A DNA stretch of 64,000 nucleotides. Origin: Candidatus Hydrogenedentota bacterium (GTDB lineage: Bacteria > Hydrogenedentota > Hydrogenedentia > Hydrogenedentales > SLHB01). The notes beneath the pieces were generated by a model that did not search any database, had not been told where the DNA came from, and saw nothing but the letters and a program-made list of their open reading frames with translations. Positions 1 through 64,000 of this stretch are shown here, one piece after another. The translations under genes and the position numbers were made by a program. The stretch spans positions 448,001 through 512,000 of the forward strand of contig CAVUWV010000008.1 of assembly GCA_963745075.1 (NCBI GenBank). The letters are read 5' to 3'. Position 1 is the first letter of the stretch. Each line of letters starts with the position of its first letter.

Positions 1-121
1 ACCCACATGGCGACCGGCACGTATCATGGGAACCTTGAAAGAGCCGAGTTTCGGAACGCCAATTGCTTAGACGCCCGCTTCTACGGCAGCACGCTATAAA
101 CAGAAATCCACAAACGAAATC

Positions 122-1027
122 ATGAACAAGCTGAACGCATGGTTGAACAAAGAGTCCGTGGCCGGGTGGGTCATGGCGGGGCCGGCTCTGCTCGGGCTCA
201 CGGCCTTCATCGCCATCCCCTTCGCGTTAGCCGCAGGGCTGTCCTTTACCAACCTGCGTCTCGGCTCACCGTTGCCGGTGCAATGGGTCGGTTTCCAGCA
301 ATACGGCCGCGTGCTCGGGGATGCGTCGTTCCAACGGGCGCTGATCAACAACGCCGTATTCGCGGGCGTCGTGGTGCCGCTGCAGACCACGCTCGCGCTG
401 TTGCTCGCCATCGTCCTGAACCGGAACCTTCCGGGCCGCGCGATCTTTCGTACGCTATTCTTCATGCCCGTCGTGTTTCCCATGGCGCTCGTCGCCGTGA
501 TCTGGGAACTCATCTACGCGCCGGGCCCGAACGGCCTCGCCAACGGGTTCTTGCACTTCGTCACCTTCGGCGCGTGGACGCCGCACGATTTCCTCGACAA
601 TCCGTACCTCGCGCTGCCCGCGATCGTCGTGCTGTCCATCTGGCAGGGCGTGGGATTCCAGATGATCATTTTGCTCGCGGGACTGCAATCGATTCCCGAG
701 ATGCTCTACGAGGCCGCGCGCATCGACGGCGCTAACCGCTGGAACCAATTCGTCCACGTCACGCTGCCGCAACTGCGCAATCCCCTGATATTCACCGCAC
801 TGGTCACGTCGATCCTTGCATTCCGCGTGTTCGACCAGGTCCAGATCATGACCCAGGGCGGACCCAACGACGCGACCACCACGGTCATGTACCAAGCCGT
901 ACGCACCGCTTTTGACCGACAACAGGTGGGCCAGGCCTCCGCCATGACGGTCATCTTCTTTCTGATCGTGCTCCTATTCACCTGGGTGCAACGGTCGCTC
1001 GTGAAAGAGGAGCGCGAAATCGAATGA
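122..1027 (+). CDS. Carbohydrate ABC transporter permease (MalF/UgpA-like)
   Basis: Multiple TM segments and EAA motif LYEAARIDGANRWNQF. Confidence 0.93.
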   Translation: MNKLNAWLNKESVAGWVMAGPALLGLTAFIAIPFALAAGLSFTNLRLGSPLPVQWVGFQQYGRVLGDASFQRALINNAVFAGVVVPLQTTLALLLAIVLNRNLPGRAIFRTLFFMPVVFPMALVAVIWELIYAPGPNGLANGFLHFVTFGAWTPHDFLDNPYLALPAIVVLSIWQGVGFQMIILLAGLQSIPEMLYEAARIDGANRWNQFVHVTLPQLRNPLIFTALVTSILAFRVFDQVQIMTQGGPNDATTTVMYQAVRTAFDRQQVGQASAMTVIFFLIVLLFTWVQRSLVKEEREIE

Positions 1028-1869
1028 GCGCGGTACGAACACGTCATCGTGTGGGCGCGGTCATCAGTTTCGGCTTCTTAATCGTGGCCGTGCTGGTGTA
1101 CATCGCCCCCATCGCCTTCATGCTGGTCGGCAGTCTCAAACCCAACGATCGGGTCCTGGCGGAAGCCGGCACCCTCAACGCCTTCGTGCCGGACTCGGTG
1201 AGTTTGCACAACTACGCCAACGTGTTTCACCGCGTGAGCTTCCTACGGTTCATGCTCAACTCGCTACTCATCACCGGGTCCATCGTCGTAGGCGGACTTG
1301 CGATCAACGCCATGGCGGGCTACGCCTTTGCGCGCATGCGCTGGCCCGGACGCACCATCATGTTCGCCTTCGTCTTGTCCCTGATGATCCTGCCCTTCGA
1401 ATCCATTGCCGTGCCGCTCTTTTACCAGATCACGATCCTCGGCTGGCGCGACACGTACATTGTGCAAATCCTGCCCTTCCTGGCGAATGCCTTTTCGATC
1501 TATCTCTTCTACACGTTCTTCCTGAGCCTGCCCCGGGAACTCGAGGAATCCGCCCGTATTGACGGCGCGGGCGTGTACCGCACGTTCATCTCGATTGTGA
1601 TCCCGAATGCGAAACCCGTCTTCGCCACGGTGGCGATCATCACCTTCCTGTTTTTCTGGGGGTTCTTCCTCTGGCCGCTCATGGTGACCAGCGGCGAGGC
1701 GGTACGCCCCCTGCCCGTGGCCATTGCTTCGTTCCATACCCTGCCGCCGCTGCAATGGGGCGACATCATGGCCTTCGGCGTCATGATGGTCGCGCCCGTG
1801 CTGGTGGTGTTTTTAGTCTTCCAACGCTGGTTCGTCCAAGGTGTCGCCAGCGCCGGTCTGAAAGGATAG
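1024..1869 (+). CDS. Carbohydrate ABC transporter permease (MalG/UgpE-like)
   Basis: EAA motif LEESARIDGAG; ATGA overlap with the upstream permease. Confidence 0.93.
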   Translation: MSAVRTRHRVGAVISFGFLIVAVLVYIAPIAFMLVGSLKPNDRVLAEAGTLNAFVPDSVSLHNYANVFHRVSFLRFMLNSLLITGSIVVGGLAINAMAGYAFARMRWPGRTIMFAFVLSLMILPFESIAVPLFYQITILGWRDTYIVQILPFLANAFSIYLFYTFFLSLPRELEESARIDGAGVYRTFISIVIPNAKPVFATVAIITFLFFWGFFLWPLMVTSGEAVRPLPVAIASFHTLPPLQWGDIMAFGVMMVAPVLVVFLVFQRWFVQGVASAGLKG

Positions 1870-1925
1870 GGAAGGGCGCAACACAGGAAGCGGATGACCC
1901 CACCGTCTCATCATTAGTAATGGGG

Positions 1926-2059
1926 CCACTGGGAGCGCCAGGCACCAGCCTGGCGAAGCTTCGGAGCGACACCATTGAGGCTGCGCAGTCGCAGTTGATG
2001 TTATTGTGGCCGGTAAACGCTCCGAATCCCGCCATGCTGGTGCCTGGCGCTCCCAGTGG
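1926..2059. repeat. REP-like inverted repeat pair, family A (CCACTGGGAGCGCCAGGCACCAGCCTGGCG)
   Basis: 30-bp arms at 1926-1955 and 2030-2059 with 1 mismatch; same family at 15450-15538. Confidence 0.85.
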
Positions 2060-2268
2060 GGAAACTATATTCCTTCCTTCCGGTATAGTGTTTGTTGTCC
2101 GCACAGGGGTGCTTTACCCATCGCCCTCCAATGTGGCGCCACTCCTACCTCCGGACTCCGGACTTCCGCCTCGAATTGGCAACGCCACGCGTATTTTCGG
2201 TAGTATGGTACGTTGATTCCGGGCAATTCCCGCAATAAATCCGAAGATCGCGATATGGAGGATATGGA

Positions 2269-3675
2269 ATGTCTACGAAAAGTGATGTGACGCGCCGCGA
2301 TTTCATGCGTGATGCCGCCAAGGTGGCCGCCGGTGTGACCGCCGGGGCAGCGGTGACGAAAACCGCGCGCGCGGACGTATACAAGAGCATTCTGCCGCAG
2401 AGCGTCATGGGCGCCAACGAGAAGATCATCACCGGCCACGTCGGCGTCGGGAACATGGGGAAGCGGGACCTGCAGTTCGTGTGCATGCGCGACGACATGC
2501 AGCCCATCGCGGTGTGCGACCTCTTCCCGAAGTTTACCATGCAGGCGAAACAGATCATCGCCAGTACCGGGCGTCCGGAACCGACCGAACACACCAAGTT
2601 TGAAGAGGTCATCGAGAACAAGGATATCGACGTGGTGGTGGTGGTGACGCCGGACCACTGGCACACGGTTCCCGCCATGATGGCCATCGAAGCGGGTAAA
2701 GACGTGTATTGCGAGAAACCGTTGTGCGCCACCATCGAAGAGGCCAAAGCGATTCGTGCCTGCGTGCGCGAGCACAAGGCCGTGTACCAGAGCGGCACCA
2801 TGCAGCGCAGCGGCAAGTATTTTCAGGAAGCCGTTCAGATGATCCAGGATGGCTACATCGGCAAGATCGGCCGGGTCGAGTGCTGGAACAACGATCACTC
2901 CAAGATTGAAGGTATCGGCAACCCGCCGAACGAAGACCCACCGTCCTGGCTCGATTGGGACCGCTATATCGGGTGGACGCCGAAGGTGCCCTACAACAAG
3001 AACCGCTACATCTACAACTTTCGGTGGTTCAAGAATTACTCGGGCGGCAAGATCACGGACTGGGGCGCGCACTTGCTCGATGTGGCGATTTGGGCCATGG
3101 GCATGGAGAAACCCATTCGCCGGGTCACCGCCACCAGCGGCAATCTCATCCTCGAGGACAACCGGACGACGCCCGATACGCTGGACGCGTTCTGGGAGTT
3201 CGACGACTACATTCTCAGTTTCTCGAATCGCGCCTGGAGCCCGGACTGGCTCGAAGACACCGACATCGGCAGCCCCGGCCACGGCATCTTCTTCCACGGC
3301 ACCTTGGGCAGCATGCGCGTCGATCGCCTCGGCTACCAGGTCTTTCCGTTCCGTGACAACGGCGGCTGCGAACCGAAGGCCGTTCGGGACGCGCTCGAAA
3401 TGGACATGAACGTGGGCCACTGGCAAAACTTTGCGGAGTGCGTCCGCAGCCGGAAAGATCCAATTTGTAATGTGGATGTGGCCTACCACACCGTCGTGAC
3501 GTGCATCTCCGGCAAGTGCGCGTACATCGCAAACGCGAAGCTCGACTACGACGCCGAAAACGATAAGTTTGTGGGCGACTCGGACGCCGTGAAGACCGCC
3601 AATGAGTGGGCCTACCGTCCCTATCAGAACGGCTGGTCGTTGAAGGCTCCCCACTATGAGGGGTGGAAGGCGTAA
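2269..3675 (+). CDS. Tat-exported Gfo/Idh/MocA family oxidoreductase
   Basis: TRRDFM Tat motif, GVGNMG Rossmann motif, CEKP and DWGAH catalytic motifs; upstream GGAGG RBS. Confidence 0.92.
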   Translation: MSTKSDVTRRDFMRDAAKVAAGVTAGAAVTKTARADVYKSILPQSVMGANEKIITGHVGVGNMGKRDLQFVCMRDDMQPIAVCDLFPKFTMQAKQIIASTGRPEPTEHTKFEEVIENKDIDVVVVVTPDHWHTVPAMMAIEAGKDVYCEKPLCATIEEAKAIRACVREHKAVYQSGTMQRSGKYFQEAVQMIQDGYIGKIGRVECWNNDHSKIEGIGNPPNEDPPSWLDWDRYIGWTPKVPYNKNRYIYNFRWFKNYSGGKITDWGAHLLDVAIWAMGMEKPIRRVTATSGNLILEDNRTTPDTLDAFWEFDDYILSFSNRAWSPDWLEDTDIGSPGHGIFFHGTLGSMRVDRLGYQVFPFRDNGGCEPKAVRDALEMDMNVGHWQNFAECVRSRKDPICNVDVAYHTVVTCISGKCAYIANAKLDYDAENDKFVGDSDAVKTANEWAYRPYQNGWSLKAPHYEGWKA

Positions 3676-3748
3676 CGAGTGCGGATTTCGGGTTATGGAT
3701 TGCGGATTGAAAGACTAGACCGCGCAAAGCGGCGAAGGAAGGAATCCA

Positions 3749-4450
3749 ATGAAACGATATCGCAGTGTGGTTGTAATCGCGGCATTTCTTGTGCCGCTGG
3801 TGCTGGCCCAGGCGGCCGGCAAGGAAGAGTGGGTGAAGGAAGGCCTGCTTACGCAACAGGAAGCGGACGACGGGTTTGTTCCCCTTTTCAATGGCAAGAA
3901 CCTGGACGGCTGGTGGTGTCGCGGCGACAACAAGGACGCCTTCCAGATCAAGGACAGCGGCGTAATCCGCGTGACCGGCGAGAAGGGCGGCGACTGGCTC
4001 TTCACGGACGGCCAGTACGGCAACTTCATCCTGCGCTACGAGTACAAGTGCGTCAGCGGCGAGGGCAATTCGGGCGTGGGTATTCGTGCGCCGAAGGAAG
4101 GCAACCCCGCGTTTGACGGGTTCGAAATCCAGGTGTTGCGCCCGGGTTGGGAAACGCCGTACCAGCGCTCTTGTTCGCTGTACTCGATCCAGCCACCAAA
4201 GGTGGAGGCGGACAAGCCCTTCGGCGAGTGGAATTCCGTGGAAGTCATGGCGGACGGCACGCGCATCCGCACGACCTTGAACGGCACGGTGATTTACGAC
4301 GTGCATACCACCGACTTCACGCCCGAGACGGTGAAGGAAGACTGGCAGAAACCCGCGAACACCCGGCCGATGAAAGGCTACATTGCCTTGCAGGATCACT
4401 CGGATGCGGTTGATTTCCGGAACATCCGGATCAAGCCACTGCCGGAATAG
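3749..4450 (+). CDS. DUF1080 / 3-keto-disaccharide hydrolase family protein
   Basis: Signal peptide; LFNGKNLDGW, GNSGV, EIQV, GYIALQDH and FRNIRIK motifs. Confidence 0.9.
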   Translation: MKRYRSVVVIAAFLVPLVLAQAAGKEEWVKEGLLTQQEADDGFVPLFNGKNLDGWWCRGDNKDAFQIKDSGVIRVTGEKGGDWLFTDGQYGNFILRYEYKCVSGEGNSGVGIRAPKEGNPAFDGFEIQVLRPGWETPYQRSCSLYSIQPPKVEADKPFGEWNSVEVMADGTRIRTTLNGTVIYDVHTTDFTPETVKEDWQKPANTRPMKGYIALQDHSDAVDFRNIRIKPLPE

Positions 4451-4540
4451 GGCGAAACGTGCAACAACCAGGGACGACGAGCGTGGTCTCGAATGGTGTA
4501 GAATCGAACACACCACGGACCGTGGAGTGAGGAGCGCGAA

Positions 4541-5659
4541 GTGAATGCACCGGTTACACGACGACATTTCCTGGCCGTTTCAGGCGCTGCCGCGGCAGCG
4601 GTTCCGCGCGCCATGGCATCGCAAGGCCATACCGCGACCCGCGTAGGGATTATCGGATTCGGCCAACGGGGTGAGGAATTGACCCGGGAATTCGCGCGGC
4701 GGGACTGCCGGATATCGGCCGTGGCGGATGTGTCGACAGCGAACCGGGACCGCGCCCGCACGCTTACCGGCGCAGACGTTTGCGCCGAGTGGAAAGCGCT
4801 CCTCGACCGGGACGACGTGGACGCGGTCGTCGTCGCCACGCCGGATTATCTGCACGCACCCATGACCATAGCCGCGTTGCGTGTGGGCAAAGACGTGTAC
4901 TGCGAGACGCCGATGACGCGCACCCTCGACGAAGCGCGGGCGGTTCGCGACACCGCAGCCGCGACCGGGCGTATTCTCCAAATCGGTGCGACCGGGTTGG
5001 CGAGCGGTCCGTGGGAAACCGTGCGCGAAACCGTTGCGAACGGGCGGCTCGGTGAATTGTACTGGTGCCAGAGCAGTTGTCCTCTCCAAATGAGTGGCGA
5101 AAGTTGGCGCGGATCCTGGGAAACATCCGGCGGGATCGCGTCGGACGTGGTGTTCGATCGGGTGGCGTCCATGATGACCGGCCTGGGGTTGCGCGTTCCC
5201 GATCGGGTTTCCGTGGCCGGCGGCGTTTACGCGCGCGGCGCACGCGAAGTGCCCGATTCCTTTGTTCTGACGCTGGAATACGAGCGCGGCACGAAGATCG
5301 TGTTGACGTCCGCGAACGCCCACGGCAACGGCGCAGTCACCGTGCTTCGCGGCCGGGAAGCGCGCCTGCATCTCACGGAGAACAGCGTAGTAGCCGAGGC
5401 GGAGCCTGGATACGAACGCGCATTTGCGCGGCGTTTCGGGACCGGTCCCCGGGTCGTGCTGACACCGGCGCGGTCCTTCGACCTTCTCGACAACTGGATC
5501 GAGTCGATTCGTTCGCGCCAGGCCGCGGCCTGCGGGCCGGAAACGGCCTATCCGGTGATGGTCGCCGCTGCTATGGCCAACGAAGCCTATCGGAGCAAGC
5601 GTGCAGTCGCGTTCGATGCAGGGACGGGGTGCATCGGCATGGCTCCGGTGCGGTGTTGA
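4541..5659 (+). CDS. Tat-exported Gfo/Idh/MocA-like protein with degenerate active site
   Basis: TRRHFL, GFGQRG, VATPDYLH; the EKP motif reads CETP. Confidence 0.85.
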   Translation: MNAPVTRRHFLAVSGAAAAAVPRAMASQGHTATRVGIIGFGQRGEELTREFARRDCRISAVADVSTANRDRARTLTGADVCAEWKALLDRDDVDAVVVATPDYLHAPMTIAALRVGKDVYCETPMTRTLDEARAVRDTAAATGRILQIGATGLASGPWETVRETVANGRLGELYWCQSSCPLQMSGESWRGSWETSGGIASDVVFDRVASMMTGLGLRVPDRVSVAGGVYARGAREVPDSFVLTLEYERGTKIVLTSANAHGNGAVTVLRGREARLHLTENSVVAEAEPGYERAFARRFGTGPRVVLTPARSFDLLDNWIESIRSRQAAACGPETAYPVMVAAAMANEAYRSKRAVAFDAGTGCIGMAPVRC

Positions 5660-5707
5660 TTGTGGGGATTGCCAAGTCTGCCATTGGAACGATTGTAAAC
5701 ACTCGGA

Positions 5708-5985
5708 AGAACACAGCCGGGGCGGCTGTGCCACACGCGCCCGCCCGGTGGTCCGTTACCGGTTTTCCCGTCGTAGCGCATAGGCGATACAGCCGGCACT
5801 GGGCCTCGATCAAATCGGTCCCGCTTGGATCGGATTTGGCTAGTAGTATCGCGCGTCTGGTTGATTCGCTTTCAGCGAAATTCCTGAGAATAAGTACCGG
5901 CTATTCAGGCAGATCCAGCAACGGAATAGAGATGGCTGAAGTTTCTGAGTTGACCGTGTGGCACAGCCGCCCCCGGCTGTGTTCT
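5708..5985. repeat. REP doublet (AGAACACAGCCGGGGCGGCTGTGCCACACG) in inverted orientation
   Basis: Arms at 5708-5737 and 5955-5985 differ by one G; each arm has an internal CACAGCC...GGCTGTG hairpin. Confidence 0.85.
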
Positions 5986-6022
5986 CTTGGGTAATCGGTA
6001 TCCGGGTCCGGTAGTAAGCACT

Positions 6023-6727
6023 ATGGAAACACGTTTGCAATTCGACATACAGCCTCAGCCGGACGAGACTACATGCGGCCCGACCTGCCTGCACGCGGTT
6101 TACAACTACTACGACGACCAGGCGCCTCTGAGCGAAATTGTCAACGAGACGCCGACACTGGAGGAAGGCGGCACGCTGGCGGCCTTGCTCGCGGGGCACG
6201 CCTTGCGCCGGAATTATGACGCGACGATCTACACCTATAACTTGAAGGTTTTCGATCCGACGTGGTTTGCGCCGGAAGCCCCGGACATGGCCACCCGGCT
6301 GCGGGCGCGGTACGAGCACAAACGGTCCCCGAAATTGCGCAAGGTCATCAAGGCCTACATTGATGTGTTGGAAAACGGCGGGACGGTGCGGTTCGAGGAT
6401 CTGACGGCGAGACTGATCGAGAGCTATTTGATCGAGGGCATCCCGATTCTGACCGGGCTCAGCGCGACGTACCTGTACCGGTGCGCGCGCGAATACGGCC
6501 CCAAGGCGGATTACGACGACGTGCGGGGCGATCCGGCGGGGCACTTTGTGGTGTTGTGTGGATACCACAAGGAGACCCGGGAGGTGCAGGTGGCCGACCC
6601 GCTGCTGCCCAATCCGTTTACCGAGGATCAGCATTACGAAGTAAACATTGACACGGTCATTTGCGCTATTCTCTTGGGCGTCCTGACGTACGACGCGAAT
6701 CTACTGGTGATTAAACCGAAGGCTTAA
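6023..6727 (+). CDS. Peptidase C39-like family cysteine peptidase
   Basis: QPDETTCGPTCL (catalytic Cys), GHFVVLCGY (His), VADP (Asp); ATG at 6023. Confidence 0.85.
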   Translation: METRLQFDIQPQPDETTCGPTCLHAVYNYYDDQAPLSEIVNETPTLEEGGTLAALLAGHALRRNYDATIYTYNLKVFDPTWFAPEAPDMATRLRARYEHKRSPKLRKVIKAYIDVLENGGTVRFEDLTARLIESYLIEGIPILTGLSATYLYRCAREYGPKADYDDVRGDPAGHFVVLCGYHKETREVQVADPLLPNPFTEDQHYEVNIDTVICAILLGVLTYDANLLVIKPKA

Positions 6728-6742
6728 CGCGAGTTCACGCTT

Positions 6743-8218
6743 ATGGCGGTTCTGATCGTTGTGAACAAGCCGCAAAACTGGCCGCTCAAGATCCCGGGCG
6801 GCGAGGTCGTCGCGGCGCGAGATTACCTGACCGATCCCACCTACTACCGGCTGCGCGGCGCCCGCGTGTTCAACCTGTGCCGGTCGTACCGGTACCAAAG
6901 CACGGGCTACTACGTGTCGCTCCTGGCGACGGCCCGGGGCCACAAACCTATTCCAAGCATCGAGACGATCCAGGACGTTAAGTCCGCCGCCATCGTGCGG
7001 CTCGCCGCGGACGAACTGGACGAATTGATCCAGAAGAGCCTCAAACCGATCCAGTCCCGCGAGTTCACGCTGAGCATCTATTTCGGCCGCAATCTTGCGA
7101 AGCGGTACGACCGGTTGAGCGCCTACATCTTCAAGCTGTTTCAGTGCCCCCTGATGCGGGCGCGGTTTGTGTATCACGACGAAGACGGTTGGGAGTTGAA
7201 CAATCTCCGGATCATCTCGGCCAACGAGATTCCCGAAGATCACCACCCGTTCGTGGTGGATGTTACGCAGGAGTACTTCCGCCGGTTCCGGGTCTCGGGG
7301 CCGCGCCGGTTCACGCCGCGCTACGATCTGGCGATTCTCTACAACCCGAAAGAGGAGAATCCACCGTCGGATGCGCGCGCGCTGGAGAAGTTCATCAAAG
7401 CGGCGAAGAAGCTCGACATGCGGGCGGAACTGATCGAGCCCGAGGAGTACGGAATTCTGCCCCAGTACGACGGATTGTTCATTCGGGAGACCACCGAGGT
7501 CGACCACCACACGTTCCGATTCTCGCGGCGGGCCTTTGCCGAGGGCATGGTGGTCATCGACGATCCGGAATCGATCGTGCGGTGCGGCAACAAGGTCTAT
7601 CTGGCCGAGTTGCTTGATCTGCACCGCGTGCGCATCCCCAAGACGCTCATCGTGCACAAGGGGAATCAGGAAGAGATTATGCAGAAGATCGGTTTGCCCT
7701 GCATCCTGAAGGAGCCGGACAGTTCCTTTTCGCAAGGCGTGTACAAGGCGGTCAATGAAGCGCAGTTGCACGAGATGATCGAGCAGTTACTGTCCGAATC
7801 GGATCTCATCATCGCGCAAGAGTTTCTGCCCACGCCGTACGATTGGCGCGTAGGGATCCTGGATGGGCAACCGCTGTACGTGTGCCGGTATCACATGGCG
7901 AACCGGCATTGGCAAATCCAGCACAAGGACAGCGGGGGAAAGACGCGCTACGGCAAGGTCGACACGCTGCCCGTCGAGGATGCGCCGCCCCACGTCGTCA
8001 GCACGGCGTTGCGCGCGTCGAAATTGATCGGGGACGGACTGTACGGCGTCGATCTCAAGGAAGCGGGCCGGCGCACCTACGTGATCGAGGTGAACGATAA
8101 CCCCAGCATCGAATCCGGGTTCGAGGATCGCGTGCTCAAAGACGACCTGTATTTGAAGATCATGGAAGTGTTCCTGAAACGCATCGAGCAGCAGAAGGAA
8201 GCCCGGCAACCCAAATGA
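6743..8218 (+). CDS. RimK-family ATP-grasp ligase with N-terminal RLAN-type domain
   Basis: VFNLCRSYRYQSTGYYVSLLA N-domain; LKEPDSSFSQGV, QEFLPTPYDWRVG, YGVDLK and IEVNDNPSI ATP-grasp motifs. Confidence 0.9.
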   Translation: MAVLIVVNKPQNWPLKIPGGEVVAARDYLTDPTYYRLRGARVFNLCRSYRYQSTGYYVSLLATARGHKPIPSIETIQDVKSAAIVRLAADELDELIQKSLKPIQSREFTLSIYFGRNLAKRYDRLSAYIFKLFQCPLMRARFVYHDEDGWELNNLRIISANEIPEDHHPFVVDVTQEYFRRFRVSGPRRFTPRYDLAILYNPKEENPPSDARALEKFIKAAKKLDMRAELIEPEEYGILPQYDGLFIRETTEVDHHTFRFSRRAFAEGMVVIDDPESIVRCGNKVYLAELLDLHRVRIPKTLIVHKGNQEEIMQKIGLPCILKEPDSSFSQGVYKAVNEAQLHEMIEQLLSESDLIIAQEFLPTPYDWRVGILDGQPLYVCRYHMANRHWQIQHKDSGGKTRYGKVDTLPVEDAPPHVVSTALRASKLIGDGLYGVDLKEAGRRTYVIEVNDNPSIESGFEDRVLKDDLYLKIMEVFLKRIEQQKEARQPK

Positions 8219-9449
8219 GCGTCCCGAAGTATCACCTGTTTGACCGTTACGGGGTCGAACTCGAGTATATGATCGTCGATGCGGAGAGCCTGTCGGTTCG
8301 CCCCATCGCCGACGAGGTGCTGCGCCGCGTCGCGGGCGAATACGTCAACGAAGTCGAGCGGGGCCCACTGGCGTGGTCCAACGAACTGGTGTTGCACGTC
8401 ATTGAGTTGAAGACGAATGGGCCGGCGCTCAAGGACTCGACGGACTCGATGGCGTATTCCAGGAACACGTGCGTGTTATCAACGAGATTCTGGCGCCCTT
8501 GGGCGCGCGGCTGATGCCCACGGCGATGCACCCGTGGATGGACCCGCAGGCCGAAACGCGGTTGTGGCCGCACGAGAACAGTCCCATCTACGACGCCTTC
8601 GATCGGATCTTCTCGTGCCAGGGGCACGGCTGGTCGAATCTGCAGAGCGTGCACGTGAATCTGCCTTTCGCCGACGACGAGGAGTTCGGGAAACTGCACG
8701 CGGCGATCCGGTTGCTGATGCCGATCGTGCCGGCGCTCGCGGCCAGTTCGCCGTTTGTCGAGTCGGGCGCGACGGGGCTGTTGGACAACCGGCTCGACGC
8801 GTACCAGACGAACTGCCAGCGGATCCCATCGGTCACGGGATACGTCATTCCGGAACCCGTGTTTCTTTCCGCGGATTACGAGATCCTGATCCTGCAGCGG
8901 ATGTACGAAGACATCGCCCCCCACGATCCCGAGGGCATTCTGCAGGAAGAATGGCTGAACGCGCGCGGGGCCATTGCGCGGTTTGAACGAAACACGCTCG
9001 AGATTCGCGTCATTGACATCCAGGAATGCCCGAAAGCCGATCTCGCGGTCGTGACCGCCATTACTGCCGTGTTGAAAGCGCTGACGGAAGGGCGCTGGTC
9101 GGACGCCTTTCACCAGGAGGCCTGGGAAGTGGATCCCTTGTATGCCATCCTGCTCGCTACGATGCGGTCGGCCGACGCAGCGGTCATTCGGAATCGCGCG
9201 TATCTTCGGGCTTTCGGGCTTGACTCGTCGGCGGCCACGGCCGGCGAACTCTGGCAGCATCTGATCGAATCCGTGGTGCCGGACGGCGATCCGGTGCGAT
9301 CCCCCCTGAAAACGATTCTGAACCAAGGATGCCTCGCGCGGCGAATTCTGTCCGCCGTGGGCGGGGACTCATCGAAGAAACGCATTGCCGAGGTTTACGG
9401 GACCTTGTGCGATTGCCTGGCGGAAGGCCGAATGTTTGAAACCGCGTAG
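8215..9449 (+). CDS. Glutamate-cysteine ligase family 2 (GCS2/YbdK-like) protein, split by a frameshift at ~8430
   Basis: YGVELEYMIVD and WSNELVLHVIELKT in ORF 8215-8514 continue in another frame as GLDGVFQEHVRVINE...LMPTAMHPW, LQSVHVNLP, EIRVIDIQEC. Confidence 0.85.
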
Positions 9450-9575
9450 CGATTGGGGTTGACTCGGCGGCGTAGGTACTCGGTTTGGCAAGGTCGATTA
9501 CGATTACGAATTCGATTAGGATTACGAGTAGTGTGGGCCGGGGCGATGGGGTCGCCTGACGCAGGAGAGGGAATC

Positions 9576-10253
9576 GTGCGAATTCTGGTGGTGGAAGACG
9601 ATGCGAAGATCGCGTCTTTCGTGGCGAAGGGGTTGCGGGAGGCGGGCTACGCGGCGGAGACGGCGGCGGACGGCGAGGAGGGACTCTACCTCGCGGAAGC
9701 GAATAGGTACGACGCCGCGATCGTGGATCTCATGCTGCCGAAACGGGACGGGCTGAGTCTCATCGAAGCGATGCGCGAACGGCAGGTCCGGACGCCGGTG
9801 ATCATTCTGAGCGCGAAACGGTCGGTGGACGACCGGGTGCGCGGGCTGCAAGCGGGCGGGGATGACTACCTCACGAAACCGTTTGCATTCAGCGAACTCC
9901 TGGCGCGGGTGCAGGCGCTGGTACGGCGCACAACGGGAATGGCCGAGCCCACGGTGCTGGAAGTGGCGGACCTGCGCGTGGATCTGTTAAAGCGCGAGGT
10001 GATCCGTGCGGGTGCGTCGATTCAACTTCAACCCAAGGAATTTGCGCTGCTCGAATTTCTCATGCGTCATGCGGGGCGGGTGGTGTCGAAGACGATGATC
10101 ATGGAACACGTGTGGAACTATCACTTCGATCCCGAAACCAACGTCGTTGAGGCGCGCATCTGCCGATTGCGGGACAAGATCGACAAGGGCCGCAAACGAA
10201 CGCTGATCCACACGGTGCGCGGGGTGGGCTACGTCCTGCGCGAGGAACAGTGA
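9576..10253 (+). CDS. OmpR-family response regulator (CusR/CzcR-like)
   Basis: GTG start; RILVVEDD, DLMLP, DDYLTKPF, VWNYHFDPETNVVEARICRLRDKID, IHTVRGVGY. Confidence 0.93.
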   Translation: MRILVVEDDAKIASFVAKGLREAGYAAETAADGEEGLYLAEANRYDAAIVDLMLPKRDGLSLIEAMRERQVRTPVIILSAKRSVDDRVRGLQAGGDDYLTKPFAFSELLARVQALVRRTTGMAEPTVLEVADLRVDLLKREVIRAGASIQLQPKEFALLEFLMRHAGRVVSKTMIMEHVWNYHFDPETNVVEARICRLRDKIDKGRKRTLIHTVRGVGYVLREEQ

Positions 10254-10254
10254 C

Positions 10255-11637
10255 ATGCGCGTCGGCCTCGTCTTCCGGCTCACCGCGTGGTACGCCGTGA
10301 TTTTCACCGTGTCCTGCATTCTGGTGGGCGCGGTGGTATACGGCATCCTGGTCCGGAATCTGCATACGCGTATGGACGAAGAGCTACGGGACGAGGCGCG
10401 GGAATTCGCCTCCATTTTTGAGACCGAGACGCTCGAAACCTTCAAGAACGACGTTTCGCGGGAAGCGGTACTGGAAGGCATCGACAAAATTTACGTGCGG
10501 TTGGTGAACGCGGATGGGACCGAAGTCGTCACCACCGACCCGCGGTTGTGGCGGGGCTATGGGCTCGATCCGCTGCTTCATGAGCCGGCGCACGACGGGG
10601 AAATGAAGTTGGTTACCCTGCGCGATCCGGAGACCGGAAACGCGGCGCGGGTCCTGCAACTGGGATTGGACGATGGGCGAGTCCTGCAACTGGGGCTGTC
10701 GTTGAAGGCCGACCGGCAGGTGCTCCTGCGGCTGCGGGAATTGTTCCTCGTGGCGTTGGTCACGGTGGCGGGCATCGCGGGACTGGGCGGCTGGTTCATG
10801 GCCCGCCGTGCGCTGGCGGGCGTGGAAGCGGTGACGCGAACCGCACGTTCTATTGCGCCCGACGACATGACGAGCCGCGTGCCGGTGTCGCGGCGGGGCG
10901 ATGAAATCGACCGGTTAGCCGCGACGTTCAACGACATGCTCGATCGAATCGACACGCTGGTGCGCAGCATGCGCGAGGTCAATGACAACATCGCCCATGA
11001 CCTGCGCAGTCCCATCACGCGGATGCGGGCGTCGGCGGAGCTGACTTTCGACGCAGGGAGTGCCGGCGATCCGTGCCACACGCTCGCAGCCGAGATCGTG
11101 GAAGAGTGCGACCGGTTGCTCGCCATGATAAATACCATGCTCGACATTTCCGAAGCGGAATCGGGAGTCGTTCAGTTCCGGAAGGACTTGGTGGATCTGG
11201 CGGACCTGGTGCGGGAAGGGTGCGAACTCTTTTCCACGGCGCTCGAGGACAAGAATATCACGCTGACGGTAGACGTGCCGGAGGAACCGTGCGAAGTGCT
11301 GGGGGATATCCGATGGTTGCAGCGGGTGGTCGGCAACCTGCTGGACAATGCCGCCAAGTATACACCGTCCGGAGGAAGGGTCGCGGTGCGGACGGAACCC
11401 CGAGACAGCCAGGTCGTGGTAACGGTGGAGGACAGCGGCCCCGGGATCGCTGCAAAGGATTTGCCGCGAATCTTCGACCGGTTTTACCGCGGCGATGAAA
11501 GCCGGACGCACCACGGCAGCGGTCTGGGATTGAGCCTGGCCAAGGCGGTTGTTCAGGCGCACGGCGGCACGATCGAAGCCGCGAATGTTGCGGGAAACGG
11601 AAGCCGGTTTGCGGTGGTCTTGCCGCGAAAGAAGTAA
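10255..11637 (+). CDS. HAMP-domain sensor histidine kinase
   Basis: Two TMs, HAMP, IAHDLRSPI H-box, NLLDNAAKY, DSGPGI, GSGLGLS. Confidence 0.93.
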   Translation: MRVGLVFRLTAWYAVIFTVSCILVGAVVYGILVRNLHTRMDEELRDEAREFASIFETETLETFKNDVSREAVLEGIDKIYVRLVNADGTEVVTTDPRLWRGYGLDPLLHEPAHDGEMKLVTLRDPETGNAARVLQLGLDDGRVLQLGLSLKADRQVLLRLRELFLVALVTVAGIAGLGGWFMARRALAGVEAVTRTARSIAPDDMTSRVPVSRRGDEIDRLAATFNDMLDRIDTLVRSMREVNDNIAHDLRSPITRMRASAELTFDAGSAGDPCHTLAAEIVEECDRLLAMINTMLDISEAESGVVQFRKDLVDLADLVREGCELFSTALEDKNITLTVDVPEEPCEVLGDIRWLQRVVGNLLDNAAKYTPSGGRVAVRTEPRDSQVVVTVEDSGPGIAAKDLPRIFDRFYRGDESRTHHGSGLGLSLAKAVVQAHGGTIEAANVAGNGSRFAVVLPRKK

Positions 11638-11661
11638 ATAGCCTGTCTATTCCCGGATTTC

Positions 11662-11716
11662 ATTACCATTTGGTAATCGATTCGCAAGGTCGTAATCATT
11701 CCGAAAACGGTATACT
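11662..11716 (+). promoter_or_regulatory. Putative response-regulator box ATTAC-N6-GTAAT plus -10 TATACT
   Basis: ATTACCATTTGGTAAT palindrome at 11662-11677; TATACT at 11711-11716. Confidence 0.55.
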
Positions 11717-11803
11717 TCCACTGTAAGCATGGCGCGAAACCACGCGCTACCCCAATGGTCTCCTTCCAGACCCCCGAACGTACGAATTGGAGGAATCCCT
11801 CGA

Positions 11804-12364
11804 ATGGAGCGATATCGCAGTATCTTCAAGGTGCGCGGGCTGCTGATGGTCCCGCCGGTGCTTTTTGTGTTGTTGGTGAATTTCGGCGAGTACGAACACG
11901 ACTGGCTGGTCTTGCCCATTGGATATGGCATCTTCCTCGCGGGGGTGGCCCTGCGAGTCTGGGCGCAGATGCATCTGCATTACCGGTTAAGCGTGCGCAA
12001 GAACCTGACCAACACAGGGCCCTATGCATTTGTGCGCAATCCCATCTACATTGCAAACACCACGATGCTGCTGGGGTTGACGGTGGCGTCGGAAGTGCTT
12101 TGGTTTCTGCCCGTCATGCTGGCATGGTGCGTCGTCGTGTACCACTTTGTCGTGCGGTACGAAGAGGCCCATCTCAGGGTGAAATATGGGGACGCGTACC
12201 GCGCGTTCATGGAACAAACACCGCGATGGCTGCCGCGCGTCCCCGCGGAACGGGCGGTTGGCGCCCATACGATGCGGCGGTTTCTGAAGCCGAGTATCGT
12301 GGCTGAACTGCACTGCTTTCTGTTGCTGGTGCCGTTTGTGCTGAAAGAGATCATCGAACGCTGA
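11804..12364 (+). CDS. Isoprenylcysteine carboxyl methyltransferase / PEMT family membrane protein
   Basis: LTNTGPYAFVRNPIY and EEAHLRVKYGDAYRAF motifs; ATG after GGAGG (alternative start 11729). Confidence 0.85.
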   Translation: MERYRSIFKVRGLLMVPPVLFVLLVNFGEYEHDWLVLPIGYGIFLAGVALRVWAQMHLHYRLSVRKNLTNTGPYAFVRNPIYIANTTMLLGLTVASEVLWFLPVMLAWCVVVYHFVVRYEEAHLRVKYGDAYRAFMEQTPRWLPRVPAERAVGAHTMRRFLKPSIVAELHCFLLLVPFVLKEIIER

Positions 12365-12445
12365 CATGGACCGACACGGACGCGGGACGAAGATCCACGC
12401 GGAATTGACTCACCGCCGTTCGCAGCACATACTCGACTCCGGTAA

Positions 12446-14401
12446 ATGACCTACATCGCGAACGGGGAATTCCTGATGATTGGTACGATCGTATCGATGT
12501 TGTCCGTGCTGTGCGCGGCGGGTGCGCCGCAGAGCCTGGGGCAATTGTCGAACGGGATCGTGCGGGTGGATCTCGCGGCGACAGCGCAGGGGGCGCCGTA
12601 CGTTGCGGCATGGTTCTGGGAGCAGGACGGTGCGGTGGCGCTGCGGACGGATTCGCCGCCGGTATGGGACGGGTGGCCGGATTTGGAGCCGGGCACGGCG
12701 CAGGTCGAGGTGGATGCCGGCGACCTGGTGACGCGGGCGACGATTGTGCGCGTGGCCGATCCGAACGTAACGCTGCGCTGGGTCGTGGAACTGGTCCGCG
12801 ATACGGCGATGGTGCGACTGCATGCGGCGATCGAAAACACGGGCGCTGTGCCGTTGAAGGTCCCGTCGTTTCCGATCTGGTCCGGCAACTGGACCGTGCC
12901 GGGCGCGTCACGGATCACTTGGTGGAAGGCGCTGAGTTACGAACCAGTCTCACGGAACCTTGACGGCGACGTCTCGCTGGAAATGGCCAGCCGGCTCCAC
13001 AGTTCGGACACGCGGCTCAGCGAGGGGGTGAATCCCTATTGGCAAATCGCGAACGCCGCGGGGCAGCTTTACTTCGCGCTGGAATGGTGCGGCGGTTGGG
13101 CGGCGAGCCTGGATGCACGGGGCGACAATCTTCGGTTTCAATGGTTTCTCCCGAAGGATGAAACGCAGTTGGTGCTGGCGCCGGGTGAAACGGTGGACGG
13201 TCCAATCCTGTGCGTGACGCCCACGCGCGGCGCGTCGGAGGCGCTGTGCCGGCAGTCGTGGATGAATCAGCGCACGCGCTACGCGGCGCAACGGTACCAC
13301 GGGCCCGAACCGCGCTACGTGTTTACGTACAACCACTGGTACACGACGCGGTTCGATCTTACGGCAGATTTTTTGCGGCGGCAAGCCGAGTTGGCGCCGC
13401 CGTTCGGGTTCGACTTCTTCATCATCGACGCGGGCTGGTACCAGGCCCCGGGAAAGTGGTGGCCAGACCCGAAGAAGTTCGTGCAAGGCGAATTCGAGAC
13501 CATCCTGGGCCAAGTGCGGCAGGAGGGCATCCCGACCGGGATCTGGACCTGTCCCCAGTTCGTGCAGGACGGGGACGATCCGCGCGTGGACCAGCCCGGC
13601 GTCTACGAAAAATTTATCGACGGGCATTTGCTCGACTTGGCGGGGTGCGACTTTTCGGAGCTGTTGACGGACCACGTGGCGAAACTACGGTCCCGGTACG
13701 GAGCGAGCTGGTGGAAATACGACCAGCTCCTGTTTGCGGAGGAGACGCGGGCGGGTGTCATGCGCAATGTAATCGCGTTTCAAGACGCGCTCACCGCCGT
13801 GCGCGAGGCCAACCCCGATCTCTTCATCGAGAACTGCCAAAGCGGCGGGCGTATGGTGAATGAATTCACCGCGCTTATCACGCAGAGTCAGTGGCTACGC
13901 GACGGCGGCGGCAACGGGCTCGAACACGCGCGCGGCAATTTTGCGCAAGCCCTCGGCGCGGTCCAATTTCTTCCGCCCTGGACGGCGAATCGTTGGACGA
14001 ACAATCCCGGGCGCATGAACGACGCAAGTCCAGAGTTGTTGCGGTACTACTGCCGGAGCGCCATGGCTGGAACGTGGGGCCTCGTTGCGGATCTCGCGGA
14101 ACTCACGGACGATCAGCGCGCCGTCATTCTCGACGAGATCGCGAACTACCGCCGGTTCAACGCGATCAAGAAGGACAATCTCTATGCGATCGTCTATCCG
14201 CATGACGGCGCGGACTTCGCCGCGATCGCGTGCTTCACTGCGGACGGTACGCAGGCCGCGGCGCTGGTGCTTCGCTGGGACGCGGACGGCGCCTTTGAGG
14301 CGCGGATTCCGACGCCGTATTTGCAGGGGGATGAGCGGGACGTGGTGGTTCGGTTTGGTGCGGGGGAATTAAGTCGGCTCGTGTTTTCGGAAGCGGGCTG
14401 A
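12446..14401 (+). CDS. Alpha-galactosidase-like glycoside hydrolase (clan D, GH36/GH27-like), probably secreted
   Basis: YNHWY, FIIDAGWY, WWKYD (nucleophile), IENCQSGGR motifs; exact start uncertain. Confidence 0.75.
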   Translation: MTYIANGEFLMIGTIVSMLSVLCAAGAPQSLGQLSNGIVRVDLAATAQGAPYVAAWFWEQDGAVALRTDSPPVWDGWPDLEPGTAQVEVDAGDLVTRATIVRVADPNVTLRWVVELVRDTAMVRLHAAIENTGAVPLKVPSFPIWSGNWTVPGASRITWWKALSYEPVSRNLDGDVSLEMASRLHSSDTRLSEGVNPYWQIANAAGQLYFALEWCGGWAASLDARGDNLRFQWFLPKDETQLVLAPGETVDGPILCVTPTRGASEALCRQSWMNQRTRYAAQRYHGPEPRYVFTYNHWYTTRFDLTADFLRRQAELAPPFGFDFFIIDAGWYQAPGKWWPDPKKFVQGEFETILGQVRQEGIPTGIWTCPQFVQDGDDPRVDQPGVYEKFIDGHLLDLAGCDFSELLTDHVAKLRSRYGASWWKYDQLLFAEETRAGVMRNVIAFQDALTAVREANPDLFIENCQSGGRMVNEFTALITQSQWLRDGGGNGLEHARGNFAQALGAVQFLPPWTANRWTNNPGRMNDASPELLRYYCRSAMAGTWGLVADLAELTDDQRAVILDEIANYRRFNAIKKDNLYAIVYPHDGADFAAIACFTADGTQAAALVLRWDADGAFEARIPTPYLQGDERDVVVRFGAGELSRLVFSEAG

Positions 14402-14449
14402 TACGGACCGGTGGTGGGTGCTTCGGCTTCGACGTTTGGCCCTTGGCTC

Positions 14450-14473
14450 GGCGGGTTGGAAAACCCGCCCTCC
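14450..14473 (+). repeat. REP family B (GGCGGGTTGGAAAACCCGCCCTCC)
   Basis: Hairpin; identical 24-bp copy at 20788-20811. Confidence 0.85.
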
Positions 14474-14483
14474 ATGGGGAGGA

Positions 14484-14675
14484 TCATTCGTCTTCCTGGT
14501 GGGTATCAACGTCGACCTGGCCGTTTGCGTCGACGGTGGCTCGGATTATGATGGGGCGACAGCAGACCTCGCAGTCTTCGACATACTCCTGGTCAGGGGT
14601 GCTGCAATCGATGACGAGTTCGATGGGCGCGGCGCAGTAAGGGCAGCGCGTGGGGACGGTTTCGGTGGCGCTCAT
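14484..14675 (-). CDS. CPXCG-motif cysteine-rich small protein
   Basis: CPYCA...[14 protein letters not shown] signature. Confidence 0.85.
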
Positions 14676-14927
14676 GAGGCGATCTCCGGTCGCAGTATTT
14701 TTGAAAAGGACACGAAGGACGCAAAAGGCCGAAACGACGGGGGAGCATGGCGTATCGCTGCTTTGAGGCGCAGGCAGATCTTTTGAGTCCTTTATGTCTT
14801 TTTAGTCCCTTGTTTTCATGCTGTGAACGTGCTCCTCAACATGAAACACCGCCGCTCACGGATTTCTTTCCCGGTCGAGGATAGGAACCTTGCTTTTCCT
14901 GGAGAGACCGCAGGGACCAAAACGACG

Positions 14928-15023
14928 AAGATGGATCCCCGCTTTCTGGGAGGATGACGGAAATGGCCCAAGAATCTGACCTCGCTCCAAACCGTCATCC
15001 TCGCGAAAGCAGGGATCCATCTT
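14928..15023. repeat. REP-like inverted repeat (GTCATCCTCGCGAAAGCAGGGATCCAT type)
   Basis: Arms 14928-14960 and 14992-15023 are imperfect reverse complements; lies just downstream of the phage-like cluster and may act as a terminator. Confidence 0.75.
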
Positions 15024-15062
15024 GTTACGAAGGGATCGAACGCGGCTCGTGGGACGTGCGGA

Positions 15063-15425
15063 TCAGATGTTTCCTTTGGCCTGCTTCACCAGACGGTTGA
15101 TCCAGAGGTCGATGTAGTCGCCGCCGACTTCGGCGATAACATTGATGCCTTGGGTGCGGCCGAAGGTGACGGCGGCGTCGCGGGCGAGTTCACGGGCGCG
15201 GCGGCGTTCGGCGGAGGTGAGCTTGCCGTCTTCGCTGGCTTCTTTGATGGCGCGGACGTAGGTCTGGTAGGTCTGGTCGACGCCGGCTTCGAGGGCGGAT
15301 ATGGCCTGGGCGTAGCGACGCTCTTTGGCCCGCTGGTACCAGTCCCGGGATTTGAAGAAGGTCCAGGCGGCGCCGAAAACGGTGCCGAGAAGGGTGATGC
15401 TGGTATCGGAGACGAGAGATTCCAT
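15063..15425 (-). CDS. Holin-like protein (LL-H-type architecture)
   Basis: Single N-terminal TM, AISALEAGVDQTYQTYVRAIKEASEDGKLT helix, last gene of cluster; AAGGAG RBS. Confidence 0.55.
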   Translation of the reverse strand: MESLVSDTSITLLGTVFGAAWTFFKSRDWYQRAKERRYAQAISALEAGVDQTYQTYVRAIKEASEDGKLTSAERRRARELARDAAVTFGRTQGINVIAEVGGDYIDLWINRLVKQAKGNI

Positions 15426-15449
15426 GAGGGGACTCCTTTGGTTGGTTTC

Positions 15450-15538
15450 ACTGGGAGCGCCATGCACCAGCGCGGCGAGTGCCGGGGAACACCTGCGGTA
15501 AGGACCAAGACGCCACGCTGGTGCATGGCGCTCCCAGT
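15450..15538. repeat. REP family A inverted pair inside the phage-like cluster
   Basis: ACTGGGAGCGCCATGCACCAGCGCGGCG / CGCCACGCTGGTGCATGGCGCTCCCAGT. Confidence 0.85.
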
Positions 15539-15594
15539 CGATTTACACGGACCTGCACGGACGGACACGGACAACAAATGCCGGAGTGCAGGAA

Positions 15595-16116
15595 CTACAA
15601 GAAGGTTCGGGCGTCGATAATGTAGCCGTTGATGGCGTCGTCGGTGTTTTTGATGGCGGCCATGCCAGGGCGCACATAGAGGTGCGCGAGGGCGAGGGCA
15701 TTGCTCGACGGGCTCGGCGCGACGGGCGACGCGGCTTCGGCGCCGGGGACGATGCTGATATCCCAGGTTTCGAGACGGGCTTGCACGAGATCGATGCGGG
15801 GGTTCGTCGTGGGCGGCGTGACGTCGGGCGTGGCGGTCTCGGATTCGAGGCGGTACGGGAAGCGCCCGATAAAGGCGTAGCCAGGTTTCACGTTCACGGA
15901 CAGGCCGGGCACGTCCGCGGCGACAACTTTCAGATCGTCCGTCGCGGCTTTTCGAATGACGCCGTCGCCGCCGCCCCAGGCCTGGCTGAGCAGGAAGTGG
16001 ATGAGTTCGAGGGCGGCCTCGATGCGGTCGTCCCAGGAGTTGAGTTTGGACGAGGCGACGGGGCGTTCCGCAAAGGTCCAGGAGGTCTTGGTGTAGGCTT
16101 TGCCTTTGATCGCCAT
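15595..16116 (-). CDS. Baseplate/tail-fibre-anchor-like protein
   Basis: LKVVAADVPGLSVNVKPGYAFI...RIDLVQARL...LALAHLYV...IIDARTF pattern resembles N-terminal domains of phage tail/receptor-binding proteins; follows Tal-like gene. Confidence 0.6.
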   Translation of the reverse strand: MAIKGKAYTKTSWTFAERPVASSKLNSWDDRIEAALELIHFLLSQAWGGGDGVIRKAATDDLKVVAADVPGLSVNVKPGYAFIGRFPYRLESETATPDVTPPTTNPRIDLVQARLETWDISIVPGAEAASPVAPSPSSNALALAHLYVRPGMAAIKNTDDAINGYIIDARTFL

Positions 16117-16144
16117 TTCGAGAATCCTTTCGGGCTGGGGTTTT

Positions 16145-17899
16145 CTAGTCGAGGTGGTAGCCGGCGTCGAGACCGACGTCGTCCGCATCGAGGCGGAACT
16201 GGAAGAGCTCCGTTTCGCGGGGTTGGCTGCGGACGGTGAAACTGAGCGGATTGGCGACGGAACGCAGCGGGGACGTAAATCGGATACGGGTTTGGAGGTG
16301 CGCGCCGGAGAAACGGTGGACGATTTCCTTCACGCGGGCGACAAGCACGCCGGGAAACCGGTCGCCCCATTCACCGTCGACTTCGCGGTCGAGACGGCGG
16401 AGGACGCCACCGCGAAGTTCGACGAGATCGCCTACGGACACGTCCGCAAACCCGTCGTAGTATTCCACTTCGTCGGAGGGCTCGGGATAGGCGATGTCGT
16501 CGAGGAGGCCTTCGACGAGTTTGTCGGCGTCCTCTTCGAGGGAGATGCCGAAGTGATCGAGCGAGCGGGCGTAGAACCCGAAAGCGTCGATACTCGCGCC
16601 GGCCCAATAGGTCTTTTCCAGTGTGCCGGTGATGGGATTGCCATCGAAGTAAACGGCGTTGATGAGGTCGCTTGAATCGGACCCGAGTGTCACGCCCATG
16701 CGCGTGGGATCGAAGAACCAAACGCGGTCGGGGCGTGTAGCTCGGCGAAAGCTTACGCGTAGCTCCGGATCGATGGACCAGATGAAACCACCCGCGGCAT
16801 AGGCCAGCGCGGTAAGTGCTTCGAGGACGCCGCCGGACGCGTCGAAGTTCACGAGAGAGACGCTCGTGCTGTCGACGGAGTCTGCCTTTGGGCCGGGGTA
16901 TGAGAAGAAATCCTTCAGCTCCATCTCAGGCACAAGGCATTGGCCGTCTTCGTAGAGATAGACTTCGGCGAGTCCCTGTTCAACGAGGGCGGCGTTGAAA
17001 CATTCGCCGCCGCCGAAGACGAGGCCGAGGTAGCGACCGTAGACGTCAACGCGATCGTCGAATGCGCCGCTTGCGTCGCGATGGGGGTTTAGTTCGATGA
17101 AGTCGATACCCTTGGTGTCGATGAGCGACTGCAACGCGGCCGTCGCGGCGTCCGCCTTCAATTTGTAGCCGCTCGCGTTGTATCGGTCGGTGGTCCAGTC
17201 TGCGACTTCTGGGTGGCGCGCGATGGCGTGCGAGTTCTTGTCGGTCTCCTCGGCATCGATGAGCATGAGGCGGACGTCGGGCCAAGGCGCGCCATCCACT
17301 TCGATGCCCGCGATAGTGTCGCCGTCTTTGGCGTAGGCATTGGTGAGGTCGAGTCGATCGCTGCCGACCCATTGGCCCGCGTCGATACCACCGTTTGCGA
17401 GTTCGTTCGTGTCCGTCTTACGTGCGAGGAATTTCTGGTATTCGCGCGCGGCGCCGTCAGGGTAGGCCGTGTGGGCGACGGTGTAGTGAATTGCACCCGG
17501 CGCGCTTTGGACGGCGTCTTTGACGATGGCGTCGATGCTGCGGTTCGTGTAGACGCGGGAAATCGTGGTGTTGCCGTCAAGGGGATCGCGCGCGGCGGCG
17601 AACTCGATGATTTCGTGGAACGTGACGTATTTCTCGAGAATGAGTTTGCGCGTTTCGCTCCATTGCGGTGCGATCTCCGTGACGGGCGCTTCGCAGAAAA
17701 GTTGCCCGTCGATCAACACACGCACCCGATAGCCGTGGCCAAGATCGGTGATACCTTCGGGCAACAGGCCGCGTACCCGATCCGCATCGCCGGGCCAGGT
17801 ACGGATTGCTTCCAGTAACGGCACGTCCGCGTAGCGCCCGATGCGCCGGCCTTCCGTGTCATAGATTTCGATAGCGTAGTTCACGTCAATCACCACCAC
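16145..17899 (-). CDS. Tal/baseplate-hub-like tail protein with inserted staphylococcal nuclease (thermonuclease) domain
   Basis: Follows Dit-like gene; internal KDGDTI..VRLMLIDAEET..DVYGRYLG..FNAALVEQGLAEVY; start may be 17893 or 17884. Confidence 0.75.
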   Translation of the reverse strand: MVVIDVNYAIEIYDTEGRRIGRYADVPLLEAIRTWPGDADRVRGLLPEGITDLGHGYRVRVLIDGQLFCEAPVTEIAPQWSETRKLILEKYVTFHEIIEFAAARDPLDGNTTISRVYTNRSIDAIVKDAVQSAPGAIHYTVAHTAYPDGAAREYQKFLARKTDTNELANGGIDAGQWVGSDRLDLTNAYAKDGDTIAGIEVDGAPWPDVRLMLIDAEETDKNSHAIARHPEVADWTTDRYNASGYKLKADAATAALQSLIDTKGIDFIELNPHRDASGAFDDRVDVYGRYLGLVFGGGECFNAALVEQGLAEVYLYEDGQCLVPEMELKDFFSYPGPKADSVDSTSVSLVNFDASGGVLEALTALAYAAGGFIWSIDPELRVSFRRATRPDRVWFFDPTRMGVTLGSDSSDLINAVYFDGNPITGTLEKTYWAGASIDAFGFYARSLDHFGISLEEDADKLVEGLLDDIAYPEPSDEVEYYDGFADVSVGDLVELRGGVLRRLDREVDGEWGDRFPGVLVARVKEIVHRFSGAHLQTRIRFTSPLRSVANPLSFTVRSQPRETELFQFRLDADDVGLDAGYHLD

Positions 17900-18576
17900 C
17901 GGTCGTGGACCGACACGACCGCTTCAGCGTCGTGGGAGCTGGCAGGATCGTCGGTGTAGGTTAGCGTCGTCCCTTCCGGTGCGATCTCGGGGAAAAGACC
18001 GGTCGTGTAGGGCGTCACGTCGACGCCGTCGAGGGTGACGCGGGAATTCGGCCCGTCAAAGATCAGCACGGACGCGGAGGACACAACGCCATTGTAAAGG
18101 ATGCTCCAGATACCATCAGAAATGGACGGATTGATGAGATTGTCGTTTGCGGTGATTGTGATTGCCGGTACGGAGGTGTAGTTACCGCCGGCGGATACGA
18201 CAAGGGTCGCGCCGGAGGCGTTGATGGGCCAGTTCTCGCTCGTGGGATCGACGGACCGCTCGTAAGGATCGCGGGCGTGGAGTTTCAATGTGAAGTTGCC
18301 GACGCGGGCGTCGTTCGCGATCTCGCGTTTGAACTCCGTGCGGCGGACGTAGAGTTCGCGGTCCGTGCGAATGGAGAGCGCGGCGGTGTAATCCTCCGAG
18401 GACACCGCGTCGAGAATGGCGTCGAGTTTGGTTTCGATAGCGGCGGCGGTGGACTCGCCCACGATGAGTCCGGCGATCTCGATGACGCGCTCGCGGCGGC
18501 CGCCGACTTCCTGGTGCGTCTCACGGACCGTGGTGTGGGCGGGATCGAAGGTGTGGTTTCCCAGCGTAATGGCCAC
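17890..18576 (-). CDS. Distal-tail (Dit)-like protein
   Basis: FTLKLHARDPY, GNYTSVPAITIT, LINPSI, GLFPEIAPEG and C-terminal DRWW resemble siphophage Dit; GTG start with GGAGG RBS. Confidence 0.6.
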   Translation of the reverse strand: MAITLGNHTFDPAHTTVRETHQEVGGRRERVIEIAGLIVGESTAAAIETKLDAILDAVSSEDYTAALSIRTDRELYVRRTEFKREIANDARVGNFTLKLHARDPYERSVDPTSENWPINASGATLVVSAGGNYTSVPAITITANDNLINPSISDGIWSILYNGVVSSASVLIFDGPNSRVTLDGVDVTPYTTGLFPEIAPEGTTLTYTDDPASSHDAEAVVSVHDRWW

Positions 18577-18579
18577 GGG

Positions 18580-18996
18580 TTAGTCCTCCCCGAGGATGGG
18601 GGTCGAACCGGTCGCGTCGGCGGGGATGCGGGCAGGGGCATCGCGGAGGTACGGTTCGAGGACGTACCACGCCTGCTTTTCCGTGAGGGCCGCGACGCCG
18701 GTCAGTGCGCGGAAGCGGTTGCCATCCTCGACGCGTTGGCCGCCGATAGCGACGTTTTTCTGGGCGAAGGCGTCGTGGGCCGCAAGGGACCGGAAGAGGT
18801 ACGCACCCGCGAGCAGAGTTTCGCCGGAGACGAGACCGGGGTCGGGGGATTCGGTGTCGACGTCGGGATCGATCTGGCGGAGGATGTTGCGGTGCGCGTC
18901 GTCGATGGCGGCGACGACGAGGTCCTGGGGGACGGCGACGGTGTCGTTGAGCTGGAATTTGAGGCGGACATCGGCTTCGGTGGTGAAGTTGGGCAT
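18580..18996 (-). CDS. Head-tail connector/adaptor-like protein
   Basis: 138 aa helical protein directly after the capsid gene, FTTEADVR N-terminus; GGAGG RBS. Confidence 0.6.
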   Translation of the reverse strand: MPNFTTEADVRLKFQLNDTVAVPQDLVVAAIDDAHRNILRQIDPDVDTESPDPGLVSGETLLAGAYLFRSLAAHDAFAQKNVAIGGQRVEDGNRFRALTGVAALTEKQAWYVLEPYLRDAPARIPADATGSTPILGED

Positions 18997-19018
18997 GGGC
19001 GGAACCTCCGGGAAGAAG

Positions 19019-19057
19019 AACACGGACCTATACGGACAAGCACGGACGGACACGGAC
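19019..19057 (+). repeat. 10-bp-period (C/T)ACGGAC tandem array
   Basis: Units start at 19021, 19031, 19041, 19051. Confidence 0.85.
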
Positions 19058-19177
19058 AAAGCAACCGAGGCCACCGCACGAGCCGCGCGAACAGCAGCTT
19101 TTGGCGGGGCCTGGGGCCTCTTGTGGCGTAGAGGCCCCAGGCGTGGGCCGGATGGGCGGGTCCGGCGAGGAGATTCG

Positions 19178-20227
19178 TTAGGACCAGTCGCTTTGGACGA
19201 CGACGCGGGCGTCTTTGTAGATCACGGCGAAGTCGGTGACGACCGTGAGGTAGGTGCGGTCCCACTGCTGGTTGATGAGTTTGTCGTTCTCGACGAGCAG
19301 GTCCTGTTCGGTGAGTTTCTGGACCGTGTATCCGGCGTCGAGGATAGTCAGTTTATCCGTGGGCTGATCGACCATGGGAACGAGACGCACGCCGAGTGGA
19401 GTGGGCAGGTTGCCGGTCTTCGCGAAGTCGAAGAGGACGGCATCCTTGAGTTCGGTGAGTCCCAGGATGGTTTGCGCCAGCGCCGAGTTTGCCAGCATGT
19501 GGGTGGGCGTGAAGTACTTGTCCAGCGTCAGGGTCATGAACCCTTTGACGATGTCCGCGTAGGTCCACGTGTCGGCGGTGGCGGTGTTCACCGTGGGCGC
19601 CGCCGTGCCGCTGCCAGACGAATCGCCGCTGACAAGGACCGTGGCCAGGCGCGCATCGAGATTGCGACCGAGGCGTTCGCCGATGCGTTGCAAGTGGACG
19701 CGGAGCATGTCGACGGACATGCGGCGGATGACTTCGTAGGACGCGACCACGCCGCGGCCTTTCTTGTCGAGGCGGACGATGCGGTCGCCGTAGGTGATCT
19801 CCGATTCAGGGATCGCGGCGCCTTCGGCGACGGTGCGCAGTTCCTCTTCGGCGGACGCTTCGTCGACGTAGGGCACATCGTAGGCCGTGCTCGATACGGG
19901 TTCGTCGCGGATGATGAGTTCGGGGTAGACCGGCTTGCGCTTGAGACCGGAAACGACGGCCTCCCGCACGATGTCGGGAAAGAGCCATTTCGCGTTGGGG
20001 TCGCTCTGGAAGAAGCGGTCGACGGTAATGCGGTGTACGTCGACGCCGAATTCCTGGGCGCAGTAGTCGGTAAGGGTGGTGCCGAGGGCGCGAAAGTACT
20101 GCCCGTGGGTCAGGCCGAGGGCGCCGAGGGTGTCGTACAAGTCGTGGCCGCGCGTCTGGCGGAGCCGGTCGGGCTCCTGGCTCAGGAACGCGAGGCGTTC
20201 TTTGACGTTGTCGTCGCGGTAGGGCAT
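19178..20227 (-). CDS. Major capsid protein (HK97 fold)
   Basis: 349 aa; LFPDIVREAV, VAEGAAIPESEI, LDKKGRGVVASYEVIRRMSVD, LVENDKLINQQWD; position in head operon. Confidence 0.88.
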   Translation of the reverse strand: MPYRDDNVKERLAFLSQEPDRLRQTRGHDLYDTLGALGLTHGQYFRALGTTLTDYCAQEFGVDVHRITVDRFFQSDPNAKWLFPDIVREAVVSGLKRKPVYPELIIRDEPVSSTAYDVPYVDEASAEEELRTVAEGAAIPESEITYGDRIVRLDKKGRGVVASYEVIRRMSVDMLRVHLQRIGERLGRNLDARLATVLVSGDSSGSGTAAPTVNTATADTWTYADIVKGFMTLTLDKYFTPTHMLANSALAQTILGLTELKDAVLFDFAKTGNLPTPLGVRLVPMVDQPTDKLTILDAGYTVQKLTEQDLLVENDKLINQQWDRTYLTVVTDFAVIYKDARVVVQSDWS

Positions 20228-20336
20228 GTGGGATTCCTTTGTTATTGGCTCGCGCTTTGCGCTCGCATGGGATCGATTACGAGTACGATTACGAGCACGA
20301 GAAGAAGATGGAGGTTAATGATGAGGTTGAGTTGGT

Positions 20337-20717
20337 TTAGAGCAGAACGTGAACCTTGCTTGCTCCGCTGTCGACTTTGAGGTTGCGGCCGACGCCGTTG
20401 CCGGAGGCGGGGGCTTTGACGGTGCCGTCGGTGGCGGAGGCGAGAATGCCGGCCTCGCCGTCGACGGTGGGCGCGGAGCCCGTGTAGGTGAAGATGCAAA
20501 TGCCACGGACCTTGATGGGAATTGCGACGCCGTTGTCGTCGGCGTCCGCCAGGGCTTGGCCGAAGACCACGTCTTCGTCGTCGGTGGCATTGTTCACTTC
20601 ATAGGCGCCGGTGAGCTTGACGGCGTCGCCCGCGGCGATGTCGATGGTGCCGCTGGCGGGGGTTTTGCAGGTGATGACGAGTTCGGTGACCGAACCGCCT
20701 ACGTCTCCGTATGCCAT
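20337..20717 (-). CDS. Capsid decoration/cement protein (DUF2190-like)
   Basis: 126 aa beta-rich, IAAGDAVKLTG..FGQALAD..IKVRG; immediately upstream of the capsid gene. Confidence 0.65.
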   Translation of the reverse strand: MAYGDVGGSVTELVITCKTPASGTIDIAAGDAVKLTGAYEVNNATDDEDVVFGQALADADDNGVAIPIKVRGICIFTYTGSAPTVDGEAGILASATDGTVKAPASGNGVGRNLKVDSGASKVHVLL

Positions 20718-20787
20718 TTTGCGTCTCCTTGTTTGATCACTTCGGTGTGGGCTTCTCTATGCTTGCGCCTATCTGGGCGATGGGTTA

Positions 20788-20811
20788 GGCGGGTTGGAAA
20801 ACCCGCCCTCC
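20788..20811 (+). repeat. REP family B copy inside the phage-like cluster
   Basis: Identical to 14450-14473. Confidence 0.85.
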
Positions 20812-20960
20812 TTTGAGGGACGAAAGGGACCTAAAGGACGGGGAGAAAACCGACGCGCTGCTCGATGTCCCCTTGGTCCTTTTGGTCGTTTGGGTCCTTT
20901 GGATTGGGAGAGGCCCAGTCCTATGGTCCTCATCGATTAGCGCCGCGCGTTGCACTGCGG

Positions 20961-21656
20961 TTACGCCGGGTCGCGGAGGATCGTCATGGCGCGATTTTGG
21001 TCTCGCGTGGTCTGTGTCAGCGGCTCCGGTCTGGATGTGGGGCTCGGGGGATATTTGTTGTCGAACCGGATCTCGTAGGCGCGGAGGTGGACATGGATCT
21101 CGTCGAGGGAGAGTTGGGCGAGGGTCCGGCGCCAGAGCGTGTCGTCGAAGGACGGGCCGTCGAGTTCGCGGCCGAGCCCGCAGAAACGTTCGATGGCGCG
21201 GGTGCGGGCGGTTGCGCCGTCGGTGATGAGGCGAGCGGCGTCGTGTTCGCGCGCGCCGGCTTCGTCCAGGGCGTGGCGGATGTCCCGGACGGCGGCGGGG
21301 GGCAGGCCGTCGACGCGGCGTGCGCGGATGACGCGGGATTCGCCGTTGCTGTGGAGGACAAGGGCGCGCTCGTCTTCGGTGGATTCAAGCCAGTGGTAGG
21401 TGCCTGCTTCGAGGCAAATGGCGTCGCCGGGCTGGTTGAGCCAGCGGAGATCGTGGGGCGCTTTTTCGGTCGCCCAGGGCTTGCCGTCGAGAGCGGTGGC
21501 GTCGATGCGCCAGCCGGTGAGGCAATCGCCGAATTCGAGGCGCAGATCGAGGTGGGCGCCGATGGCGTCGCGGTGGCGGTGGATGACGTAGCGGCCGTCT
21601 GGGGTGGTTGGGCGCAACGTGGAATCGGGGGTTTCGGTGGTGAGGGTCCAGTACAT
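20961..21656 (-). CDS. LigD-type 3'-phosphoesterase domain fused to a helical scaffold-like C-terminus
   Basis: RYVIHRHRDAIGAHLDLRLE..LTGWRI..KAPHDLRW..EAGTY resembles PE-domain FVxQxH..HxDxRLE..W..H..GTY; AAAGGA RBS before ATG 21656. Confidence 0.65.
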   Translation of the reverse strand: MYWTLTTETPDSTLRPTTPDGRYVIHRHRDAIGAHLDLRLEFGDCLTGWRIDATALDGKPWATEKAPHDLRWLNQPGDAICLEAGTYHWLESTEDERALVLHSNGESRVIRARRVDGLPPAAVRDIRHALDEAGAREHDAARLITDGATARTRAIERFCGLGRELDGPSFDDTLWRRTLAQLSLDEIHVHLRAYEIRFDNKYPPSPTSRPEPLTQTTRDQNRAMTILRDPA

Positions 21657-21690
21657 TGAGGGGGTCCTTTTTTGGGTGGGCGGCGGCAGA

Positions 21691-21729
21691 AACACGGACT
21701 TACACGGACAGCCACGGACGGGCACGGAC
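21691..21729 (+). repeat. 10-bp-period CACGGAC tandem array
   Basis: Units at 21693, 21703, 21713, 21723. Confidence 0.85.
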
Positions 21730-21739
21730 CAATGCGGCT

Positions 21740-21952
21740 TTACGCGTGAAGCAGCTGCTGGCCGAGGGAAATGACCACCGCGACGAGGTTGGCGACAAGG
21801 AGGAGGACGCCTCGTGCGAGCGTGGTTTCGAGGTCTTGGACCCGCGCTTTCAGTTCCTTGATGTCTTCGGCGAGGTTGTTGACCTGAATCTCGTAGACGA
21901 TGCCGTATGGGCAGCGTTCCGTGTCGCAGGGGGCGGTTGCGTTGCTATTCAT
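21740..21952 (-). CDS. Small coiled-coil plus C-terminal TM protein (70 aa)
   Basis: LAEDIKELKARVQDLETTL coiled coil then GVLLLVANLVAVVISLG; start overlaps the protease stop. Confidence 0.6.
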   Translation of the reverse strand: MNSNATAPCDTERCPYGIVYEIQVNNLAEDIKELKARVQDLETTLARGVLLLVANLVAVVISLGQQLLHA

Positions 21953-22644
21953 GGGACCACCATTTGCGGGGGCAAAGTTCGATGGGTTCGTGGTAGGCGT
22001 CGCGGGCGACTTTGAGAGCTTGGTCGAGGGGGAGCGTGCGTTTGGCGCGTTCGGCTGCGACGAAGCCGGTGCCCTGCGAACCGGAGGAGACGACGGAGCC
22101 TTCAATAACTTCGAGGACGTTGCGCATGATGTAGTGGCATTGGTGATCTCCGTAGGTCTTGCCGGGGACGTGGTCGCAAGTGCGGAGGTCTTTTGCGCAG
22201 ATCGAGCATTCGGGTGTTTCGAAGGAAAAGCCGATGGAGGTCTCGCGATACACGCCGCCCTCGATGTTCAGGATGAAGTCGGCGTTGTCCTGGGTGCGGA
22301 GCACGTAGAACGTCGGGCCGCACGGCGACGCGCGCGCCGTCGTGATGGAGCTGGGATCGGAAGAAAGTGCCGCGCGGCAACGAACCGCGCAGATCGTGGC
22401 GCTCCATCAGCGGACGGCCTGGGGTCATGGCGCTGATCGTTTCGAGTTCGTCGTCGGGGAAGCGGCTGTGGTGCCGGTCGATCTGGTTGTGGCAGAGGTC
22501 GAGGGTGAAGACCGCGAACTCGTGCGGTTCGAGGGGGCGCAGGGCGAAGCGGTTGACCTCAGCGGCGCTGCTGTCGTCATCGGCGCGGGCGCGGACGGCG
22601 ATGAGGGCGCCTTCGCGGCGGAATACAAAGGGATCGAGATCCAT
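21945..22644 (-). CDS. Prohead maturation protease-like protein with Cys/His motif, split by one extra base at ~22309
   Basis: LCHNQIDRHHSRF..MERHD..VRPDV / YVLRTQDNADFILNIEGGVYRETSIGF..CSIC..CDH..CHY..EGSVVSSGSQ; removing one base (GACGTTCTAC to GACGTCTAC on the minus strand) joins both ORFs. Confidence 0.7.
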
Positions 22645-22681
22645 GGCGGTGCTCCGTGTTGTTGTCGGGTAGTCACTGACC

Positions 22682-22769
22682 GGAAAAACAGGGACAGACA
22701 CCAATTGCCGTTGGAAGTTTGGGTGAGGCAAACGTTCTTGGGGCAATTTGAGTCAGTCCCCATTTTTCC
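22682..22769. repeat. REP-like inverted pair (GGAAAAATGGGGAC type)
   Basis: Arms 22682-22709 and 22742-22769; related arm at 63948-63972. Confidence 0.7.
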
Positions 22770-22899
22770 AAGGGGCATACATGGGGACACCTGTCGGCCC
22801 GGTGGACATATACTTATTGATTATTCAGGGGCTAACGAGTGCCCCCATGTATGACCCTTGCGATTGCGGATTGCGGACTTCGAATTGCAGATCGGAAGA

Positions 22900-23057
22900 A
22901 CATCCCCCTTGATCCCCCTTCAAAGGGGGAGTTCGGCCAGCGTCGTCTATTAGTATGTGCGCGGTGACATGCTCCGAACCGAATTCTTTTGGCGAACCTA
23001 ACGCAACGCGAAGCGTTGTGGGAGATTCCCCCTTTGAAGGGGAATTAAGGGGGATGT
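22900..23057. repeat. REP-like inverted pair (ACATCCCCCTTGATCCCCCTTCAAAGGGGGA type)
   Basis: 33-bp arms 22900-22932 and 23025-23057, each with an internal hairpin. Confidence 0.8.
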
Positions 23058-23064
23058 GCATTTC

Positions 23065-24324
23065 CTATCCGATGCCGAGGGTTTTGGCGGCTTCTTCGTG
23101 GGTGAGGAAACCGTTTTCGCGGAGTTGGACGGCGTTGGCGATCTCGCGCTGGCGGGCGGTGGCTTCTTTGAGCACGTCGACGGTGCGGTTGGCGCGCACA
23201 TGGACGCGGGCCTCGGCGTAACCCCACATGAGCGCGAGTTCGAAGTTGTAGAGCCGTTCGAGGATGCGTTTGACGCTGCGGTTGACGGCCTCAACGTGGC
23301 GGTTGATGATTTCGAACTGGGCGGTGCCGTAGGTTTCGGTGGTGCCGTAGTTGCGGCCGAGGAGGATCGGCATGAGGTGCATGCCGGTGATCACCTGTTC
23401 CTCGATGGCCTTGTGGTTGTCGTAAAAGATCTGCGCGTGTTGGTCGCCGCGAATGAGATTGACGCGCACGTTGTCGAAGGTGACGAAATTCTGATCCGCT
23501 TCGAGTCCGGACAAGCGATCCCGCAGCAGATCGAAGTTGCCCTGGATGCGTTCTTCATAGGCCTCGGCGGATTCGCCGCGGGCGCGTTCGTCGGCGGTGT
23601 ATTGGACGTGGAGTTTGGACCAGCCGGCGTTGTGGGTGGCTTTGGCCATATCTTCGAGGAGGCGCTGCTGGATCTTCACGACGAAGGGGATAGACCGCAG
23701 CATGGAGCGGCCGTAGGGATTGGTGCCGTCGCGATCGAGACCGACGTAGATGAACCGTTCGGGCGGCAAGGGGATGGCCTCGCCGTCGAGGATCTGGTAG
23801 GGCCGGAGAAGCCCGTCCTCACGGCGGAAGCGAACGGTCCAGACGTCGACGGGGAGGACGTCGAAGATGGATTCGCGGCTCTGAGAAAGCACGATCTCGA
23901 CCGCGGCGGCACCGTAGGTGAAGAGCGAGGTGTAAAACACATCGAGGAGACCGTCCATGCCGCGGTCGCCGGAATTCACGCGCCTGTCGAGTTCGTGGAG
24001 GAGGCGTTGCGCGCGGCGTTTGGCGGCGTCGGACGACGGGTTGAGGATCTCGATGTCGTAGCCGGTCTGGCAGAGGCGTTTCCAGGTCCAGACGGCGTCG
24101 GAGATGTCGGGGATGGCGTCGCGCAGGAAGCGGTAGACCTGGAGCATGCCGAAGGGCGTATCGTTGGGGAGGGCGACGAACTCGCGGGGAATGCCCTGAA
24201 AGGCGCGCTGGTCTTCGGCGAGGGACGCGGGGAACAGGGCGCCGCCGCGCTCGCGGGTGGTGAAGGTTTCGGCGCGGGGCGCGGGCTTTGGGGGGCGGCG
24301 GAGGCGTTGGAACCAGTGGAGCAT
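23065..24324 (-). CDS. Phage portal protein
   Basis: About 420 aa; YRFLRDAIPDISDAV, YGAAAVEIV, NPYGRSMLRSIPF, ILLGRNYGTTET, GFLTHEEAAKTLG; first gene of head operon. Confidence 0.8.
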   Translation of the reverse strand: MLHWFQRLRRPPKPAPRAETFTTRERGGALFPASLAEDQRAFQGIPREFVALPNDTPFGMLQVYRFLRDAIPDISDAVWTWKRLCQTGYDIEILNPSSDAAKRRAQRLLHELDRRVNSGDRGMDGLLDVFYTSLFTYGAAAVEIVLSQSRESIFDVLPVDVWTVRFRREDGLLRPYQILDGEAIPLPPERFIYVGLDRDGTNPYGRSMLRSIPFVVKIQQRLLEDMAKATHNAGWSKLHVQYTADERARGESAEAYEERIQGNFDLLRDRLSGLEADQNFVTFDNVRVNLIRGDQHAQIFYDNHKAIEEQVITGMHLMPILLGRNYGTTETYGTAQFEIINRHVEAVNRSVKRILERLYNFELALMWGYAEARVHVRANRTVDVLKEATARQREIANAVQLRENGFLTHEEAAKTLGIG

Positions 24325-24580
24325 ATCGGGGTGATCCTCAGGTGTTGGTTTCATTGGTTAGGCACGGGGCGTTGCATGGAGAAGGCTGGAGACCGGAGTC
24401 CGGAGGCTGGAAGGGACAGAGGCGCAGCCAGGACATAGGTAACAGACTCGGACTGACACGGACGACCGAGACGGCCGCATGCTGGTGCTAGTGCTTGGGT
24501 AGGTGATGGGGTCGAAAAGATTTGGGAAATGGCTCATAATTAGAGGATTCCTTTGGGATATGACCGTGGAGGGCTGGATA

Positions 24581-27500
24581 GTGCGGTGGATTCGAATGAC
24601 GTGGTGTTTGGTGGCGGCGGTTGGCGTAGCGCTGGCGGCGGTGGGCCAGGAGGGGAACGTCAAGGCGTGGGAAGGGGAAATCACCATTCCCACGTATCCC
24701 ATCTATGGCGCGGACGTGAATCCGAAGATTTACGAGCTGGAAGGGTCCATCGTCTACCCTTACACGATGCAAGACCATTTGACGACGATCAAGGAGGACC
24801 GGACGTACCGGGCGGTCTGCCTGGAAAACGAGTATCTGAAGGTGACGTGTTTGCCGCAGCTCGGGGGCCGCATCCATTCCGTGCTCGACAAGACGACCGG
24901 CGAGCAGATGTTTCACCTGAACCACGTGATCAAACCGGGGCTGATCGCCATGCGGGGGGCGTGGATCTCGGGCGGGATCGAATGGAACCGGGGACCGCAG
25001 GGACATACGGTGACGAGTTTCGCGCCGGTCAACGTCACGTCACGGCCGAACCCGGACGGGTCGGCGTCGCTGGTGATTGGGTATACGGAGGCGAATTTTC
25101 ACACGCGGTGGAACGTCACGCTGACGTTGCGGCCGGGCAAGGCCTATTTGGACGAAGCCATCCGCATTTACAACCCGACCGACGGCACGCACAGCTTTTA
25201 TTTCTGGAACAACACGGCGTTCCCGTGCGAGCCTGGGACGCGGTTTATCTATCCCATGACGCTGGGGACGGACCATGCGGGCACGACGTTCTTTCATTGG
25301 CCGATCGACAACGGACGCGATTTGACGTGGCTGAAGAACTACGATAAGCCCACATCGGTGTTCGCGTACGAGTGCGCCTTCGATTTCTTTGGCGCGTACG
25401 ACGTGGACCGCGATCGCGGAATCGTGCAGTACGGGAATCATGAAATCGTTACGGGCAAGAAGGCGTGGACTTGGGGGCAGTCGGGTGACGGGCTGGCGAG
25501 CCAGGCGGCGTTGACGGACGATGACGGTCCGTATATCGAGGTGCAAAGTGGGCCGTTGCGGACGCAAGCGGACTACGGACTGTTGGGGCCGCACGAAGAG
25601 ATTGCCTGGCGGGAGTGGTGGTATCCCGTGCACGGGTTGGGCGACGGGTTCGAGTACGCGACGCAGGACGCGGCGGTGCAGACCTACCGCAACGATGGCG
25701 ATCTCGAGGTGCGGGTGCTGACGACCGGCGTGTACGACGGCGCAAAATGCACGTTTTCGCGGGACGGCCAGACGATTGGCGCGAATGCGGTGGACCTGTC
25801 GCCCATGAAACCGGTGGTGATGAAGCAGGCAGGGGCAGCGGACCGACCGGTGCAGATTCGCGTCGAAAGCGCAGCCGGCGCGGTGCTCGCCGAGTACACG
25901 TCGCCGCTGCCGATTCCGGAGCGGACGCCGCCGGCGAAGACGGAAGCCGATCCGGTCGATACGGCAGAGGAAGCGTGGCTGGAAGGCGTCACTGCGGAGG
26001 AACGCATCCAACGCACCAACGCGCGGGCAGCCTACGAACGGGCGCTGACGTTTGACCCCGGATTCGTGCCGGCGTTGCGGTCGCTGGCCGTGCTGGATCT
26101 CGAGGCCGGATTGTACGACGACGCGGCGGAAGGACTGGAACAGGCACTGAAACGGAACCCGGAAGACGGGATGTCGTGGTATTACCTTGGCGTCGCGCGG
26201 CTGAAACAGGACCGGTTGGACGAAGCGGAGTCCTGCGGATACCGCGTAATCGACCAACTGGACGAGCGGTCGTTGGGATACGATCTGGTCGGGCGGGCCT
26301 TGATGCGGCAAGGAAAATACGCGGACGCCGTGCCTGCATTCAGGCAGGCGATGACGTTGAACCCGACGGATTCGCGCGCACGGGATCATTGGTTGACGGC
26401 ATTACACGGCGCGGGCGAACACCAACAATTGCTGGACGGGGTTGCCGCCGCGCACGCCGCGGATCCCTTGGACTTCGTGACCGGCGCGCTGGTTGCGCTG
26501 CAAGATCCGAGTTATTTGCCCGGTTTCATCGACGAGATGAAAGGGACGATGGGACCGTACCAGTCGGAGATGATCCGGTTGTCGCTCTATTTTGACGATT
26601 TGGGGTTGACCCGTGAGGCGTTTCAGTTGTTGGACGCGGCATACGCGAGATTCGCCCCGGCGGTACACCAGATTACCTACTATCCGGGAAAGCCTCCGGT
26701 GGACCTGCGGGATCGGCCGTTGCCCTGGTACGTGATGGCGTACTACGCGAGCAAGTTGAACTTGCAGAACGAGGAAACGCGCTGTCTGCGCAAATCACAA
26801 ACCGTCTACGGAAACTACGCCTTCCCGTCGCAACCAGTGTACGAGCGCATACTGAAACATGCGATCGAGAAGAATCCCGAGGATTCGCGGGCACATTTGT
26901 ATCTCGGCAACCTGTACGGGGGCCTTGGGCGCTTGGACGAGGCCAAAGCGGAATGGGAAGCGGCGGCGGCACTACCGGGCGCGCTCAGCGTCGCGTACCG
27001 GAATCTCGGTTTGTACGCGTGGAAGAAGGACGAGGACCTGTCGAAGGCGGAAAGACTGTACCAGCAGGCGATTGCGGCTTTCCCGGGGGATCAAACCTTA
27101 TACCGCGATGAGGCGAATATCCTGATCGCCGACAAAAAGCCGGACGAAGCGATTGCGGTCCTGGAAGGCATGCCGTTGAATCGGGCGCGGCGCGGTGACG
27201 TGACGGTATTGCTGGCGCGGACGTATAACGACGTGCACCGGTACGACGACACGATCGCGTTGCTGGACGACGCTTTCTTCTCGAACTGGGAGAACAACAG
27301 CCTATCATGGCGCGTGTGGTCACAGGCACATGTCGAGCGCGGCAAACAGCGGATGGACGCGGGTGACGCGAAATCCGCGCTGACGGATTTTGAAGCGGCG
27401 TTGACCTATCCCGAGAATCTCGGCGTGGGCCGTCCGGCGGACCCGGAAGAAGCGGAGGTCTTGTTCTGGAAGGGCAAGGCCTTGGCTGCGCTGAACCGGA

Positions 27501-27616
27501 TGGATGAAGCGAAGGCGACGTGGCAGTCCGGCGCGGGCGGCCACGCAGGCTCGGATACACAGAACGAGTATGTGAAGCGGTGCAAGGAGGCACTGGCGGC
27601 GGGCGCGCAGGCGTAG
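24581..27616 (+). CDS. DUF5107 domain plus TPR-repeat secreted protein
   Basis: LENEYLKVTCLPQLGGRI, WISGGIEWN, YIEVQSG motifs then many TPRs; start uncertain (24503-24596). Confidence 0.85.
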   Translation: MRWIRMTWCLVAAVGVALAAVGQEGNVKAWEGEITIPTYPIYGADVNPKIYELEGSIVYPYTMQDHLTTIKEDRTYRAVCLENEYLKVTCLPQLGGRIHSVLDKTTGEQMFHLNHVIKPGLIAMRGAWISGGIEWNRGPQGHTVTSFAPVNVTSRPNPDGSASLVIGYTEANFHTRWNVTLTLRPGKAYLDEAIRIYNPTDGTHSFYFWNNTAFPCEPGTRFIYPMTLGTDHAGTTFFHWPIDNGRDLTWLKNYDKPTSVFAYECAFDFFGAYDVDRDRGIVQYGNHEIVTGKKAWTWGQSGDGLASQAALTDDDGPYIEVQSGPLRTQADYGLLGPHEEIAWREWWYPVHGLGDGFEYATQDAAVQTYRNDGDLEVRVLTTGVYDGAKCTFSRDGQTIGANAVDLSPMKPVVMKQAGAADRPVQIRVESAAGAVLAEYTSPLPIPERTPPAKTEADPVDTAEEAWLEGVTAEERIQRTNARAAYERALTFDPGFVPALRSLAVLDLEAGLYDDAAEGLEQALKRNPEDGMSWYYLGVARLKQDRLDEAESCGYRVIDQLDERSLGYDLVGRALMRQGKYADAVPAFRQAMTLNPTDSRARDHWLTALHGAGEHQQLLDGVAAAHAADPLDFVTGALVALQDPSYLPGFIDEMKGTMGPYQSEMIRLSLYFDDLGLTREAFQLLDAAYARFAPAVHQITYYPGKPPVDLRDRPLPWYVMAYYASKLNLQNEETRCLRKSQTVYGNYAFPSQPVYERILKHAIEKNPEDSRAHLYLGNLYGGLGRLDEAKAEWEAAAALPGALSVAYRNLGLYAWKKDEDLSKAERLYQQAIAAFPGDQTLYRDEANILIADKKPDEAIAVLEGMPLNRARRGDVTVLLARTYNDVHRYDDTIALLDDAFFSNWENNSLSWRVWSQAHVERGKQRMDAGDAKSALTDFEAALTYPENLGVGRPADPEEAEVLFWKGKALAALNRMDEAKATWQSGAGGHAGSDTQNEYVKRCKEALAAGAQA

Positions 27617-27760
27617 AAGAAACCTGCACGGACGAACGCGGACGATCGGGCGCGATACTGGCTGCGAGAACACGAGAGACATAGGATTCGAGAGAACCGG
27701 CGCGGGCGGTGAATGACCGTAAGCGGCTCCCGCGGCAAGCCGGTTCCCTGATGATGGAAC

Positions 27761-29854
27761 ATGATTGATACGAGAAGTTATTGGTGGTTTGGCGCGGCGA
27801 TCGCGCTGGCCGTAGTTGTGGTGTTGAGCGGCGGATGTTCCGGCGGTATATCGCTGAATGGCGCGACGCCCATTGACCTGAGTGCGCTCCCGCAGAAGCG
27901 GATCGAGATCGATCGGGACTGGCGGGACGTCCGCGTGGTTCCTGCCGGGGAACACGTGACGGATCTGGGAACGATCCCCGAGGGAGGCGCCGTACGGCTG
28001 GCTTTCTTCCCGAAAGGGATATCTCCGGAGTCGCCCTCGGTTGCGGTATTCGCCGGGGACACATTGGTGGAGCAACGGGCACCCGAAGATGCCGGGCACT
28101 GGAGCGATTGGCGGATCGATCTTGGGCCCTACAGCGGGCGGGATGTTTCGTGCAAGGTGGTGTTTTCCTCGAACTGCGACGTGTTTCTGGCGCATTGCGA
28201 ACTGGTTCCCCAGGCCGAGGCGCCGCCGAACGTGCTGGTGTTCTTGATCGACACACTGCGACCGGATCACCTGGGATGTTATGGGTACGATCGCGCGACG
28301 TCGCCGAACATCGACGCGTTGGCCGGGGACAGTCTGCGATTTGCGGAGATGATTTCGCAATCCTCGTGGACGCGGCCGGCGGTGGCATCCCTACTGACGA
28401 GCACTTACCCCTCCGTGCACGAAGCAAAGGATCGGTTGGATGTACTGCGCGCCGATTTGCCGACGCTGGCGGAGGTATTTCGCGATGCGGGATACGAGAC
28501 CCAGGGGTTCATGAGCAATCCGAACTGTGTTCCCGCGTGGGGGTTCGACCGGGGGTTCAATCGATTCATCGACATCGATTCGTACACGATCAAGCCGGGC
28601 AAGGACGAGGACACGGTGAACGCGGCACTCGCGGCGTTGGAGGAGGCCGCGGGCCGGCCGTGGTTCTTCTACATACACGTGGTGGGTCCGCATGAACCAT
28701 ATGAACCGCCGGTGCCATACGACGCGAAATTCACATCGGCGTCGGACGATGACCACGCCCGGGCCAAGGCGTTGTACGACGGTGAAATCGCGTTTACCGA
28801 CGTGCAGTTCGGACGCATCGTCGATACGTTGAAACGCTTGGGCATTTACGACAACACGTTGATCGTCGTGGTATCGGATCACGGCGAGGAATTCTGGGAA
28901 CACGGCGGGACCGGTCACGGGTCCACGCTGTTCGACGAGGAGATTCGCATTCCCTTTATCTTGAAACTGCCGCAGCAACAGGACGCGGGCAAGGCGGTGG
29001 ACGGGATATGCCAGATCATCGACGCGGGTCCGACGATTCTGGAGACGCTCGGTCTGACGATTCCGGCGTCGTTCCAGGGCACGACGTTGAGTGGGCTGGC
29101 CGCCGGGGAACCGCGCGCGCAACCGTATGCGTATTCGTCGTTGTTTTTTGACAAGTTCAGCGCGCACGGGGCCCGAAGCGAAGCGTTCAAGTATATCGAC
29201 GACGCCGCGCAGGACACGCGCGCGTGGTACGACCTCAATGCCGATCCCGGCGAGCAGCACCCCCTTGCCGATGCCCCTGACGGGCAGGCCGGGCTGGCGC
29301 GGCTCGCGTCGCAGATTGCCGCGAGCGGCAACGACGGTCTACACATTCTGGTGACGGGCAGTTTGGAGGAAAAACATACGATTGACGGTGTAGTCGAGGG
29401 CGAAGGGCTTGGGGCGTTCAGCCTGCGCTATCTTGCCGACAACGGTGAGGTGACGCGAACGGAGAAGGGGGTCGCGTTTCGGATTGTCACCAGCCCGGGA
29501 GAGAATGCTCCCTTCGACATTGTGAATTTCCATAAGGACAGCGCCGAACAGAACAACGCCGATGTGCGTATCGATGCGGATCCGGCGCAACCGTTGCGGA
29601 TTGCGATCGCGCTCGACGGGGTTCCGGCTCCGGCGGATATGGTGTTTGTGGGACCGAAGAAAATGCCGCGCGCGTTAAACGGCACGGAACTGCAGCCCAG
29701 TGAACTGGCCGCCGGTTCGGAAGGGTTCTTTCCCAGTGCGCTGCCGCGACGGTTGGCGGTCTACGTGTGGTACGCGCCCGGCGCCGATACGGTGTCGAAT
29801 GAGAACCTCGAGCCCGGCATGGCGGACGCGTTGAAGGCGTTGGGGTATTTGTAG
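27761..29854 (+). CDS. Sulfatase-like alkaline-phosphatase-superfamily hydrolase/transferase (Thr-type motif)
   Basis: IDTLRPDHLG, SWTRPAVASLLT, PHEPY, SDHGEEF, C-terminal LKALGYL. Confidence 0.88.
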   Translation: MIDTRSYWWFGAAIALAVVVVLSGGCSGGISLNGATPIDLSALPQKRIEIDRDWRDVRVVPAGEHVTDLGTIPEGGAVRLAFFPKGISPESPSVAVFAGDTLVEQRAPEDAGHWSDWRIDLGPYSGRDVSCKVVFSSNCDVFLAHCELVPQAEAPPNVLVFLIDTLRPDHLGCYGYDRATSPNIDALAGDSLRFAEMISQSSWTRPAVASLLTSTYPSVHEAKDRLDVLRADLPTLAEVFRDAGYETQGFMSNPNCVPAWGFDRGFNRFIDIDSYTIKPGKDEDTVNAALAALEEAAGRPWFFYIHVVGPHEPYEPPVPYDAKFTSASDDDHARAKALYDGEIAFTDVQFGRIVDTLKRLGIYDNTLIVVVSDHGEEFWEHGGTGHGSTLFDEEIRIPFILKLPQQQDAGKAVDGICQIIDAGPTILETLGLTIPASFQGTTLSGLAAGEPRAQPYAYSSLFFDKFSAHGARSEAFKYIDDAAQDTRAWYDLNADPGEQHPLADAPDGQAGLARLASQIAASGNDGLHILVTGSLEEKHTIDGVVEGEGLGAFSLRYLADNGEVTRTEKGVAFRIVTSPGENAPFDIVNFHKDSAEQNNADVRIDADPAQPLRIAIALDGVPAPADMVFVGPKKMPRALNGTELQPSELAAGSEGFFPSALPRRLAVYVWYAPGADTVSNENLEPGMADALKALGYL

Positions 29855-29922
29855 AGGAAACTCAGACGGGCACGGGCCTCACTGACGAGCGCGAACGCAT
29901 AGGGTTATCGACGGATCGAGGG

Positions 29923-32052
29923 ATGAGTTTCAGGAGGAACAAGAAATTCTATTTTGTGTTGGCGGTCGTTTTGGGCGTCGTGGCCGTGGTCTGTGCGTGG
30001 TGGTTTTACGCGGCATCCGGTCCGGAGGCGCCACCCGCGGCCACGTCCGCTTTTGCGCTTCGCGACGGGGCGATAAACGACGTTGAGTGGGAAGGCGACT
30101 GGCGTGAGGCCAGGATCGTGCCGGCGGGCAGCCACACCATCGATTTGGGCGCGATACCTGCCGGTGGCGCGCTGCGAATCGGGACTGCTCCGCGCCAGTT
30201 GTTCCAGCGGGCGCCGCACGTGTTTGTGCTGGCCGGGGATGTCGTGGTCACGAAATTTGACGTACGCGAGCCAAAGACATGGACCGACTATCGCGTCGCT
30301 CTCGCGGCCTACGGGGGGGATGGCGCACCCTGCCGGGTCGTAATTGTCTCGGACGTGGACGTGTATGTTTCGCATTGTGAACTGGTGCCCATTGCGTCCG
30401 GTCAACCCAATGTGGTCCTGTTTCTGGTAGACACCATGCGCCGCGATCATCTTGGATGCTATGGGTATGCGCGTGACACGTCACCGAACATGGATGGGCT
30501 GGCCGGGGACGGCGTTCGATTGAACGGCATGATATCGCAGTCGTCGTGGACGCGCCCGGCCGTGGCGTCATTGCTGACGAGCACCTATCCGTCGGTGCAT
30601 CGCGCGAACGATCGGGCGGATATCCTGCGCCAGGACTTGCCGACGGTGGCGGAGGCGTTTCGTGACGCGGGCTACGTCACAGAAGGATTCATGAGCAATC
30701 CCTCGTGCCTCCCTGCGTGGGGATTCGGCCGGGGATTCGGCCGCTATCTGGATATCGACTCCTACACGGTGAACCCGGGAAAGGATGCGGACGTGGTGGA
30801 TGCGGTCCTGGCGGCGCTGGACGACGTTGCCGGAAGGCCCTGGTTCTTCTACGTTCACGCGATCGGTCCCCATGACCCCTACGATCCGCCGGCGCCATAC
30901 GACCGGATGTTCACCACGGATACCGCGTCGCTTTCACAAGAGGAAGCAAACCATGCGAATGCCCGCGATCGCTATGATGGCGAGATTGCGTTCACGGACG
31001 CGCAGATCGGCCGTCTGATAGCGGCGTTGCGCGCGAAGGGGATGTACGATAACACGTGGTTCGTCGTTTTGTCCGACCATGGCGAGGAGTTCTGGGAACA
31101 CGGCGGCGAGGGGCATGGGACTACGTTGTACGACGAATTAATCCGGATTCCGTGCATCGTGAAGCCGCCGCATCCCGGGGAGAGCGGTGTCGTGGTGGAC
31201 GGAGTTTGCGAGATCGTGGACGTGGCCCCGACGTTGATCGATCGCACCGGGCTGACCATTCCGCCCACGTTTCAGGGGCATTCGCTGGCAGGGTTCCTGT
31301 CGGGCGGGACGCTTCCCGCGCATCTCGCCTATTCGTCCCTTTACCTCGAAAAACATAGCCAGTATGGCGCGCGCAGCGATGGTCTGAAATACATCAACAA
31401 CATCGCGGCGGGTTCTGAGTCCTGGTACGACTTGGCAGCCGACCCCGGGGAGCACGCGGCGCTTGCGGCGATGCCATCCGAGGGGGCGGCGCTGGTGCAG
31501 TACGCGTCGCGCATCGCGGCGAGTGGAAACGCGGGCTTGCACATTCTGGTTACGGGGAGTCTGCTGGAGGAGCACACGATCGAAGGGACGATAGCGGGTA
31601 AAGGGATGGGCGACATCAGCCTGCGCTATCTGGCGAACAACGGAGAGGTACATCGCACCGATGACGGCGTAACGTTCCGAATCACCACGAGTGTGGGTCA
31701 AGGTGCCGGGATCGGGTTGGCGGAATGGCATGAAATCGGCGCCGAACAAAACCATGCGAACGTGCACGTCGAAGCGAAGCCCGACGAACCGTTGCGGATT
31801 ACGGTGAATCTGGACGGTGCGCCGGCGCCGGAGTCGGCCGTGTTCGTGGGCCCCGCGATGACGCCACGGGCGTTGCAAGACACGGTGCTCGAGCCCGTGG
31901 AACTGGTTGCGGGATCGGAGCAGTTCGATCCGGTGGCGTTGCCGCGGCGGCTGGCCGTGTATGTATGGTATGTGCCGGGTCCGGAGACGGTCGCGGATGA
32001 GGATTTGGATCCCGGGATGCGGGACGCGCTGAAGGCGTTGGGGTATTTGTAG
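29923..32052 (+). CDS. Sulfatase-like hydrolase/transferase, tandem paralog of 27761-29854
   Basis: VDTMRRDHLG, SWTRPAVASLLT, SDHGEEF, LKALGYL; colinear with the upstream gene. Confidence 0.88.
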   Translation: MSFRRNKKFYFVLAVVLGVVAVVCAWWFYAASGPEAPPAATSAFALRDGAINDVEWEGDWREARIVPAGSHTIDLGAIPAGGALRIGTAPRQLFQRAPHVFVLAGDVVVTKFDVREPKTWTDYRVALAAYGGDGAPCRVVIVSDVDVYVSHCELVPIASGQPNVVLFLVDTMRRDHLGCYGYARDTSPNMDGLAGDGVRLNGMISQSSWTRPAVASLLTSTYPSVHRANDRADILRQDLPTVAEAFRDAGYVTEGFMSNPSCLPAWGFGRGFGRYLDIDSYTVNPGKDADVVDAVLAALDDVAGRPWFFYVHAIGPHDPYDPPAPYDRMFTTDTASLSQEEANHANARDRYDGEIAFTDAQIGRLIAALRAKGMYDNTWFVVLSDHGEEFWEHGGEGHGTTLYDELIRIPCIVKPPHPGESGVVVDGVCEIVDVAPTLIDRTGLTIPPTFQGHSLAGFLSGGTLPAHLAYSSLYLEKHSQYGARSDGLKYINNIAAGSESWYDLAADPGEHAALAAMPSEGAALVQYASRIAASGNAGLHILVTGSLLEEHTIEGTIAGKGMGDISLRYLANNGEVHRTDDGVTFRITTSVGQGAGIGLAEWHEIGAEQNHANVHVEAKPDEPLRITVNLDGAPAPESAVFVGPAMTPRALQDTVLEPVELVAGSEQFDPVALPRRLAVYVWYVPGPETVADEDLDPGMRDALKALGYL

Positions 32053-32132
32053 AGACCGGGACGGACACGGGCCTACACGGACGGTAACGGACGAATAGCG
32101 CTGCCATCGGTGGCTGCCGGCGGCAAAATCGG

Positions 32133-33806
32133 TCAGTAATTCTTCGAGCGCAGGATGGAGATGAGGAGCATCACGCCGAGTACGGCGGCAAAGATAAAGC
32201 CGACATAGCCAAGGGATCTGCCCCCGATCCCCGTGGAGACCAGCAGGCTCGAACCGACGATGAGGGCGCCGGCGATGACGCTGAATGCGATGCGGTTGCT
32301 GGCCCGATCGGTAACGCCGGCGAGATGATCCAATCCTTCGTGATCTAATTGAATGCGGAACTTTCCCTTGCGAAAGGTGCGGATGAGGTTTTGCACTTCC
32401 CCGGGGATTTCCTTGCCGATGCGTATCGCGTTGGTAAGGGTTTGCTGGCCTTCCTTGGCCAGTCGCGCGGGGGAGAAGCGTTCGGTGATGATTTTTTCCA
32501 CGTAAGGCCGAATGATGGGGCCCATGTCGAGCGTCTTGTCGAGGGTCTTGGCGGTAGACTCGATCGTGGCCATTCCCTTCAACAGGAGGGAGAATCGCGG
32601 CGACAGTTGCAGTTTGTGCCGGCGCAGGATGGTGGTGATCTGTTCGAGGGCCTTTCCAACGTCCGCGTTGCCCATGACGGATCGCGCTTCGAAAGCGATG
32701 TACTCGGCCACATCGTGATCGAGATCGGCACGATGCTCCGTCTCGCCGGAGATGGTGAATTTGAGCAGGGCATCCACGCAGCGGGCGGAATCCTCTTCAA
32801 AGACGGCGCGCAACAGATCCGCCATGGCGTCAACGTCGTTGGGTTCGAGATGACCGACCATGCCGTAGTCGAGGAACGCAATCTGGTCGTTGCGTGTCAC
32901 GAGAATGTTGCCGGGATGGGGATCGGCGTGGAAGAGATGAAATTCGAAGACTTGCCGGCACAGGGTGTTGGCGCCGTTCGCGGCGACGGTGCGCGGGCTG
33001 CAATTGCGTTCGGCGTACTGGTTGATCGCGTCGACGCGAATCCCGTCGATCCAATCCATGACGAGCATTCGCGCGCTGGTGATGTCGGTTTCGACACGGG
33101 GCACGAAGACGGCGGTTTCGCCGGAGTAGTTCTTGCGGAACCGCTGGATGATGTGGGCTTCGATGGTGAAATCGAGTTCGCGGTTCACGGTGCGATTGAA
33201 TTCTTCGACCATCCCGACCGGGTCAATCCACTGCAGTTCCTTGACGTGCTCGGCCACCCATTCGGCGAGTCCGCGCATGAGGCTGAGGTCGGAATGGATC
33301 GTACGCCGGGCGCCGGGGCGTTGCACTTTGACGGCCACGTCACGGCCGAGTTGGGTGCGGGCGCGGTAGACTTGGCTTAACGAGGCGGAGGCAACGGGCG
33401 TTTCATTGAATTCGCCGAAGTGGTCTTCCAGTTTGCCCTTGAGTTCGGCCTCGATGACGGGGCGCATTTCGTCGAAGGGGATCGCCGCGACTTTGTCCTG
33501 CAGTTTGCTCAGTTCTTCGCACACGGCCGGACCCATGAGGTCGGGTCGGGTGCTCAGGATCTGGCCGAATTTGACGAACGTCGGGCCAAGTTCCGTGAGC
33601 GCGGCGCAAAGCCGGGCGCCCATGGTCTCGGGGACATCGGCGGCTTGCTCGATGAGATGTAAGCTGCGAAGGAGTTTGGCGGGCGCGCCCTCATAAAGCC
33701 CGACGCGGCGCACGAGGTCGGCAAATCCGTGCCGTACAAGGACTTGAGCGAGTTCCGCGAGCCGTACGGCGTCGCCTACTCGTCTTGTGAGGGATCGGTA
33801 CTGCAT
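32133..33806 (-). CDS. AarF/ABC1/UbiB family atypical kinase
   Basis: LGPTFVKFGQILSTRPD, ASASLSQVY, VAVKVQRP, FHADPHPGN, LDYGMVG; C-terminal TMs. Confidence 0.92.
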   Translation of the reverse strand: MQYRSLTRRVGDAVRLAELAQVLVRHGFADLVRRVGLYEGAPAKLLRSLHLIEQAADVPETMGARLCAALTELGPTFVKFGQILSTRPDLMGPAVCEELSKLQDKVAAIPFDEMRPVIEAELKGKLEDHFGEFNETPVASASLSQVYRARTQLGRDVAVKVQRPGARRTIHSDLSLMRGLAEWVAEHVKELQWIDPVGMVEEFNRTVNRELDFTIEAHIIQRFRKNYSGETAVFVPRVETDITSARMLVMDWIDGIRVDAINQYAERNCSPRTVAANGANTLCRQVFEFHLFHADPHPGNILVTRNDQIAFLDYGMVGHLEPNDVDAMADLLRAVFEEDSARCVDALLKFTISGETEHRADLDHDVAEYIAFEARSVMGNADVGKALEQITTILRRHKLQLSPRFSLLLKGMATIESTAKTLDKTLDMGPIIRPYVEKIITERFSPARLAKEGQQTLTNAIRIGKEIPGEVQNLIRTFRKGKFRIQLDHEGLDHLAGVTDRASNRIAFSVIAGALIVGSSLLVSTGIGGRSLGYVGFIFAAVLGVMLLISILRSKNY

Positions 33807-33901
33807 GTCCGATGGTATCCTTTCACAGCTACCGTTCAGTGCGCTTCACTATACAGACCAACACGGACGGTCACGGACTGCTGAAGCGTCCTGCATCGTC
33901 C

Positions 33902-35707
33902 TCAGTGTCGAATTGCCTCCAGGAAATCGGCCGCGGTGGTTTCGGTCCGCTTCAGGCCCGTACCGGTGGGCAGCGCGAGGTCGGCTTCGGTGTGTGTGCG
34001 CGCGCCGGGGAAGGACACGATAACCAGCCGTTCGCTGACGCCTTTGTCCGGCAACACGTGCACGGCCCAGAGCCGGGGCGCCGGAGAACCGGCGTCGATC
34101 GCACGGGGCCACAGACCGGGCTTGGGAAACACGGCGCCGAACTTTTTGAGTACGGCGGCGGACGGTTTACCGACCAATTCAATCGGCCCGCCGAAGAAGG
34201 TCATTGCCGTAACGAGATCGTCACTGATTTCATTCGCCTTGGCCGCGTCAAAGCGCACGGGACCGACTTCCACGGAATACTCGTGCAAGCGGCAGGTGGA
34301 CGCGGCGGCAAGCAACCATGGGTCGAGGTTGTCGTCCAACGTGGCTGCGGACGCGCCGACGACCGTCGCGCCGGGAGCGGCCTCCGCCATGAGTTGAAAG
34401 GCGAGCGCGTCCGCGTTGGCCCGGGTCAAATCAAAGTGATTCAGAATCTCGTCGGGAATGTGCGACGGGGCGACGACGTAGAACCCGAATCCCCAACGGG
34501 CGATTTTTCGCAGATGGTCAATACCGTATTGCCGGCCCGCCTCGGTGGCGGGATTCAGCCAGCGCTGACCGTCCACGGAAACGGCGGACCAATCGTCCTT
34601 GCCATCGACGATAGCGAGAGGATCGACGGTGATACCGGGCGTTATACCGGCCTGGCGCAATTGGGACGCGGCGTTCGCCATGTCTTTGGGGTACTGGGGC
34701 TGCGCCCCTTCGAGCGATCCCGGGCGGCCTTCCCAGGTCACGGGGATCAGCGCGTGCTGAACATCCGCGTTGCTCCATTGGGATACTGCCTCGAGCAGAT
34801 CGGCCAGCGATTTACCGTCGGGAACGGTCACCCAACACGCGGGCAGATCCTCCGACTTGGCGTTGGGCGTGTTCGCCTGCGCCCAGGCGAAGTACATGTC
34901 AACATCCGACGGTTTCGGGAGCGTGAACGCGATAAAAATAGGGTCCGACGACAACGACTTTCCGGGATCGATGCGCAAGGGCGGATCGAAGGTGGTGGTC
35001 ACGTTGCCTTGGTAACGGCCGTCGAATTTCTCCAAGTGAACGCTGGAAGCGCCCCGGCCGACGGGCAGCGCACCCATGGCGATGGTGGCGTTCTTCACGG
35101 GATCGTGAAAGATCGTATAAAGCGGATCGCCGGTCGTCGTGCAGACCGGAGAGGCTCCAATGACGTCGAAACGGCGCGGACTTTCGGTGGTTTCGGCGCT
35201 GAGGTTTCCGAAACCGCCCGGCGCGATCGCGATGGGACTGATACTTCCGATTTCGATGGGTTCGCTCCCGGTATTCTCGAGTTCCACGCGCACGATATAG
35301 AATGGGTGATTGTCGTGGTACGTAATGGAGTGCACGATTTCCAGCCCCTTGGGGCCGGCGAGGGTTACCTGGTATTTGAGGCCCGGACCGAGTTCGTCGG
35401 TGGTCTTGTTTCGGGTGGTATCGCCGACGCCGAGGTCTTGCAGCTCCACGACGGTCCCATCCGCGAGCGTGAAGGCGGCGTCGGTCTTATTGATGACCGT
35501 TCCGATCCCCTTGATGTCGAGGCTCCATTGGCCGTTATCGCCCCCGTAGGTGATGTACATCTGCTGGTCGGCGGTGGTGATGGTGTAGTGGTCGCGCAGG
35601 GACCAAGGGCGTTCCGACAATGCCGGGAGGGAATCGTCCGCTGCCCATACCGAAAGAGAAACAAACACGCAGAGCATAAGTAGTTGTGAAAATAGACGCA
35701 GCCTCAT
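33902..35707 (-). CDS. Secreted protein, possibly a degenerate clan-D glycosidase-like fold
   Basis: Signal peptide; YPKDMANAASQLRQAGITPGI and WLNPAT resemble GH27/36 barrel segments, but catalytic motifs are absent. Confidence 0.5.
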   Translation of the reverse strand: MRLRLFSQLLMLCVFVSLSVWAADDSLPALSERPWSLRDHYTITTADQQMYITYGGDNGQWSLDIKGIGTVINKTDAAFTLADGTVVELQDLGVGDTTRNKTTDELGPGLKYQVTLAGPKGLEIVHSITYHDNHPFYIVRVELENTGSEPIEIGSISPIAIAPGGFGNLSAETTESPRRFDVIGASPVCTTTGDPLYTIFHDPVKNATIAMGALPVGRGASSVHLEKFDGRYQGNVTTTFDPPLRIDPGKSLSSDPIFIAFTLPKPSDVDMYFAWAQANTPNAKSEDLPACWVTVPDGKSLADLLEAVSQWSNADVQHALIPVTWEGRPGSLEGAQPQYPKDMANAASQLRQAGITPGITVDPLAIVDGKDDWSAVSVDGQRWLNPATEAGRQYGIDHLRKIARWGFGFYVVAPSHIPDEILNHFDLTRANADALAFQLMAEAAPGATVVGASAATLDDNLDPWLLAAASTCRLHEYSVEVGPVRFDAAKANEISDDLVTAMTFFGGPIELVGKPSAAVLKKFGAVFPKPGLWPRAIDAGSPAPRLWAVHVLPDKGVSERLVIVSFPGARTHTEADLALPTGTGLKRTETTAADFLEAIRH

Positions 35708-36053
35708 GAACGGTCTCCATTGCGACGGGTTTGCACCAGCCGCGAATTATACACGACGCCCCCAGGCGAGCGAAACGTTCCAGTCGCGGATTGGGGAGAT
35801 GGGTACCAGAAGGGGAATTGGGATTCGCGCGCTGGGAACTGCGCTTTCTACCACTGCGCCGGTTCGGAGGGATCGGTCCGATCGGTCCGATTCAATTTGG
35901 CCTCGGTCTGTTGGTCCGGACCCCGCGCCGTCGCACTGCCCAACGGACAATTCGCGTTCCGCGGCGGGAATTGGCTATAATTTAGGCTATTTGGCGCACC
36001 CCTGGAACTCTGGCAATTGCGCCGTCTACGCATGAGGGAAAGGTTTTCGTTTC

Positions 36054-38592
36054 ATGGCCAAGAAGCTGATGGTGGTCCCGTCGGAAGTACGGAAGCGTTC
36101 CGTGCTGGAGCTGGGGTCGATTCCGGTAAACGCATACGACAAGTCGGTCTCGGAGGAACTGGAGAGCAATCCGGACGTGACCGCGGCGCGGTGTATGCGG
36201 GCGTATCGCGACATGGTGCTGATCCGCGAGTTCGAGACCATGCTCGATGAGATCAAGAAGCTCGGATCGCTATCAGGGTCTCGAGTACAAGCATGCCGGT
36301 CCGGCGCACTTGTCCATCGGGCAGGAAGCGTCGGCGGTAGGCGAGTGCTATCACCTGACGATCGACGACCACATTTTCGGCAGTCACCGCAGCCACGGGG
36401 AGATCCTGGCGAAGGGGCTGGCGGCCGTGCACGAAGCCAAGGGGTCCCAGCTGGACACGATCACGCGGGAGTATTTTGCGGGGACGATCCTGCGTATCGT
36501 GGACGGCGACAACGAGAAACTCGCTCCGTTGAGCGTCCCCGGCGGTAACGGCAAGGCCTTGCTGAAAGGCGACGACGAGGAAGAGCTGGGCATCGACTTT
36601 CTGTTGTACGGTCTGCTGGCGGAGATCTTCGGCCGGGAGACGGGGTTCAACAAGGGCATGGGCGGCTCCATGCACGCCTTCTTCATTCCTTTCGGCGTAT
36701 ACCCGAATAATGCGATCGTCGGCGGCAGCGCGGACATCGCGACGGGTTCGGCGCTGTACAAGAAAATCATGCGCAAGCCGGGTATTACGGTCGCAAATAT
36801 CGGTGACGCGTCCATTGGGTGCGGGCCGGTCTGGGAAGCCATGGGCTTTGCTGGAATGGGGCAGTACACCAATCTGTGGGATGCGGACTTCAAAGGCGGT
36901 CTGCCTATCGTCTTCAATTTCATGAACAACTTCTACGGCATGGGCGGCCAGCCCATCGGCGAAACGATGGGATTCGAGCGGCTGGCCCGGGCCGGCGCGG
37001 CGATCAATCCGGAGAACATGCAGGCCGAGTGTGTGGACGGGAACAACCCGTTGAGCCTGGCCGACGCGTACAAGCGGAAGATCGAAGCCATTCGCGCGGG
37101 CAAGGGACCAGTCCTGCTGGAGGTGGTGTGTTACCGGCAGTCGGGGCACTCGCCGAGCGATCAGTCGTCGTACCGCGAGCGCGAAGAAATCGAGTTGTGG
37201 CGTCAAGTCGACCCGTTGCTGGAATTTGGCCAGAAGCTGGTCGATGCGGGCGTCGCTACAGCGGACGACCTGAAATCCGTCGCCGAATATGCCACGCGAA
37301 AGGTGACGAAAGCGTTGCGGCTGGCCGCGGACGTGAAGGTGTCGCCGCGGATGACCCTGGGACCGGGAATGGGGCTCGACGCGCTGACCTTCTCCAATAC
37401 GATCGAAGATCCCTTGCCGGGTTTGGAGCGAGACGACGACGTGCTGGGGCCGTTGGAAGAGAATCCGCGCGTCCAGCAGATCGCGAAGAAGTCGCGCAGC
37501 GGGATCGGACCGAAGGGCGAAACGCTGAGAGAGGGTAAAGCGGTCAGTTTCCGGGACGCGCTGTTCGAAGCCATCGCGCATCACTTCTACAACGACTCGC
37601 GGGTCGTGGCGTACGGCGAGGAGAATCGGGACTGGGGCGGCGCGTTCGCTGTGTACCGGGGCCTCACCGAGGCCCTGCCGTATCACCGGTTGTTCAACTC
37701 GCCCATTTCCGAGGGCGCGATCGTCGGCACGGCGGTTGGGTTTGCGCTCGAAGGCGGCCGGCCCTTGGTGGAACTGATGTACTGTGATTTCATGGGGCGC
37801 AGCGGCGACGAGATCTTCAATCAATTGCCGAAATGGCAGGCCATGTCGGGCGGCTACAGCCGGATGCCGGTCGTCGTGCGGGTTTCGGTGGGCAGCAAGT
37901 ACGGCGCACAGCACTCGCAGGACTGGACGGCGCTGTGTGCGCACGTGCCCGGGCTAAAGGTGGTCTTTCCGGCGACACCGTACAGTGCGAAGGGATTGAT
38001 GGCCTCGGCATTGAGTGGCAGCGATCCCGTAGTGTTTTTTGAGAGCCAACGCATTTACAACGTCACGGAACAGTTTCACCCGGAAGGTGTTCCGGCAGCG
38101 TATTACCGGGTGCCTATTGGTGTGCCGGAGGTGCTCAAAGAAGGAACCGATCTGACGATACTGACTTTTGGCGCCACGTTATATCGTGCCGTCGAAGCGG
38201 TCAAGCGCTTTGAGGAGGAGTTTGGGATCTCGGTCGAACTCATTGACGGTCAATCGTTGGTGCCGTTCGATTACGAAATCCTGCATGCCTCCCTCAAGAA
38301 GACGGGGAAACTCATTCTCGGCAGCGATGCGTGCGAACGCGGCAGTTATCTGCACACGATCGCGGGCGAGATCACGCAAATGGCCTTCGATCATCTCGAT
38401 GCGCCGGTGTGTGTGGTGGGCGCGGAAAACTGGATCGTTCCGCCCGCCGAATTGGAGGACGCCTATTACCCGCAGCCGTCGTGGTTCCTGGACGCCTACC
38501 ACGCGCAGATCAAACCATTGCCGGGGTACAGTCCATCGAGCGAGCGTACGGGGAAAGCGATGCTGCATCGATCGACGTACGGCGTGATTTAA
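36054..38592 (+). CDS. Fused alpha/beta E1 subunit of a ThDP-dependent 2-oxoacid dehydrogenase, frameshift at ~36268
   Basis: IREFETMLDEIKKLG then YQGLEYKHAGPAHLSIGQEA in another frame; GDASIGCG..NNFYGM ThDP motif; FNSPISEGAIVG, GAQHSQ. Confidence 0.9.
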
Positions 38593-38598
38593 CGTCGC

Positions 38599-40564
38599 TC
38601 AGGCGGCATTCTTCGCGCCATCGGGACCACTCAATTCGACGCGGGCTTCGCCTTTCCCGTCGACGGCAACGTCGACGGAGGCCTTGCCGGGAACGCGTGT
38701 CTGTGTTGTGGGCGAACCGTTGACGTAATCCAGCAGGTGCCCGAGAACGGGGGTCGCGGAGCGCCGGAAGTCATCTACCGTGCGTCGCTTGATGTCTGCG
38801 AAGACGGGCTCCAGCCGGTACGTGCCCGCCGGTAATCCGCTCACGCGGAACGTTCCGTCATCCGAGATGGGGATGTAGTCGGGCACAATCGCACCACGTT
38901 GGCGTGCGTCGTCCCAAAGGTATTCCACGCGGACCACCGCATCCTCGGCATCGGCAGGAAGCCCCGTGACGGTACCCTGGATGCCGCCGCCGCTGTGCAA
39001 ATCAAAGTCTTTCTGGACGTAGCCGTTCTCGGGCACGTCGACGGCGAAATACCGATGCATGGTATCGTAGTACATGCGATTGTGGCCCTTGGCCCGCCGG
39101 TACGAGATCGACTCGGGCACGGCGGCTTCGACTCCGATGAGATATCGGCCGGGTGGGAGGCCGGTCAGTTGATACCATCCGCCGTCATCCGCTTGCGTTC
39201 GGAGTAAGACTTGGGAATTGTCGCGCTCGTAGGCAACCGATACCTGGGCAACGGCGGGAGTCTCGTTAAACCGGACGAACCCTTCGACCAACGCCCCGGA
39301 CTCTGTGAAATAAAAATCCATCTGGACGGGACTCGTATCGGGACCTACGGTGACCTGCCGAATGGCGAGCCGGCGCGGCGCGCCGTCGGACAGGCCCGAG
39401 ACTTCATCGGGATCGATTTCGCCGACCAGCGTAATTGATCCGGGCGCCACGTGCCGGAAACCGTAGGAGCCATCACGGTCGGTTTCCTGGAACCGGCTGT
39501 AGTGGGTCCCGGGGATGCGGATTTCGACACGCGCGTCGCGTACGGGCTCTTCATCGAGGAAAATGTTGCCTTGCACTCGATACCAGGAATGAGTTGGACA
39601 TCAACGCGCACTTGCGAGCCGGGATCGATATTCGGAACGTCTACCGGCGCCGGGGCGAAGTCCTTATGAAGCGCGACGAAGCGCGCGGGGGTATCCGCCA
39701 CGCCATGGACCATATACGTTCCTTCTTCCGTTGTCCGGGCCCCCACATCGAATTTATCCTTGCTGACGGTTTGACGGGACGATTTTGACGCCTTGAACGG
39801 GATTACCATCGGTGTCCGTCACCTTTCCGACGATCGTGGATGCGCGTTTCAAGGGAAACTCGAATACGGGGCGCGGCGGTGCGGGGCTTTTCGGCAATGC
39901 CAGCTGGAACGGTAAGTACCCGTCGGCGCGAACGACGATATTGGTTGCGTTGCCAATTCCGTGTCGCCGTGAAGATGCCGTCCTCGTTCGGTTGCACGGA
40001 AACGAAGCCACTTTCTCCATCGAGGCGAAACCCCGGAATACTGGCTCGAAAGAGGAGATCGTATTGCGGAATGGGTTCACCGGTGTCCGCCGCGTACACT
40101 TTGCATAGGACTTCATTGTTCGCGTCCAGTTTCACAACCAGCAGGTTGCTGGCGCCCTGGAACGTAGTCACGCCGCGGTTCGGCGGGTAGTCATCGTGAT
40201 CGACGGACAAGGCGACTTCGCCGGCCGGGACATCGGAGAAATGGCAAGTCCCATTGCCATCGGTCGTCTGTTGCAGTTGCCGGGCGTCCTCGATAATGAG
40301 ATCGACTTCCGCTCCGGATATGGGCTCGGGATGTGGACGGTTGTCGGATACATACACCGTGATGCCTTCGGCAGGCACATCCGGCAGTTGTGGCAGGTCG
40401 CTTTCGGTGACACGATGCGAGGTTCCATCAACGTCGAAAACGATGGGCACGTCTTTCGATGCGCTACCGCCGCATCCGGTCAACACGGATGAAAGACAGC
40501 ACAGCCCCGCGAGGCCACAGAGGACGCCAAGGCGAACACGGCCACAAAAGGGTTCCATGGTCAA
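38599..40564 (-). pseudogene. Lipoprotein with carboxypeptidase-regulatory-like (prealbumin-fold) repeats, broken by three frameshifts (real or assembly error)
   Basis: VLTGC lipobox; TTDGNGTCHFSDVPAG, TDRDGSYGFRHVAPG, ADDGGWYQLTGLPPGRY repeats spread over four ORF segments (shifts near 39965, 39775, 39580). Confidence 0.65.
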
Positions 40565-40726
40565 AGCCTCTTGGTTGTGGAACAGCGAAAGACGCCGAAG
40601 TGGTTACCTTCGTTCACGTGAAACGTCTTCGCGATCGAATGAATCGATTGAATTGAGCGATGTTCACCGCAGCGCCGACTGCCGCGTTGAACCACGCCTC
40701 CTACCATACGGATTGGACCGCCCGTA

Positions 40727-41623
40727 TTACAATTTCTTGTCGAACCAGTCCGCCATCACCGCGACTTCCTCGGGAATGGTCGGCCACGGATGGGCACCGC
40801 CGGGTTTGACGATCAGTTCCGCTTCGCCGCCGGCTTCTTTTACAGCGTTGACGAAGTCCTGGGACTGTTGCAGGGGCACGAGGGGGTCGGCGTCACCGTG
40901 GATCAGGAGGAGGGGCGGCAACGGTTCGCCCTTCTCGATCTGGTGAAGTGGAGACAGTTTTCGGGCTTGGGCGTCGATTTCATCTTCCGTGTGGCCTTCG
41001 ACGCCGCCGTAGAACAGGAGGGCGCCGATATCGCCGCTGAAGTCGGGCTTGGAGCCGCCCCAGTTCAGAAAATCCGTGGGTGGGAAGAAGACCGCGACCG
41101 CTTTGACGCGGGTGCTCTGGCGCATCAAGGGATCTTTGGCATCGGGATCTCCGTCTTCAGCGGTTACCGTAGCGAGGAGCGTGAGATGGCCGCCCGCAGA
41201 CGCGCCCATCATCCCGAGGCGGTTCGGATCGACGCCGTAGTCGGCGGCGTGGGCTTTCACCCAGCGAATGGCGGTCTTGGTATTGGCGAGCAATTCGTCG
41301 CCGGCATACTTCGACACGGAACCGGGCCGCATGGCGAAGACGGTGTATCCGCGGCTGCAGTAAGTGGTGTACACTTGCGCCAGCATATGGTCGCGGATCT
41401 TGCCCCGATCCGAATGCCACGCCCCGCTGACGAGATCGAGGATCCCGAGGCCGTTGGACGGACCGGTCGGCGTGAAAATGTCGCAGAGCAACCCAGTGCC
41501 GTGGATCTCAGCGTAGACCACATTTTCCTGCTGCTTGAAGGGCAAGGTGTCCTGCTGTGCGAAGGCGCGGACGGTAGTAGCCAGAAAAATCACAGAGTAT
41601 ATGAGTGTGCCGTAACGAAACAT
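40727..41623 (-). CDS. Secreted alpha/beta hydrolase (BD-FAE/Aes-like esterase)
   Basis: GASAGGHL nucleophile elbow, IHGDADPLVP, GGAHPW. Confidence 0.9.
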   Translation of the reverse strand: MFRYGTLIYSVIFLATTVRAFAQQDTLPFKQQENVVYAEIHGTGLLCDIFTPTGPSNGLGILDLVSGAWHSDRGKIRDHMLAQVYTTYCSRGYTVFAMRPGSVSKYAGDELLANTKTAIRWVKAHAADYGVDPNRLGMMGASAGGHLTLLATVTAEDGDPDAKDPLMRQSTRVKAVAVFFPPTDFLNWGGSKPDFSGDIGALLFYGGVEGHTEDEIDAQARKLSPLHQIEKGEPLPPLLLIHGDADPLVPLQQSQDFVNAVKEAGGEAELIVKPGGAHPWPTIPEEVAVMADWFDKKL

Positions 41624-41716
41624 GGGACCCTCCCTCGTTCGAGTACGTTGCCGGAAAACCCGGGGTGCGAATCAGTCCCAAACGCTACCGGAACTGCACA
41701 AGATTATCCAGTGACG

Positions 41717-43051
41717 TCAGTTTGCGCCGGGCGCGGGCTCGTCTCCGCCCGCGTCCCGATGAAAAAGTTCCCCGTATTTCAAGGGCTGGCCCGTTTCCCA
41801 GGGGTGGTACGTATTGCAAAACGCGACGCGTTGGGCGATGGGGGGATGGCTCGAGCGCAAAACGGTCATGAGCCAGCCGGGGTCCGGGTAGCCGAGGTTT
41901 TCGGAGTAGAGTTTGACGAAGGCTTCCGCGGCGGCGTGGTTATTCTGGGTCAATTCGAGGCCGAAGCGGTCGGCTTCGTGTTCGATGTGTCGCGAGTAGG
42001 CGAGTCCCACCGGTTCGAGGAAGAGCGAGACGACGCCGAACACGACCAGCAGCAAGGGCAGCGATGCAACGTCCCAGAGCCGATCGAACCCGAATCGGGG
42101 CGAGAAGCGCCCGAGAAACCGCAAGGCAAGACGATTGGCCAAAAAGAGTCCAGCCATGATCAGGGCGGAGAAGAAGAAGATTCCGTGCACGACGTGGCCG
42201 AGAACGTAGTGGCCCATTTCGTGGGCCATGACGAAGAGGATTTCGTTCTCGTCGAGTTTTTTCAGGATGGTGTCCCACAGCACAATTCGTTTCGTACCGA
42301 GGAATCCAGTCACGTACGCGTTGATAGCATTGGTATCGACGCTCTTATCCACTTCGTACACGCGGCCGCCTTCGATGCCGGCGGACTCGGCGAGGTGGAG
42401 GATCTTGGTTTCGAGCGCCTTGTCTTTCATCGGCCCGAATTTGTTGAAGAGCGGATCGATCCAGATGGGCATGACGAACATCATAAGCGTGATGAACGGC
42501 ACCATCAGGAGTCCCGTGTAGAACCACCAGCGGCGGGGGGACTTCTTCAAGAGCAGGTATGGAACCCACAGAAAGAGACAGCCAAAAACCGCGTAGACGG
42601 CGAAGCTCATGAGGGAATCAGTGAACCATTTCAAGAAGGTCTGGTTGGACAAACCGTAGGCATGCTGACGTATGTACCCGGCGTAGAACGACAAGGGCCA
42701 ATCGATGACGTACATTACGGCCATGAACAGGACCCAGTAGACGGCGATGGTGAAGAACCAGTTGCGTCCCAGGCGCCGAGCGGTGTTGCGCAGGGTAGCC
42801 GAGAAGCCGGTGAATACGATCATCCCGGGAATCAGGATTTCCCATAATTTATTGAATACCCACAGGGCTACCCCGGTGCGGTAGAAGCGCACGGCTTTCC
42901 CGGATGGCGGCGGCACGGTCACGGAGGCCGCATCCGTCTTCTCAGTTTGCGCTGCGCCGTCGGGAGCGGGTGCGGGATCCTGAGCGGCGGCGGCAGGAAT
43001 ACGTATCGCTGCAATCAACAACAGGAAGACCAGGCAGCGAATGACACGCAT
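41717..43051 (-). CDS. M48 family (Ste24-like) membrane metalloprotease
   Basis: NAYVTGF, RIVLWDT, AHEMGH, EHEADRF, SHPPIAQR. Confidence 0.92.
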   Translation of the reverse strand: MRVIRCLVFLLLIAAIRIPAAAAQDPAPAPDGAAQTEKTDAASVTVPPPSGKAVRFYRTGVALWVFNKLWEILIPGMIVFTGFSATLRNTARRLGRNWFFTIAVYWVLFMAVMYVIDWPLSFYAGYIRQHAYGLSNQTFLKWFTDSLMSFAVYAVFGCLFLWVPYLLLKKSPRRWWFYTGLLMVPFITLMMFVMPIWIDPLFNKFGPMKDKALETKILHLAESAGIEGGRVYEVDKSVDTNAINAYVTGFLGTKRIVLWDTILKKLDENEILFVMAHEMGHYVLGHVVHGIFFFSALIMAGLFLANRLALRFLGRFSPRFGFDRLWDVASLPLLLVVFGVVSLFLEPVGLAYSRHIEHEADRFGLELTQNNHAAAEAFVKLYSENLGYPDPGWLMTVLRSSHPPIAQRVAFCNTYHPWETGQPLKYGELFHRDAGGDEPAPGAN

Positions 43052-43213
43052 GGTTTTCGGATCCTCCGGTAGATTCTGACGGGACCAGCCGTTGGACGCA
43101 ACGTTACGGTACCGGAAAGGCGGGGGGACAATAAAGGTTCATCTCCCAACACCGGGGACCATACCTCGATTGAAACTGGTTGCGTCTTGATTTCATTGAG
43201 TCGTTCCAGAGAG

Positions 43214-43295
43214 AAGACCCCCCTCTAACTCCCCCGTGAACGGGGGGAGAACGGGCTCCCTCCCCGTTCACGGGGAGGGCCTGGGAGGGGGTCTT
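43214..43295. repeat. REP-like GC-rich inverted repeat (CCCCCTCTAACTCCCCCGTGAACGGGGGGAG type)
   Basis: Two CCCCGT(G/T)(A/C)ACGGGG hairpins within outer AAGACCCCC...GGGGGTCTT arms. Confidence 0.75.
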
Positions 43296-43487
43296 GTGGC
43301 GCAAATCCTATTCGTAAAAGAATTGATTTCTCCCCATTCTTTGGAGATGAACCACAATAAAGGGGGATTGGTGCGATTACGAGAACGAGAACAGGGGCGC
43401 ACCCACGGAAGGGTGCATAGGTGGACTGGTGCGGGGACGGTCAAGATGTGCGATAATGGGTATACGAAAGGAGTCATCATTCGCATT

Positions 43488-44318
43488 ATGGCACAGCGAG
43501 AGGAAATTCCGCATCTGATTCATCTGCTCGACGACGAGTCGTCCGTCGTACGCGAACAGGTGCTGCACGAGTTGCTGGCGTTCGGCCCCGGGTTGGAAGA
43601 GATGCTGCGGGAGTTGGACGACCAATTGACGCCGGCCCAGCGGGCGTTGGTGACGCAATTGGTAGCGGGTCATCTGGAGATTCGGGCGCGGCGCGACGCG
43701 TGGCGAATCTGGCCGTCGCTGCCGACGCGGCGCGAACAATTGGAGCGGGCCTTCGATCTCCTGGCGCAGTTTCAGTTTGGCTGGATGCCGCCGGTGCACG
43801 TGTCCGAGTTGCTCGACGACCTGGCGAAGGAATTCAAAGCCACGGGCCACGCGCGCGATGCCGTGTCCTTGAACCGCTTCCTGTTTGTGTCCAAACGGTT
43901 CCGTGGGTGCAACGAGGATTATTACGAGCCCCTGAACAGCAACCTCATCCATGTGTTGGACGAAGGTAAGGGGCTGCCCATTAGCTTGGTGTGTGTGTTC
44001 ATGCTGGTGGGAGAGCGGGTCGACGTGAAGATCGAAGGGTGTGGCGTGCCGGGGCATTACCTCGCGCGGGCGAACGCGGCGGATCGCGACACCTATTTCG
44101 ACTGCTACAGCGAAGGCCGGATGTTGACACGCCGGGACGTGGACAAGATCCGGCGGCGGCTGTCGCCGAATCTGACTCATCTGCTCACCGAAGTGCCTAC
44201 CGCCCAAAACATCATTCGTCGCGTGCTGCGCAATCTCATCAACGCCTACGAGATCGAAAACGAGCACGACAAGAGCGCGCTCATGGCGGAACTGCTGGAC
44301 GAGGTGCGCGTCAGCTAG
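43488..44318 (+). CDS. SirB1-like / transglutaminase-core family protein
   Basis: FRGCNEDYYEPLNSNLIHVL, GLPISL, GVPGHY, IIRRVLRNL. Confidence 0.85.
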   Translation: MAQREEIPHLIHLLDDESSVVREQVLHELLAFGPGLEEMLRELDDQLTPAQRALVTQLVAGHLEIRARRDAWRIWPSLPTRREQLERAFDLLAQFQFGWMPPVHVSELLDDLAKEFKATGHARDAVSLNRFLFVSKRFRGCNEDYYEPLNSNLIHVLDEGKGLPISLVCVFMLVGERVDVKIEGCGVPGHYLARANAADRDTYFDCYSEGRMLTRRDVDKIRRRLSPNLTHLLTEVPTAQNIIRRVLRNLINAYEIENEHDKSALMAELLDEVRVS

Positions 44319-44430
44319 CGCATCTCAGCGCGACCAATCTTTTCACGCAGCCGTTGCGGGCCCGTTGTACTACTCCGATGATCGCAACTCACACTTCGGG
44401 TGTGCATGTAGGACGGGAATGATTCGCGTC

Positions 44431-47073
44431 CTACGGGTGGTTCGGTTCGTCTCCGGTGTGATTTGCCAAATGAACGATCAGGTTCGCGACCAGTCCCGTC
44501 CATCCGGTCTGATGGCTGGCGCCGAGGCCGGCGCCGGTATCGCCATTGAAATACTCGTGGAACCACAAGTTGTCGCACCAGAGGGGATCCGTATTGTGGG
44601 GCGTACGGTTTCCCCAAAAGGGCCGGCAATCGCCGTCCCGTTTGAAGATGCGGACGAGCCGGCGGGAAAGTTCGTGGGCGACTTCTCTCAGGGTCATTTC
44701 ATTGCCGGAGCCGGTGGGGCATTCGACGGTGAAACGAGGGCCCCAGTACGCGTAGTAACGGTGCAAGGCGTCGATCAGCAGGTAGTTCACGGGGAACCAG
44801 ATGGGGCCGCGCCAATTCGAGTTTCCGCCGAAAAGGGAACTGGCGGACTCGGCGGGTTCGTAATTCACTTCGGCGCGATAGCCTTCGGCCTCGAACACGT
44901 AGGGGTGGTCGAGATGGTACTTGGAGAGCGACCGGATACCGAAGTCGGAGAGGAACTCGTTTTCATCGAGCATGACGCGCAAGATCTTGCGTAGTCCATG
45001 CTGGTTCAGCAGAGACAGGCAACAGCGGCCGGCGCGATCGGGTTCGAAAATGCAGGAGATGTTGCCCGTCAGATCGGGCCGGTGCTCGTAGAACCAATCC
45101 ATGCGGCGGGCGAAGTCCGGGGTCGCGTGCAATTTTTCGTGGTTGATGAGTTCCACTGCCAGCAAGGGGATTAGACCGACCATCGAGCGCAGCCGGATGG
45201 GTTCCCGATGTCCGTCGGGAAAACGGATCTGGTCGTAGAAGAAGCTGTCCTCGTCGTGCCAGAGCGATTGGCCGGACCCGTCAATATTGTGGATGGCGTC
45301 CGCAATGTAGAGGAAGTGTTCGAAGAATTTGGAGGCCGTGTCCTCGTAGGCTTTGCTCGTTTGCGTTAGTTCCCAGGCCATGGTCAGCATGCGCAGGCAG
45401 TACATGGCCATCCAGCTCGTGGCATCGCTTTGTTCCAACACGCCGCCCGTGGGCAAGGGTTTGCTGCGGTCGAAGACGCCAATGTTGTCCATGCCGAGAA
45501 AGCCGCCGTTGAAGATGTTGTCGCCTTTGTCATCTCTGCGGTTCACCCACCACGTGAAATTCATGAGTAGTTTTTGGAATACGGCTTCAAGATAGCGCGT
45601 GTCGCCATTGCCGGTCGTGTCCCGTTCCATCCGGTAGACCTGGAACGCGGCCCAGGCGTGGACGGGCGGGTTCACATCGGAGAAGTCCCACTCGTAAGCG
45701 GGGAGTTGGCCGTTGGGATGCATGTACCACTCGCGGGTGAACAATTCGATCTGCCGCTTCGCGAACTCCCCGTCGATGAGGGCGTGGGTGATCGCGTGGA
45801 AGGCGGAATCCCACACGGCGAACCAGGGGTATTCCCATGTGTCCGGCATAGCGAGGACGTCGTCGTTGTAGATGTGCCGCCACTCCTCGTTGCGCACGCG
45901 ATTGCGGTGCGGCGGCGGCATGGTGGGGTCGCCCTTGAGCCAGGTTTCCACGATGTAGTGGTAGAACTGCTTGTTCCAGATCATGCCGGCGAGCGCCTGG
46001 CGCGTAATACTCCGCTCATCGTCGTCCAGGCGATCCGGCAGCCTTGCGGCATAGAATTCGTCGGCCTCGCGGATGACCTTGCCGAACCGTTTGGAGAGCG
46101 TCGACTCTCCGACGGATTTCGTGTCGCTGCGCGCGAGACGGAGCACGATGCTGCGGGTTTCGCCAGGACCCAACTCGAGGGTGTATCGGGCGGCGCACTT
46201 CGTGCCGCCGTCGCGGGATACCGCGTTTTCATCCCCGTGAACGATGTAGCGATGAATGCCGTCTTTCACGCGAGGCGCGGGATTGTCGACCTGATAGAGC
46301 CGTCGCTGGTTCGTTTCGTTTTCCGTAAAGACAATTTCGTCCGACGCCGGCGCCCAGAGGCGATAGGTCCCGAGCGTGGGGTGTTCGGAAACGACGGCAT
46401 CCTCGCCGTCTCGCGAAACCGACGGCCGCGGCGCGTTCTCGGTCCAGGTCCACGTATTGCGAAACCAGAGTGTGGGCAGCACCGTAAGCGTCGCGGTCTC
46501 GGCGCTTTGATTGGTTACGGTGATCTTTATCGCGATGTCTTCGGGGGCGGTTTTCGCGTATTCGATGAGCACGTCGAAGAAACGGTTGTCCTGAAAGATG
46601 CCGGTATCAACCAATTCGAATTCGGGTTGGGTTTTGGTGCGGCGGCGGTTTTCGCCCGCGAGCAGATCGTAAGGGAACGCGTCGATCGGGTAGCGGTAGA
46701 GGTACTTCAGGTAGCTGTGCGACGGCGTAGCGTCGAGGTACCAGTAGCACTCCTTTACGTCCTCACCCTGGTTTCCTCCATGGTTGGAGAGGCCGTACAG
46801 GCGCTCCTTGAGGATGTCGTCGTGGCCGTTCCACAGGGCCACCGCGAAACAAAGCCGTTGGTGGTTGTCGCTGATGCCGGCGATGCCGTCTTCGCCCCAA
46901 CGGTAGGTGTAGGAGCGGGCCAGGTCGTGGGTGACGTACCGCCAGGCGTCGCCGTCGGGGGAGTAGTCTTCGCGCACGGTGCCCCACTGCCGCTCGGAGA
47001 CGTACGGTCCCCATTTGCGCCAATGTTTTTTGTGCGCGGCGGTTTCGCGTAGACGCCGTTCTTCGGCGGTCAT
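44431..47073 (-). CDS. MGH1/GH63-like glucosidase
   Basis: WGPYVSERQWGTVREDYS, WEYPWFAVWD, WRGPIWFPVN, GLGASHQTGWT. Confidence 0.92.
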   Translation of the reverse strand: MTAEERRLRETAAHKKHWRKWGPYVSERQWGTVREDYSPDGDAWRYVTHDLARSYTYRWGEDGIAGISDNHQRLCFAVALWNGHDDILKERLYGLSNHGGNQGEDVKECYWYLDATPSHSYLKYLYRYPIDAFPYDLLAGENRRRTKTQPEFELVDTGIFQDNRFFDVLIEYAKTAPEDIAIKITVTNQSAETATLTVLPTLWFRNTWTWTENAPRPSVSRDGEDAVVSEHPTLGTYRLWAPASDEIVFTENETNQRRLYQVDNPAPRVKDGIHRYIVHGDENAVSRDGGTKCAARYTLELGPGETRSIVLRLARSDTKSVGESTLSKRFGKVIREADEFYAARLPDRLDDDERSITRQALAGMIWNKQFYHYIVETWLKGDPTMPPPHRNRVRNEEWRHIYNDDVLAMPDTWEYPWFAVWDSAFHAITHALIDGEFAKRQIELFTREWYMHPNGQLPAYEWDFSDVNPPVHAWAAFQVYRMERDTTGNGDTRYLEAVFQKLLMNFTWWVNRRDDKGDNIFNGGFLGMDNIGVFDRSKPLPTGGVLEQSDATSWMAMYCLRMLTMAWELTQTSKAYEDTASKFFEHFLYIADAIHNIDGSGQSLWHDEDSFFYDQIRFPDGHREPIRLRSMVGLIPLLAVELINHEKLHATPDFARRMDWFYEHRPDLTGNISCIFEPDRAGRCCLSLLNQHGLRKILRVMLDENEFLSDFGIRSLSKYHLDHPYVFEAEGYRAEVNYEPAESASSLFGGNSNWRGPIWFPVNYLLIDALHRYYAYWGPRFTVECPTGSGNEMTLREVAHELSRRLVRIFKRDGDCRPFWGNRTPHNTDPLWCDNLWFHEYFNGDTGAGLGASHQTGWTGLVANLIVHLANHTGDEPNHP

Positions 47074-47154
47074 GATGTAACGACTCCTTGCAGATTTCGA
47101 CGGTACGCGCCAACCGGTGCGCGCCGTTTCATTCAACCGCGTCGCGGTACCGTG

Positions 47155-48795
47155 TCAGCCACGGAAATAAACGAGGACACAAGTCACGATGATCAGCAGT
47201 ACGACGGTCAGGCCGGCGTTGAGTTTCTTGCCCTTGGCTTCCAGTTCGATGCCCTCGATGGCGGCCTCTTTCTCCGCGGTCTGGAACGTAAGGCCGCGAA
47301 GCTGGGCCTCGGGCACGGGGCGCGTCAAGAGGCTGACGACGATCAGAATTCCCGAGCAGATAGCGAAGAGCAGCACGCAAAAGTGCAGGAAATTAATCGT
47401 GGCGAAGCGGTAGAGCAATCCGTCGCCAAGATGGGTCTTGTTGAGTTCGAGCACGAGCCGGGTCATTCCGATGACGAATCCGGAGATCATGGCGGCCATG
47501 GCGCCGGGGCCGTTGACCCGTTTGAAAAAGATGCCGAAAAGGAAGACGGCGGCGATGGGCGGGGCGATGTAGGCCTGGACACTTTGCAGGTACTGATAGA
47601 GTTGGCCGGAGATGTAACTCATGAAAGGTATCCAGGCCAATCCCAGGGCCACCATCACGACGGTGGAGATCTGGCCGACCCAGACGAGCTGGCGTTCCGA
47701 CGCCGTGGGGTGGAGTTTCTTGTAGATGTCCCACGTGACGAGGGTCGAGCACGAGTTGAACACCGAGGACAGCGAACTCATGAGCGCGGCCAGCAATCCG
47801 CCGACCACGAGTCCCCGGACGCCAACGGGCAGCAAGGCGCCGACCAATACCGGCAACGCGTGATCGGGCTCATCCAGTGTTAACTGGTGCTGCTTGGCGA
47901 GGGCGTAGGCGATGACGCCGGGAATCACGAAGATGAACAAGGGCAAGACTTTCAGGAATCCGGCGAAGATGGCGCCGCGCCGGCCGACTTCGACGTTGGG
48001 TGCGGATAACACGCGCTGGACGATGAATTGATCCGTGCACCAGTACCACACGCCCAGGATCGGCGCGCCGAAGACGATGCCGGTCCACGGGAACGCAGGG
48101 TCGGTGGCGGGCTTCCACAGCGTGAAGAAATCGCTGCCCGCCGTTTCGTACAACGCATTCCATCCACCGATCTTTTCGAGGCCAATGACCGCCACCGCAA
48201 TGCCGCCCGCGACGAGCACGAACATTTGGAACATGTCGGTGTAGAGCACGGCGCGCAATCCGCCGAAGACGGTGTAAATACCGGTGGCGACGACGACGAT
48301 GAGGGCGCCGGTCCAGAAGTTGATGCCCATGAGGGATTCGAAGACGATGCCACCGGCGTAGATGGACACGGAGATCTTGGTGAGCACATATCCGACGATC
48401 GAGATGAGCGCCAGGTACCAGCGGGTCGCGGGGGAGTAGCGCCGTTCCAGGAACTCGGGCATGGTGAACACGCCGCTCTTGATGTAGAAGGGCACAAAAA
48501 CCCAACCCAACAACAGGAGGAGGAACGACGCGAGGATTTCGAATTGCCCCACGGCGACGCCGCTGGCGGCGCCAGTCCCGGCGAGGCCTACGAGATGCTC
48601 GGAACCGATGTTCGACGCGAAGAGGGACGCGCCGATGACAAACCATCCAGCGTGCCTGCCCGCAAGGAAGTAATTGGTGGACGTGTCGCGGGTATGATCG
48701 CGCCACGTGGACCAGAAGGCGACGCCGAACACGGCGACAAAGTAGGCCCCGATGATGATCCAATCCAAGGTAACCAGCGAACCGGCTGAATTCAT
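47155..48795 (-). CDS. Sodium:solute symporter (sugar, SGLT-like)
   Basis: YFLAGR, ASNIGSEHLVGLAG, GGLRAVLYTD, WYWCTDQFIVQRVL. Confidence 0.93.
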   Translation of the reverse strand: MNSAGSLVTLDWIIIGAYFVAVFGVAFWSTWRDHTRDTSTNYFLAGRHAGWFVIGASLFASNIGSEHLVGLAGTGAASGVAVGQFEILASFLLLLLGWVFVPFYIKSGVFTMPEFLERRYSPATRWYLALISIVGYVLTKISVSIYAGGIVFESLMGINFWTGALIVVVATGIYTVFGGLRAVLYTDMFQMFVLVAGGIAVAVIGLEKIGGWNALYETAGSDFFTLWKPATDPAFPWTGIVFGAPILGVWYWCTDQFIVQRVLSAPNVEVGRRGAIFAGFLKVLPLFIFVIPGVIAYALAKQHQLTLDEPDHALPVLVGALLPVGVRGLVVGGLLAALMSSLSSVFNSCSTLVTWDIYKKLHPTASERQLVWVGQISTVVMVALGLAWIPFMSYISGQLYQYLQSVQAYIAPPIAAVFLFGIFFKRVNGPGAMAAMISGFVIGMTRLVLELNKTHLGDGLLYRFATINFLHFCVLLFAICSGILIVVSLLTRPVPEAQLRGLTFQTAEKEAAIEGIELEAKGKKLNAGLTVVLLIIVTCVLVYFRG

Positions 48796-49005
48796 GGACT
48801 TCCCCTCTCCGCGTCCTGGGTTGCTTGCGCGCCACGAGCCCCCATCGTATGCCGAGGCGCGGCGTGCGTCAAGACGGACGGGGATGGACGAAATGGATAG
48901 GGATTGGGGAACGGGGCGTTGTCAGTCGGTCGACGGTTCCGATATGCTTTGGAGAGGGTAGGTTGACACTGCCCGATCTTTTGCAGCCAACGCACGGAGT
49001 TTCCT

Positions 49006-50815
49006 ATGGCTGAATCCATTCTCATCGGTCTTGCGGGGATTGTCGTATTGGGGATCGCCGCGGAGTGGCTGGCGTGGCGCATTCACCTGCCAACGATCTT
49101 CGTCTTGCTGGTTTTCGGCGTGCTGGTGGGACCTGTCACGGGGTATCTCGATCCCGACCGGATGTTCGGAGACCTGCTCATGCCGTTGGTCTCCCTGTGC
49201 GTGGCCGTGATCCTCTTTGAAGGCGGCTTGACGCTGCGGCTCCGCGAACTGCGCGCGGTAGGCGGCGTAGTGTGGCTGCTAATCACGCTGGGCGTTCTGA
49301 TTACCTGGGTGCTCGCGGCGGTCGCGGCATGGTTTTGTCTCGGGTTCGATGTTCGCTTGGCGGCGCTGCTCGGGGCCATCCTGGTGGTGACGGGGCCGAC
49401 GGTCGTCATGCCGTTGCTGGCGCACGTGCGGCCGCGGGGACGGGTTGCGTCGATTCTGAAGTGGGAAGGGATTACGGTCGATCCGGTGGGCGCGACGCTG
49501 GCCGTGCTGGTGTTCGAGGCGCTCATGGAGCATCCCGGGGGCGGCGCCACACAAGTATTCGTACTCGGCGTGGTGCGGACGTTGGCCATCGGATTTGTAC
49601 TCGGGGGGGGCGGTGTCGTCTTTCTCGTGGTCGTCCTGCGCAAGCAGTGGATTCCAGAACACCTACACAGTCCGATTGCGCTAGCGGTGGTGCTGGGGGC
49701 CTTTGCGCTCTCGAACGTCATTCAGCACGAGTCGGGATTGTTGACCGTGACCGTGTTGGGTGCGCTGTTGGCCAATCAGCGGTACGTGGACATCCGGCAC
49801 GTCATCGAGTTCAAGGAAAACTTGCGGGTGCTGTTGCTCTCCAGTTTGTTCATCATTCTGGCAGCGCGGCTCGACGTCGATCGGATTACGGGTCTTGGCA
49901 TGGGGAGTCTTTGGTTCCTCCTTGCGCTGATCGTCATCGTGCGTCCGGTTACCGTACTCGCTTGCACGATCGGGTCGAGTCTCGGTTGGCGCGAACGGGC
50001 GTTTCTGGCCTATCTGGCGCCGCGCGGCGTCGTGGCCGCGGCCGTGACGTTCGGTCTTCGCGCTGCGACTGGCGGAGGACGGCATCGCACAAGCCGAAGA
50101 TATGGTGCCGATCGCATTCTTCGTTATCGCGGGGCTGGTGGCGTTATACGCGGTGACCGCCCGGCCGGTGGCGTGGTTGCTGGGCCTAGCCTTGCCGGAT
50201 CCGAACGGGATCGTCATCGTCGGCGCACACCGGCTGGGGCGCGCGATCGGTATGGCGCTGAAAACCGAAGGTCTTCCCGTTCTTGTTATCGACCGCAACT
50301 GGGGCAACATCAGTGCCGCGCGCATGGAAGGCCTCGGGGCGTACCATGGCGACGTGCTTTCGGAGCACGCGTTGCACGAAACCGACTTGTCGGAGATGGG
50401 AAAGTTGTTCGCCATGACCGCCAACGACGAAGTCAACTCGCTTGCGGCGATCCACTTCAGTGAACGATTCGGAAAAGCCGGCGTGTATCAATTGGCGGTC
50501 GAGGGATCGGACGCGGAGGACGAAGGCAGCAAAGCGCCGGCGCCGTATCTGCGCGGACAGATCCTCTTCGGCCGCGAACTGGGCTATGACGAACTGACAC
50601 GGCGACTCGTCGAGGGCGCGACGATCAAAGCGACAAAGCTTAGCGAGAAATTCACGTACGAGTCGTTTCGGGAGAAGTACGGCGACACCGCGACGCCGTT
50701 GTTCGTGATGAACAACAAGGGCGCGTTGCGCATCATCACGGCCGGCGCAGATATCAGCCCCGAGCCCGGCGACAAGATCGTCGCGCTCGCCGATCGCGAA
50801 CCGGAGACCGCATGA
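49006..50815 (+). CDS. CPA1 cation:proton antiporter with C-terminal NAD-binding (TrkA-N) domain, one extra base at ~50050
   Basis: VILFEGGL, VTGPTV, KWEGITVDP, APRGVVAAAVT then SVFALRL...MVPI in shifted frame (extra T in ACGTTCGG). Confidence 0.88.
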
Positions 50816-51963
50816 ACGTAACGGTACCGATCACGGCGGTGGCCCACGGCGGCCACGGCATCGCGCGCGTCGACGGGCAAGTGTGTTTCGTGCCGTACGC
50901 GCTTCCCGGCGATGAAGTGGCCGTACGCATCGTCCGCCGTTCAAAAGGGGTGTTGTGGGGCGCCATCGAATCGATCGTGACGCCATCGCCCGATCGGATC
51001 GATTCCGGTTGCTCCGTGTACGGGCAGTGCGGGGCGTGTACCTGGCTCCATTTCGCGTACCCGGCGCAAGCAGAATGGAAGACACGCATCGTGCGGGACT
51101 GTTTTGCGCGGATTGCGCGCGTCGACGCGGATGTGGCGTGGGCGGACGATCCGAATCATCGGCTGCACTACCGGACGCGGGCGGAGTTCCACGGCGACGG
51201 TAAGGGTTTCGGATTTTACGCGGGCGGAACGCATGACGTAGTGGACGTGGTGACCTGCCCCTTGTGTCATCCGCTCCTCAACCGCGCGTTGGCGTCCTTG
51301 CGCGAACAGCGCATCCGGGGTTGTGTCGAAGTCACGGTGAACCCCGAGGGCAGCGACGTGCTGGTGTGGTCGCGGAAACGATATGCGCCCGTTGAACGGG
51401 CGTTTCCCCAAGCGCAGTGGCACGGTCACGAAAGTCCGCGGACGTCCTTTGTCTTCGACGGCGCAGCGGTGGTCAACGGCGCGTTTTCCCAATCCAGTCT
51501 GTTGCTGAACCGCGTGTTGGTGCGTATCGTCCATGCCGCCCTTGGCGATGCTGAGAAGGTACTGGACCTGTACTGCGGCAACGGGAATCTGTCCTTGGGA
51601 CTCGCCGATTCGCGAGCCGTGACGGGTCTTGACCACAGCCGCGCGGCGGTGGAAGCGGCGCAGGCAGCGGGGCGCGGAACGTATCGAATCGGCAGCGAAG
51701 AGGATTTCCGTGCGGCGATAGGTGAGGAATCGTGGGACGTGATCCTACTCGATCCCCCGCGCACCGGCGCCAAATCGATTGCAGCGGCACTGGCATCCTG
51801 CGCGGCGAAGCGAGTTGTCTACGTATCGTGCGATCCGGCGACGTTGGCGCGGGATGTGAAGGTGCTGCGCGAGGGAGGATGGCAGGTGAAATCCGCAACC
51901 GCAGTCGATCTGTTTCCCAACACCTTTCATGTGGAAACGGTTTGCGTGCTGGATCGCGGATAA
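50812..51963 (+). CDS. TRAM-domain m5U RNA methyltransferase (RlmD/TrmA family)
   Basis: CSVYGQCGAC Fe-S motif, FSQ, LDLYCGNG, LDPPRTG, YVSCDPATLARD, DLFPNTFHVE. Confidence 0.92.
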   Translation: MNVTVPITAVAHGGHGIARVDGQVCFVPYALPGDEVAVRIVRRSKGVLWGAIESIVTPSPDRIDSGCSVYGQCGACTWLHFAYPAQAEWKTRIVRDCFARIARVDADVAWADDPNHRLHYRTRAEFHGDGKGFGFYAGGTHDVVDVVTCPLCHPLLNRALASLREQRIRGCVEVTVNPEGSDVLVWSRKRYAPVERAFPQAQWHGHESPRTSFVFDGAAVVNGAFSQSSLLLNRVLVRIVHAALGDAEKVLDLYCGNGNLSLGLADSRAVTGLDHSRAAVEAAQAAGRGTYRIGSEEDFRAAIGEESWDVILLDPPRTGAKSIAAALASCAAKRVVYVSCDPATLARDVKVLREGGWQVKSATAVDLFPNTFHVETVCVLDRG

Positions 51964-52016
51964 ACGAGGTGCCGCACGAATCGATTTTGAACGACCCCGG
52001 GCGTTGTCGCGGTGAA

Positions 52017-53714
52017 TCAGGCGCCCCAGCCGACGATCCAATACACCGACCCGATCAGTAGTCCTACCAGTCCCCAAATCACAACAAATCCACCCATTCC
52101 CACCAGACTCGGCATCGGGATTTCCCAATCCGGATGATTGAAAAGTTTCCGAGGCGGCGGCGCTTCAACGCCGGGCGGCAGGCTGAACGGTTCCTGGTGG
52201 GGTTCGTTCGGCTGAATGGGCGTGCGCAAACAGGCGTAGACGCGATCCAATTTGTGGTCCGGAACGCGTTTGGTGAAAAGACTAACCAAAATGCACGTGG
52301 CAAACCCCGCCGAGAGGAACGTGAACATCTGCCAGGACACGCGGAATTTGTCGTCCCAGATCATCATCTCGGGAAGGTGGTTCACTGCAACGGAGTGGAA
52401 GGCCGCCGTGTCGGTAATAATCGTTAGCGCTAGGGCAACCAGGGTGCCCGCCCATGCGCCAGCGACCGTCGTGCGGCGCCAGAACAGGCCCAGCCAGAAT
52501 GCAGCGCCCATGACTGCCTGCACGCGGAAGAACCACTCGAGGGCAACAGGAACGCTGCTGAACGCAAAGGAGAAGGCGATGCTGCACACCACGATGAAAA
52601 AGGCGGTCACCCGCCCCACGTTCACGTAGTGGCCTTCGCTGCGTCCCCGTGCAATGAAACGCCGGTAGAAGTTCTGGGTGAAAAGTCCGGAAGACGAGAC
52701 CATGAAGGCGTCGCAGGAGGACATGATTGAAGCCAGCAACGCGGCCAAGAAGAGCCCAACGAGACCGGGCAGAACCTGCGGAAGCATCTCGCGCGCCATC
52801 GTACCGTAGATGAGATCGGGATCGACATGCTCGCGTCCGGCAAAGTAAACAACCCCGCAGAGGCCGGTCAGCATCCATGCAATGGTGCAGACCCGCTTGA
52901 GCAAATTGCCGCCGGCGAAGCCGACGCGACCGTCCATCTCGTTCCGTCCACCGGCACAAACTCCCATGATGTGCGGCTGCGTCACGATTCCGATCAACGC
53001 GCTGGCCGCGAACATGGTGATGTGAAACCCATCGATTTCGCCCGGCGCAACCAGGCTGAACATGTGTTTGTTCGCGATTTGTTCGTGAACTCCAACCATT
53101 CCGCCCACGGCTTTCCAGGCGAAAGGCAATATAATGAATGACAGGATGATGGTCAGAATGCCCTGGATGAAGTCCGTTACGATGGCCGCAGCCAGCCCGC
53201 CAGCGATCCCATAGATGACGAACAAGACCGTCATCACCAGGATGGCCACGTTGGCGTTGATTTCGCCCCCGGACACGGCTGCGATGGTCGCTCCGGCGCC
53301 TTTCAACAGTACGCCAATGTTTACGGTTAATTGCAGCACGCCGACGACCGCGTAGAGCCCCGCGACGCTGGAGTCGTACCGGTATTCGAAGAAGTCGCCT
53401 GTCGTGATGGCGCGCATGCGGCGGAAAACCGGCGCAATCAGCCAGTAGAAAGGGGTCGCAAAGAGCCAGAGGAACTGGTACCAGATTCCGGAGACTCCGT
53501 TCGTATAGGTCTTCGACGATACGCCGACGGCGTCGTTCCCGCTTGTGCCGGAGCCGAAGGAGAAGAAGATCATGAAAGGTTTGTTGAAACTGCGGCCTCC
53601 CATGAAGAAGTCGGCGGAATCGTGGATGCGGCGAACCGTCCACACGCCAATTGCCGTGATGCCGATCAGGTACGTCCCCAGCGCCACCCAGTCCCAAAAT
53701 CCGATGCCAAGCAT
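52017..53714 (-). CDS. Sodium:solute symporter family protein
   Basis: DFFMGGR, GGLAAAIVTDFIQG, LASIMSS; many TMs. Confidence 0.9.
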   Translation of the reverse strand: MLGIGFWDWVALGTYLIGITAIGVWTVRRIHDSADFFMGGRSFNKPFMIFFSFGSGTSGNDAVGVSSKTYTNGVSGIWYQFLWLFATPFYWLIAPVFRRMRAITTGDFFEYRYDSSVAGLYAVVGVLQLTVNIGVLLKGAGATIAAVSGGEINANVAILVMTVLFVIYGIAGGLAAAIVTDFIQGILTIILSFIILPFAWKAVGGMVGVHEQIANKHMFSLVAPGEIDGFHITMFAASALIGIVTQPHIMGVCAGGRNEMDGRVGFAGGNLLKRVCTIAWMLTGLCGVVYFAGREHVDPDLIYGTMAREMLPQVLPGLVGLFLAALLASIMSSCDAFMVSSSGLFTQNFYRRFIARGRSEGHYVNVGRVTAFFIVVCSIAFSFAFSSVPVALEWFFRVQAVMGAAFWLGLFWRRTTVAGAWAGTLVALALTIITDTAAFHSVAVNHLPEMMIWDDKFRVSWQMFTFLSAGFATCILVSLFTKRVPDHKLDRVYACLRTPIQPNEPHQEPFSLPPGVEAPPPRKLFNHPDWEIPMPSLVGMGGFVVIWGLVGLLIGSVYWIVGWGA

Positions 53715-53831
53715 GGAAATAGATCCCTCTTTCTTGTCAAAAAACCTCGATTTTTAGCCCCGACACCCCACGGAGCCGAGCGGAGCGTACGTGACTGTAC
53801 GCGTGTGATTTACAGCGACAACGGTCGCGTA

Positions 53832-54404
53832 TTAAAAGGTGTAGCCTACCGCCAACCCCAAGCTGTTGGCCCCGGCGTTATCGTCGGACAGACCCCCGTT
53901 CGAGACGTGCTGGAACTGGAGCGCGACATGCCAGTCGGTCTGCGGGAATTGGTATCCCACGCCGGCTTCCAGCAGGAAATCCATGGTCGCCGAGTTGCCC
54001 TCAATGTGATTCGTATGAAATATGATGCCGGCTCCGCCCTCGGCATAGAGCCCGTCTCGATCGTCCGCATTCCGGTAGTACCGCGTCACGAATCCGATTC
54101 CACCACCCTGGATCGTCTCGCTCGGGTCGTCCTGAATGTAACTGAACAGGGGATACGCGCGCAGACCCAGCGTGCCGCGCGCGAAGATCGGCCATTCATA
54201 CTCGACGTTACCGGTGACGAGCACGTCATTGGTGCGGTCGCGCCGCCCGGAATGGACACCGGTACCCGCGCCGAACTCGACCCGCCACCGTCCTTCCGCA
54301 AAGCCGCGCGTAATCGGGTTGTCGGCATGCGCTTCGGGGGCCATGAAACAGACGCCCAACGGAATAGCCATTGCAACGATCAGGCTTGAAACCAAGGTTC
54401 TCAT
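53832..54404 (-). CDS. Outer-membrane beta-barrel, PagL-like lipid A deacylase/acyloxyacyl hydrolase
   Basis: Signal peptide, YAEGGAG, FQHVSNGGL..NAGAN motif, C-terminal YTF. Confidence 0.8.
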   Translation of the reverse strand: MRTLVSSLIVAMAIPLGVCFMAPEAHADNPITRGFAEGRWRVEFGAGTGVHSGRRDRTNDVLVTGNVEYEWPIFARGTLGLRAYPLFSYIQDDPSETIQGGGIGFVTRYYRNADDRDGLYAEGGAGIIFHTNHIEGNSATMDFLLEAGVGYQFPQTDWHVALQFQHVSNGGLSDDNAGANSLGLAVGYTF

Positions 54405-54771
54405 CTTTACTTCGACCTCTGTTCTGTGTCCCGTGCATGGCCGTGTTGCCCATCATCGGCACGTGGCGTGATAATAGTGATCCCTTCCAAAACTGTCAAC
54501 TTCCCCCAGCTTCGAGTTGAAATCGTGGAGTTTTCGGCTTGCCGCGTTGAGCCAACAGGACTTCGGACGCGGCCTTCTCGCAGTATCAGCGGGACTCAGG
54601 ACCTGGGGAAAGATTGGACGAGGCACCCCAAATTATGCGAAAATAGAGCACTTGGTGGGATGCTCCAGGTTCGGTCTGCCGTAGGATGAGTGAAGCACGT
54701 TACCGACTGTCTGGGGGCGAAAAGCATGCCGCCATCCCGGTAGTTGGTGTATCTGCAGCGGGAGACGAATT

Positions 54772-56388
54772 GTGCCTGACGCCTATCTGACACGCCTTGG
54801 AATCACGGAATGGATGGAATTGTACCGCAATCCGTCTTACGATGAATTATATGCCCACGAACTCGATTCGGAGTTGGACGGGCTCGAGCGAGGCGTGCTC
54901 ACCAAGTTTGGCGCGGTGGCGGTCGATACCGGCCGGTTCACGGGCCGCTCTCCCCAGGATAAATACGTCGTTGAGGAAGATGCGTCGAAAGACGAGATCT
55001 GGTGGGCGGGCTCGGACAGCCCCGGCTCCAACAACAAACGATTAAGCGGCGAAGCCTGGAATCATCTCAAGGACTTAGCCCTGAAACAGTTAAACGGGAA
55101 GAGTCTGTACGTGGTCGATGGGTTCTGCGGAGCCAATCCGGACACGCGGATGAGTGTGCGAATTGTGGCCGAGGTCGCGTGGCAGGCCCATTTCTGCAAG
55201 AACATGTTCATTCGCCCCACGGAAAATGAACTGCGGGATTTCAAACCGGACTGGACCATCCTGAACGCATCCAAGACGAGCTGCCCGGACTTTGCGAAGT
55301 ATGGTATGCGCTCCGAAGTGTTTGCGGCGTTCAACATCAAGGAACGCATGGCGGTAATCGGCGGCACCTGGTACGGCGGGGAGATGAAGAAGGGCATCTT
55401 CACCATCATGAATTATTTTCTGCCTCGCCAAGGGATTGGGGCCTTTCACTGTTCCGCGAACATGGGTAAAGACGGCGATACGGCGCTCTTCTTCGGCCTG
55501 TCGGGCACCGGCAAGACGACTTTGTCCACCGATCCCCACCGTTTGTTGATTGGCGACGATGAACACGGCTGGGACGACGACGGGATCTTCAACTTCGAAG
55601 GGGGCTGTTACGCCAAGACCATCGACCTGACGGAAGAAAACGAGCCGGACATCTACCAGGCGATCCGGCGGGACGCCCTGCTGGAGAACGTGACAATCAA
55701 CGGTTCGGGAACGGTGGACTTTCACGACACGTCCAAGACCCAGAACGGCCGGGTGTCCTACCCCTTGTACCACATTGAGAACATCGTCAAGCCCGTGTCC
55801 AAAGGCGGTCATCCCAGCAAGATCATATTCCTGGCCTGCGACGCCTTCGGGGTGTTGCCGCCCGTGGCTCGGTTGACGCTGGAACAGGCGATGTACCAAT
55901 ACCTTAGCGGCTACACGGCCAAGGTGGCAGGCACCGAACTCGGGATCACCGAGCCGCAAGCAACCTTCTCGGCTTGTTACGGTGCGGCGTTTCTGGCAGT
56001 TCATCCCACCGTCTACGCACATATTCTCGGCCGGAAAATGGCGGAGCACGGCTCCGAGGCATACCTCGTGAATACGGGGTGGACCGGAGGCAAGTACGGT
56101 GTCGGCCATCGGATGCCCCTTCGCGACACGCGCCGCATCGTGGACGCAATCCTCGATGGGAGTCTGTCGCAGGCCGCGTACGAGACGGCGCCGATTTTCG
56201 GGCTCGCGATACCGAAGCAATTGCACGACGTGGACCCGACCGTCCTGAATCCCCGCAACACGTGGAAGGACCCGGCGGCGTACGACGCGACCCTGAGGAA
56301 GCTGGCGGAAATGTTCATCAAGAACTTCAAATACTTCACGGACACGGAAGAGGGCAAACAGCTCGAGCAGGCGGGACCGCATTTGTGA
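54772..56388 (+). CDS. pckA: Phosphoenolpyruvate carboxykinase (ATP)
   Basis: [43 protein letters not shown]. Confidence 0.97.
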
Positions 56389-56420
56389 TCGCTGGGGTCG
56401 TTGATCTAAGAATAATGCGG

Positions 56421-56451
56421 TTGACACATATCGGGACTTTGGGTGTATAGT
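56421..56451 (+). promoter_or_regulatory. Possible sigma70 promoter (TTGACA-N19-TATAGT) upstream of the small-ORF cluster
   Basis: Perfect -35 at 56421 and near-consensus -10 at 56446; 19-bp spacer is non-optimal. Confidence 0.35.
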
Positions 56452-56683
56452 AATGGGACTCAGGGACGTGTGGGCTCTGTCCTTCTTTCACAATGTCTCT
56501 GGATTTCAAGGGGTTGGTGCAGCAGGACCGGAGCCGATCAAGTCTGGATTACGTCGACTTGGACAGATGAAACGGTTGACGAGTATCGGGCGCGTGAAAA
56601 CGTTTTTTATGCATACCATCTATCTCCGGCAAGGTACCGGTGAACGCCGTGCAGGTTGATGAGGGCTTAACAAGGAGAATTGT

Positions 56684-56905
56684 ATGAAGCATCATAGATG
56701 TATAAGCCGCAGACCTGCGGTCGCAACCAGCGCACTTGGAGCTAAGCTGGAGTTCAAAGCCAGCCTTTCGGATTCGGTTGCAACGGGCGCGGCAACGCTG
56801 ATACAAAGCTTCACGTCCATGGTTACGACGCTATTGCTGAATGCGTTTACCTGGAACGTGAGTACCGTGGCCACGGTATATCCCGGTGTGCGGCTCGAAG
56901 CGTGA
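56684..56905 (+). CDS. Small protein (73 aa) with basic leader-like motif ISRRPAVA
   Basis: AAGGAG RBS; shares N-terminal motif with the next ORF. Confidence 0.65.
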   Translation: MKHHRCISRRPAVATSALGAKLEFKASLSDSVATGAATLIQSFTSMVTTLLLNAFTWNVSTVATVYPGVRLEA

Positions 56906-56944
56906 GTGGTTCGCATAAAGAGTCATAACGAAAGGAATTAATTG

Positions 56945-57211
56945 ATGCGAGGAAAAGCACCTCATACTAGGTCGGTGACTCGAAAGCCGAGCGTGGCGAG
57001 CACGGCGTTACAACTGAAGTTAGACAATTTCATTATTTACTTCGATAATGCCGTCAATCTACTCGATGCGTTTCTGGTTCAGGGTGGCGCCACGATGGCG
57101 ACTTTCGTGGGCGATCTCGCCTCGGCGCTACCGTACAAGAACGGTACCGGCGGCAGTAGTCAAGGCGGTACGGGCACCGGCGGTACGGGCGGTACGGGCA
57201 TCGGCTTGTAA
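56945..57211 (+). CDS. Small protein (88 aa) with motif VTRKPSVA and Gly/Thr-rich tail
   Basis: AAAGGA RBS; N-terminus paralogous to 56684-56905; GGTGTGGTGGTG tail. Confidence 0.65.
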   Translation: MRGKAPHTRSVTRKPSVASTALQLKLDNFIIYFDNAVNLLDAFLVQGGATMATFVGDLASALPYKNGTGGSSQGGTGTGGTGGTGIGL

Positions 57212-57367
57212 GTTTTTTATGCGGCGCCTGTGATTGAGTACCGGATCGCTTGGTAACGAACGAGCGTTTCAGTAGCAGGTGGTGCCGGCGAAGTAAAGCT
57301 GCCTGGTCGTCGCTGACGTTTGGGCTGAGCGTGGGATGATTGAACTGAACGGCGAAGGAGTCGATAA

Positions 57368-57499
57368 ATGGGATTATCTTGTTCGTTGTGTTCTACACTG
57401 TTCCTGGGATTCAGCGGAGCCAATTTGGGGCAGTATGCCTTCGGCGTTTTGTTGCCGGGATGGTGGCAGGCGATCCAAAGTTACATGATGTTCGTGTAA
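57368..57499 (+). CDS. Unlisted 43-aa hydrophobic peptide MGLSCSLCSTLFLGFSGANLGQYAFGVLLPGWWQAIQSYMMFV
   Basis: Read manually: AAGGAG 7 nt before ATG 57368, TAA at 57497-57499; absent from the supplied ORF track. Confidence 0.5.
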   Translation: MGLSCSLCSTLFLGFSGANLGQYAFGVLLPGWWQAIQSYMMFV

Positions 57500-57595
57500 C
57501 GGCCCCAAGACAATTCGCACTTATTGCGAGCGGACATGTGCCGAAATGGCGCTGTCCGCTCGCGTTGTTATTTCGGGGGAGTCTACGTGAAACGC

Positions 57596-58432
57596 TCAGA
57601 TCCTCGGGCGCCCGACATCGGCGAGGACGATGCGTAGCTGATCGCAGCTTTCGAATCGCTCGGCGGGGTTCTTGGCGATCATCTTCATGATGATGTCGCC
57701 CAGGGCGTGAGGGCATTTCCGGTTGACGAGCGTCGGGTGGACGGGATCGGTGTTGACGTGACAGTAGTAGAGCTTCTGCAGGCTGTCCACCTCGAAGGGG
57801 ACTTTGCCCGCGAACATGAGGTAGAGCGTGATTCCGAGGGAGTAGATATCGCTCTTGCTGGTGGCCTTTTCGCGCTTGATGATTTCGGGGGATACGTACA
57901 TGGGGGTGATCTGCTCAGCCAAGCCGGAATCGAACAAGGAAAAGAATTTTTCCCGGCACAGGGAGTAATCGGACAGCTTGGCCATGCCCTTGCGGGTGAA
58001 CAGGATATTGGCCGGTTTCAGGTCGTGGTGTGTGAACCCCTGATCGTGGATGTACTGGAGACCGTTGCAGATTTGCGCGATGATGACGAGGCGTTCCTGA
58101 AGGTTCCAGGGGCGGTTTTCGATGTACCAGCGCAGGTCCGGACCGTCCACGAACTCCATCGTCATGCAGAGCCCTTCCTCGCCATCGATGAAGTCAAAGA
58201 CCTGCATGACATTGTGGTGTTTGAATTCTTTGAAGCGTTCGACACTTTTGGCGAAATCCCGGACCTGTCCCCGATTCTTGAAGAAATTTGCATGAAAGAG
58301 TTTAACTGCGACGACTTCGCCCTTCTGGGTGTCAATACCGCGATAGACCGTGCCGGTGCCGCCTCGGCCCAGAAGCAGGTCGAGTTTGAAGTGATAGAGC
58401 TTTAGTCGGTCCGGCAACTCCTGCTTGCGCAC
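57596..58432 (-). CDS. Cytoplasmic Hanks-type Ser/Thr protein kinase
   Basis: LGRGGTGTVY, VAVK, HHDLKPAN, LSDYSL, TPMYVSPE, SDIYSLG. Confidence 0.92.
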   Translation of the reverse strand: MRKQELPDRLKLYHFKLDLLLGRGGTGTVYRGIDTQKGEVVAVKLFHANFFKNRGQVRDFAKSVERFKEFKHHNVMQVFDFIDGEEGLCMTMEFVDGPDLRWYIENRPWNLQERLVIIAQICNGLQYIHDQGFTHHDLKPANILFTRKGMAKLSDYSLCREKFFSLFDSGLAEQITPMYVSPEIIKREKATSKSDIYSLGITLYLMFAGKVPFEVDSLQKLYYCHVNTDPVHPTLVNRKCPHALGDIIMKMIAKNPAERFESCDQLRIVLADVGRPRI

Positions 58433-58435
58433 TGC

Positions 58436-58867
58436 TTACCCTCCACCGCGTTTCGCGGAAGACTTCCCTGCCTTGTGGGTACCGGCCAGTGCCAGATCGA
58501 GCCGGGGCGCGTCGCCCCAGAGGCCGTCAAGATCGTAGAATTCGCGCGCCTCTTTGCGGAAGATATGGACGATGATGGACCCATAATCGAGCACCACCCA
58601 GCCGCTCGTGTACGCGCCTTCCGCGTGGAGCGTGTTGACGCCGATTTCGCGCATCCCCTGTTTTACGGTGGAAAACACGGCCTTCACGTGTGGCTCGCTG
58701 TTCGCGGTGCAGACGATGAAGGCGTCGGCGAGGACCGTCAGCTCGCGCACGTCGTAGGCTCGAATGTCTTCCGCCTTGTGTTCGTCCATGAGGGCGGCGA
58801 TGCGGCGGGCATTAGGAATGAAATCGGGTTCGTTGGCGGCGGTGCGTTTCTTTACAAGCTGTGGCAA
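58436..58867 (-). CDS. rsfS: Ribosome silencing factor
   Basis: KAEDIRAYDV, ADAFIVCTA, WVVLDYGSIIVHIF..REFYDLDGLW. Confidence 0.93.
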   Translation of the reverse strand: MPQLVKKRTAANEPDFIPNARRIAALMDEHKAEDIRAYDVRELTVLADAFIVCTANSEPHVKAVFSTVKQGMREIGVNTLHAEGAYTSGWVVLDYGSIIVHIFRKEAREFYDLDGLWGDAPRLDLALAGTHKAGKSSAKRGGG

Positions 58868-58896
58868 AGTGGGTTGCGTCTCCTAAACCGTTTGGC

Positions 58897-60333
58897 CTAT
58901 TCGCTCTTGGCCAATGCTTTTCGAATGATTTCGTTCGCCATCTTGGGATTGGCCTTGCCCTTGGTCGCCTTCATCATCTGGCCGACCAGGAAGCCCAGGG
59001 CTTTCTCCTTACCGCTGCGGAAATCGGCGGCGGGCCCGGGATTGGCCTCGATAATCTCGCGGGCAACAGCCTCCAACTCACCGCTGTCGCTGATTTGCAC
59101 CAGCCCCTTTTGTTCAACGAGCGTCTTGGGCGCCTTGCCCGATTCCAGCATTTCCGGCAGCAGATCTTTGGCGATCTTACCACTGATTGTACCATCTTCG
59201 ATGAGTGCGATCATGGCGGCGAGGTTTTCGGCCGTCACGGGGCAGTTCGCGATATCGATGCGCCCTTCAGTCAGAAGGGCCTGCAAATCACCCATAATCC
59301 AATTGGCGGCCAGTTTGGCAGGCGCGCCTGCCTTCACAACAGCTTCGAAGTAATCGGCCATCGCTCTTTCGGCTGTCAGCACACCGGCGTCGAATTCGGA
59401 GAGCTGGTATTCCGAGCCGAACCGTTCGCGGCGCGCCTGGGGCTGTTCCGGCAAAGAGGCGCGAATTTGGCTCTCCCACGTCTCATCCACGACGAGGGGC
59501 ACGAGGTCCGGTTCCGGGAAGTAGCGGTAGTCGTGGGCGGATTCCTTGGCGCGTTGCGAGAAGGTGATGCCGCGGTCGGCGTCCCAGCCGCGGGTTTCTT
59601 GGGTGATGGCGCCGCCCTCGTCGAGAACCTGCTGATGGCGGGCGATCTCGAAATCGATGGCTTTGTGGATGCCGCTGAAGGAGGCCACGTTCTTTACTTC
59701 GGTCTTCGTGCCGAACTCGCTCGCGCCCTCCGGCCGAATGCTGATGTTGGCCTCGGCCCGGAGCGAGCCTTCTTCCATGTTGCAGTCGCTGACTTCGAGA
59801 TACCGGAGGATCTGCTTGAGGTTGGTCAGATACGCGAACGCTTCATCGGCGCTGCGGATGTCCGGTTCCGTGACGATTTCCAGCAGCGGCACGCCGCAGC
59901 GGTTGAAGTCCACGCCGCTGTCGCCGCCACCGATGGTGTGGGTGTTGCGGGCGGTGTCCTCTTCGAGATGGGCGCGCGTAATACCGATGCGTTTAGCGGA
60001 ACCGTTTACGTCAATTTCCAGATAGCCGTTCGCACATAGGGGCAGATCGTACTGGCTGATTTGGTAGTTCTTCGCGAGGTCGGGATAAAAGTAGTTCTTA
60101 CGATCCATCTTCGACCAGCGCGAGATCGTGCAGTTCAGCGCGAGACCCACGGCGACCGACAGTTCGACGGCGCGTTTGTTGATGACGGGCAGCACGCCGG
60201 GCATGCCCAGGCACACGGGGCAGACGTTCGTATTGGCCGGCGCGTGGAAATTCGTGCTGCATCCGCAGAACACCTTCGAAAGCGTGCTCAGCTCGACGTG
60301 AACTTCCATCCCTATGACCGCTTCGTACTTCAT
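58897..60333 (-). CDS. gatB: Asp-tRNA(Asn)/Glu-tRNA(Gln) amidotransferase subunit B
   Basis: [33 protein letters not shown]. Confidence 0.98.
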
Positions 60334-60362
60334 GCTTGTTCCTTACGCTTCCTCAACCACGG

Positions 60363-61841
60363 TCACCCGGCACTCACCGCGGCGGGCATGCCCAACTCGA
60401 AACCGCGATTCCGCTCGTAGGTGTACGCGACCCGCAGCAGCGTTTCTTCATCAAAGGGCTTTGTCATAATTTGGAGTCCCGCGGGAAGGCCGGACGAGGT
60501 CAAGCCGCAAGGCAGACTCAATCCCGGGATCCCCGCGAGATTGACGGAGATCGTGTAGATATCGCTCAAATACATTTCCAAGGGATCGGCGGTCTTCTCG
60601 CCAATCTTGAACGCCGGTGTCGGCGCGGTAGGCGTCAGGATCGCATCGCACTGTTCGAAGGCTTCCAGAAAGTCGCGGGTGATCAGCGAACGCACCTTCT
60701 GGGCCTTGAGGTAATAGGCGTCGTAATAGCCGCTGGACAGCACGTAGGTGCCCAGCATGATCCGGCGGCGCACTTCCGGACCGTACCCCTCGGACTTGGT
60801 CTTCCGGTACAGCTCGTCGACGTTGCTCACGCCGCGGGCGCGGTAGCCGTAGCGGACGCCGTCGAATCGCGCCAGATTGGCGCTGGCCTCGGCCGTGCAA
60901 ATGATGTAATACGTGGCCACCGCGTAATCGGTGTGCGGAAGGGAAACCTCGACAATCTCCGCGCCCTGGCCTTCGAGCACCTCGATGGCCGATTCGATCT
61001 TCCCCCGGATTTCGCCGCCGAGAGCATCGGTAAAGTATTCCTTCGGCAGGCCGAGCTTCATCCCCGAAACATCGGACTTCAGGGCCTGGGTGAAGTCCGG
61101 TACCGGGATATCGGCCGAGGTCGAGTCGCGCAGGTCATGGCCGAAGATCGCGTTCATCATCAGCGCGCAGTCTTCCACGTCTTTTGTGAATGGCCCGATT
61201 TGATCGAGAGACGAGGCGAAGGCCACCAGCCCGTACCGCGACACGCGCCCGTACGTGGGCTTGAGCCCGACACAGCCGCAACAGGACGCAGGCTGACGAA
61301 TCGAACCGCCGGTGTCGCTGCCCAGGGTCGCGGCGCATTCGTGACCGGCCACCGCCGCCGCGGAGCCGCCGCTCGAACCGCCGGGAACGCAATCGAGGTT
61401 CCACGGGTTGCGCGTGGTCTGGATGGACGAATTCTCCGTGGACGAACCCATGGCGAACTCGTCCATGTTGAGCTTACCCATGAAGATCGCGCCGGACGCG
61501 GCCAGCCGCTCCACCACGGTTGCATCGAAGGGGCTGCGATAGCCCTTGAGGATCTTCGAACAACAGGTGGTCGTGCCCTCTTGGGTGCAGAGCACGTCCT
61601 TCAGGCCGATGGGCACGCCAGCGAGCGGACCCGGGTCGTCACCCTGTTTGATTCGCGCATCGACGGCCTGGGCCTGAGCGCGGGCGGCGTCGTTCCATAC
61701 GTCCACGAAGGCTTTCAACTTGTCGTCCACCGCTTCGATTCGTTGAAGACAACTTTCCGTGACCTCCAGCGCGGTGGTATTGCCCGAGCGAACCGCGTCG
61801 CGGATTTGGTGGGCGGTCTTCTCGTACCAGGATTCGCTCAT
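60363..61841 (-). CDS. gatA: Asp-tRNA(Asn)/Glu-tRNA(Gln) amidotransferase subunit A
   Basis: KLNMDEFAMGSSTE, GGSSGGS, LGSDTGGSIRQPA, RRIMLGTYVLSSGYY. Confidence 0.98.
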   Translation of the reverse strand: MSESWYEKTAHQIRDAVRSGNTTALEVTESCLQRIEAVDDKLKAFVDVWNDAARAQAQAVDARIKQGDDPGPLAGVPIGLKDVLCTQEGTTTCCSKILKGYRSPFDATVVERLAASGAIFMGKLNMDEFAMGSSTENSSIQTTRNPWNLDCVPGGSSGGSAAAVAGHECAATLGSDTGGSIRQPASCCGCVGLKPTYGRVSRYGLVAFASSLDQIGPFTKDVEDCALMMNAIFGHDLRDSTSADIPVPDFTQALKSDVSGMKLGLPKEYFTDALGGEIRGKIESAIEVLEGQGAEIVEVSLPHTDYAVATYYIICTAEASANLARFDGVRYGYRARGVSNVDELYRKTKSEGYGPEVRRRIMLGTYVLSSGYYDAYYLKAQKVRSLITRDFLEAFEQCDAILTPTAPTPAFKIGEKTADPLEMYLSDIYTISVNLAGIPGLSLPCGLTSSGLPAGLQIMTKPFDEETLLRVAYTYERNRGFELGMPAAVSAG

Positions 61842-61844
61842 CGT

Positions 61845-62141
61845 TTACTCCGTATCCAGGATGCGCGGCACGAGGAAATACTCGCCGTCCGTCTTCGGGG
61901 CGTTCATCAAGGCCGATTCGCGCGGCAGGGATGGCCATACCACATCCTCGCGGAACACGTTGCTCATCTCCTGGACGTGCATCATGGGCTCGATACCCGT
62001 GGTGTCGAGTTCGTTCAGCTTGTCCATGTAGCCCAGGATTTCGCCCATTTCCGCCACGAGCCGTTCTTTTGTGGACTCGTCGAGGGTCAGCTGGGCCAGC
62101 CCGGCCACGTACTCAACGTCGGCTTTGGTAATGTTCGCCAT
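61845..62141 (-). CDS. gatC: Asp-tRNA(Asn)/Glu-tRNA(Gln) amidotransferase subunit C
   Basis: ITKADVEYVAGLAQL, LNELDTTGIEP, FREDV, YFLVPRI. Confidence 0.95.
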   Translation of the reverse strand: MANITKADVEYVAGLAQLTLDESTKERLVAEMGEILGYMDKLNELDTTGIEPMMHVQEMSNVFREDVVWPSLPRESALMNAPKTDGEYFLVPRILDTE

Positions 62142-62408
62142 CGTGTTACTTTCCAGCGTTGGCGCGGGTCTGGCACGGCCGGATCGGGGGAGTACACGCC
62201 GAAAGGGCGTCCGGTGGGTGCAGAGCACCCGCGCATTGCGTTAAACAGAGGGCATATGCTAGCACACGGGCGCGGCACGAGTCCAAAATCGCGGCGCGTT
62301 GCGGCCGCCCTTGGCGGTATGGAGATCCCTGCATTTGAACGGGTTCCGCCGGTCGCGCATGATCGACACAACGGGTGAATCAGCCTCGTTCATTACTCGG
62401 AGGTTTCG

Positions 62409-63164
62409 TTGGAACAGACGCTGAGGGAACACGGCATGACTGCCATCGTACGGGGTTCCGATCCGGCTATTCGGGCCGCCCTGCTCGAGCGGGACGGGTG
62501 CGAGCCGCTGGCGAGCCATGGACGCGGTCACGTGTTCCGATTTCAGCTTGCCGACGGCGCTGCCATCCTGCGTCCGTACCGGCGCGGTGGGGTGATTCGG
62601 CTGTTTGTGAAGGAGGCGTATCTGTTCGTGAACCGGCCCCGGCGCGAATGGGACGTTCATGTCGATCTCTACGACGAAGGTTTTCCCGTGCCCGAACCGC
62701 TTGGGGTGGTTTGGGAGCGGCGGGGATTCGTCTATCGCGGGGCCTTTGCGACGCGGTGGATGGACGGCACCGACATCCTGGCCGCGACACGGGAGCGTCC
62801 CGACGACGCGCCCGCCCTGCTGACGCGGGTTGGCGAGTCGATTCGACGCATGCACGATCTGGGCGTGTATCACGCGGACCTTCAGGTCAGGAACATTTTG
62901 ATTCGCAGCGGAGACGACGAACCGGTGTTCATCGATTTCGACAATGCCCGCCGCCTACCGCACGTCTCGGGAGTGGCCCGCGCGCGAAACCTGCTGCGCC
63001 TGCGCCGGTCCTGCGCCAAGAACGGTATCGGCCTGGACGCCTTTGCCGCGATTCAGCAGGGCTATGGCATGACGACTTTCCCGTGGTGGCTGGACCGGGC
63101 ATACCGGGTCAAGGGGACCTTGTCCGATGCGGCCGCCGGACGTGAGCGAATGCATGCCGGATAA
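62409..63164 (+). CDS. Kdo kinase (KdkA)-like lipopolysaccharide kinase
   Basis: GRG, LRPYRRGG, VPEP, HDLGVYHADLQVRNIL, IDFD; the start may extend to GTG 62375 via a frameshift near 62410. Confidence 0.8.
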   Translation: MEQTLREHGMTAIVRGSDPAIRAALLERDGCEPLASHGRGHVFRFQLADGAAILRPYRRGGVIRLFVKEAYLFVNRPRREWDVHVDLYDEGFPVPEPLGVVWERRGFVYRGAFATRWMDGTDILAATRERPDDAPALLTRVGESIRRMHDLGVYHADLQVRNILIRSGDDEPVFIDFDNARRLPHVSGVARARNLLRLRRSCAKNGIGLDAFAAIQQGYGMTTFPWWLDRAYRVKGTLSDAAAGRERMHAG

Positions 63165-63966
63165 CGACGACATCATCGTGGAACGCCACGACGATCTCCG
63201 CGTTCAGCGTCGGCCGGACGTAGCGCTGGATACCGTCCTCGAAGTGATGCGCAAACCCGGGGAGATTTTGAAATCATCCCACAAAGCCGAAACCCTCCGG
63301 GTGGGCGGCTGGGTCGTGAAGCGGAGCCGGAACGAAGGCGGCGTCGGCGTGGTGAAACACACCTTCCAGCGCGCGCGGTACCGGCAGGGGTGGGAAGCGG
63401 CATTGCATCTGGAAAAGCGCGGCGTCCCGGTGGCGCGGGCCCACGCGTACGTGGAACGGGTGCGGTTCGGGTTCATTTTGTGCAACGTGCTCTGCACGGA
63501 CTACCTGGACAATTGCGTCGACGTGGAGACCTTTGCGGACGGAATGATTCGCGAGGGGGTCGACGACGTGACAGTCGAGGGCTATCTGGAACGCATCGCG
63601 GAAGCGGTGAACCTGTTGTGTGCGAGCGGCGCGTATCACAACGACCTCGCCGGGAAGAACATCCTCACGCCGGACGGCGAGCGATTCTACTTCATCGATC
63701 TCGACGGCATCGTGTTGAACCGGCCCTACACCGACGACCTCCGGCTGAAAAACTATGTGCAACTCTATGACTCCTTCATCGACCGCTGGGACGACGGACT
63801 ATTGGTACCGTTCGTTCGTCATATGCTGCCCGAGCCGGGAAACGTGGACGCGTGGATGGACCGGGTCCGCCCCGCACAGGTCAAGCGGCGAGCCCGCACG
63901 GAGGCCATCTGGGCACGGGAGGAAAGAGAAAAATGGGAAAAATGGTGGGAAAAATGGGGACAGTAA
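63154..63966 (+). CDS. Lipopolysaccharide kinase (InaA/WaaP-like) family protein
   Basis: VVKR, YHNDLAGKNIL, FIDLD; overlaps the upstream kinase. Confidence 0.8.
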   Translation: MPDNDDIIVERHDDLRVQRRPDVALDTVLEVMRKPGEILKSSHKAETLRVGGWVVKRSRNEGGVGVVKHTFQRARYRQGWEAALHLEKRGVPVARAHAYVERVRFGFILCNVLCTDYLDNCVDVETFADGMIREGVDDVTVEGYLERIAEAVNLLCASGAYHNDLAGKNILTPDGERFYFIDLDGIVLNRPYTDDLRLKNYVQLYDSFIDRWDDGLLVPFVRHMLPEPGNVDAWMDRVRPAQVKRRARTEAIWAREEREKWEKWWEKWGQ

Positions 63967-64000
63967 CCATTTATTCCGTCATGACTATTCGTTGTAACTC

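Follow-up and report, generated by a model that had tools for sequence, protein, structure and literature searches.

A cluster of eleven co-oriented phage head and tail-tip genes occupies positions 15063-24354 on the minus strand of the window, the whole 64,000-nt stretch of DNA analysed here, whose host is Candidatus Hydrogenedentota. These genes are all under purifying selection and do not form a decaying prophage. The reading we favor, with somewhat better than even confidence, is that they encode a vertically inherited, phage-derived particle that has no terminase or tail tube, carries enzymes and is released by lysis. To judge from these sequences, the bacteria probably build their own particle with the cluster genes.

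Gene Content and Organization of the Cluster

All eleven genes of the original prediction were present, and most of their identities were backed by profile or model matches. The protease label drew no supporting match in Pfam and none in PDB sequence searches. The gene content is that of a siphophage head (portal, protease-like, decoration-like, HK97 capsid and gp6-like adaptor) and a tail tip. The features are as follows.

24371..24376, minus strand: promoter-like TGCAAC motif 22 nt upstream of the ATG at 24354, with a TA-rich box following it
23065-24354, minus strand: portal (PF06074 Portal_Mu, 6.7e-10; phrog_3753, 4e-47)
22896..22933, no strand: REP-like palindromic repeat that separates the portal and protease genes
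21945..22644, minus strand: prohead-protease-like gene in two frames, both halves matching phrog_16951
21740..21952, minus strand: small membrane protein, 70 aa, coiled coil and C-terminal hydrophobic helix
20961-21656, minus strand: PE protein, N-terminal LigD-type 3'-phosphoesterase domain (about 21324-21611)
20776..20811, no strand: G+C-rich hairpin between the PE and decoration genes, direct repeat family D5
20337-20717, minus strand: decoration-like or auxiliary head protein, 126 aa (phrog_4588 'virion structural protein', 1.4e-8)
19178-20227, minus strand: HK97-fold major capsid protein, 349 aa (PF25209, 4e-15; phrog_3922, 4e-52; TIGR01554)
18580-18996, minus strand: head-tail adaptor of the HK97 gp6 / Mu neck type, 138 aa (AF2 model and VIA-align)
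17890-18576, minus strand: distal tail protein (Dit), 228 aa (phrog_33, 3.3e-12)
16145-17899, minus strand: Tal / gp27-like baseplate hub with an inserted staphylococcal-nuclease (SNase) domain, 584 aa (AF2, Foldseek, PF00565)
15595..16116, minus strand: baseplate or fibre-anchor-like protein, 173 aa (phrog_9534, 1.2e-7)
15063..15425, minus strand: holin-like protein, 120 aa, N-terminal hydrophobic helix (phrog_13712 'holin', E 0.0099)

Host genes adjoin the cluster on both sides, as had been predicted, with a melibiase-like gene on one side and DUF5107-TPR and sulfatase genes on the other. The predicted 3-bp junction was also confirmed (3 nt between the adaptor stop and the Dit start), Dit runs 10 nt into the start of the hub gene, and the clear ribosome-binding sites first noted were seen as AGGA/GGAG-type sites upstream of 6/6 starts inspected.

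Among the head genes, the portal identity stood while its start did not, position 24324 (giving 419 aa) being the probable start rather than 24354; median identity to the portals of relatives was 72% (58 loci). The capsid protein scored 33.9 bits against TIGR01554 (cut-off 27.5), and the decoration-like protein had 123-128 aa in the loci examined. The adaptor was weak by Foldseek alone (E 0.1). Its AF2 model (pLDDT 84.9) matched the Mu neck subunit 5ydn by VIA-align (Z 9.4, rmsd 2.9, 93 aligned) and HK97 gp6, 3jvo (Z 9.2), and phage neck/adaptor chains made up 12 of the top 15 VIA-align rows.

In the tail tip, the Dit profile matched SPP1 gp19.1 (2x8k) at 1.4e-5 and PF22768 at 1.3e-3, which is under the cut-off. 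The hub has a gp27/Mu gp44/VgrG type of fold: its AF2 model (pLDDT 86.6, pTM 0.82) matched eCIS, T6SS and phage hubs in Foldseek (E 3e-13 to about 1e-7), with a target-normalised TM-score (TMt) of 0.55-0.59 against 1wru, 3d37 and 3cdd. The nuclease domain within it (about 16910-17353) scored 27.8 bits against PF00565 (cut-off 21), and its columns D192-G-D-T, R210, D215 and R289 were invariant or nearly so. The baseplate-like protein was matched by phrog_9534 and four other PHROGs at residues 74-183 only; Atlas gave the leads Caudo_bapla_N, BppU and DUF4815, each <0.9, and the PDB sequence search gave no match.

The protease had been predicted as one gene, which did not hold for the window assembly: it contained two frames (22102-22746 and 21945-22304), and alignment located one extra base near 22309-22310 that splits the gene. 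The three relatives aligned at this site (L009, L016 and L017) have one frame. Since rpoB is also frameshifted in the window assembly, where it is split into three frames, the protease frameshift is probably an assembly error. The intact orthologue from L009 matched phrog_16951 at 3.4e-34. By hhalign, with probabilities of 95-97%, the protease-like protein matched the first ~200 aa of a portal-proximal protein in each of two siphophages, and one of these proteins is annotated in its record as a head maturation protease.

Several non-coding elements were also examined. The motif [TG]GCAA[CT] occurred upstream of the portal in 33/50 regions (reverse strand, 10/50; shuffles, mean 10 and maximum 19), and within 150 nt upstream in 25/49 regions versus 6/49 on the reverse strand; similar TGCAAC-type elements occur elsewhere in the genome, so this is probably a general type of promoter. 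The REP-like repeat has a partial second copy at about 23022-23042, 16-mers from it recur about 150-195 times genome-wide, and matches in contigs of other organisms were confined to this stretch. A second copy of the G+C-rich hairpin lies downstream of the cluster, at 14438-14473.

Conservation and Descent in the Phylum

Of 135 species genomes in the phylum, 115 carried the capsid gene, almost always once, as did 78 of the 86 high-quality genomes, the remaining 8/86 lacking it; the capsid profile matched 36/41 relatives. Capsid identity was 88-95% at genus level, 70-84% at family level and 60-79% at order level, and it tracked RpoB identity (Spearman rho 0.86, n=34). Identities of the other cluster genes to those of the window correlated in turn with that of the capsid (rho 0.44-0.74). 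Gene lengths were nearly invariant across loci, and across 11 locus pairs every gene had a dN/dS between 0.00 and 0.39; in the least saturated pair (L030/L083) it was 0.000-0.143 for 10 genes. The nearest phages shared only 24-33% identity in capsid and 21-31% in portal. Among 1.84 billion library representatives, the cluster family had one full-length representative at 671 bits, and the next full-length match reached 180 bits.

The genes that are present keep the order and strand of the window in 52/52 loci of at least 12 kb. The idea of conserved synteny at the same locus thus held for the cluster itself but not for its genomic position, which was common only within the genus: the right flank of the window was shared by L009, and one small ORF by L010. 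No flanking gene family was common to more than 8 of 76 loci.

These data bear on whether the cluster could be just a prophage remnant in decay or a misassembly, a reading to which we give hardly any credence. The single frameshift in the protease-like gene of the window assembly, the REP-like repeat inserted after the portal and the flanks that are not conserved past the genus are what one could cite for it. However, the same gene order recurs in independent assemblies for all 52 long loci, and this synteny, the phylum-wide capsid gene and the low dN/dS contradict it; the split rpoB also points to an assembly error as the probable source of the frameshift. The original prediction of a streamlined, host-maintained module was supported on the same grounds (synteny, distribution and dN/dS): capsid divergence followed that of RpoB, dN/dS was well below 1, the capsid gene was widespread in the phylum, and no locus lay within a complete prophage.

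Some lineages have a reduced cluster. In families f13 (10/10 genomes), f4 and most of f11, the hub is absent and only head genes are found; the portal and the decoration-like protein are kept there, as is the PE gene in 5/5 head-only genomes tested. Since three families lack the hub, the tip is dispensable and the whole system not essential.

Packaging, Enzymes and the Proposed Particle

The original prediction saw no terminase in the window, and none was found genome-wide with six Pfam models: PF03237, PF03354 and PF17289 had no matches in the window genome, which is 89.7% complete, and PF04466, PF20441 and PF05876 had none above cut-off in 5 genomes, including the single-contig G035 and G039. 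In tblastn searches of the window genome, neither the terminases nor the tape-measure or mid-tail proteins encoded by the two nearest phages gave any match. Two terminase families were patchy in relatives (7/41 and 4/41), as was the tape-measure family PF10145 (10/41). The genome-wide checks covered terminase (six Pfam profiles and BLAST) and this one tape-measure family. There is no tube, tape-measure or stopper gene in the cluster, and within these searches no canonical terminase, tape measure or tube was linked to it or conserved elsewhere.

Classical gene transfer is made less likely by the missing terminase. To work as a true gene transfer agent, the particle would need an unlinked packaging enzyme, too divergent for the profiles, that fills the capsid with host DNA; the short tip would deliver this DNA to other cells, and the phosphoesterase would tidy its ends. 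We think this unlikely, even though vertical inheritance, single copy and purifying selection are as in known agents, many loci have a lysis cassette, both enzymes act on nucleic acid, and the portal and decoration-like protein kept in head-only lineages would suit a DNA-filled, pressurised head. Besides the six families absent from five genomes (two of them single-contig) and the missing tube, tape measure and stopper, terminases are patchy in relatives where the capsid reaches 36/41, no conserved gene accompanies the cluster in 76 loci, and families f13, f4 and most of f11 have no hub at all.

The missing functions (terminase, tube and tape measure) are exactly those that a helper phage could supply. 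Accordingly one could imagine a device for phage interference in which proheads and tips made upon infection capture an invader's terminase-DNA complexes or tails in dead-end particles, with a logic like that of a capsid-forming satellite but chromosomally fixed. The nuclease in the hub and the highly variable fibre-like accessory gene, as in an arms race, are in line with this proposal. It nevertheless seems rather improbable: 10/11 proteins matched no PADLOC defence-system model and the holin-like protein gave a weak partial match to LeoBC (E 7e-4), no integrase, tRNA or att-like repeats were found at the cluster, and slow, clock-like descent across the phylum is hard to square with the terminases of many phages. 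Moreover, staphylococcal-type nucleases are typically Ca-dependent and extracellular.

Two structural proteins carry nucleic-acid enzymes whose catalytic columns are conserved, and neither the PE protein nor the hub-nuclease had a matching phage record. The first half of the predicted "PE-scaffold" label was confirmed. The PE profile matched solved LigD-type phosphoesterase domains (3p43_A, 2.9e-7; 3p4h_A, 5e-5), LigD_N was weakly matched by 17/24 orthologues, all under the Pfam cut-off, and D37, R39, K65 and H68 were invariant. The scaffold half was only hinted at. The C-terminal ~120 aa form a helical domain, which hhalign (probabilities of 7% and 3%) and Atlas (score 0.83) relate only faintly to the C-terminal part of protease-scaffold proteins in phages. 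The protease homologues of phages have 378-403 aa with an additional C-terminal part. Between protease and PE protein, the 70-aa membrane protein (orthologues in 52 loci, no family match below E 0.005) is absent where these two are fused in frame (L061, L065 and L069, the only fusions seen); the small gene is also absent from L072 and L073, where no protease ORF was called. The scaffold position and this one-clade fusion suggest that assembly probably carries the phosphoesterase into the capsid. Because nucleases of the staphylococcal type generate 3'-phosphate ends and phosphoesterases of the LigD type take such phosphates off, the two enzymes could act in sequence.

As for release, the gene predicted as holin-like is present while its holin identity is weak, resting on phrog_13712. 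An endolysin-like gene (phrog_894 at 2e-6 and 9e-6) precedes it in 22/42 loci covering that slot, head-only loci included, and this order is the commoner and probably ancestral ending of the cluster. The endolysin-like gene is missing from the window cluster and was not found in the window genome; the fibre-like gene is also missing from the window, the genome having only a fragmentary copy on another contig. Both are probably ancestral accessories of the cluster.

An HK97-fold shell adjoining an enzyme gene in the scaffold position, the absent packaging motor and the head-only genomes that keep the PE gene could also describe an encapsulin-like intracellular compartment that confines the phosphoesterase, with portal and tip as a gated pore and no release. 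We hold this to be highly doubtful, since the lysis-type ending extends to head-only loci, Dit, hub and baseplate-like protein are tip parts for contact with a cell surface, and known encapsulins have neither portal nor protease.

In the enzyme-carrying particle that we favor, a phage structural module would have been captured by an ancestor of Candidatus Hydrogenedentota and then inherited vertically as one unit. Its products may assemble as a portal-bearing capsid whose adaptor docks straight onto a Dit ring plugged by a Tal trimer, which would give a short tip with no tube. The LigD-type phosphoesterase would occupy the place of the C-terminal scaffold part of a phage protease-scaffold, a Ca-type nuclease would be displayed on the tip, and release would take place through lysis. 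Most likely the particle is enzyme-armed and DNA-free, or at least terminase-independent, and its target may be nucleic acid in the surroundings of the producer or at other cells, the particle being neither a self-propagating phage nor a classical gene transfer agent.

Comparison with Known Systems

The nearest siphophage records, Bacillus phage vB_BcM_CUBc25 and Enterococcus phage fHoEfm07, share the order portal, protease(-scaffold), small head protein, capsid, adaptor ... Dit, Tal, and their portal, capsid and N-terminal protease domain are homologous to those of the cluster. Unlike the cluster, they encode a terminase ahead of the portal, their adaptor and Dit genes are separated by 5-8 genes and a tape measure, and their protease proteins have 378-403 aa compared with about 230 aa in the cluster, followed there by the small and PE proteins. 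Encapsulins similarly have an HK97-fold shell gene adjoining a candidate cargo enzyme and no DNA-packaging motor; they are not known to encode a portal, a protease, a decoration protein, an adaptor or tail-tip proteins, whereas portal, protease-like, decoration-like, adaptor and tail-tip genes are conserved in the cluster.

Capsid-forming phage-inducible chromosomal islands resemble the cluster in having a set of head genes without a full tail. These islands are mobile and patchy, encode an integrase as well as replication and packaging functions, and depend on the tails of a helper; in contrast, the cluster has no integrase, replication or packaging genes alongside and is inherited across a phylum. 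Evolved VgrG proteins of type VI secretion and hubs of contractile injection systems also combine a hub fold with an enzyme domain. Unlike in such effector-bearing spikes, the enzyme of the cluster is inserted within the hub instead of appended to it, sheath and tube are lacking, and the hub would lie beneath a capsid.

RcGTA-type agents of Alphaproteobacteria are alike in that phage-derived head and tail genes became fixed in a host lineage as a single copy, with vertical descent and purifying selection, and presumably also in the lack of self-propagation and in release by lysis; lineage fixation, single copy, vertical descent and purifying selection were tested here for the cluster. RcGTA has large and small terminase, stopper, terminator, tube and tape measure. 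The cluster differs in that none of these is linked to it or was found conserved in the searches made, in that two of its structural proteins carry enzymes, and in belonging to a host of a different phylum.

Gene content of the cluster and its surroundings

Eleven co-oriented open reading frames were found on the minus strand between positions 15063 and 24354, running from a portal gene at the high end to a holin-like gene at the low end. Host genes had been noted directly on both sides, and enzymes and regulators of host type indeed adjoin the cluster. The low side carries genes for a response regulator, a histidine kinase, a methyltransferase and a melibiase-like hydrolase; a DUF5107-TPR protein and two sulfatases are encoded on the high side. 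No tRNA occurred within the 64-kb window, at the cluster borders or elsewhere, and no long direct repeat bracketing the cluster was found in it, in agreement with the proposed lack of att sites. The G+C content of the cluster (0.61–0.66) was similar to that of its surroundings. As claimed, the adaptor stop codon lies 3 nt from the Dit start; the Dit and hub genes overlap by 10 nt, and the clear ribosome-binding sites that had been described were seen as AGGA/GGAG-type sequences before all six starts inspected. PADLOC placed the cluster in no defence family.

Profile searches recognized most of the head genes. The portal protein matched PF06074 (6.7e-10) and phrog_3753 (4e-47), the capsid protein matched PF25209, phrog_3922 (4e-52) and, above cut-off, TIGR01554, and the small decoration-like head protein matched phrog_4588. 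For the post-portal protein, phrog_16951, whose function is unknown, was the sole PHROG match, and searches of its orthologues against Pfam and of its profile against PDB sequences returned no match. The same profile aligned with the N-terminal ~200 residues of a 378-aa protein of Enterococcus phage fHoEfm07 and a 403-aa protein of Bacillus phage vB_BcM_CUBc25 (probability 95% and 97%, respectively), both encoded at the same gene position. Because the fHoEfm07 protein is annotated as a head maturation protease in its record, we refer to the post-portal protein as a putative protease-like protein. Its gene (21945–22644) is split in the window by one extra base near 22309–22310, and three aligned relatives have it in a single frame. 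The rpoB gene of the same assembly (G000:C8:415741-419522, ~30 kb upstream of the window) is also broken, into three frames, and relatives encode it in one frame of ~1290 aa, so the protease frameshift is more likely an assembly error. The assembly probably carries indel errors, and these bear on every apparent frameshift in the window. Contig pieces listed from public runs do not reach the frameshift site.

The 138-aa protein encoded directly after the capsid gene was modelled as a four-helix protein (pLDDT 84.9). Its profile had no match in PDB and Foldseek with the model was weak. In a VIA structure search among 48,161 chains the best match was the Mu neck subunit (5ydn; Z 9.4, rmsd 2.9, 93 residues aligned), and HK97 gp6 (3jvo) gave Z 9.2, with 91–93 of 96–109 residues covered in these two chains, at Z values that lie below the ~13 under which the tool regards helical bundles as not decisive. 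Phage neck or adaptor chains made up 12 of the 15 top rows. Counted together with the gene position, these rows favour an adaptor identity, and the model points to the HK97 gp6/Mu neck fold.

The PE protein (20961–21656) was examined with a profile of 24 orthologues, which matched solved LigD-type 3'-phosphoesterase domains (3p43_A, 2.9e-7; 3p4h_A, 5e-5) and, marginally, Pseudomonas LigD. Curated cut-offs were not reached: LigD_N gave a best E of 4.4e-4, with 17 of the 24 orthologues matching and all below 31.1 bits, and TIGR02777 gave 18 bits against a cut-off of 144. A block H..H.D.R.E aligned with 3p43_A and 3p4h_A and is conserved, as is a downstream K..H. Residues D37, R39, K65 and H68 are invariant and H28 and H35 nearly so; the His/Asp/Arg/His columns presumably have the catalytic roles of those in LigD-type enzymes. 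By profile similarity, although not by curated sequence cut-off, the protein is predicted to carry a 3'-phosphoesterase domain. Its C-terminal ~120 residues belong to no family. They resembled the scaffold-carrying C-terminal region of phage protease proteins at hhalign E values of 0.005 and 0.016, at the same motif and with probabilities of 7% and 3%, and Atlas gave 0.83 to Mu-like protease clusters; we treat these weak hints of a kinship with the protease scaffold part as leads and not as evidence. Gene context supports a link between protease and PE protein more strongly. At three related loci (L061, L065 and L069) the two genes are joined in one open frame and lack the small membrane protein gene between them; the small gene is also missing from L072 and L073, where a protease ORF was not called. 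No phage record matched either the PE protein or the hub-nuclease.

At the tail-tip end, the Dit protein matched phrog_33 (3.3e-12), and its profile matched SPP1 gp19.1 (2x8k; 1.4e-5). The next gene (16145–17899) encodes the 584-aa hub, whose model (pLDDT 86.6, pTM 0.82) was matched by Foldseek to Mu gp44, T4 gp27, phage Tal, VgrG and injection-system hubs (E 3e-13 to 1e-7; target-normalised TM-score up to 0.59). Dit homology followed by a modelled gp27-like hub suggests a siphophage-type tail tip. A domain inserted in the hub at about residues 183–330 matched PF00565 (27.8 bits, cut-off 21), and its profile aligned with both halves of the solved nuclease. Columns D192, G193, T195, R210, D215 and R289, which we take to be the Ca-binding and catalytic positions of staphylococcal nuclease, are invariant or nearly so among 21 hub orthologues. 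By both the Pfam match and these columns, the insert is a staphylococcal-type nuclease (SNase) domain. The 173-aa protein p173 (15595–16116) showed weak similarity to baseplate and fibre-anchor families, and its profile found nothing better in PDB than a chance-level match. In the last protein (120 aa) a hydrophobic helix lies at the N-terminus, and the holin match was marginal (E 0.0099).

Several repeated and promoter-like elements accompany these genes:

22896–22933 and ~23022–23042, REP-like palindromic repeat of ~30–38 nt, between portal and protease genes
15544–15574, 19019–19059 and 21691–21731, three or four GTCCGTG units in 10-nt phase, upstream of the holin-like, adaptor and PE genes
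24371–24376, TGCAAC motif followed by a TA-rich box, upstream of the portal gene, conserved in many loci
~20925–20955, second TGCAAC copy, immediately past the PE stop and ahead of the decoration gene, here and at 13 of 65 loci
20776–20811 and 14438–14473, G+C-rich hairpin (family D5), between PE and decoration genes and downstream of the cluster
14484–14675, minus strand, 63-aa cysteine-rich (CPxC...CxxCC) ORF, downstream of the cluster

The 16-mers of the REP-like repeat have ~150–195 copies in the genome, and contigs of other organisms in public runs matched the window at this repeat alone. Phased GTCCGTG gave 101 doublet matches at roughly 60 other intergenic places. The strict portal-promoter motif was not enriched genome-wide (13 matches, equal to shuffles) and a looser form occurs in ~9 near-identical promoter-plus-leader elements elsewhere in the genome; the portal motif is therefore probably a general promoter and not a key to unlinked components. 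The hairpin may be a terminator or an RNA-stability element, and the 63-aa ORF was conserved solely in L010, a locus of the same genus, among the loci compared. In public sequencing, three DNA runs from one study each had a small share of the cluster (0.07–0.10), and no RNA run containing it was among the runs listed.

Terminase, tail tube and tape measure

The original prediction took as normal an arrangement in which terminase precedes portal and tail genes separate adaptor from Dit. This holds for the two nearest annotated phages, in which the terminase gene lies before the portal gene and five to eight small genes plus the tape-measure gene lie between adaptor and Dit. Among the related loci, Dit directly follows the adaptor in nearly all that have both genes, with a larger gap in a few (e.g. 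L034 and L067). Neither terminase nor tape measure had been seen in the window, and a search for orphan copies in the rest of the genome gave the same picture. The terminase families PF03237, PF03354 and PF17289 had no match in the window's genome (89.7% complete); for PF04466, PF20441 and PF05876 no match exceeded the cut-off either here or in four relatives, of which two are single-contig genomes. One terminase match in genome G035 scored 18.2 bits, below cut-off. The tape-measure family PF10145 matched the window's genome below cut-off only, and tblastn queries with the nearest phages' proteins (terminase, tape measure and mid-tail) found no match there. Absence here means absence at the sensitivity of the profiles, which covered six terminase families and one tape-measure family. 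Among 41 relatives, terminases were scattered (Terminase_6N in 7 and TerL_ATPase in 4, all of one family) and PF10145 was found in 10, a pattern as patchy as in ordinary prophages, in contrast to the capsid, which was found in 36 of the 41.

These results bear on whether the cluster is a true gene transfer agent whose motor went unrecognised. A very divergent terminase could escape the six profiles and, if found, would make the cluster a form of gene transfer agent instead; however, neither a terminase nor a complete tail was detected, and we consider this explanation unlikely.

Distribution, descent and variants

Record titles of the 76 related loci named Candidatus Hydrogenedentota, apart from a few evident placeholder names. 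The 36 relatives with a capsid match had one copy each, 88–95% identical to the window copy within the genus, 70–84% within the family and 60–79% within the order. Of the 135 species genomes of the phylum the capsid profile matched 115, and of the 86 high-quality ones 78; both genomes outside the order carry the gene. Some high-quality genomes, e.g. G028, G133, G032 and G017, are without the cluster. Nearest phage records were much more distant (capsid 24–33% and portal 21–31% identical). The family was reduced to one full-length representative (671 bits) among the 1.84 billion of a library built at 50% identity, and the next full-length match scored 180 bits. Agreement between capsid and species descent had been suggested as a check, and capsid identity to the window copy did follow RpoB identity (Spearman 0.86, n = 34), with a p-value that means little because the relatives are not independent. 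Identities of every other cluster gene correlated with those of the capsid (rho 0.44–0.74). As regards conserved synteny, the order within the cluster stood: at all 52 loci of at least 12 kb, the genes present had the same order and strand as in the window. The same genomic position was shared only within the genus, and no flanking gene family was common to more than 8 of the 76 loci.

Protein lengths, with ORF boundaries in relatives taken from a simple script, were nearly fixed: 123–128 aa for the decoration protein, mostly 347–352 for the capsid, mostly 133–145 for the adaptor, 225–228 for Dit, mostly 577–587 for the hub and 170–174 for p173. Values of dN/dS well below 1 had also been anticipated, and all defined NG86 estimates in 11 locus pairs fell at 0.00–0.39 (four could not be defined). 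L030/L083 was the least saturated pair (dS 0.19–0.47), and ten genes gave 0.000–0.143 there. Within the window's genus, capsid and decoration genes (19178–20717) had dS of 0.43–0.50 and their neighbours 0.9–1.3; strong codon-usage constraint on highly expressed genes would fit the lower values. We conclude that the host lineage inherits this phage-derived cluster vertically and that purifying selection acts on it. That it is a decaying prophage remnant is extremely improbable given the capsid in 115 of 135 genomes, the low dN/dS and the fixed lengths, and its lone frameshift sits in an assembly that also has a frameshifted rpoB. A device for phage interference, or one dependent on a helper, appears quite improbable; against a capsid-forming satellite island stand the lack of conserved flanking genes at the 76 loci and single-copy inheritance across the phylum.

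Variation among relatives affected the tip and accessory genes. At 22 of the 42 loci that cover the slot, the holin-like gene is separated from p173 (or from the capsid gene) by an endolysin-like gene. The label M15 peptidase for this 154–161-aa gene received no support from Pfam; PHROGs assigned two of three proteins tested to an endolysin family (phrog_894, 2e-6 and 9e-6). At 13 of 58 loci a fibre-like gene of 400–620 aa lies between the protease and the small protein; its N-terminus is hydrophobic, its start is conserved and rich in Gly/Asp, and the rest varies greatly. The window's cluster has neither gene. No endolysin-like match was found anywhere in its genome, and the fibre-like gene is represented there by a fragmentary copy on contig C31 (G000:C31:345285-346051), whose matches are in different frames near the contig end. 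The hub profile matched 90 of 135 genomes and was absent from two families and rare in a third, although the capsid was common in all three (f13, hub in 0 of 10 and capsid in 10 of 10; f4, 0 of 2 and 2 of 2; f11, 4 of 23 and 20 of 23). Five of five hub-less genomes tested kept the PE gene, and the adaptor was detectable in two. Since both genomes outside the order have the hub, parsimony indicates that the head-only form arose by loss. The role of the tip could be approached by comparing the naturally occurring forms with the head alone and with head plus tip. Other irregular loci were L036, with a 363-aa ORF between capsid and adaptor genes (L036:11142-12233) and a second decoration-like match directly after the portal, and L015 and L070, where the 9.5 kb upstream of the decoration-to-holin half contains no portal, protease or PE gene. 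In the latter two, the cluster may be split into two loci.

A candidate particle and known phage domestications

A mechanism can be proposed from the complete head-assembly set with adaptor and Dit-hub tip, the purifying selection on all of these, the conserved columns in both enzymes and the failure to find a canonical packaging motor or tube. The portal would nucleate the capsid, and the protease-like and PE proteins would be taken up inside it in the manner of a scaffold. The gp6-like adaptor would close the portal and dock a Dit hexamer plugged by a hub trimer, giving a tubeless tip; p173, and the variable fibre-like protein where present, would mediate binding, and the holin-like and endolysin-like proteins would release the particle. 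Staphylococcal-type nuclease leaves 3'-phosphate ends and LigD phosphoesterase removes 3'-phosphates, so the two enzymes may act in sequence: the tip nuclease would cut nucleic acid, and the phosphoesterase would then trim the 3'-phosphates, extracellularly or in target cells.

All evidence on the cluster is computational. To our knowledge, the candidate phylum Hydrogenedentota has few or no cultured members. We somewhat favour the view that the cluster encodes an enzyme-armed, terminase-independent particle. A fuller reading is put forward tentatively, at less than even confidence: an undescribed class of virus-derived particle, with a portal-bearing HK97 capsid without terminase, the PE protein, as a phosphoesterase that heals DNA ends, loaded via a scaffold-derived tail and a Ca-type nuclease on a tubeless tip, kept by almost the whole phylum as an extracellular device for nucleic-acid processing or delivery and reduced to the head in some families. 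If real, such a particle would be a new route by which cells reuse a virus capsid and a natural case of enzyme loading into a capsid with a portal. It would also account for the flagging of Hydrogenedentota contigs as viral by virus-detection tools: IMG/VR has two entries that come from the cluster, and this collection contains no further pieces of it. A full-text literature search on Hydrogenedentota phage, capsid and gene-transfer themes found no description of the cluster, and the matching passages of PMC9377139 and PMC10866078 contain no mention of it.

Comparison with known systems shows partial likeness to each. RcGTA-like agents evolve in a similar way (fixed, vertical and selected), but two of the features that define them, a terminase and a full tail, were not detected here. 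The shell fold and the absence of a motor are common to the cluster and encapsulins: the capsid is an HK97-fold shell protein (PF25209, TIGR01554 above cut-off). The PE protein is a possible cargo enzyme, given its scaffold position, its fusion to the protease in one clade and the weak similarity of its C-terminus to phage protease-scaffold proteins. Known encapsulins, however, have no portal, protease or tail parts, whereas portal, protease-like, adaptor, Dit and hub genes are all present here; an unreleased compartment is, in our judgement, very unlikely. Effector-bearing spikes have a similar hub, but the cluster is without tube or sheath. Among known domesticated tailed phages, gene transfer agents retain head, tail and terminase, tailocins and injection systems retain the tail alone, and encapsulins retain the shell alone. 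Since head, portal and tip are kept and neither motor nor tube was found, the cluster fits none of these kinds, and by gene content its predicted anatomy would be a new kind among phage domestications.

Follow-up and report, generated by a model that had tools for sequence, protein, structure and literature searches.

The window analysed here is a stretch of 64,000 nucleotides from a Candidatus Hydrogenedentota bacterium, and it contains an operon of 11 genes that encodes a head and tail-tip module, with repeat elements in the spacers between the genes (Table 1).

Table 1. Genes, repeat elements and motifs of the operon, with positions in the window.
Feature	Position	Strand	Remark
Portal protein	23065..24324	-	PF06074 E 7e-10; phrog_3753 E 4e-47; dN/dS 0.09 vs congener
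Prohead protease, phrog_16951 family, Cys/His-rich insert	21945..22644	-	Both halves match phrog_16951
70-aa protein, coiled coil and C-terminal hydrophobic segment	21740..21952	-	Conserved in place
LigD phosphoesterase-like domain fused to probable scaffold domain	20961..21656	-	Profile matches 3p43 E 1e-8, 3p4h E 7e-7
Capsid decoration or minor head protein	20337..20717	-	phrog_4588 E 1e-8
Major capsid protein	19178..20227	-	PF25209; phrog_3922 E 4e-52; dN/dS 0.06
Head-tail adaptor (probable)	18580..18996	-	Position after capsid gene
Distal tail protein (Dit)	17890..18576	-	phrog_33 E 3e-12; profile match 2x8k E 5e-6
Tail-tip hub, gp27/VgrG/Tal fold with inserted staphylococcal-nuclease-fold domain	16145..17899	-	PF00565
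172-aa virion structural protein	15595..16113	-	phrog_9534 E 1e-7; Atlas leads all <0.9
Holin-like membrane protein	15063..15425	-	Ortholog matches phrog_13712 holin weakly, E 0.003; in 47/55 long loci
Promoter-like motif (TGCAAC, spacer, A/T-rich block)	24350..24379	-	Upstream of portal gene; shared with terminase operon
Second promoter-like motif copy	20928..20957	-	Upstream of decoration and capsid genes; kept in L051-L053
C-rich doublet element, two inverted arms	22900..23057		Family flanks DUF559 gene at G000:C24:246416
7-nt GCGGATT array	22858..22890		Remnant arm of four-helix-bundle (PF05635) element
GGGACAG inverted-arm element	22682..22769		Similar arms precede several Y1/RAYT genes
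CACGGAC 10-nt array	21692..21729		Common to L051
9-nt AAAGGAC/GTCCTTT inverted arrays	20814..20902		Similar 9-nt GGAC arrays flank four-helix-bundle-like genes
Family B palindrome	20788..20811		Identical to 14450-14473
6-nt GATTAC/GAGTAC array	20273..20301		Family flanks four-helix-bundle gene at G000:C32:109022
G+C-rich hairpin after capsid gene	19109..19142	-	Seen in sequence; kept in L051, L052
CACGGAC 10-nt array	19021..19059		Common to L051 and L052; missing in L054, L055
CACGGAC 10-nt array	15545..15572		Pattern match
Family A inverted-arm element (REP-like)	15448..15538		Family flanks Y1/RAYT genes

The original prediction that the reading frames had stayed open held for the rest of the operon but not for the protease gene, which extends over two frames in this assembly, with one extra base at 22310 compared with a congener. 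The gene was a single open reading frame in 64/65 loci, the frameshift site was covered by 0 reads, and the assembly split 18/172 orthologous genes, with rpoB, rpoC, fusA and tuf broken too; the frameshift is probably an assembly error. The protease homolog in an Oscillospirales-like chromosomal head cluster (L187, MT835508) matched Peptidase_S78_2 and a PHROG of head maturation proteases. The C-terminal half of the LigD-like protein was directly fused to the protease in 5/74 loci, which suggests a scaffold role for this half; comparison of this part with the L187 protease tail revealed no similarity. The 70-aa protein, which gave only weak matches, to unknown PHROGs, may be a lysis or membrane accessory, and the 172-aa protein is probably a baseplate or fibre anchor. 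The adaptor had no match in Pfam, PHROG or PDB; a single Atlas assignment, at 0.96, placed it in a cluster of which 30% of members carry Phage_connect_1. The AlphaFold2 model of the hub (pLDDT 91) gave Foldseek matches to baseplate hubs and SNase, and its DGDT, R, D-E and R motifs were conserved. An endolysin-like gene, which occupies the site of the family A element in 26/55 long loci, was without a homolog here, the genome being 90% complete.

We found no tail tube or conserved tape measure, no gene for either between adaptor and Dit across loci, and neither a sheath nor a long spike among the operon genes. PF10145 was above cut-off in 12/54 genomes, this one not among them. Additionally, searches for the hub gave 0/9 in family f13 and only 2/14 in f11, both of which keep the capsid and TerL; not every version of the system would therefore inject DNA through this tip.

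The terS-terL pair lies on the same contig at 332-334 kb, 131 kb from the operon (463-472 kb), and a fibre-like gene lies on another contig (C31:345 kb); in G022, G047 and G057, operon and terminase lie within about 7 kb. Intact TerL was present in 102/109 genomes with invariant Walker and nuclease motifs. Standard terminase models missed this TerL, and similar systems are therefore easily misread as terminase-less. A motif model trained on the portal upstream regions of relatives only ranked the site upstream of the portal gene 4th of 5477 genes in this genome, and it was above threshold upstream of terS in 26/28 relatives, compared with 3% after shuffling. The motif would function as a promoter. 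Its second copy was above threshold at the same place in 11/79 loci.

The capsid gene was present, essentially in single copy, in 97/109 Hydrogenedentota genomes. Gene order was kept in 20/20 first loci, as far as contigs reach, and operon synteny held across 81 distinct loci. The dN/dS values of the operon genes relative to a congener were 0.02-0.43, mostly near 0.1. In trees of 31 genomes, compared with a SecY+Adk host tree of 28 splits (shuffled maximum 3), the shared splits numbered 14/28 for the capsid, 10/28 for TerL and 16/28 for the combined tree; at support 0.95, neither the capsid nor the combined tree conflicted with the host tree (0 splits each), and one supported TerL split did. 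The capsids formed one clade (support 97), and the nearest full-length capsids outside it were about 35% identical or less. The neighbours of the operon across loci included no recurring integrase or replication gene, with variable host flanks, and the features expected of a prophage that is active or newly acquired, namely an integrase, a replication module, a complete tail, a patchy distribution and closely related free phages, were not found. The prediction of long residence under purifying selection rather than recent prophage origin was thus borne out by phylum-wide synteny, dN/dS and host-tree tracking. We conclude that the operon is a domesticated phage head and tail-tip module inherited through the phylum Hydrogenedentota, and the system is almost certainly both domesticated and functional.

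In gene transfer agents (GTAs) of the RcGTA type, tail tube and tape measure genes stand in the head-tail operon. The absence of such genes between adaptor and Dit places the Hydrogenedentota system outside this type (Rhodogtaviriformidae), whose RcGTA has a 49-nm tail (PMC9662315). As defined in PMC9662315, GTAs (ICTV viriforms; RcGTA, BaGTA, BhGTA) are caudoviricete-derived virion-like particles that pack mostly random host DNA; they are fully endogenised, often over several loci, cannot package their whole genome, are mostly inherited vertically and deliver DNA to other cells. The operon genes look like those of a GTA without a tail tube. The portal, capsid, Dit, hub and TerL were caudoviricete-derived by sequence or fold similarity, which the definition accepts; the particles here are predicted ones. 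Endogenisation was full and across several loci, and the capsid, TerL and combined trees revealed mostly vertical inheritance and co-diversification with the host. RcGTA, BaGTA and BhGTA share with the Hydrogenedentota system caudoviricete-derived head, portal, terminase and tail-tip genes, several loci and vertical inheritance. Unlike them, the Hydrogenedentota system has no tail tube or tape measure that we could find, carries a nuclease in its hub and a phosphoesterase-like domain on its scaffold, and spans a whole uncultured phylum.

The FpGTA of Faecalibacterium (PMC12946183) is alike in its split operons, which lie about 125 kb apart; its particles have no visible tails, it encodes holin and endolysin, and it is near-ubiquitous in its hosts. 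In contrast to the PF25209/phrog_3922 capsid and detached terminase found here, FpGTA has an N4-gp56 family capsid and a terminase in its head operon (operon I), and the present system was not assigned to its type. Judged by the family labels of the capsids, the two are probably separate domestications. The L187 cluster, which lies among host genes without tail genes, has homologous portal (E 7e-19), protease (2e-8) and capsid (4e-34) but differs in holding terS and terL inside the operon and in having no Dit or hub; its capsid is about 32% identical to the Hydrogenedentota capsids and forms a separate clade. A literature search found no description of the Hydrogenedentota operon and terminase system.

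Each repeat listed in the original prediction was present in its place, and the identity of family B at 20788-20811 and 14450-14473 held over 24 nt. The copies at 14450 and 14705, described as outside the cluster, are outside the operon genes but in spacers directly flanking the operon. The doublet at 43214-43295 shares only its architecture with that at 22900-23057; the sequence family is different, and the 22900-type pattern had no match there. Repeated 14-mers were found in 6/6 internal spacers of at least 80 nt and in all 3 flanking ones, and not in the 28-nt and 3-nt spacers; the claim that every large spacer is colonised was thus upheld against a background of 490/2038 (24%) co-oriented spacers of at least 80 nt. 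The run of 9 consecutive repeat-bearing spacers was the genome maximum, reached in 3/500 length-matched permutations, and of 105 co-oriented gene runs that have at least 5 large spacers, the operon was the only one to carry repeats throughout.

The families recurred genome-wide, mostly between genes and without strand preference. Pattern matches (total, intergenic, shuffled genome) were 80, 78 and 0 for family A arms; 25, 24 and 0 for family B; 33, 30 and 0 for 6-nt arrays; 20, 15 and 1 for 7-nt arrays; 13, 10 and 1 for GGGACAG arms; 210, 206 and 0 for the C-rich doublet; and 54, 50 and 0 for CACGGAC arrays. The 9-nt family is degenerate, since its strict pattern matched the cluster copy only, while a looser one matched 6 spacers. 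The idea that repeats lie only between genes held for most copies but not for a GGGACAG element that, in 3 genomes, lies within a spare terminase paralog and so in coding sequence. Among relatives (median spacers 19-95 nt), 73/270 spacers of the orthologous operon were repeat-bearing, compared with 16/176 in flanking host genes; a second count gave 76/273 for the operon, compared with 2/98 in prophage regions. A satellite-like element of the same genome had 0/7. The proposed comparison with prophages thus agreed with the prediction. Per locus, the load was higher in the operon than in flanking host genes in 16 cases, lower in 7 and tied in 18, kin not being independent. Repeats recurred in 33/80 orthologous loci, with none in 47/80, but family and position varied.

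Several of the families represent the arms of small mobile genes of known type, namely RAYT/Y1, four-helix bundle and DUF559. Repeat arms flank PF01797, PF05635 and PF04480 genes in this genome, and a flanked cognate gene was found, here or in an ortholog, for family A, GGGACAG, the C-rich doublet and the 6-nt, 7-nt and 9-nt arrays; by the same criterion, none was found for family B or CACGGAC. In particular, the C-rich doublet family flanks its DUF559 gene on both sides, and the orthologous spacer of locus L079 contains a whole PF05635 gene between GCGGATT-type arms. The operon repeats resemble REP/RAYT, four-helix-bundle and DUF559 elements (families by Pfam) in their palindromic or short tandem intergenic arms but differ in that the operon keeps arms only, concentrated in one operon; a literature search for these co-occurring families found no paper. 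In L051, a relative's locus, the 7-nt array is shared, the GGGACAG element is missing from the corresponding spacer, and the C-rich doublet is missing between the same genes and present in the hub-r172 spacer. The hairpin after the capsid gene, replaced by other hairpins in more distant loci, is probably an ancestral terminator or attenuator and no repeat.

Sister species with 95% identical capsids have the C-rich doublet in another spacer. Because the same families occupy different spacers in sister species, the repeats are recent and mobile and cannot date the residence of the operon, as had been claimed; by themselves they show no more than an operon older than the current species. Plain amelioration is excluded by a repeat load above that of host operons. 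Very probably, the repeats are passengers in old, host-owned phage genes. They would be the non-autonomous arms of small mobile elements of the host (RAYT/Y1, four-helix bundle, DUF559): an element inserts downstream of a stop codon and ahead of the next ribosome-binding site, and once its gene is lost, the arms stay behind. The operon gathers repeats faster than ordinary host operons, and the likeliest cause would be that nearly every cell keeps it silent, which would make an insertion into a spacer cheap even though selection continues to act on the coding sequences.

The position between stop codon and ribosome-binding site and the independent recurrence across the phylum would also suit repeats kept by selection as regulatory parts, with mRNA stabilisers or attenuators setting the subunit stoichiometry of the operon; the differing family and position in sister species, the 47 repeat-free loci and the lack of strand preference make this improbable. 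A chance effect of this part of the chromosome, where GC skew is extreme as well, with no connection to the operon, is less probable still: the skew is regional and strongest at the portal, there is a weak correlation between skew deviation and repeats nearby (rho 0.10) and the flanking spacers are repeat-bearing too, but the enrichment recurs in relatives with other operon neighbours and either skew direction, and spacer expansion does not follow skew across loci (rho -0.05). A prophage remnant, either recent or in decay, with frameshift and missing genes as decay, could be read from the split protease, the locus without terminase, tube or endolysin, and an atypical 4-mer composition (98th percentile). 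This reading is refuted at the phylum level by single-copy synteny, low dN/dS and tree congruence, and here the assembly breaks other genes and the odd composition follows regional skew.

For the passenger reading combined with a tube-less, scattered GTA-like system, which we consider the best explanation and fairly probable as a whole, the operon would be switched on together with the detached terS-terL via the shared motif. An induced cell would build a small capsid with protease and scaffold, pack pieces of host DNA through the portal, close the head with the adaptor and a Dit-hub tip lacking a tube, and lyse by holin and endolysin; the particle would then bring DNA to kin. At the target, the hub nuclease may serve to remove extracellular DNA, and the scaffold may carry the phosphoesterase-like domain into the head. 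Judged from the genes, packing of host DNA is likely, and delivery as a GTA is slightly favoured. Alternatively, a domesticated particle might pack or degrade DNA and transfer no genes, acting as a decoy, PBSX-like killer, extracellular-DNA releaser or nuclease carrier. The missing tube and tape measure, the hub nuclease and the head-only versions in two families point this way, as does PBSX, which packs DNA without injecting it (PMC12946183). We consider this unlikely, as both the terminase and the portal remain intact under strong conservation, the operon has no sheath or long spike, and FpGTA and BaGTA particles are reported with no or short tails (PMC12946183 and PMC9662315). Only tentatively can the GTA reading be extended to a phylum-wide GTA of new build (small head and nuclease-armed, tube-less tip, scattered loci, one dedicated promoter), with selfish cassettes (a second terminase pair, a D5-type primase element) that took the same promoter to exploit it, the rarely expressed operon being a natural sink for small mobile repeats, whose accumulation could point to other silent domesticated operons.

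Few GTAs are known; those formally recognised belong to Alphaproteobacteria and Brachyspira (PMC9662315), with FpGTA added by PMC12946183. A phylum-wide system with head-only and head-plus-tip versions would mean an independent, very old phage domestication and would test the need of a tail tube for DNA delivery. The shared promoter-like motif offers a way to trace the regulator as well as more of the scattered genes. The repeats are ordinary, and their concentration gives a modest, testable hint of how seldom the operon is in use.

The operon ran on the minus strand and comprised 11 genes in the order portal, prohead protease, small membrane protein, a fusion of a LigD phosphoesterase-like part with a probable scaffold, decoration and major capsid, followed by a probable adaptor, the distal tail protein (Dit), the hub, a 172-aa structural protein and a holin-like protein. 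The predicted model of the hub matched the gp27/VgrG/Tal hubs and bore an inserted staphylococcal-nuclease fold; this model was built with an alignment and reached a pLDDT of 91, compared with 36 for the single-sequence fold. PDB profile searches gave no match for the adaptor or the protease, and hhalign revealed no link between the scaffold-like half of the fusion and the protease tail of an Oscillospirales-like head cluster (L187). Relatives of the operon belonged mostly to Hydrogenedentota, where the essentially single-copy capsid gene was found in 97 of 109 genomes (78 of 86 high-quality ones). L133, the sole match to the portal in a viral collection, was rejected as an independent phage and proved to be a copy of the same operon. 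Gene order was constant across loci and the flanking genes differed. Two genes were optional: 26 of 55 long loci had one for an endolysin-like protein, and 15 of 67 loci had one for a fibre-like protein whose N-terminus is hydrophobic. The hub was detected in 65 of 95 genomes, with 0 of 9 in host family f13 and 2 of 14 in f11, both of which retained capsid and terminase. In some relatives (L078, L119), extra decoration-like genes were observed behind the portal, in the portal-protease spacer.

Long residence of the operon under selection had originally been read from the repeats in its spacers. That conclusion stood, as did the underlying observation, whereas the reasoning was partly wrong: the repeats are young, and selection and inheritance supply the real evidence. 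The dN/dS values of window genes against congeners were 0.025-0.31, and 0.02-0.43 over ten pairs, with dapB excluded as it was absent from the loci compared. Identity to a congener was 95% for the capsid and 92% for the portal, and 73% for a neighbouring host TPR protein. As evident from the comparison with a SecY+Adk tree (31 genomes, 28 splits), the capsid shared 14 splits, TerL (the large terminase) 10 and the two combined 16, against a mean of 0.24 and a maximum of 3 after shuffling; the TerL tree contained one strongly supported conflict. The operon capsids grouped in a single clade with a long stem; the nearest other full-length capsids were about 35% identical or less. The operon was shown to consist of phage-derived parts, to have been inherited vertically and to be under selection.

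Synonymous divergence (dS) from congeners was 0.75-1.5 in the adaptor, hub, Dit, TerL and one host gene; the lower values of four operon genes (see the table) possibly reflect synonymous constraint on highly translated subunits. GC skew ranged from -0.67 to +0.80 across orthologous operons. A codon-adaptation score that placed the operon very high was rejected because it was confounded by regional C-richness.

Positions of the features discussed (C numbers, contigs of the window's own genome, G000; L numbers, loci compared)
Feature	Sequence	Position	Observation
Holin-like gene	window	15063-15425	dS 0.41-0.49
Capsid gene	window	19178-20227	dS 0.41-0.49
Decoration gene	window	20337-20717	dS 0.41-0.49
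Portal gene	window	23065-24324	dS 0.41-0.49
Split in protease gene	window	22310	one extra base
GC skew	window; C8	1-30000; 340000-500000	sign change near window 3-5 kb; peak at portal, four-fold G-C skew 0.7
Frameshifted host genes	C8	415000-438000	rpoB, rpoC, fusA, tuf, several ribosomal protein genes
Intact TerL gene	C8	332009-333472	488 aa; 131 kb from operon
Second-lineage terminase (L155)	C24	454643-456024	small-terminase-like gene about 4 kb off, divergent, with promoter motif
Second-lineage terminase (L156)	C1	371972-373487
Peptidoglycan-binding + SLT protein	C24	459968-460792 (L155:13969-14793)	motif upstream
D5-type primase/helicase (L301)	C20	222920-224320	motif; adjoins RAYT gene and family A
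D5-type primase/helicase (L302)	C24	14590-16020	motif; adjoins RAYT gene and family A
Detached fibre-like gene (L265)	C31	345285-346051	N-terminus conserved, remainder variable; motif upstream
Low-G+C stretch	C36	300000-397812	about 95 kb at 37-45% G+C, genome 59%
Head cluster in MT835508	L187	15914-22017	terS-terL-portal-protease-capsid-adaptor; no tail genes; near ribosomal protein operon

Every repeat that the original prediction had reported was recovered in the window at the position given for it, and genome-wide counts showed the named repeats to be multi-copy families, almost all intergenic and with almost no occurrence in shuffled DNA. A spacer was scored as positive when it held 14-mers recurring at least six times in non-coding DNA, with 5480 genes called by script. 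All six internal and all three flanking operon spacers of at least 80 nt were positive, compared with 490 of 2038 co-oriented spacers genome-wide. This run of nine positive spacers was the longest in the genome, length-matched permutations gave nine in 3 of 500 cases, and among the 105 co-oriented gene runs that include five or more large spacers the operon alone was fully positive. Spacer counts, run length and permutations thus indicated that repeats cluster in the operon beyond chance and at a greater load than in ordinary host operons. Within the operon, the build-up was restricted to spacers. No strand preference of the repeat arms was detected genome-wide, longer operons did not carry a higher repeat load, and a PHROG scan of 73 of the 162 genes in 18 other repeat-rich regions did not find a virion module.

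The operon had been contrasted with prophages in the original prediction, and prophages were indeed nearly repeat-free: in 16 regions near ordinary-prophage terminase or tape measure genes (8 relatives), defined by these genes and not by mapped prophage borders, 2 of 98 spacers were positive, compared with 76 of 273 homology-defined operon spacers. Three of these eight genomes were uninformative because the operon was repeat-free there too. A satellite-like element at tRNA-Pro in the window's genome had 0 of 7 spacers positive; taken together with six compositionally odd islands, it held a named family in 1 of 83 spacers and any repeated 14-mer in 15 of 83. With a genome-independent detector, 73 of 270 operon spacers of relatives were positive versus 16 of 176 among flanking host genes, and per locus the operon load was higher in 16, lower in 7 and tied in 18. 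At least one repeat-bearing operon spacer was found in 33 of 80 orthologous loci. The repeat load is best explained as a candidate effect of weak selection on the spacers of a putatively mostly silent operon.

Mobile-gene matches in the window's genome comprised 16 Y1/RAYT transposase-like genes, four four-helix-bundle genes, one GxxExxY gene and one DUF559 gene. Family A flanked Y1 genes, and GGGACAG arms lay ahead of five Y1 genes; the 6-nt and 9-nt arrays flanked four-helix-bundle genes, and the C-rich doublet flanked the DUF559 gene. Neither family B nor the CACGGAC arrays could be linked to a cognate gene. The portal-protease spacer of one relative (L079) contained a whole four-helix-bundle gene between GCGGATT arms, one of which is retained in the same spacer of the window. 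Median spacer lengths in relatives were 64, 20, 95, 19, 83 and 59 nt versus 420, 83, 243, 109, 181 and 169 nt in the window. Two sister species (capsid 95% identical) carried a C-rich doublet in the spacer between the hub and 172-aa protein genes, where the window has 28 nt, and the portal-protease spacer of L051, from the only sister species with this spacer available, was without the window's C-rich doublet and GGGACAG element. The CACGGAC array 3' of the capsid gene was common to both sister species and missing in two more distant congeners. Most inserts were younger than the genus, so the repeats are unable to show long residence. Operon spacers of other relatives (L078, L104) contained an inserted IS4-type transposase and BrnT module.

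A reading in which the system has no terminase was rejected. Five Pfam terminase models and a Bacillus phage TerL query gave no match in the window's genome; these negatives were false, as an intact TerL gene was present behind a small partner gene, adjoining dapB. The searches for a tail tube and a tape measure, likewise negative, call for equal caution. Of 109 genomes, 102 held a TerL match (83 of the 86 high-quality ones); a few matches were partial, and the best match was more than 50% identical in all but one genome. Identity to Pfam-positive terminases was 32-37%, terminase PHROGs matched weakly and PDB 4zni gave an E-value of 7e-4; the Walker and nuclease motifs were invariant in 23 sequences. 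We also observed a second terminase lineage, a clade of 10 with support of 100 (L155, L156 and L233-L240) in part of host family f1. A GGGACAG element occupied one codon site in both second-lineage genes of the window's genome; it was present at this site in G005 and G111 also, where the insertion is in frame, and missing from G003.

The protease was a single ORF in 64 of 65 loci and split in the window alone. Among 172 genes with an ortholog in a congener, 18 are broken in the window's assembly, which amounts to roughly one break in every 3900 codons. In 2700 codons about 0.7 breaks are therefore expected, and the protease frameshift is likely an assembly error. The many indel errors also affect other findings of broken genes in this genome. 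The low-G+C stretch of contig C36 is either a foreign island or contamination.

A TGCAAC-containing, promoter-like motif was enriched 5' of the portal gene. With a matrix trained solely on portal regions of relatives (44 of 60 sites), the motif exceeded the threshold 5' of the small terminase gene, terS, in 26 of 28 relatives, compared with 3% of shuffles. When 5477 genes from the window's genome were ranked by this matrix, terS took rank 1, a D5-type primase 2, the portal 4 and a second terS-like gene 5. The shared motif ties the operon and the terS-terL locus together, and these probably form one regulon. Lower ranks, namely a lytic transglycosylase (16), the second primase copy (18) and the detached fibre-like gene (27), are leads only, as 116 genes passed the threshold and many high-ranked ones were unrelated host genes. 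The peptidoglycan-binding and SLT protein at rank 16 is a candidate replacement endolysin. The two D5-type primase/helicase genes were 99% identical; the primase was rejected as a core gene because of its patchy distribution (15 of 95), and these genes may represent a small parasite exploiting the particle system.

We consider it somewhat probable that the system performs GTA-type (gene transfer agent) delivery. Rare co-induction of the operon and terminase genes would then allow host DNA to be packaged into particles whose tail tip would attach to the head with no tube in between, and lysis would be followed by particle delivery to kin. A system with a non-transfer role would account for the same genes differently, and we regard this as rather unlikely. 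Three of the six GTA criteria set out in PMC9662315 were found in the operon system at the level of its genes, and the system differed from both the RcGTA and the FpGTA type. We found no description of this system in the literature outside subscription papers and preprint supplements; 10.1101/2022.02.18.481119 deals with GTAs of Alphaproteobacteria.

The L187 head cluster, deposited as phage, was found to lie on a bacterial chromosome. Its capsid family was very large, accounting for 7853 of the 7999 candidates scored, and the named members were of Oscillospirales type. A cluster of the L187 type may lie behind GTA-like packaging in those gut genera for which PMC12946183 reported no FpGTA operon.

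What the first reader, a model, noticed from the sequence alone, without database searches (positions are those of the whole stretch)
16958..17326. Intact staphylococcal-nuclease (thermonuclease) domain inserted in the Tal/hub-like tail protein
Seen in the 16145-17899 protein (aa ~192-314): KDGDTI (D192, D194), VRLMLIDAEET (R210, D215, E218), DVYGRYLGLVF (R289) and FNAALVEQGLAEVY. Established: SNase has DGDT (D19/D21), R35, D40, E43, DKYGR (R87) and VNEALVRQGLAKV, so every catalytic and Ca2+-binding residue is matched. Tal proteins usually carry peptidoglycan hydrolases or carbohydrate-binding modules, so a Ca2+-dependent nuclease here is unusual. Inference: the particle tip may digest extracellular DNA, deliver a nuclease toxin, or fragment DNA in place of the missing terminase nuclease.
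Basis: partly seen in the sequence, partly recalled or inferred. Interest (0 to 1): 0.9.

Follow-up and report, generated by a model that had tools for sequence, protein, structure and literature searches.

The report
Nuclease built into a phage-like tail hub
A bacterial phylum keeps a tamed virus-particle gene set whose tail-tip protein carries a working-looking DNA/RNA-cutting enzyme, an accessory not known on phage tail tips, in a particle with no DNA-packaging motor.

Summary
The gene lies on the minus strand (16145..17899; likely start GTG 17884, 579 aa). It encodes a gp27/gp44/Tal-type central tail hub (VIA Z 14-21) with a staphylococcal-nuclease domain inserted after the first hub domain. 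Evidence for the domain: Pfam 27.8 bits against a cut-off of 21; Z about 12, rmsd 2.5-2.8 A. All eight active-site residues are kept in 120 of 121 close homologs, and the insert is the slowest-evolving part of the protein.

Orthologs without the insert exist, so it is a true insertion. One sub-lineage keeps the domain but has lost the catalytic residues, so catalysis is an accessory function and is not needed to build the particle.

The gene sits in an 11-gene, about 9.5 kb cluster running from portal to hub. The order is fixed and the cluster is single-copy in 90 of 135 Hydrogenedentota genomes. It has no tail tube, tape measure or terminase. A cognate terminase from a distant relative has a match in only 3 of 135 genomes. 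A second nucleic-acid enzyme, a LigD-type 3'-phosphoesterase, occupies the scaffold slot.

The most likely role is a Ca2+-gated nuclease displayed on the particle tip. The function is untested. This scan already met the same cluster in three other genomes.

The parts
16145..17899 (-). Hub-SNase gene (584-aa ORF with stop codon). The likely true start is GTG at 17884, giving 579 aa as in the homologs.
17486..17884 (-). Hub N-terminal beta domain (aa 6-138)
   Evidence: Hub fold matches span model 1..~570; this part is retained in insert-less orthologs.
16856..17485 (-). Whole insert (aa ~139-348), absent from orthologs P0148/L074, P0182 and P0183. It includes a conserved pre-SNase helix segment (aa 139-173).
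16880..17380 (-). Staphylococcal-nuclease fold domain (aa 174-340). Active-site residues: D192, D194, T195, R210, D215, E218, D285, R289.
16148..16855 (-). Hub C-terminal domains (aa 349-584), ending in the conserved FRLD..VGLD.GYHLD tail
17890..18576 (-). Dit-like distal tail protein (228 aa). Its stop codon lies 5 nt before the likely hub start.
   Evidence: phrog_33 E 3.3e-12; SPP1_Dit 19.4 bits, below the cut-off of 25
18580..18996 (-). o18580, 138 aa from the start shared with orthologs. No family hit. A head-tail adaptor role is inferred from its position only.
19178..20227 (-). Major capsid protein
   Evidence: Phage_capsid_4 57.2 bits; phrog_3922 E 3.6e-52
20337..20717 (-). Small virion structural, cement-like protein
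   Evidence: phrog_4588 E 1.4e-8; the L079 homolog hits Phage_cement_2 weakly
20961..21656 (-). LigD-type 3'-phosphoesterase domain (aa 43-143 of the 254-aa ORF) fused to a helical C-terminal half, in the scaffold slot
21740..21952 (-). Small ORF of ~70 aa with a coiled-coil-like middle and a hydrophobic C-terminus
   Evidence: tblastn finds it in 15 of 70 loci
21945..22644 (-). Prohead-protease-like gene. In this window it is split by one extra base at about 22310.
   Evidence: phrog_16951
23065..24354 (-). Portal protein
   Evidence: Portal_Mu 39.2 bits; phrog_3753 E 4e-47
15595..16116 (-). o15595, a conserved 173-aa protein just after the hub. Unknown virion protein with weak 'head/virion structural' PHROG hits.
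15063..15425 (-). o15063, a ~120-aa protein with an N-terminal hydrophobic segment and a weak holin PHROG hit (E 0.012)

Best explanation
The gene encodes the trimeric central hub (Tal/gp27-type) of a host-owned, phage-derived particle of Hydrogenedentota. The particle consists of a capsid, a portal, a Dit ring and this hub. It has no tail tube, tape measure or terminase.

A complete staphylococcal-nuclease domain is inserted into a loop after the first hub domain, so three copies would sit on the outside of the tail tip (inferred). The domain is most likely an active Ca2+-dependent endo/exonuclease. It would stay silent in the low-Ca2+ cytoplasm of the producer cell, which would explain why no inhibitor gene is needed. 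It would become active once the particle is outside.

There it would cut DNA or RNA met by the tip, such as extracellular or surface-bound nucleic acid on or around a target cell. In that sense it plays the role that peptidoglycan hydrolases or depolymerases play on ordinary tail tips.

Shown here: the fold, the active-site conservation, the insertion, the cluster anatomy and the phylum-wide retention. Inferred: trimer geometry, enzymatic activity, Ca2+ gating and substrate. Catalysis is an accessory function, not a building requirement.
For: SNase membership: HMM above cut-off and fold Z ~12. All eight active-site residues are kept in 120 of 121 homologs not chosen by motif and are invariant in a 30-sequence alignment at 58-85% identity, apart from R289, which is His in one of the 30.

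Hub fold: Z 20.9 to the HFTV1 tail, 16.8/15.4 to Mu gp44, 16.2 to the pyocin R2 hub, 14-15 to T4 gp27 and VgrG, and 13.9 to the 80alpha Tal, with ~290-320 residues aligned. A Dit-like gene lies directly upstream.

Insertion: insert-less orthologs occur in the same MCP-o18580-Dit-hub context (L074) and in distant relatives (P0182, P0183).

Selection on the insert: the ratio of insert identity to MCP identity is 0.93 on average (minimum 0.85, 31 loci), against 0.66 for the hub scaffold. In three dead-site genomes the insert ratio drops to 0.70-0.79 while the scaffold ratio stays at 0.56-0.64.

Host-owned element: 90 of 135 phylum genomes carry the gene, almost always once. Gene order is fixed while flanks differ. 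There is no relative in 50,697 phage records or in IMG/VR.

No terminase. The cognate TerL of relative L079 has a match in 3 of 135 genomes. That relative carries an M15 peptidase next to a plain hub, which suggests the tip enzyme was exchanged.
Against: No activity, particle or expression data exist; no RNA run was listed.

A sub-lineage keeps the domain with the Ca2+ ligand D194 replaced by Arg and with further losses. This applies to 5 of 5 genomes that the motif scan had missed and to 5 of 13 divergent cluster representatives that cover all sites. One genus deleted the insert. So the nuclease is dispensable, and the fold may have a non-catalytic role as well.

K84 of SNase is Val here. The orientation of the domain in the trimer was not modelled. 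It is unknown what a capsid without a packaging motor carries, so the purpose of the whole particle is open.

In this window the protease gene is frameshifted, so this particular copy may not make particles, or the assembly has an error.
Confidence: 0.5

Rival explanations
1. Delivered nuclease toxin. The particle works like a bacteriocin or an 'evolved VgrG': after binding a competitor, the hub enters the envelope and the SNase domain degrades the target's nucleic acids.
For: The hub fold is the same as VgrG and CIS spikes, which carry effector domains. The particle has no terminase and so probably carries no genome to deliver. The cluster is host-owned and conserved.
Against: SNase needs Ca2+ far above cytoplasmic levels (recalled knowledge), so it would be poorly active inside a target cell. 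No immunity gene is evident in the 11-gene cluster. The domain sits in the middle of the hub rather than at a detachable C-terminus. There is no tube or sheath to drive penetration.
Confidence: 0.2
2. DNA processing for the particle itself. The SNase cuts cellular DNA in place of the lost terminase nuclease, and the neighbouring LigD-type 3'-phosphoesterase removes the 3'-phosphates that SNase leaves, forming a cut-and-heal pair.
For: Both enzymes are in one conserved cluster. Their chemistries are complementary (recalled: SNase leaves 3'-phosphate ends; LigD-PE removes 3'-phosphates). The one terminase-bearing relative examined (L079) has neither enzyme.
Against: No packaging ATPase was found anywhere. 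The dead-SNase lineage keeps an intact PE active site and an intact cluster, so the two enzymes are not obligately coupled. Tail-tip proteins usually join after head filling. Cytoplasmic Ca2+ is too low. The comparison rests on one relative.
Confidence: 0.1
3. Mainly a structural or binding module. The OB-fold serves as an adhesin or nucleic-acid-binding domain on the tip, and catalysis is incidental.
For: The domain is retained for long periods after loss of the catalytic residues. A conserved pre-SNase segment (aa 139-173) travels with it.
Against: In the main lineage every catalytic and Ca2+ residue is invariant. Constraint on the insert falls once they are lost. One genus then deleted the insert.
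Confidence: 0.12
4. Decaying prophage remnant with no present function.
For: The protease gene in this window is frameshifted. One genome has an internal TAG in the hub gene. Terminase, tube and lysis genes are missing.
Against: The same 11 genes occur in the same order, single-copy, in 90 of 135 genomes across 12 of 15 families. MCP identity is 64-95%. The active sites of two enzymes are conserved.
Confidence: 0.03

Closest known systems
Tail-associated lysin / central hub proteins of sipho- and myoviruses (T4 gp27, Mu gp44, phage 80alpha Tal, T5 pb3) and VgrG/CIS spikes
   Same: The same multi-domain hub fold (Z 14-21), the gene position directly after Dit, and the habit of carrying an accessory enzyme domain.
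   Different: The accessory domain is a nuclease rather than a peptidoglycan hydrolase or carbohydrate-binding module. It is inserted internally after the first hub domain rather than appended. The particle has no tail tube for the hub to cap.
Staphylococcal (micrococcal) nuclease, Pfam PF00565, incl. B. subtilis YncB-type thermonucleases
   Same: The OB-fold plus helices, the Ca2+ ligands, the general base and both arginines are conserved.
   Different: It is not a free secreted enzyme but a domain inside a virion protein. It has a ~27-residue longer helical region between E218 and D285, and K84 is replaced by Val.
Gene transfer agents (RcGTA type)
   Same: A phage-derived structural gene cluster that is chromosomal, single-copy, and retained across a whole lineage with conserved order.
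   Different: No terminase in the cluster or genome, no tail tube or tape measure, and two nucleic-acid enzymes instead. DNA packaging is unproven.
LigD 3'-phosphoesterase domain (for the neighbouring gene 20961..21656)
   Same: The fold (Z 11.7-11.8, rmsd 2.2 A, 98 residues) and the His/Asp/Arg/Glu set.
   Different: It scores below Pfam's cut-off, the Tyr after 'HPL' is an invariant Trp, and it is fused to a helical scaffold-like half in a capsid gene cluster.

Membership tests
SNase (PF00565, staphylococcal nuclease homologue) | Profile HMM score above the curated gathering cut-off | tested here: met
   27.8 bits against 21
SNase (PF00565, staphylococcal nuclease homologue) | OB-fold barrel with three helices that superposes on solved SNase | tested here: met
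   Z 11.8-12.0, rmsd 2.5-2.8 A, 126-129 residues aligned, model aa 174-340
SNase (PF00565, staphylococcal nuclease homologue) | Ca2+ ligands (D21, D40), general base (E43) and arginines (R35, R87). The roles of these residues are recalled knowledge. | tested here: met
   D194, D215, E218, R210 and R289 by alignment; kept in 120 of 121 homologs
SNase (PF00565, staphylococcal nuclease homologue) | Ca2+-dependent cleavage of DNA and RNA to 3'-phosphate products | not testable with these tools
   Needs an enzyme assay.
gp27/gp44/Tal-type central tail hub | Multi-domain hub fold | tested here: met
   Foldseek E down to 1.9e-11; VIA Z 13.9-20.9 over ~290-320 residues
gp27/gp44/Tal-type central tail hub | Encoded directly after a Dit gene in a tail module | tested here: met
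   phrog_33 Dit E 3.3e-12 for the upstream gene; same order in 66 of 70 loci, with misses at contig ends
gp27/gp44/Tal-type central tail hub | Forms a trimer closing a hexameric tube or Dit ring | not tested
   A trimer exceeds the size limit of the complex tool.
Gene transfer agent | Host-retained phage structural cluster, vertically kept | tested here: met
   90 of 135 genomes, single copy; identity to the window roughly follows rank: same genus 70-85%, rest of the phylum 42-65%
Gene transfer agent | Own large terminase for headful packaging | tested here: not met
   No terminase family scores over its cut-off in 5 genomes; the cognate TerL has a match in 3 of 135 genomes
Gene transfer agent | Packages and transfers random host DNA | not testable with these tools
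   Needs particles.
LigD_N 3'-phosphoesterase (neighbour gene) | Profile HMM above the gathering cut-off | tested here: not met
   Window copy 13.2 bits against 31.1; 23 of 29 orthologs match at E<=1, best 4.9e-6
LigD_N 3'-phosphoesterase (neighbour gene) | PE beta-barrel fold and the metal/catalytic His-Asp-Arg set | tested here: met
   Z 11.8, rmsd 2.2 A; H51, D53, H58, D60, R62, E64 and H91 are kept in 29 of 29 orthologs. The Tyr equivalent is Trp.

The most novel reading that the evidence does not exclude
Hydrogenedentota own a new class of domesticated virus-like particle. It gave up genome packaging (terminase) and cell-wall breaching (the M15 peptidase seen in the relative L079). In their place it became a nucleic-acid-processing machine, with three Ca2+-gated nucleases on the tip and a 3'-phosphoesterase loaded in the head via a scaffold fusion. 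It might be used to attack, harvest or process foreign or extracellular DNA/RNA.
Probability: 0.3. Interest if true: 0.85.

Novelty: new variant of a known kind. Interest (0 to 1): 0.7.

Why it matters
Tail-tip hubs are known to carry wall-degrading or sugar-binding modules. A conserved, catalytically intact nuclease there would be a new kind of virion-borne enzyme. My searches found no phage record, no viral contig and no paper describing one.

It also sits in a phylum-wide, host-kept particle system that lacks a packaging motor and a tail tube. That raises the testable question of what a capsid-plus-tip particle without a genome is for.

The natural dead-site and insert-less variants give ready-made controls for experiments.

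Tried and rejected
- **Complex prediction.** Dit (A8) with o18580 (A4) gave no verdict, score 0.00, so the direct neck-to-Dit contact stays untested.
- **RNA evidence.** No RNA holder was listed.
- **PDB profile searches.** o18580 and the protease found nothing, and o15595 found nothing significant.
- **Pfam.** No family was found for the o18580 orthologs or the protease orthologs.
- **Podovirus_Gp16 search.** Its control rang nowhere, so it is uninformative.
- **Extra ORF as a cryptic packaging ATPase.** The extra 400-570 aa ORF present in some loci was rejected as a motor. It has no Walker A motif, no family hit, a signal-like N-terminus and a variable middle.
- **Counting active sites on the 69 fetched loci.** All 63 loci that cover the six catalytic sites are intact. 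I set this count aside because those loci were retrieved with patterns containing the DGDT and DxYG motifs. The counts used come from motif-blind searches.
- **Number of inactivation events.** A scaffold-only FastTree of 72 sequences left this unresolved. Backbone supports are 0.18-0.79. One dead clade has 0.99 support, and a 0.92-supported group of eight mixes six dead or near-dead forms with two intact ones.
- One search used wrong coordinates and was superseded.

Full report
**What is there.** Homologs start at the position of aa 6. There the window has GTG at 17884, 5 nt after the stop codon of the upstream gene, so the real product is probably 579 aa. I keep the 584-aa numbering.

**Is it a staphylococcal nuclease domain?** Yes.
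- Pfam SNase scores 27.8 bits against a gathering cut-off of 21.
- PHROG 452 'endonuclease' gives E 3.4e-6.
- phmmer against PDB lists SNase chains throughout the 60 rows shown. The printed alignments put D192/D194 on D19/D21, R210 on R35, D215 on D40, E218 on E43 and D285-V-Y-G-R289 on D83-K-Y-G-R87.
- The roles of these residues (Ca2+ ligands, general base, phosphate-binding arginines) are recalled textbook knowledge.
- An AF2 model from a 36-sequence alignment has pLDDT 90.2 and pTM 0.88.
- Model residues 174-340 superpose on SNase at Z 11.8-12.0, rmsd 2.5-2.8 A, with 126-129 of ~136 residues aligned.

**Is the carrier a tail hub?** Yes.
- Foldseek's top PDB hits are central hub or spike proteins of contractile injection systems and phages (E down to 1.9e-11).
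- VIA-align gives Z 20.9 (HFTV1 tail), 18.3 (Streptomyces CIS), 16.8/15.4 (Mu gp44), 16.2 (pyocin R2 hub), 14-15 (T4 gp27, VgrG) and 13.9 (80alpha Tal). About 290-320 residues align, spanning model 1..~570.
- BFVD hits are tail endopeptidase, 43 kDa tail and minor tail proteins.
- The upstream gene is Dit-like (phrog_33, E 3.3e-12; Pfam SPP1_Dit 19.4 bits, below its cut-off).

**Is it an insertion?** Yes.
- The exhaustive search of 1.84 billion cluster representatives found only 62 relatives.
- Among them, P0148 (368 aa) and P0182 (369 aa) have the N- and C-terminal hub parts only.
- P0148 is the hub of genome G120, where it lies in the same MCP-o18580-Dit-hub context (L074).
- The missing stretch corresponds to aa ~139-348.

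**Conservation of the active site.**
- In 30 homologs at 58-85% identity, the catalytic and Ca2+-binding residues are invariant, apart from R289, which is His in one of the 30.
- The 69 loci fetched from species-representative genomes are all intact where covered: 63 of 63 cover the six catalytic sites. However, they were retrieved with patterns containing two of the motifs, so I do not use that count.
- Motif-blind sets give the following. 120 of 121 proteins from the word-based search keep all eight sites; the exception is P0080 with R289H.
- Of 13 divergent 50%-cluster representatives that cover all sites, 4 are intact and 3 have one substitution. Five have lost two or more residues (P0124, P0125, P0126, P0128, P0151). 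One is a misaligned fragment.
- I then fetched five phylum genomes that the motif scan had missed. All five carry the insert with D194 replaced by Arg plus further losses, and their clusters are otherwise intact.
- A scaffold-only tree could not tell whether inactivation happened once or several times.

**Rate evidence.**
- Measured as identity to the window, the insert is the slowest-evolving part of the protein. Insert/MCP identity averages 0.93 (minimum 0.85; 31 intact loci with MCP identity 65-80%), against 0.66 for the scaffold.
- In the three dead-site genomes that also hold an MCP, the insert ratio is 0.70, 0.77 and 0.79. Their scaffold ratio (0.56-0.64) stays within the intact range.
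- Constraint therefore fell specifically on the insert once the active site was lost. This argues that catalysis is what selection maintains in the main lineage.
- Caveats: related genomes are not independent, and there are only three dead genomes.

**Context.**
- The gene is the ninth of eleven co-oriented genes, in this order: portal, a prohead-protease-like gene, a ~70-aa ORF, a phosphoesterase-helical protein, a cement-like protein, the MCP, o18580, Dit, the hub, o15595 and o15063.
- The protease reading rests on recalled motifs, with PHROG 16951 the only family hit.
- tblastn of these proteins against 70 loci finds the same order everywhere, with misses mostly at contig ends. Counts of 70: Dit 66, o18580 62, o15595 61, MCP 55, portal 38. 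Flanking genes are not shared: melibiase 0, DUF5107 1.
- In the phylum sample, 90 of 135 genomes have the hub. That is 59 of 86 high-quality genomes and 52 of 66 genera. It is nearly always present once. Identity falls from 70-85% in the same genus to 42-65% in the rest of the phylum. Two families largely lack it: f3 4 of 23, f8 0 of 10.
- The window's own genome has one copy.
- No relative of the hub was found in 50,697 phage records or in IMG/VR (a motif-based scan). The MCP has only 24-33% relatives in 13 phage records.

**No packaging motor.**
- Terminase_6N, TerL_ATPase, Terminase_6C, Terminase_3, TerL_nuclease and GpA_ATPase do not reach their cut-offs in the window's genome (89.7% complete). 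Apart from TerL_ATPase, which was searched in the window's genome only, they also fail in four others, two of them single-contig.
- A distant, equally compact and tube-less relative on a metagenome contig (L079) has portal 39%, MCP 33%, o18580 37% and Dit 26% identity.
- L079 carries an insert-less hub, an M15 peptidase and a large terminase (phrog_38, E 3.9e-67), but no phosphoesterase homolog.
- That cognate terminase has a match in only 3 of 135 phylum genomes, at 25-28% identity.
- An extra ORF present in some loci is not an ATPase.

**A second enzyme.**
- The profile of orthologs of 20961..21656 hits LigD 3'-phosphoesterase structures (3p43 E 3.5e-8, 3p4h E 1.6e-6).
- The AF2 model (pLDDT 88.5) matches all six PE entries at Z 8.6-11.8 (rmsd 2.2 A, 98 residues for the best). 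The next unrelated hit has Z 6.4.
- H51, D53, H58, D60, R62, E64 and H91 align with the PE motif and are kept in 29 of 29 orthologs.
- Pfam LigD_N stays below its cut-off, and the Tyr after 'HPL' is an invariant Trp.
- The C-terminal half is helical and sits in the scaffold slot, so loading into the head is a reasonable but untested inference.
- The PE site stays intact in the dead-SNase genomes. The appealing cut-and-heal pairing with SNase is therefore not obligatory.

**Reading.**
- The identity of the protein (a hub with an inserted, intact SNase) is firm.
- Its function is inferred. SNase chemistry needs millimolar-range Ca2+ (recalled). A non-specific nuclease made in the cytoplasm without an inhibitor gene therefore fits an enzyme meant to work outside the cell.
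- The relative L079 has a wall hydrolase beside a plain hub, which suggests the tip enzyme was swapped.
- I favour a tip-displayed extracellular nuclease (0.5) over the rivals: a delivered toxin (0.2), a structural module (0.12), a terminase substitute (0.1) or junk (0.03).

**Prior work.**
- Full-text searches for Hydrogenedentes with gene transfer agent, and for Hydrogenedentota with prophage and capsid, found nothing relevant.
- Searches for thermonuclease with tail and baseplate hub, staphylococcal nuclease with tail-associated and virion, 'virion-associated nuclease', and micrococcal nuclease with tail fiber also found nothing relevant. I saw listings and abstracts only.
- This scan's own notes describe the same cluster in three other genomes. 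I found the phosphoesterase and the missing terminase before reading them. They are not independent evidence.

Noticed in passing
window 21945-22644 (-), break at about 22310: The prohead-protease-like gene is split by one extra base relative to its closest ortholog (L002). All 30 aligned orthologs are single ORFs. This is either an assembly error or a real break in this genome.
   Followed up: partly
window 20961-21656 (-): A LigD-type 3'-phosphoesterase domain fused to a helical half sits in the scaffold slot of the head module. Its active site is invariant in 29 of 29 orthologs.
   Followed up: yes
L079:1368-12916: A distant compact, tube-less relative of the cluster, flanked by cellular genes. 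It has a large terminase, an M15 peptidase and an insert-less hub, with the protease gene placed after Dit.
   Followed up: partly
L019:4633-6342, L036:5165-6382, L009:4248-5897 and others: Some loci carry an extra 400-570 aa ORF between the protease and phosphoesterase genes. It has a signal-like N-terminus, conserved ends and a variable Gly/Thr-rich middle, which looks fibre- or decoration-like. It is absent from the window.
   Followed up: partly
window 16148-16210 (-), aa 564-584: The C-terminal tail FRLD..VGLD.GYHLD is conserved even in the most distant insert-less relatives (P0182, P0151). It may be a trimer apex or metal site.
   Followed up: no
window 15063-15425 (-): The last cluster gene has an N-terminal hydrophobic segment and a weak holin PHROG hit (E 0.012). 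It may be a membrane or release function.
   Followed up: no
L076:11656-13141 and 16571-16924: One dead-SNase genome has about 1.5 kb extra between o18580 and the MCP, and a second copy of the cement-like gene.
   Followed up: no
G040:C480:6573-8312 (= L035): The hub gene of this genome has one internal TAG codon.
   Followed up: no
L003, L008-L010, L014, L016, L020, L036, L046, L067 record titles: Contigs with this cluster are titled Nitrospirales/Nitrospiraceae, Rhodothermaeota, Bathyarchaeia, Vicinamibacterales or Planctomycetota. These are probably placeholder or mis-binned labels, since the cluster is otherwise confined to Hydrogenedentota.
   Followed up: no
window 12446-14401, 24503-32052: The cluster sits among polysaccharide-degradation genes (melibiase, a DUF5107-TPR protein, two sulfatases). 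These flanks are not shared by other genomes.
   Followed up: partly
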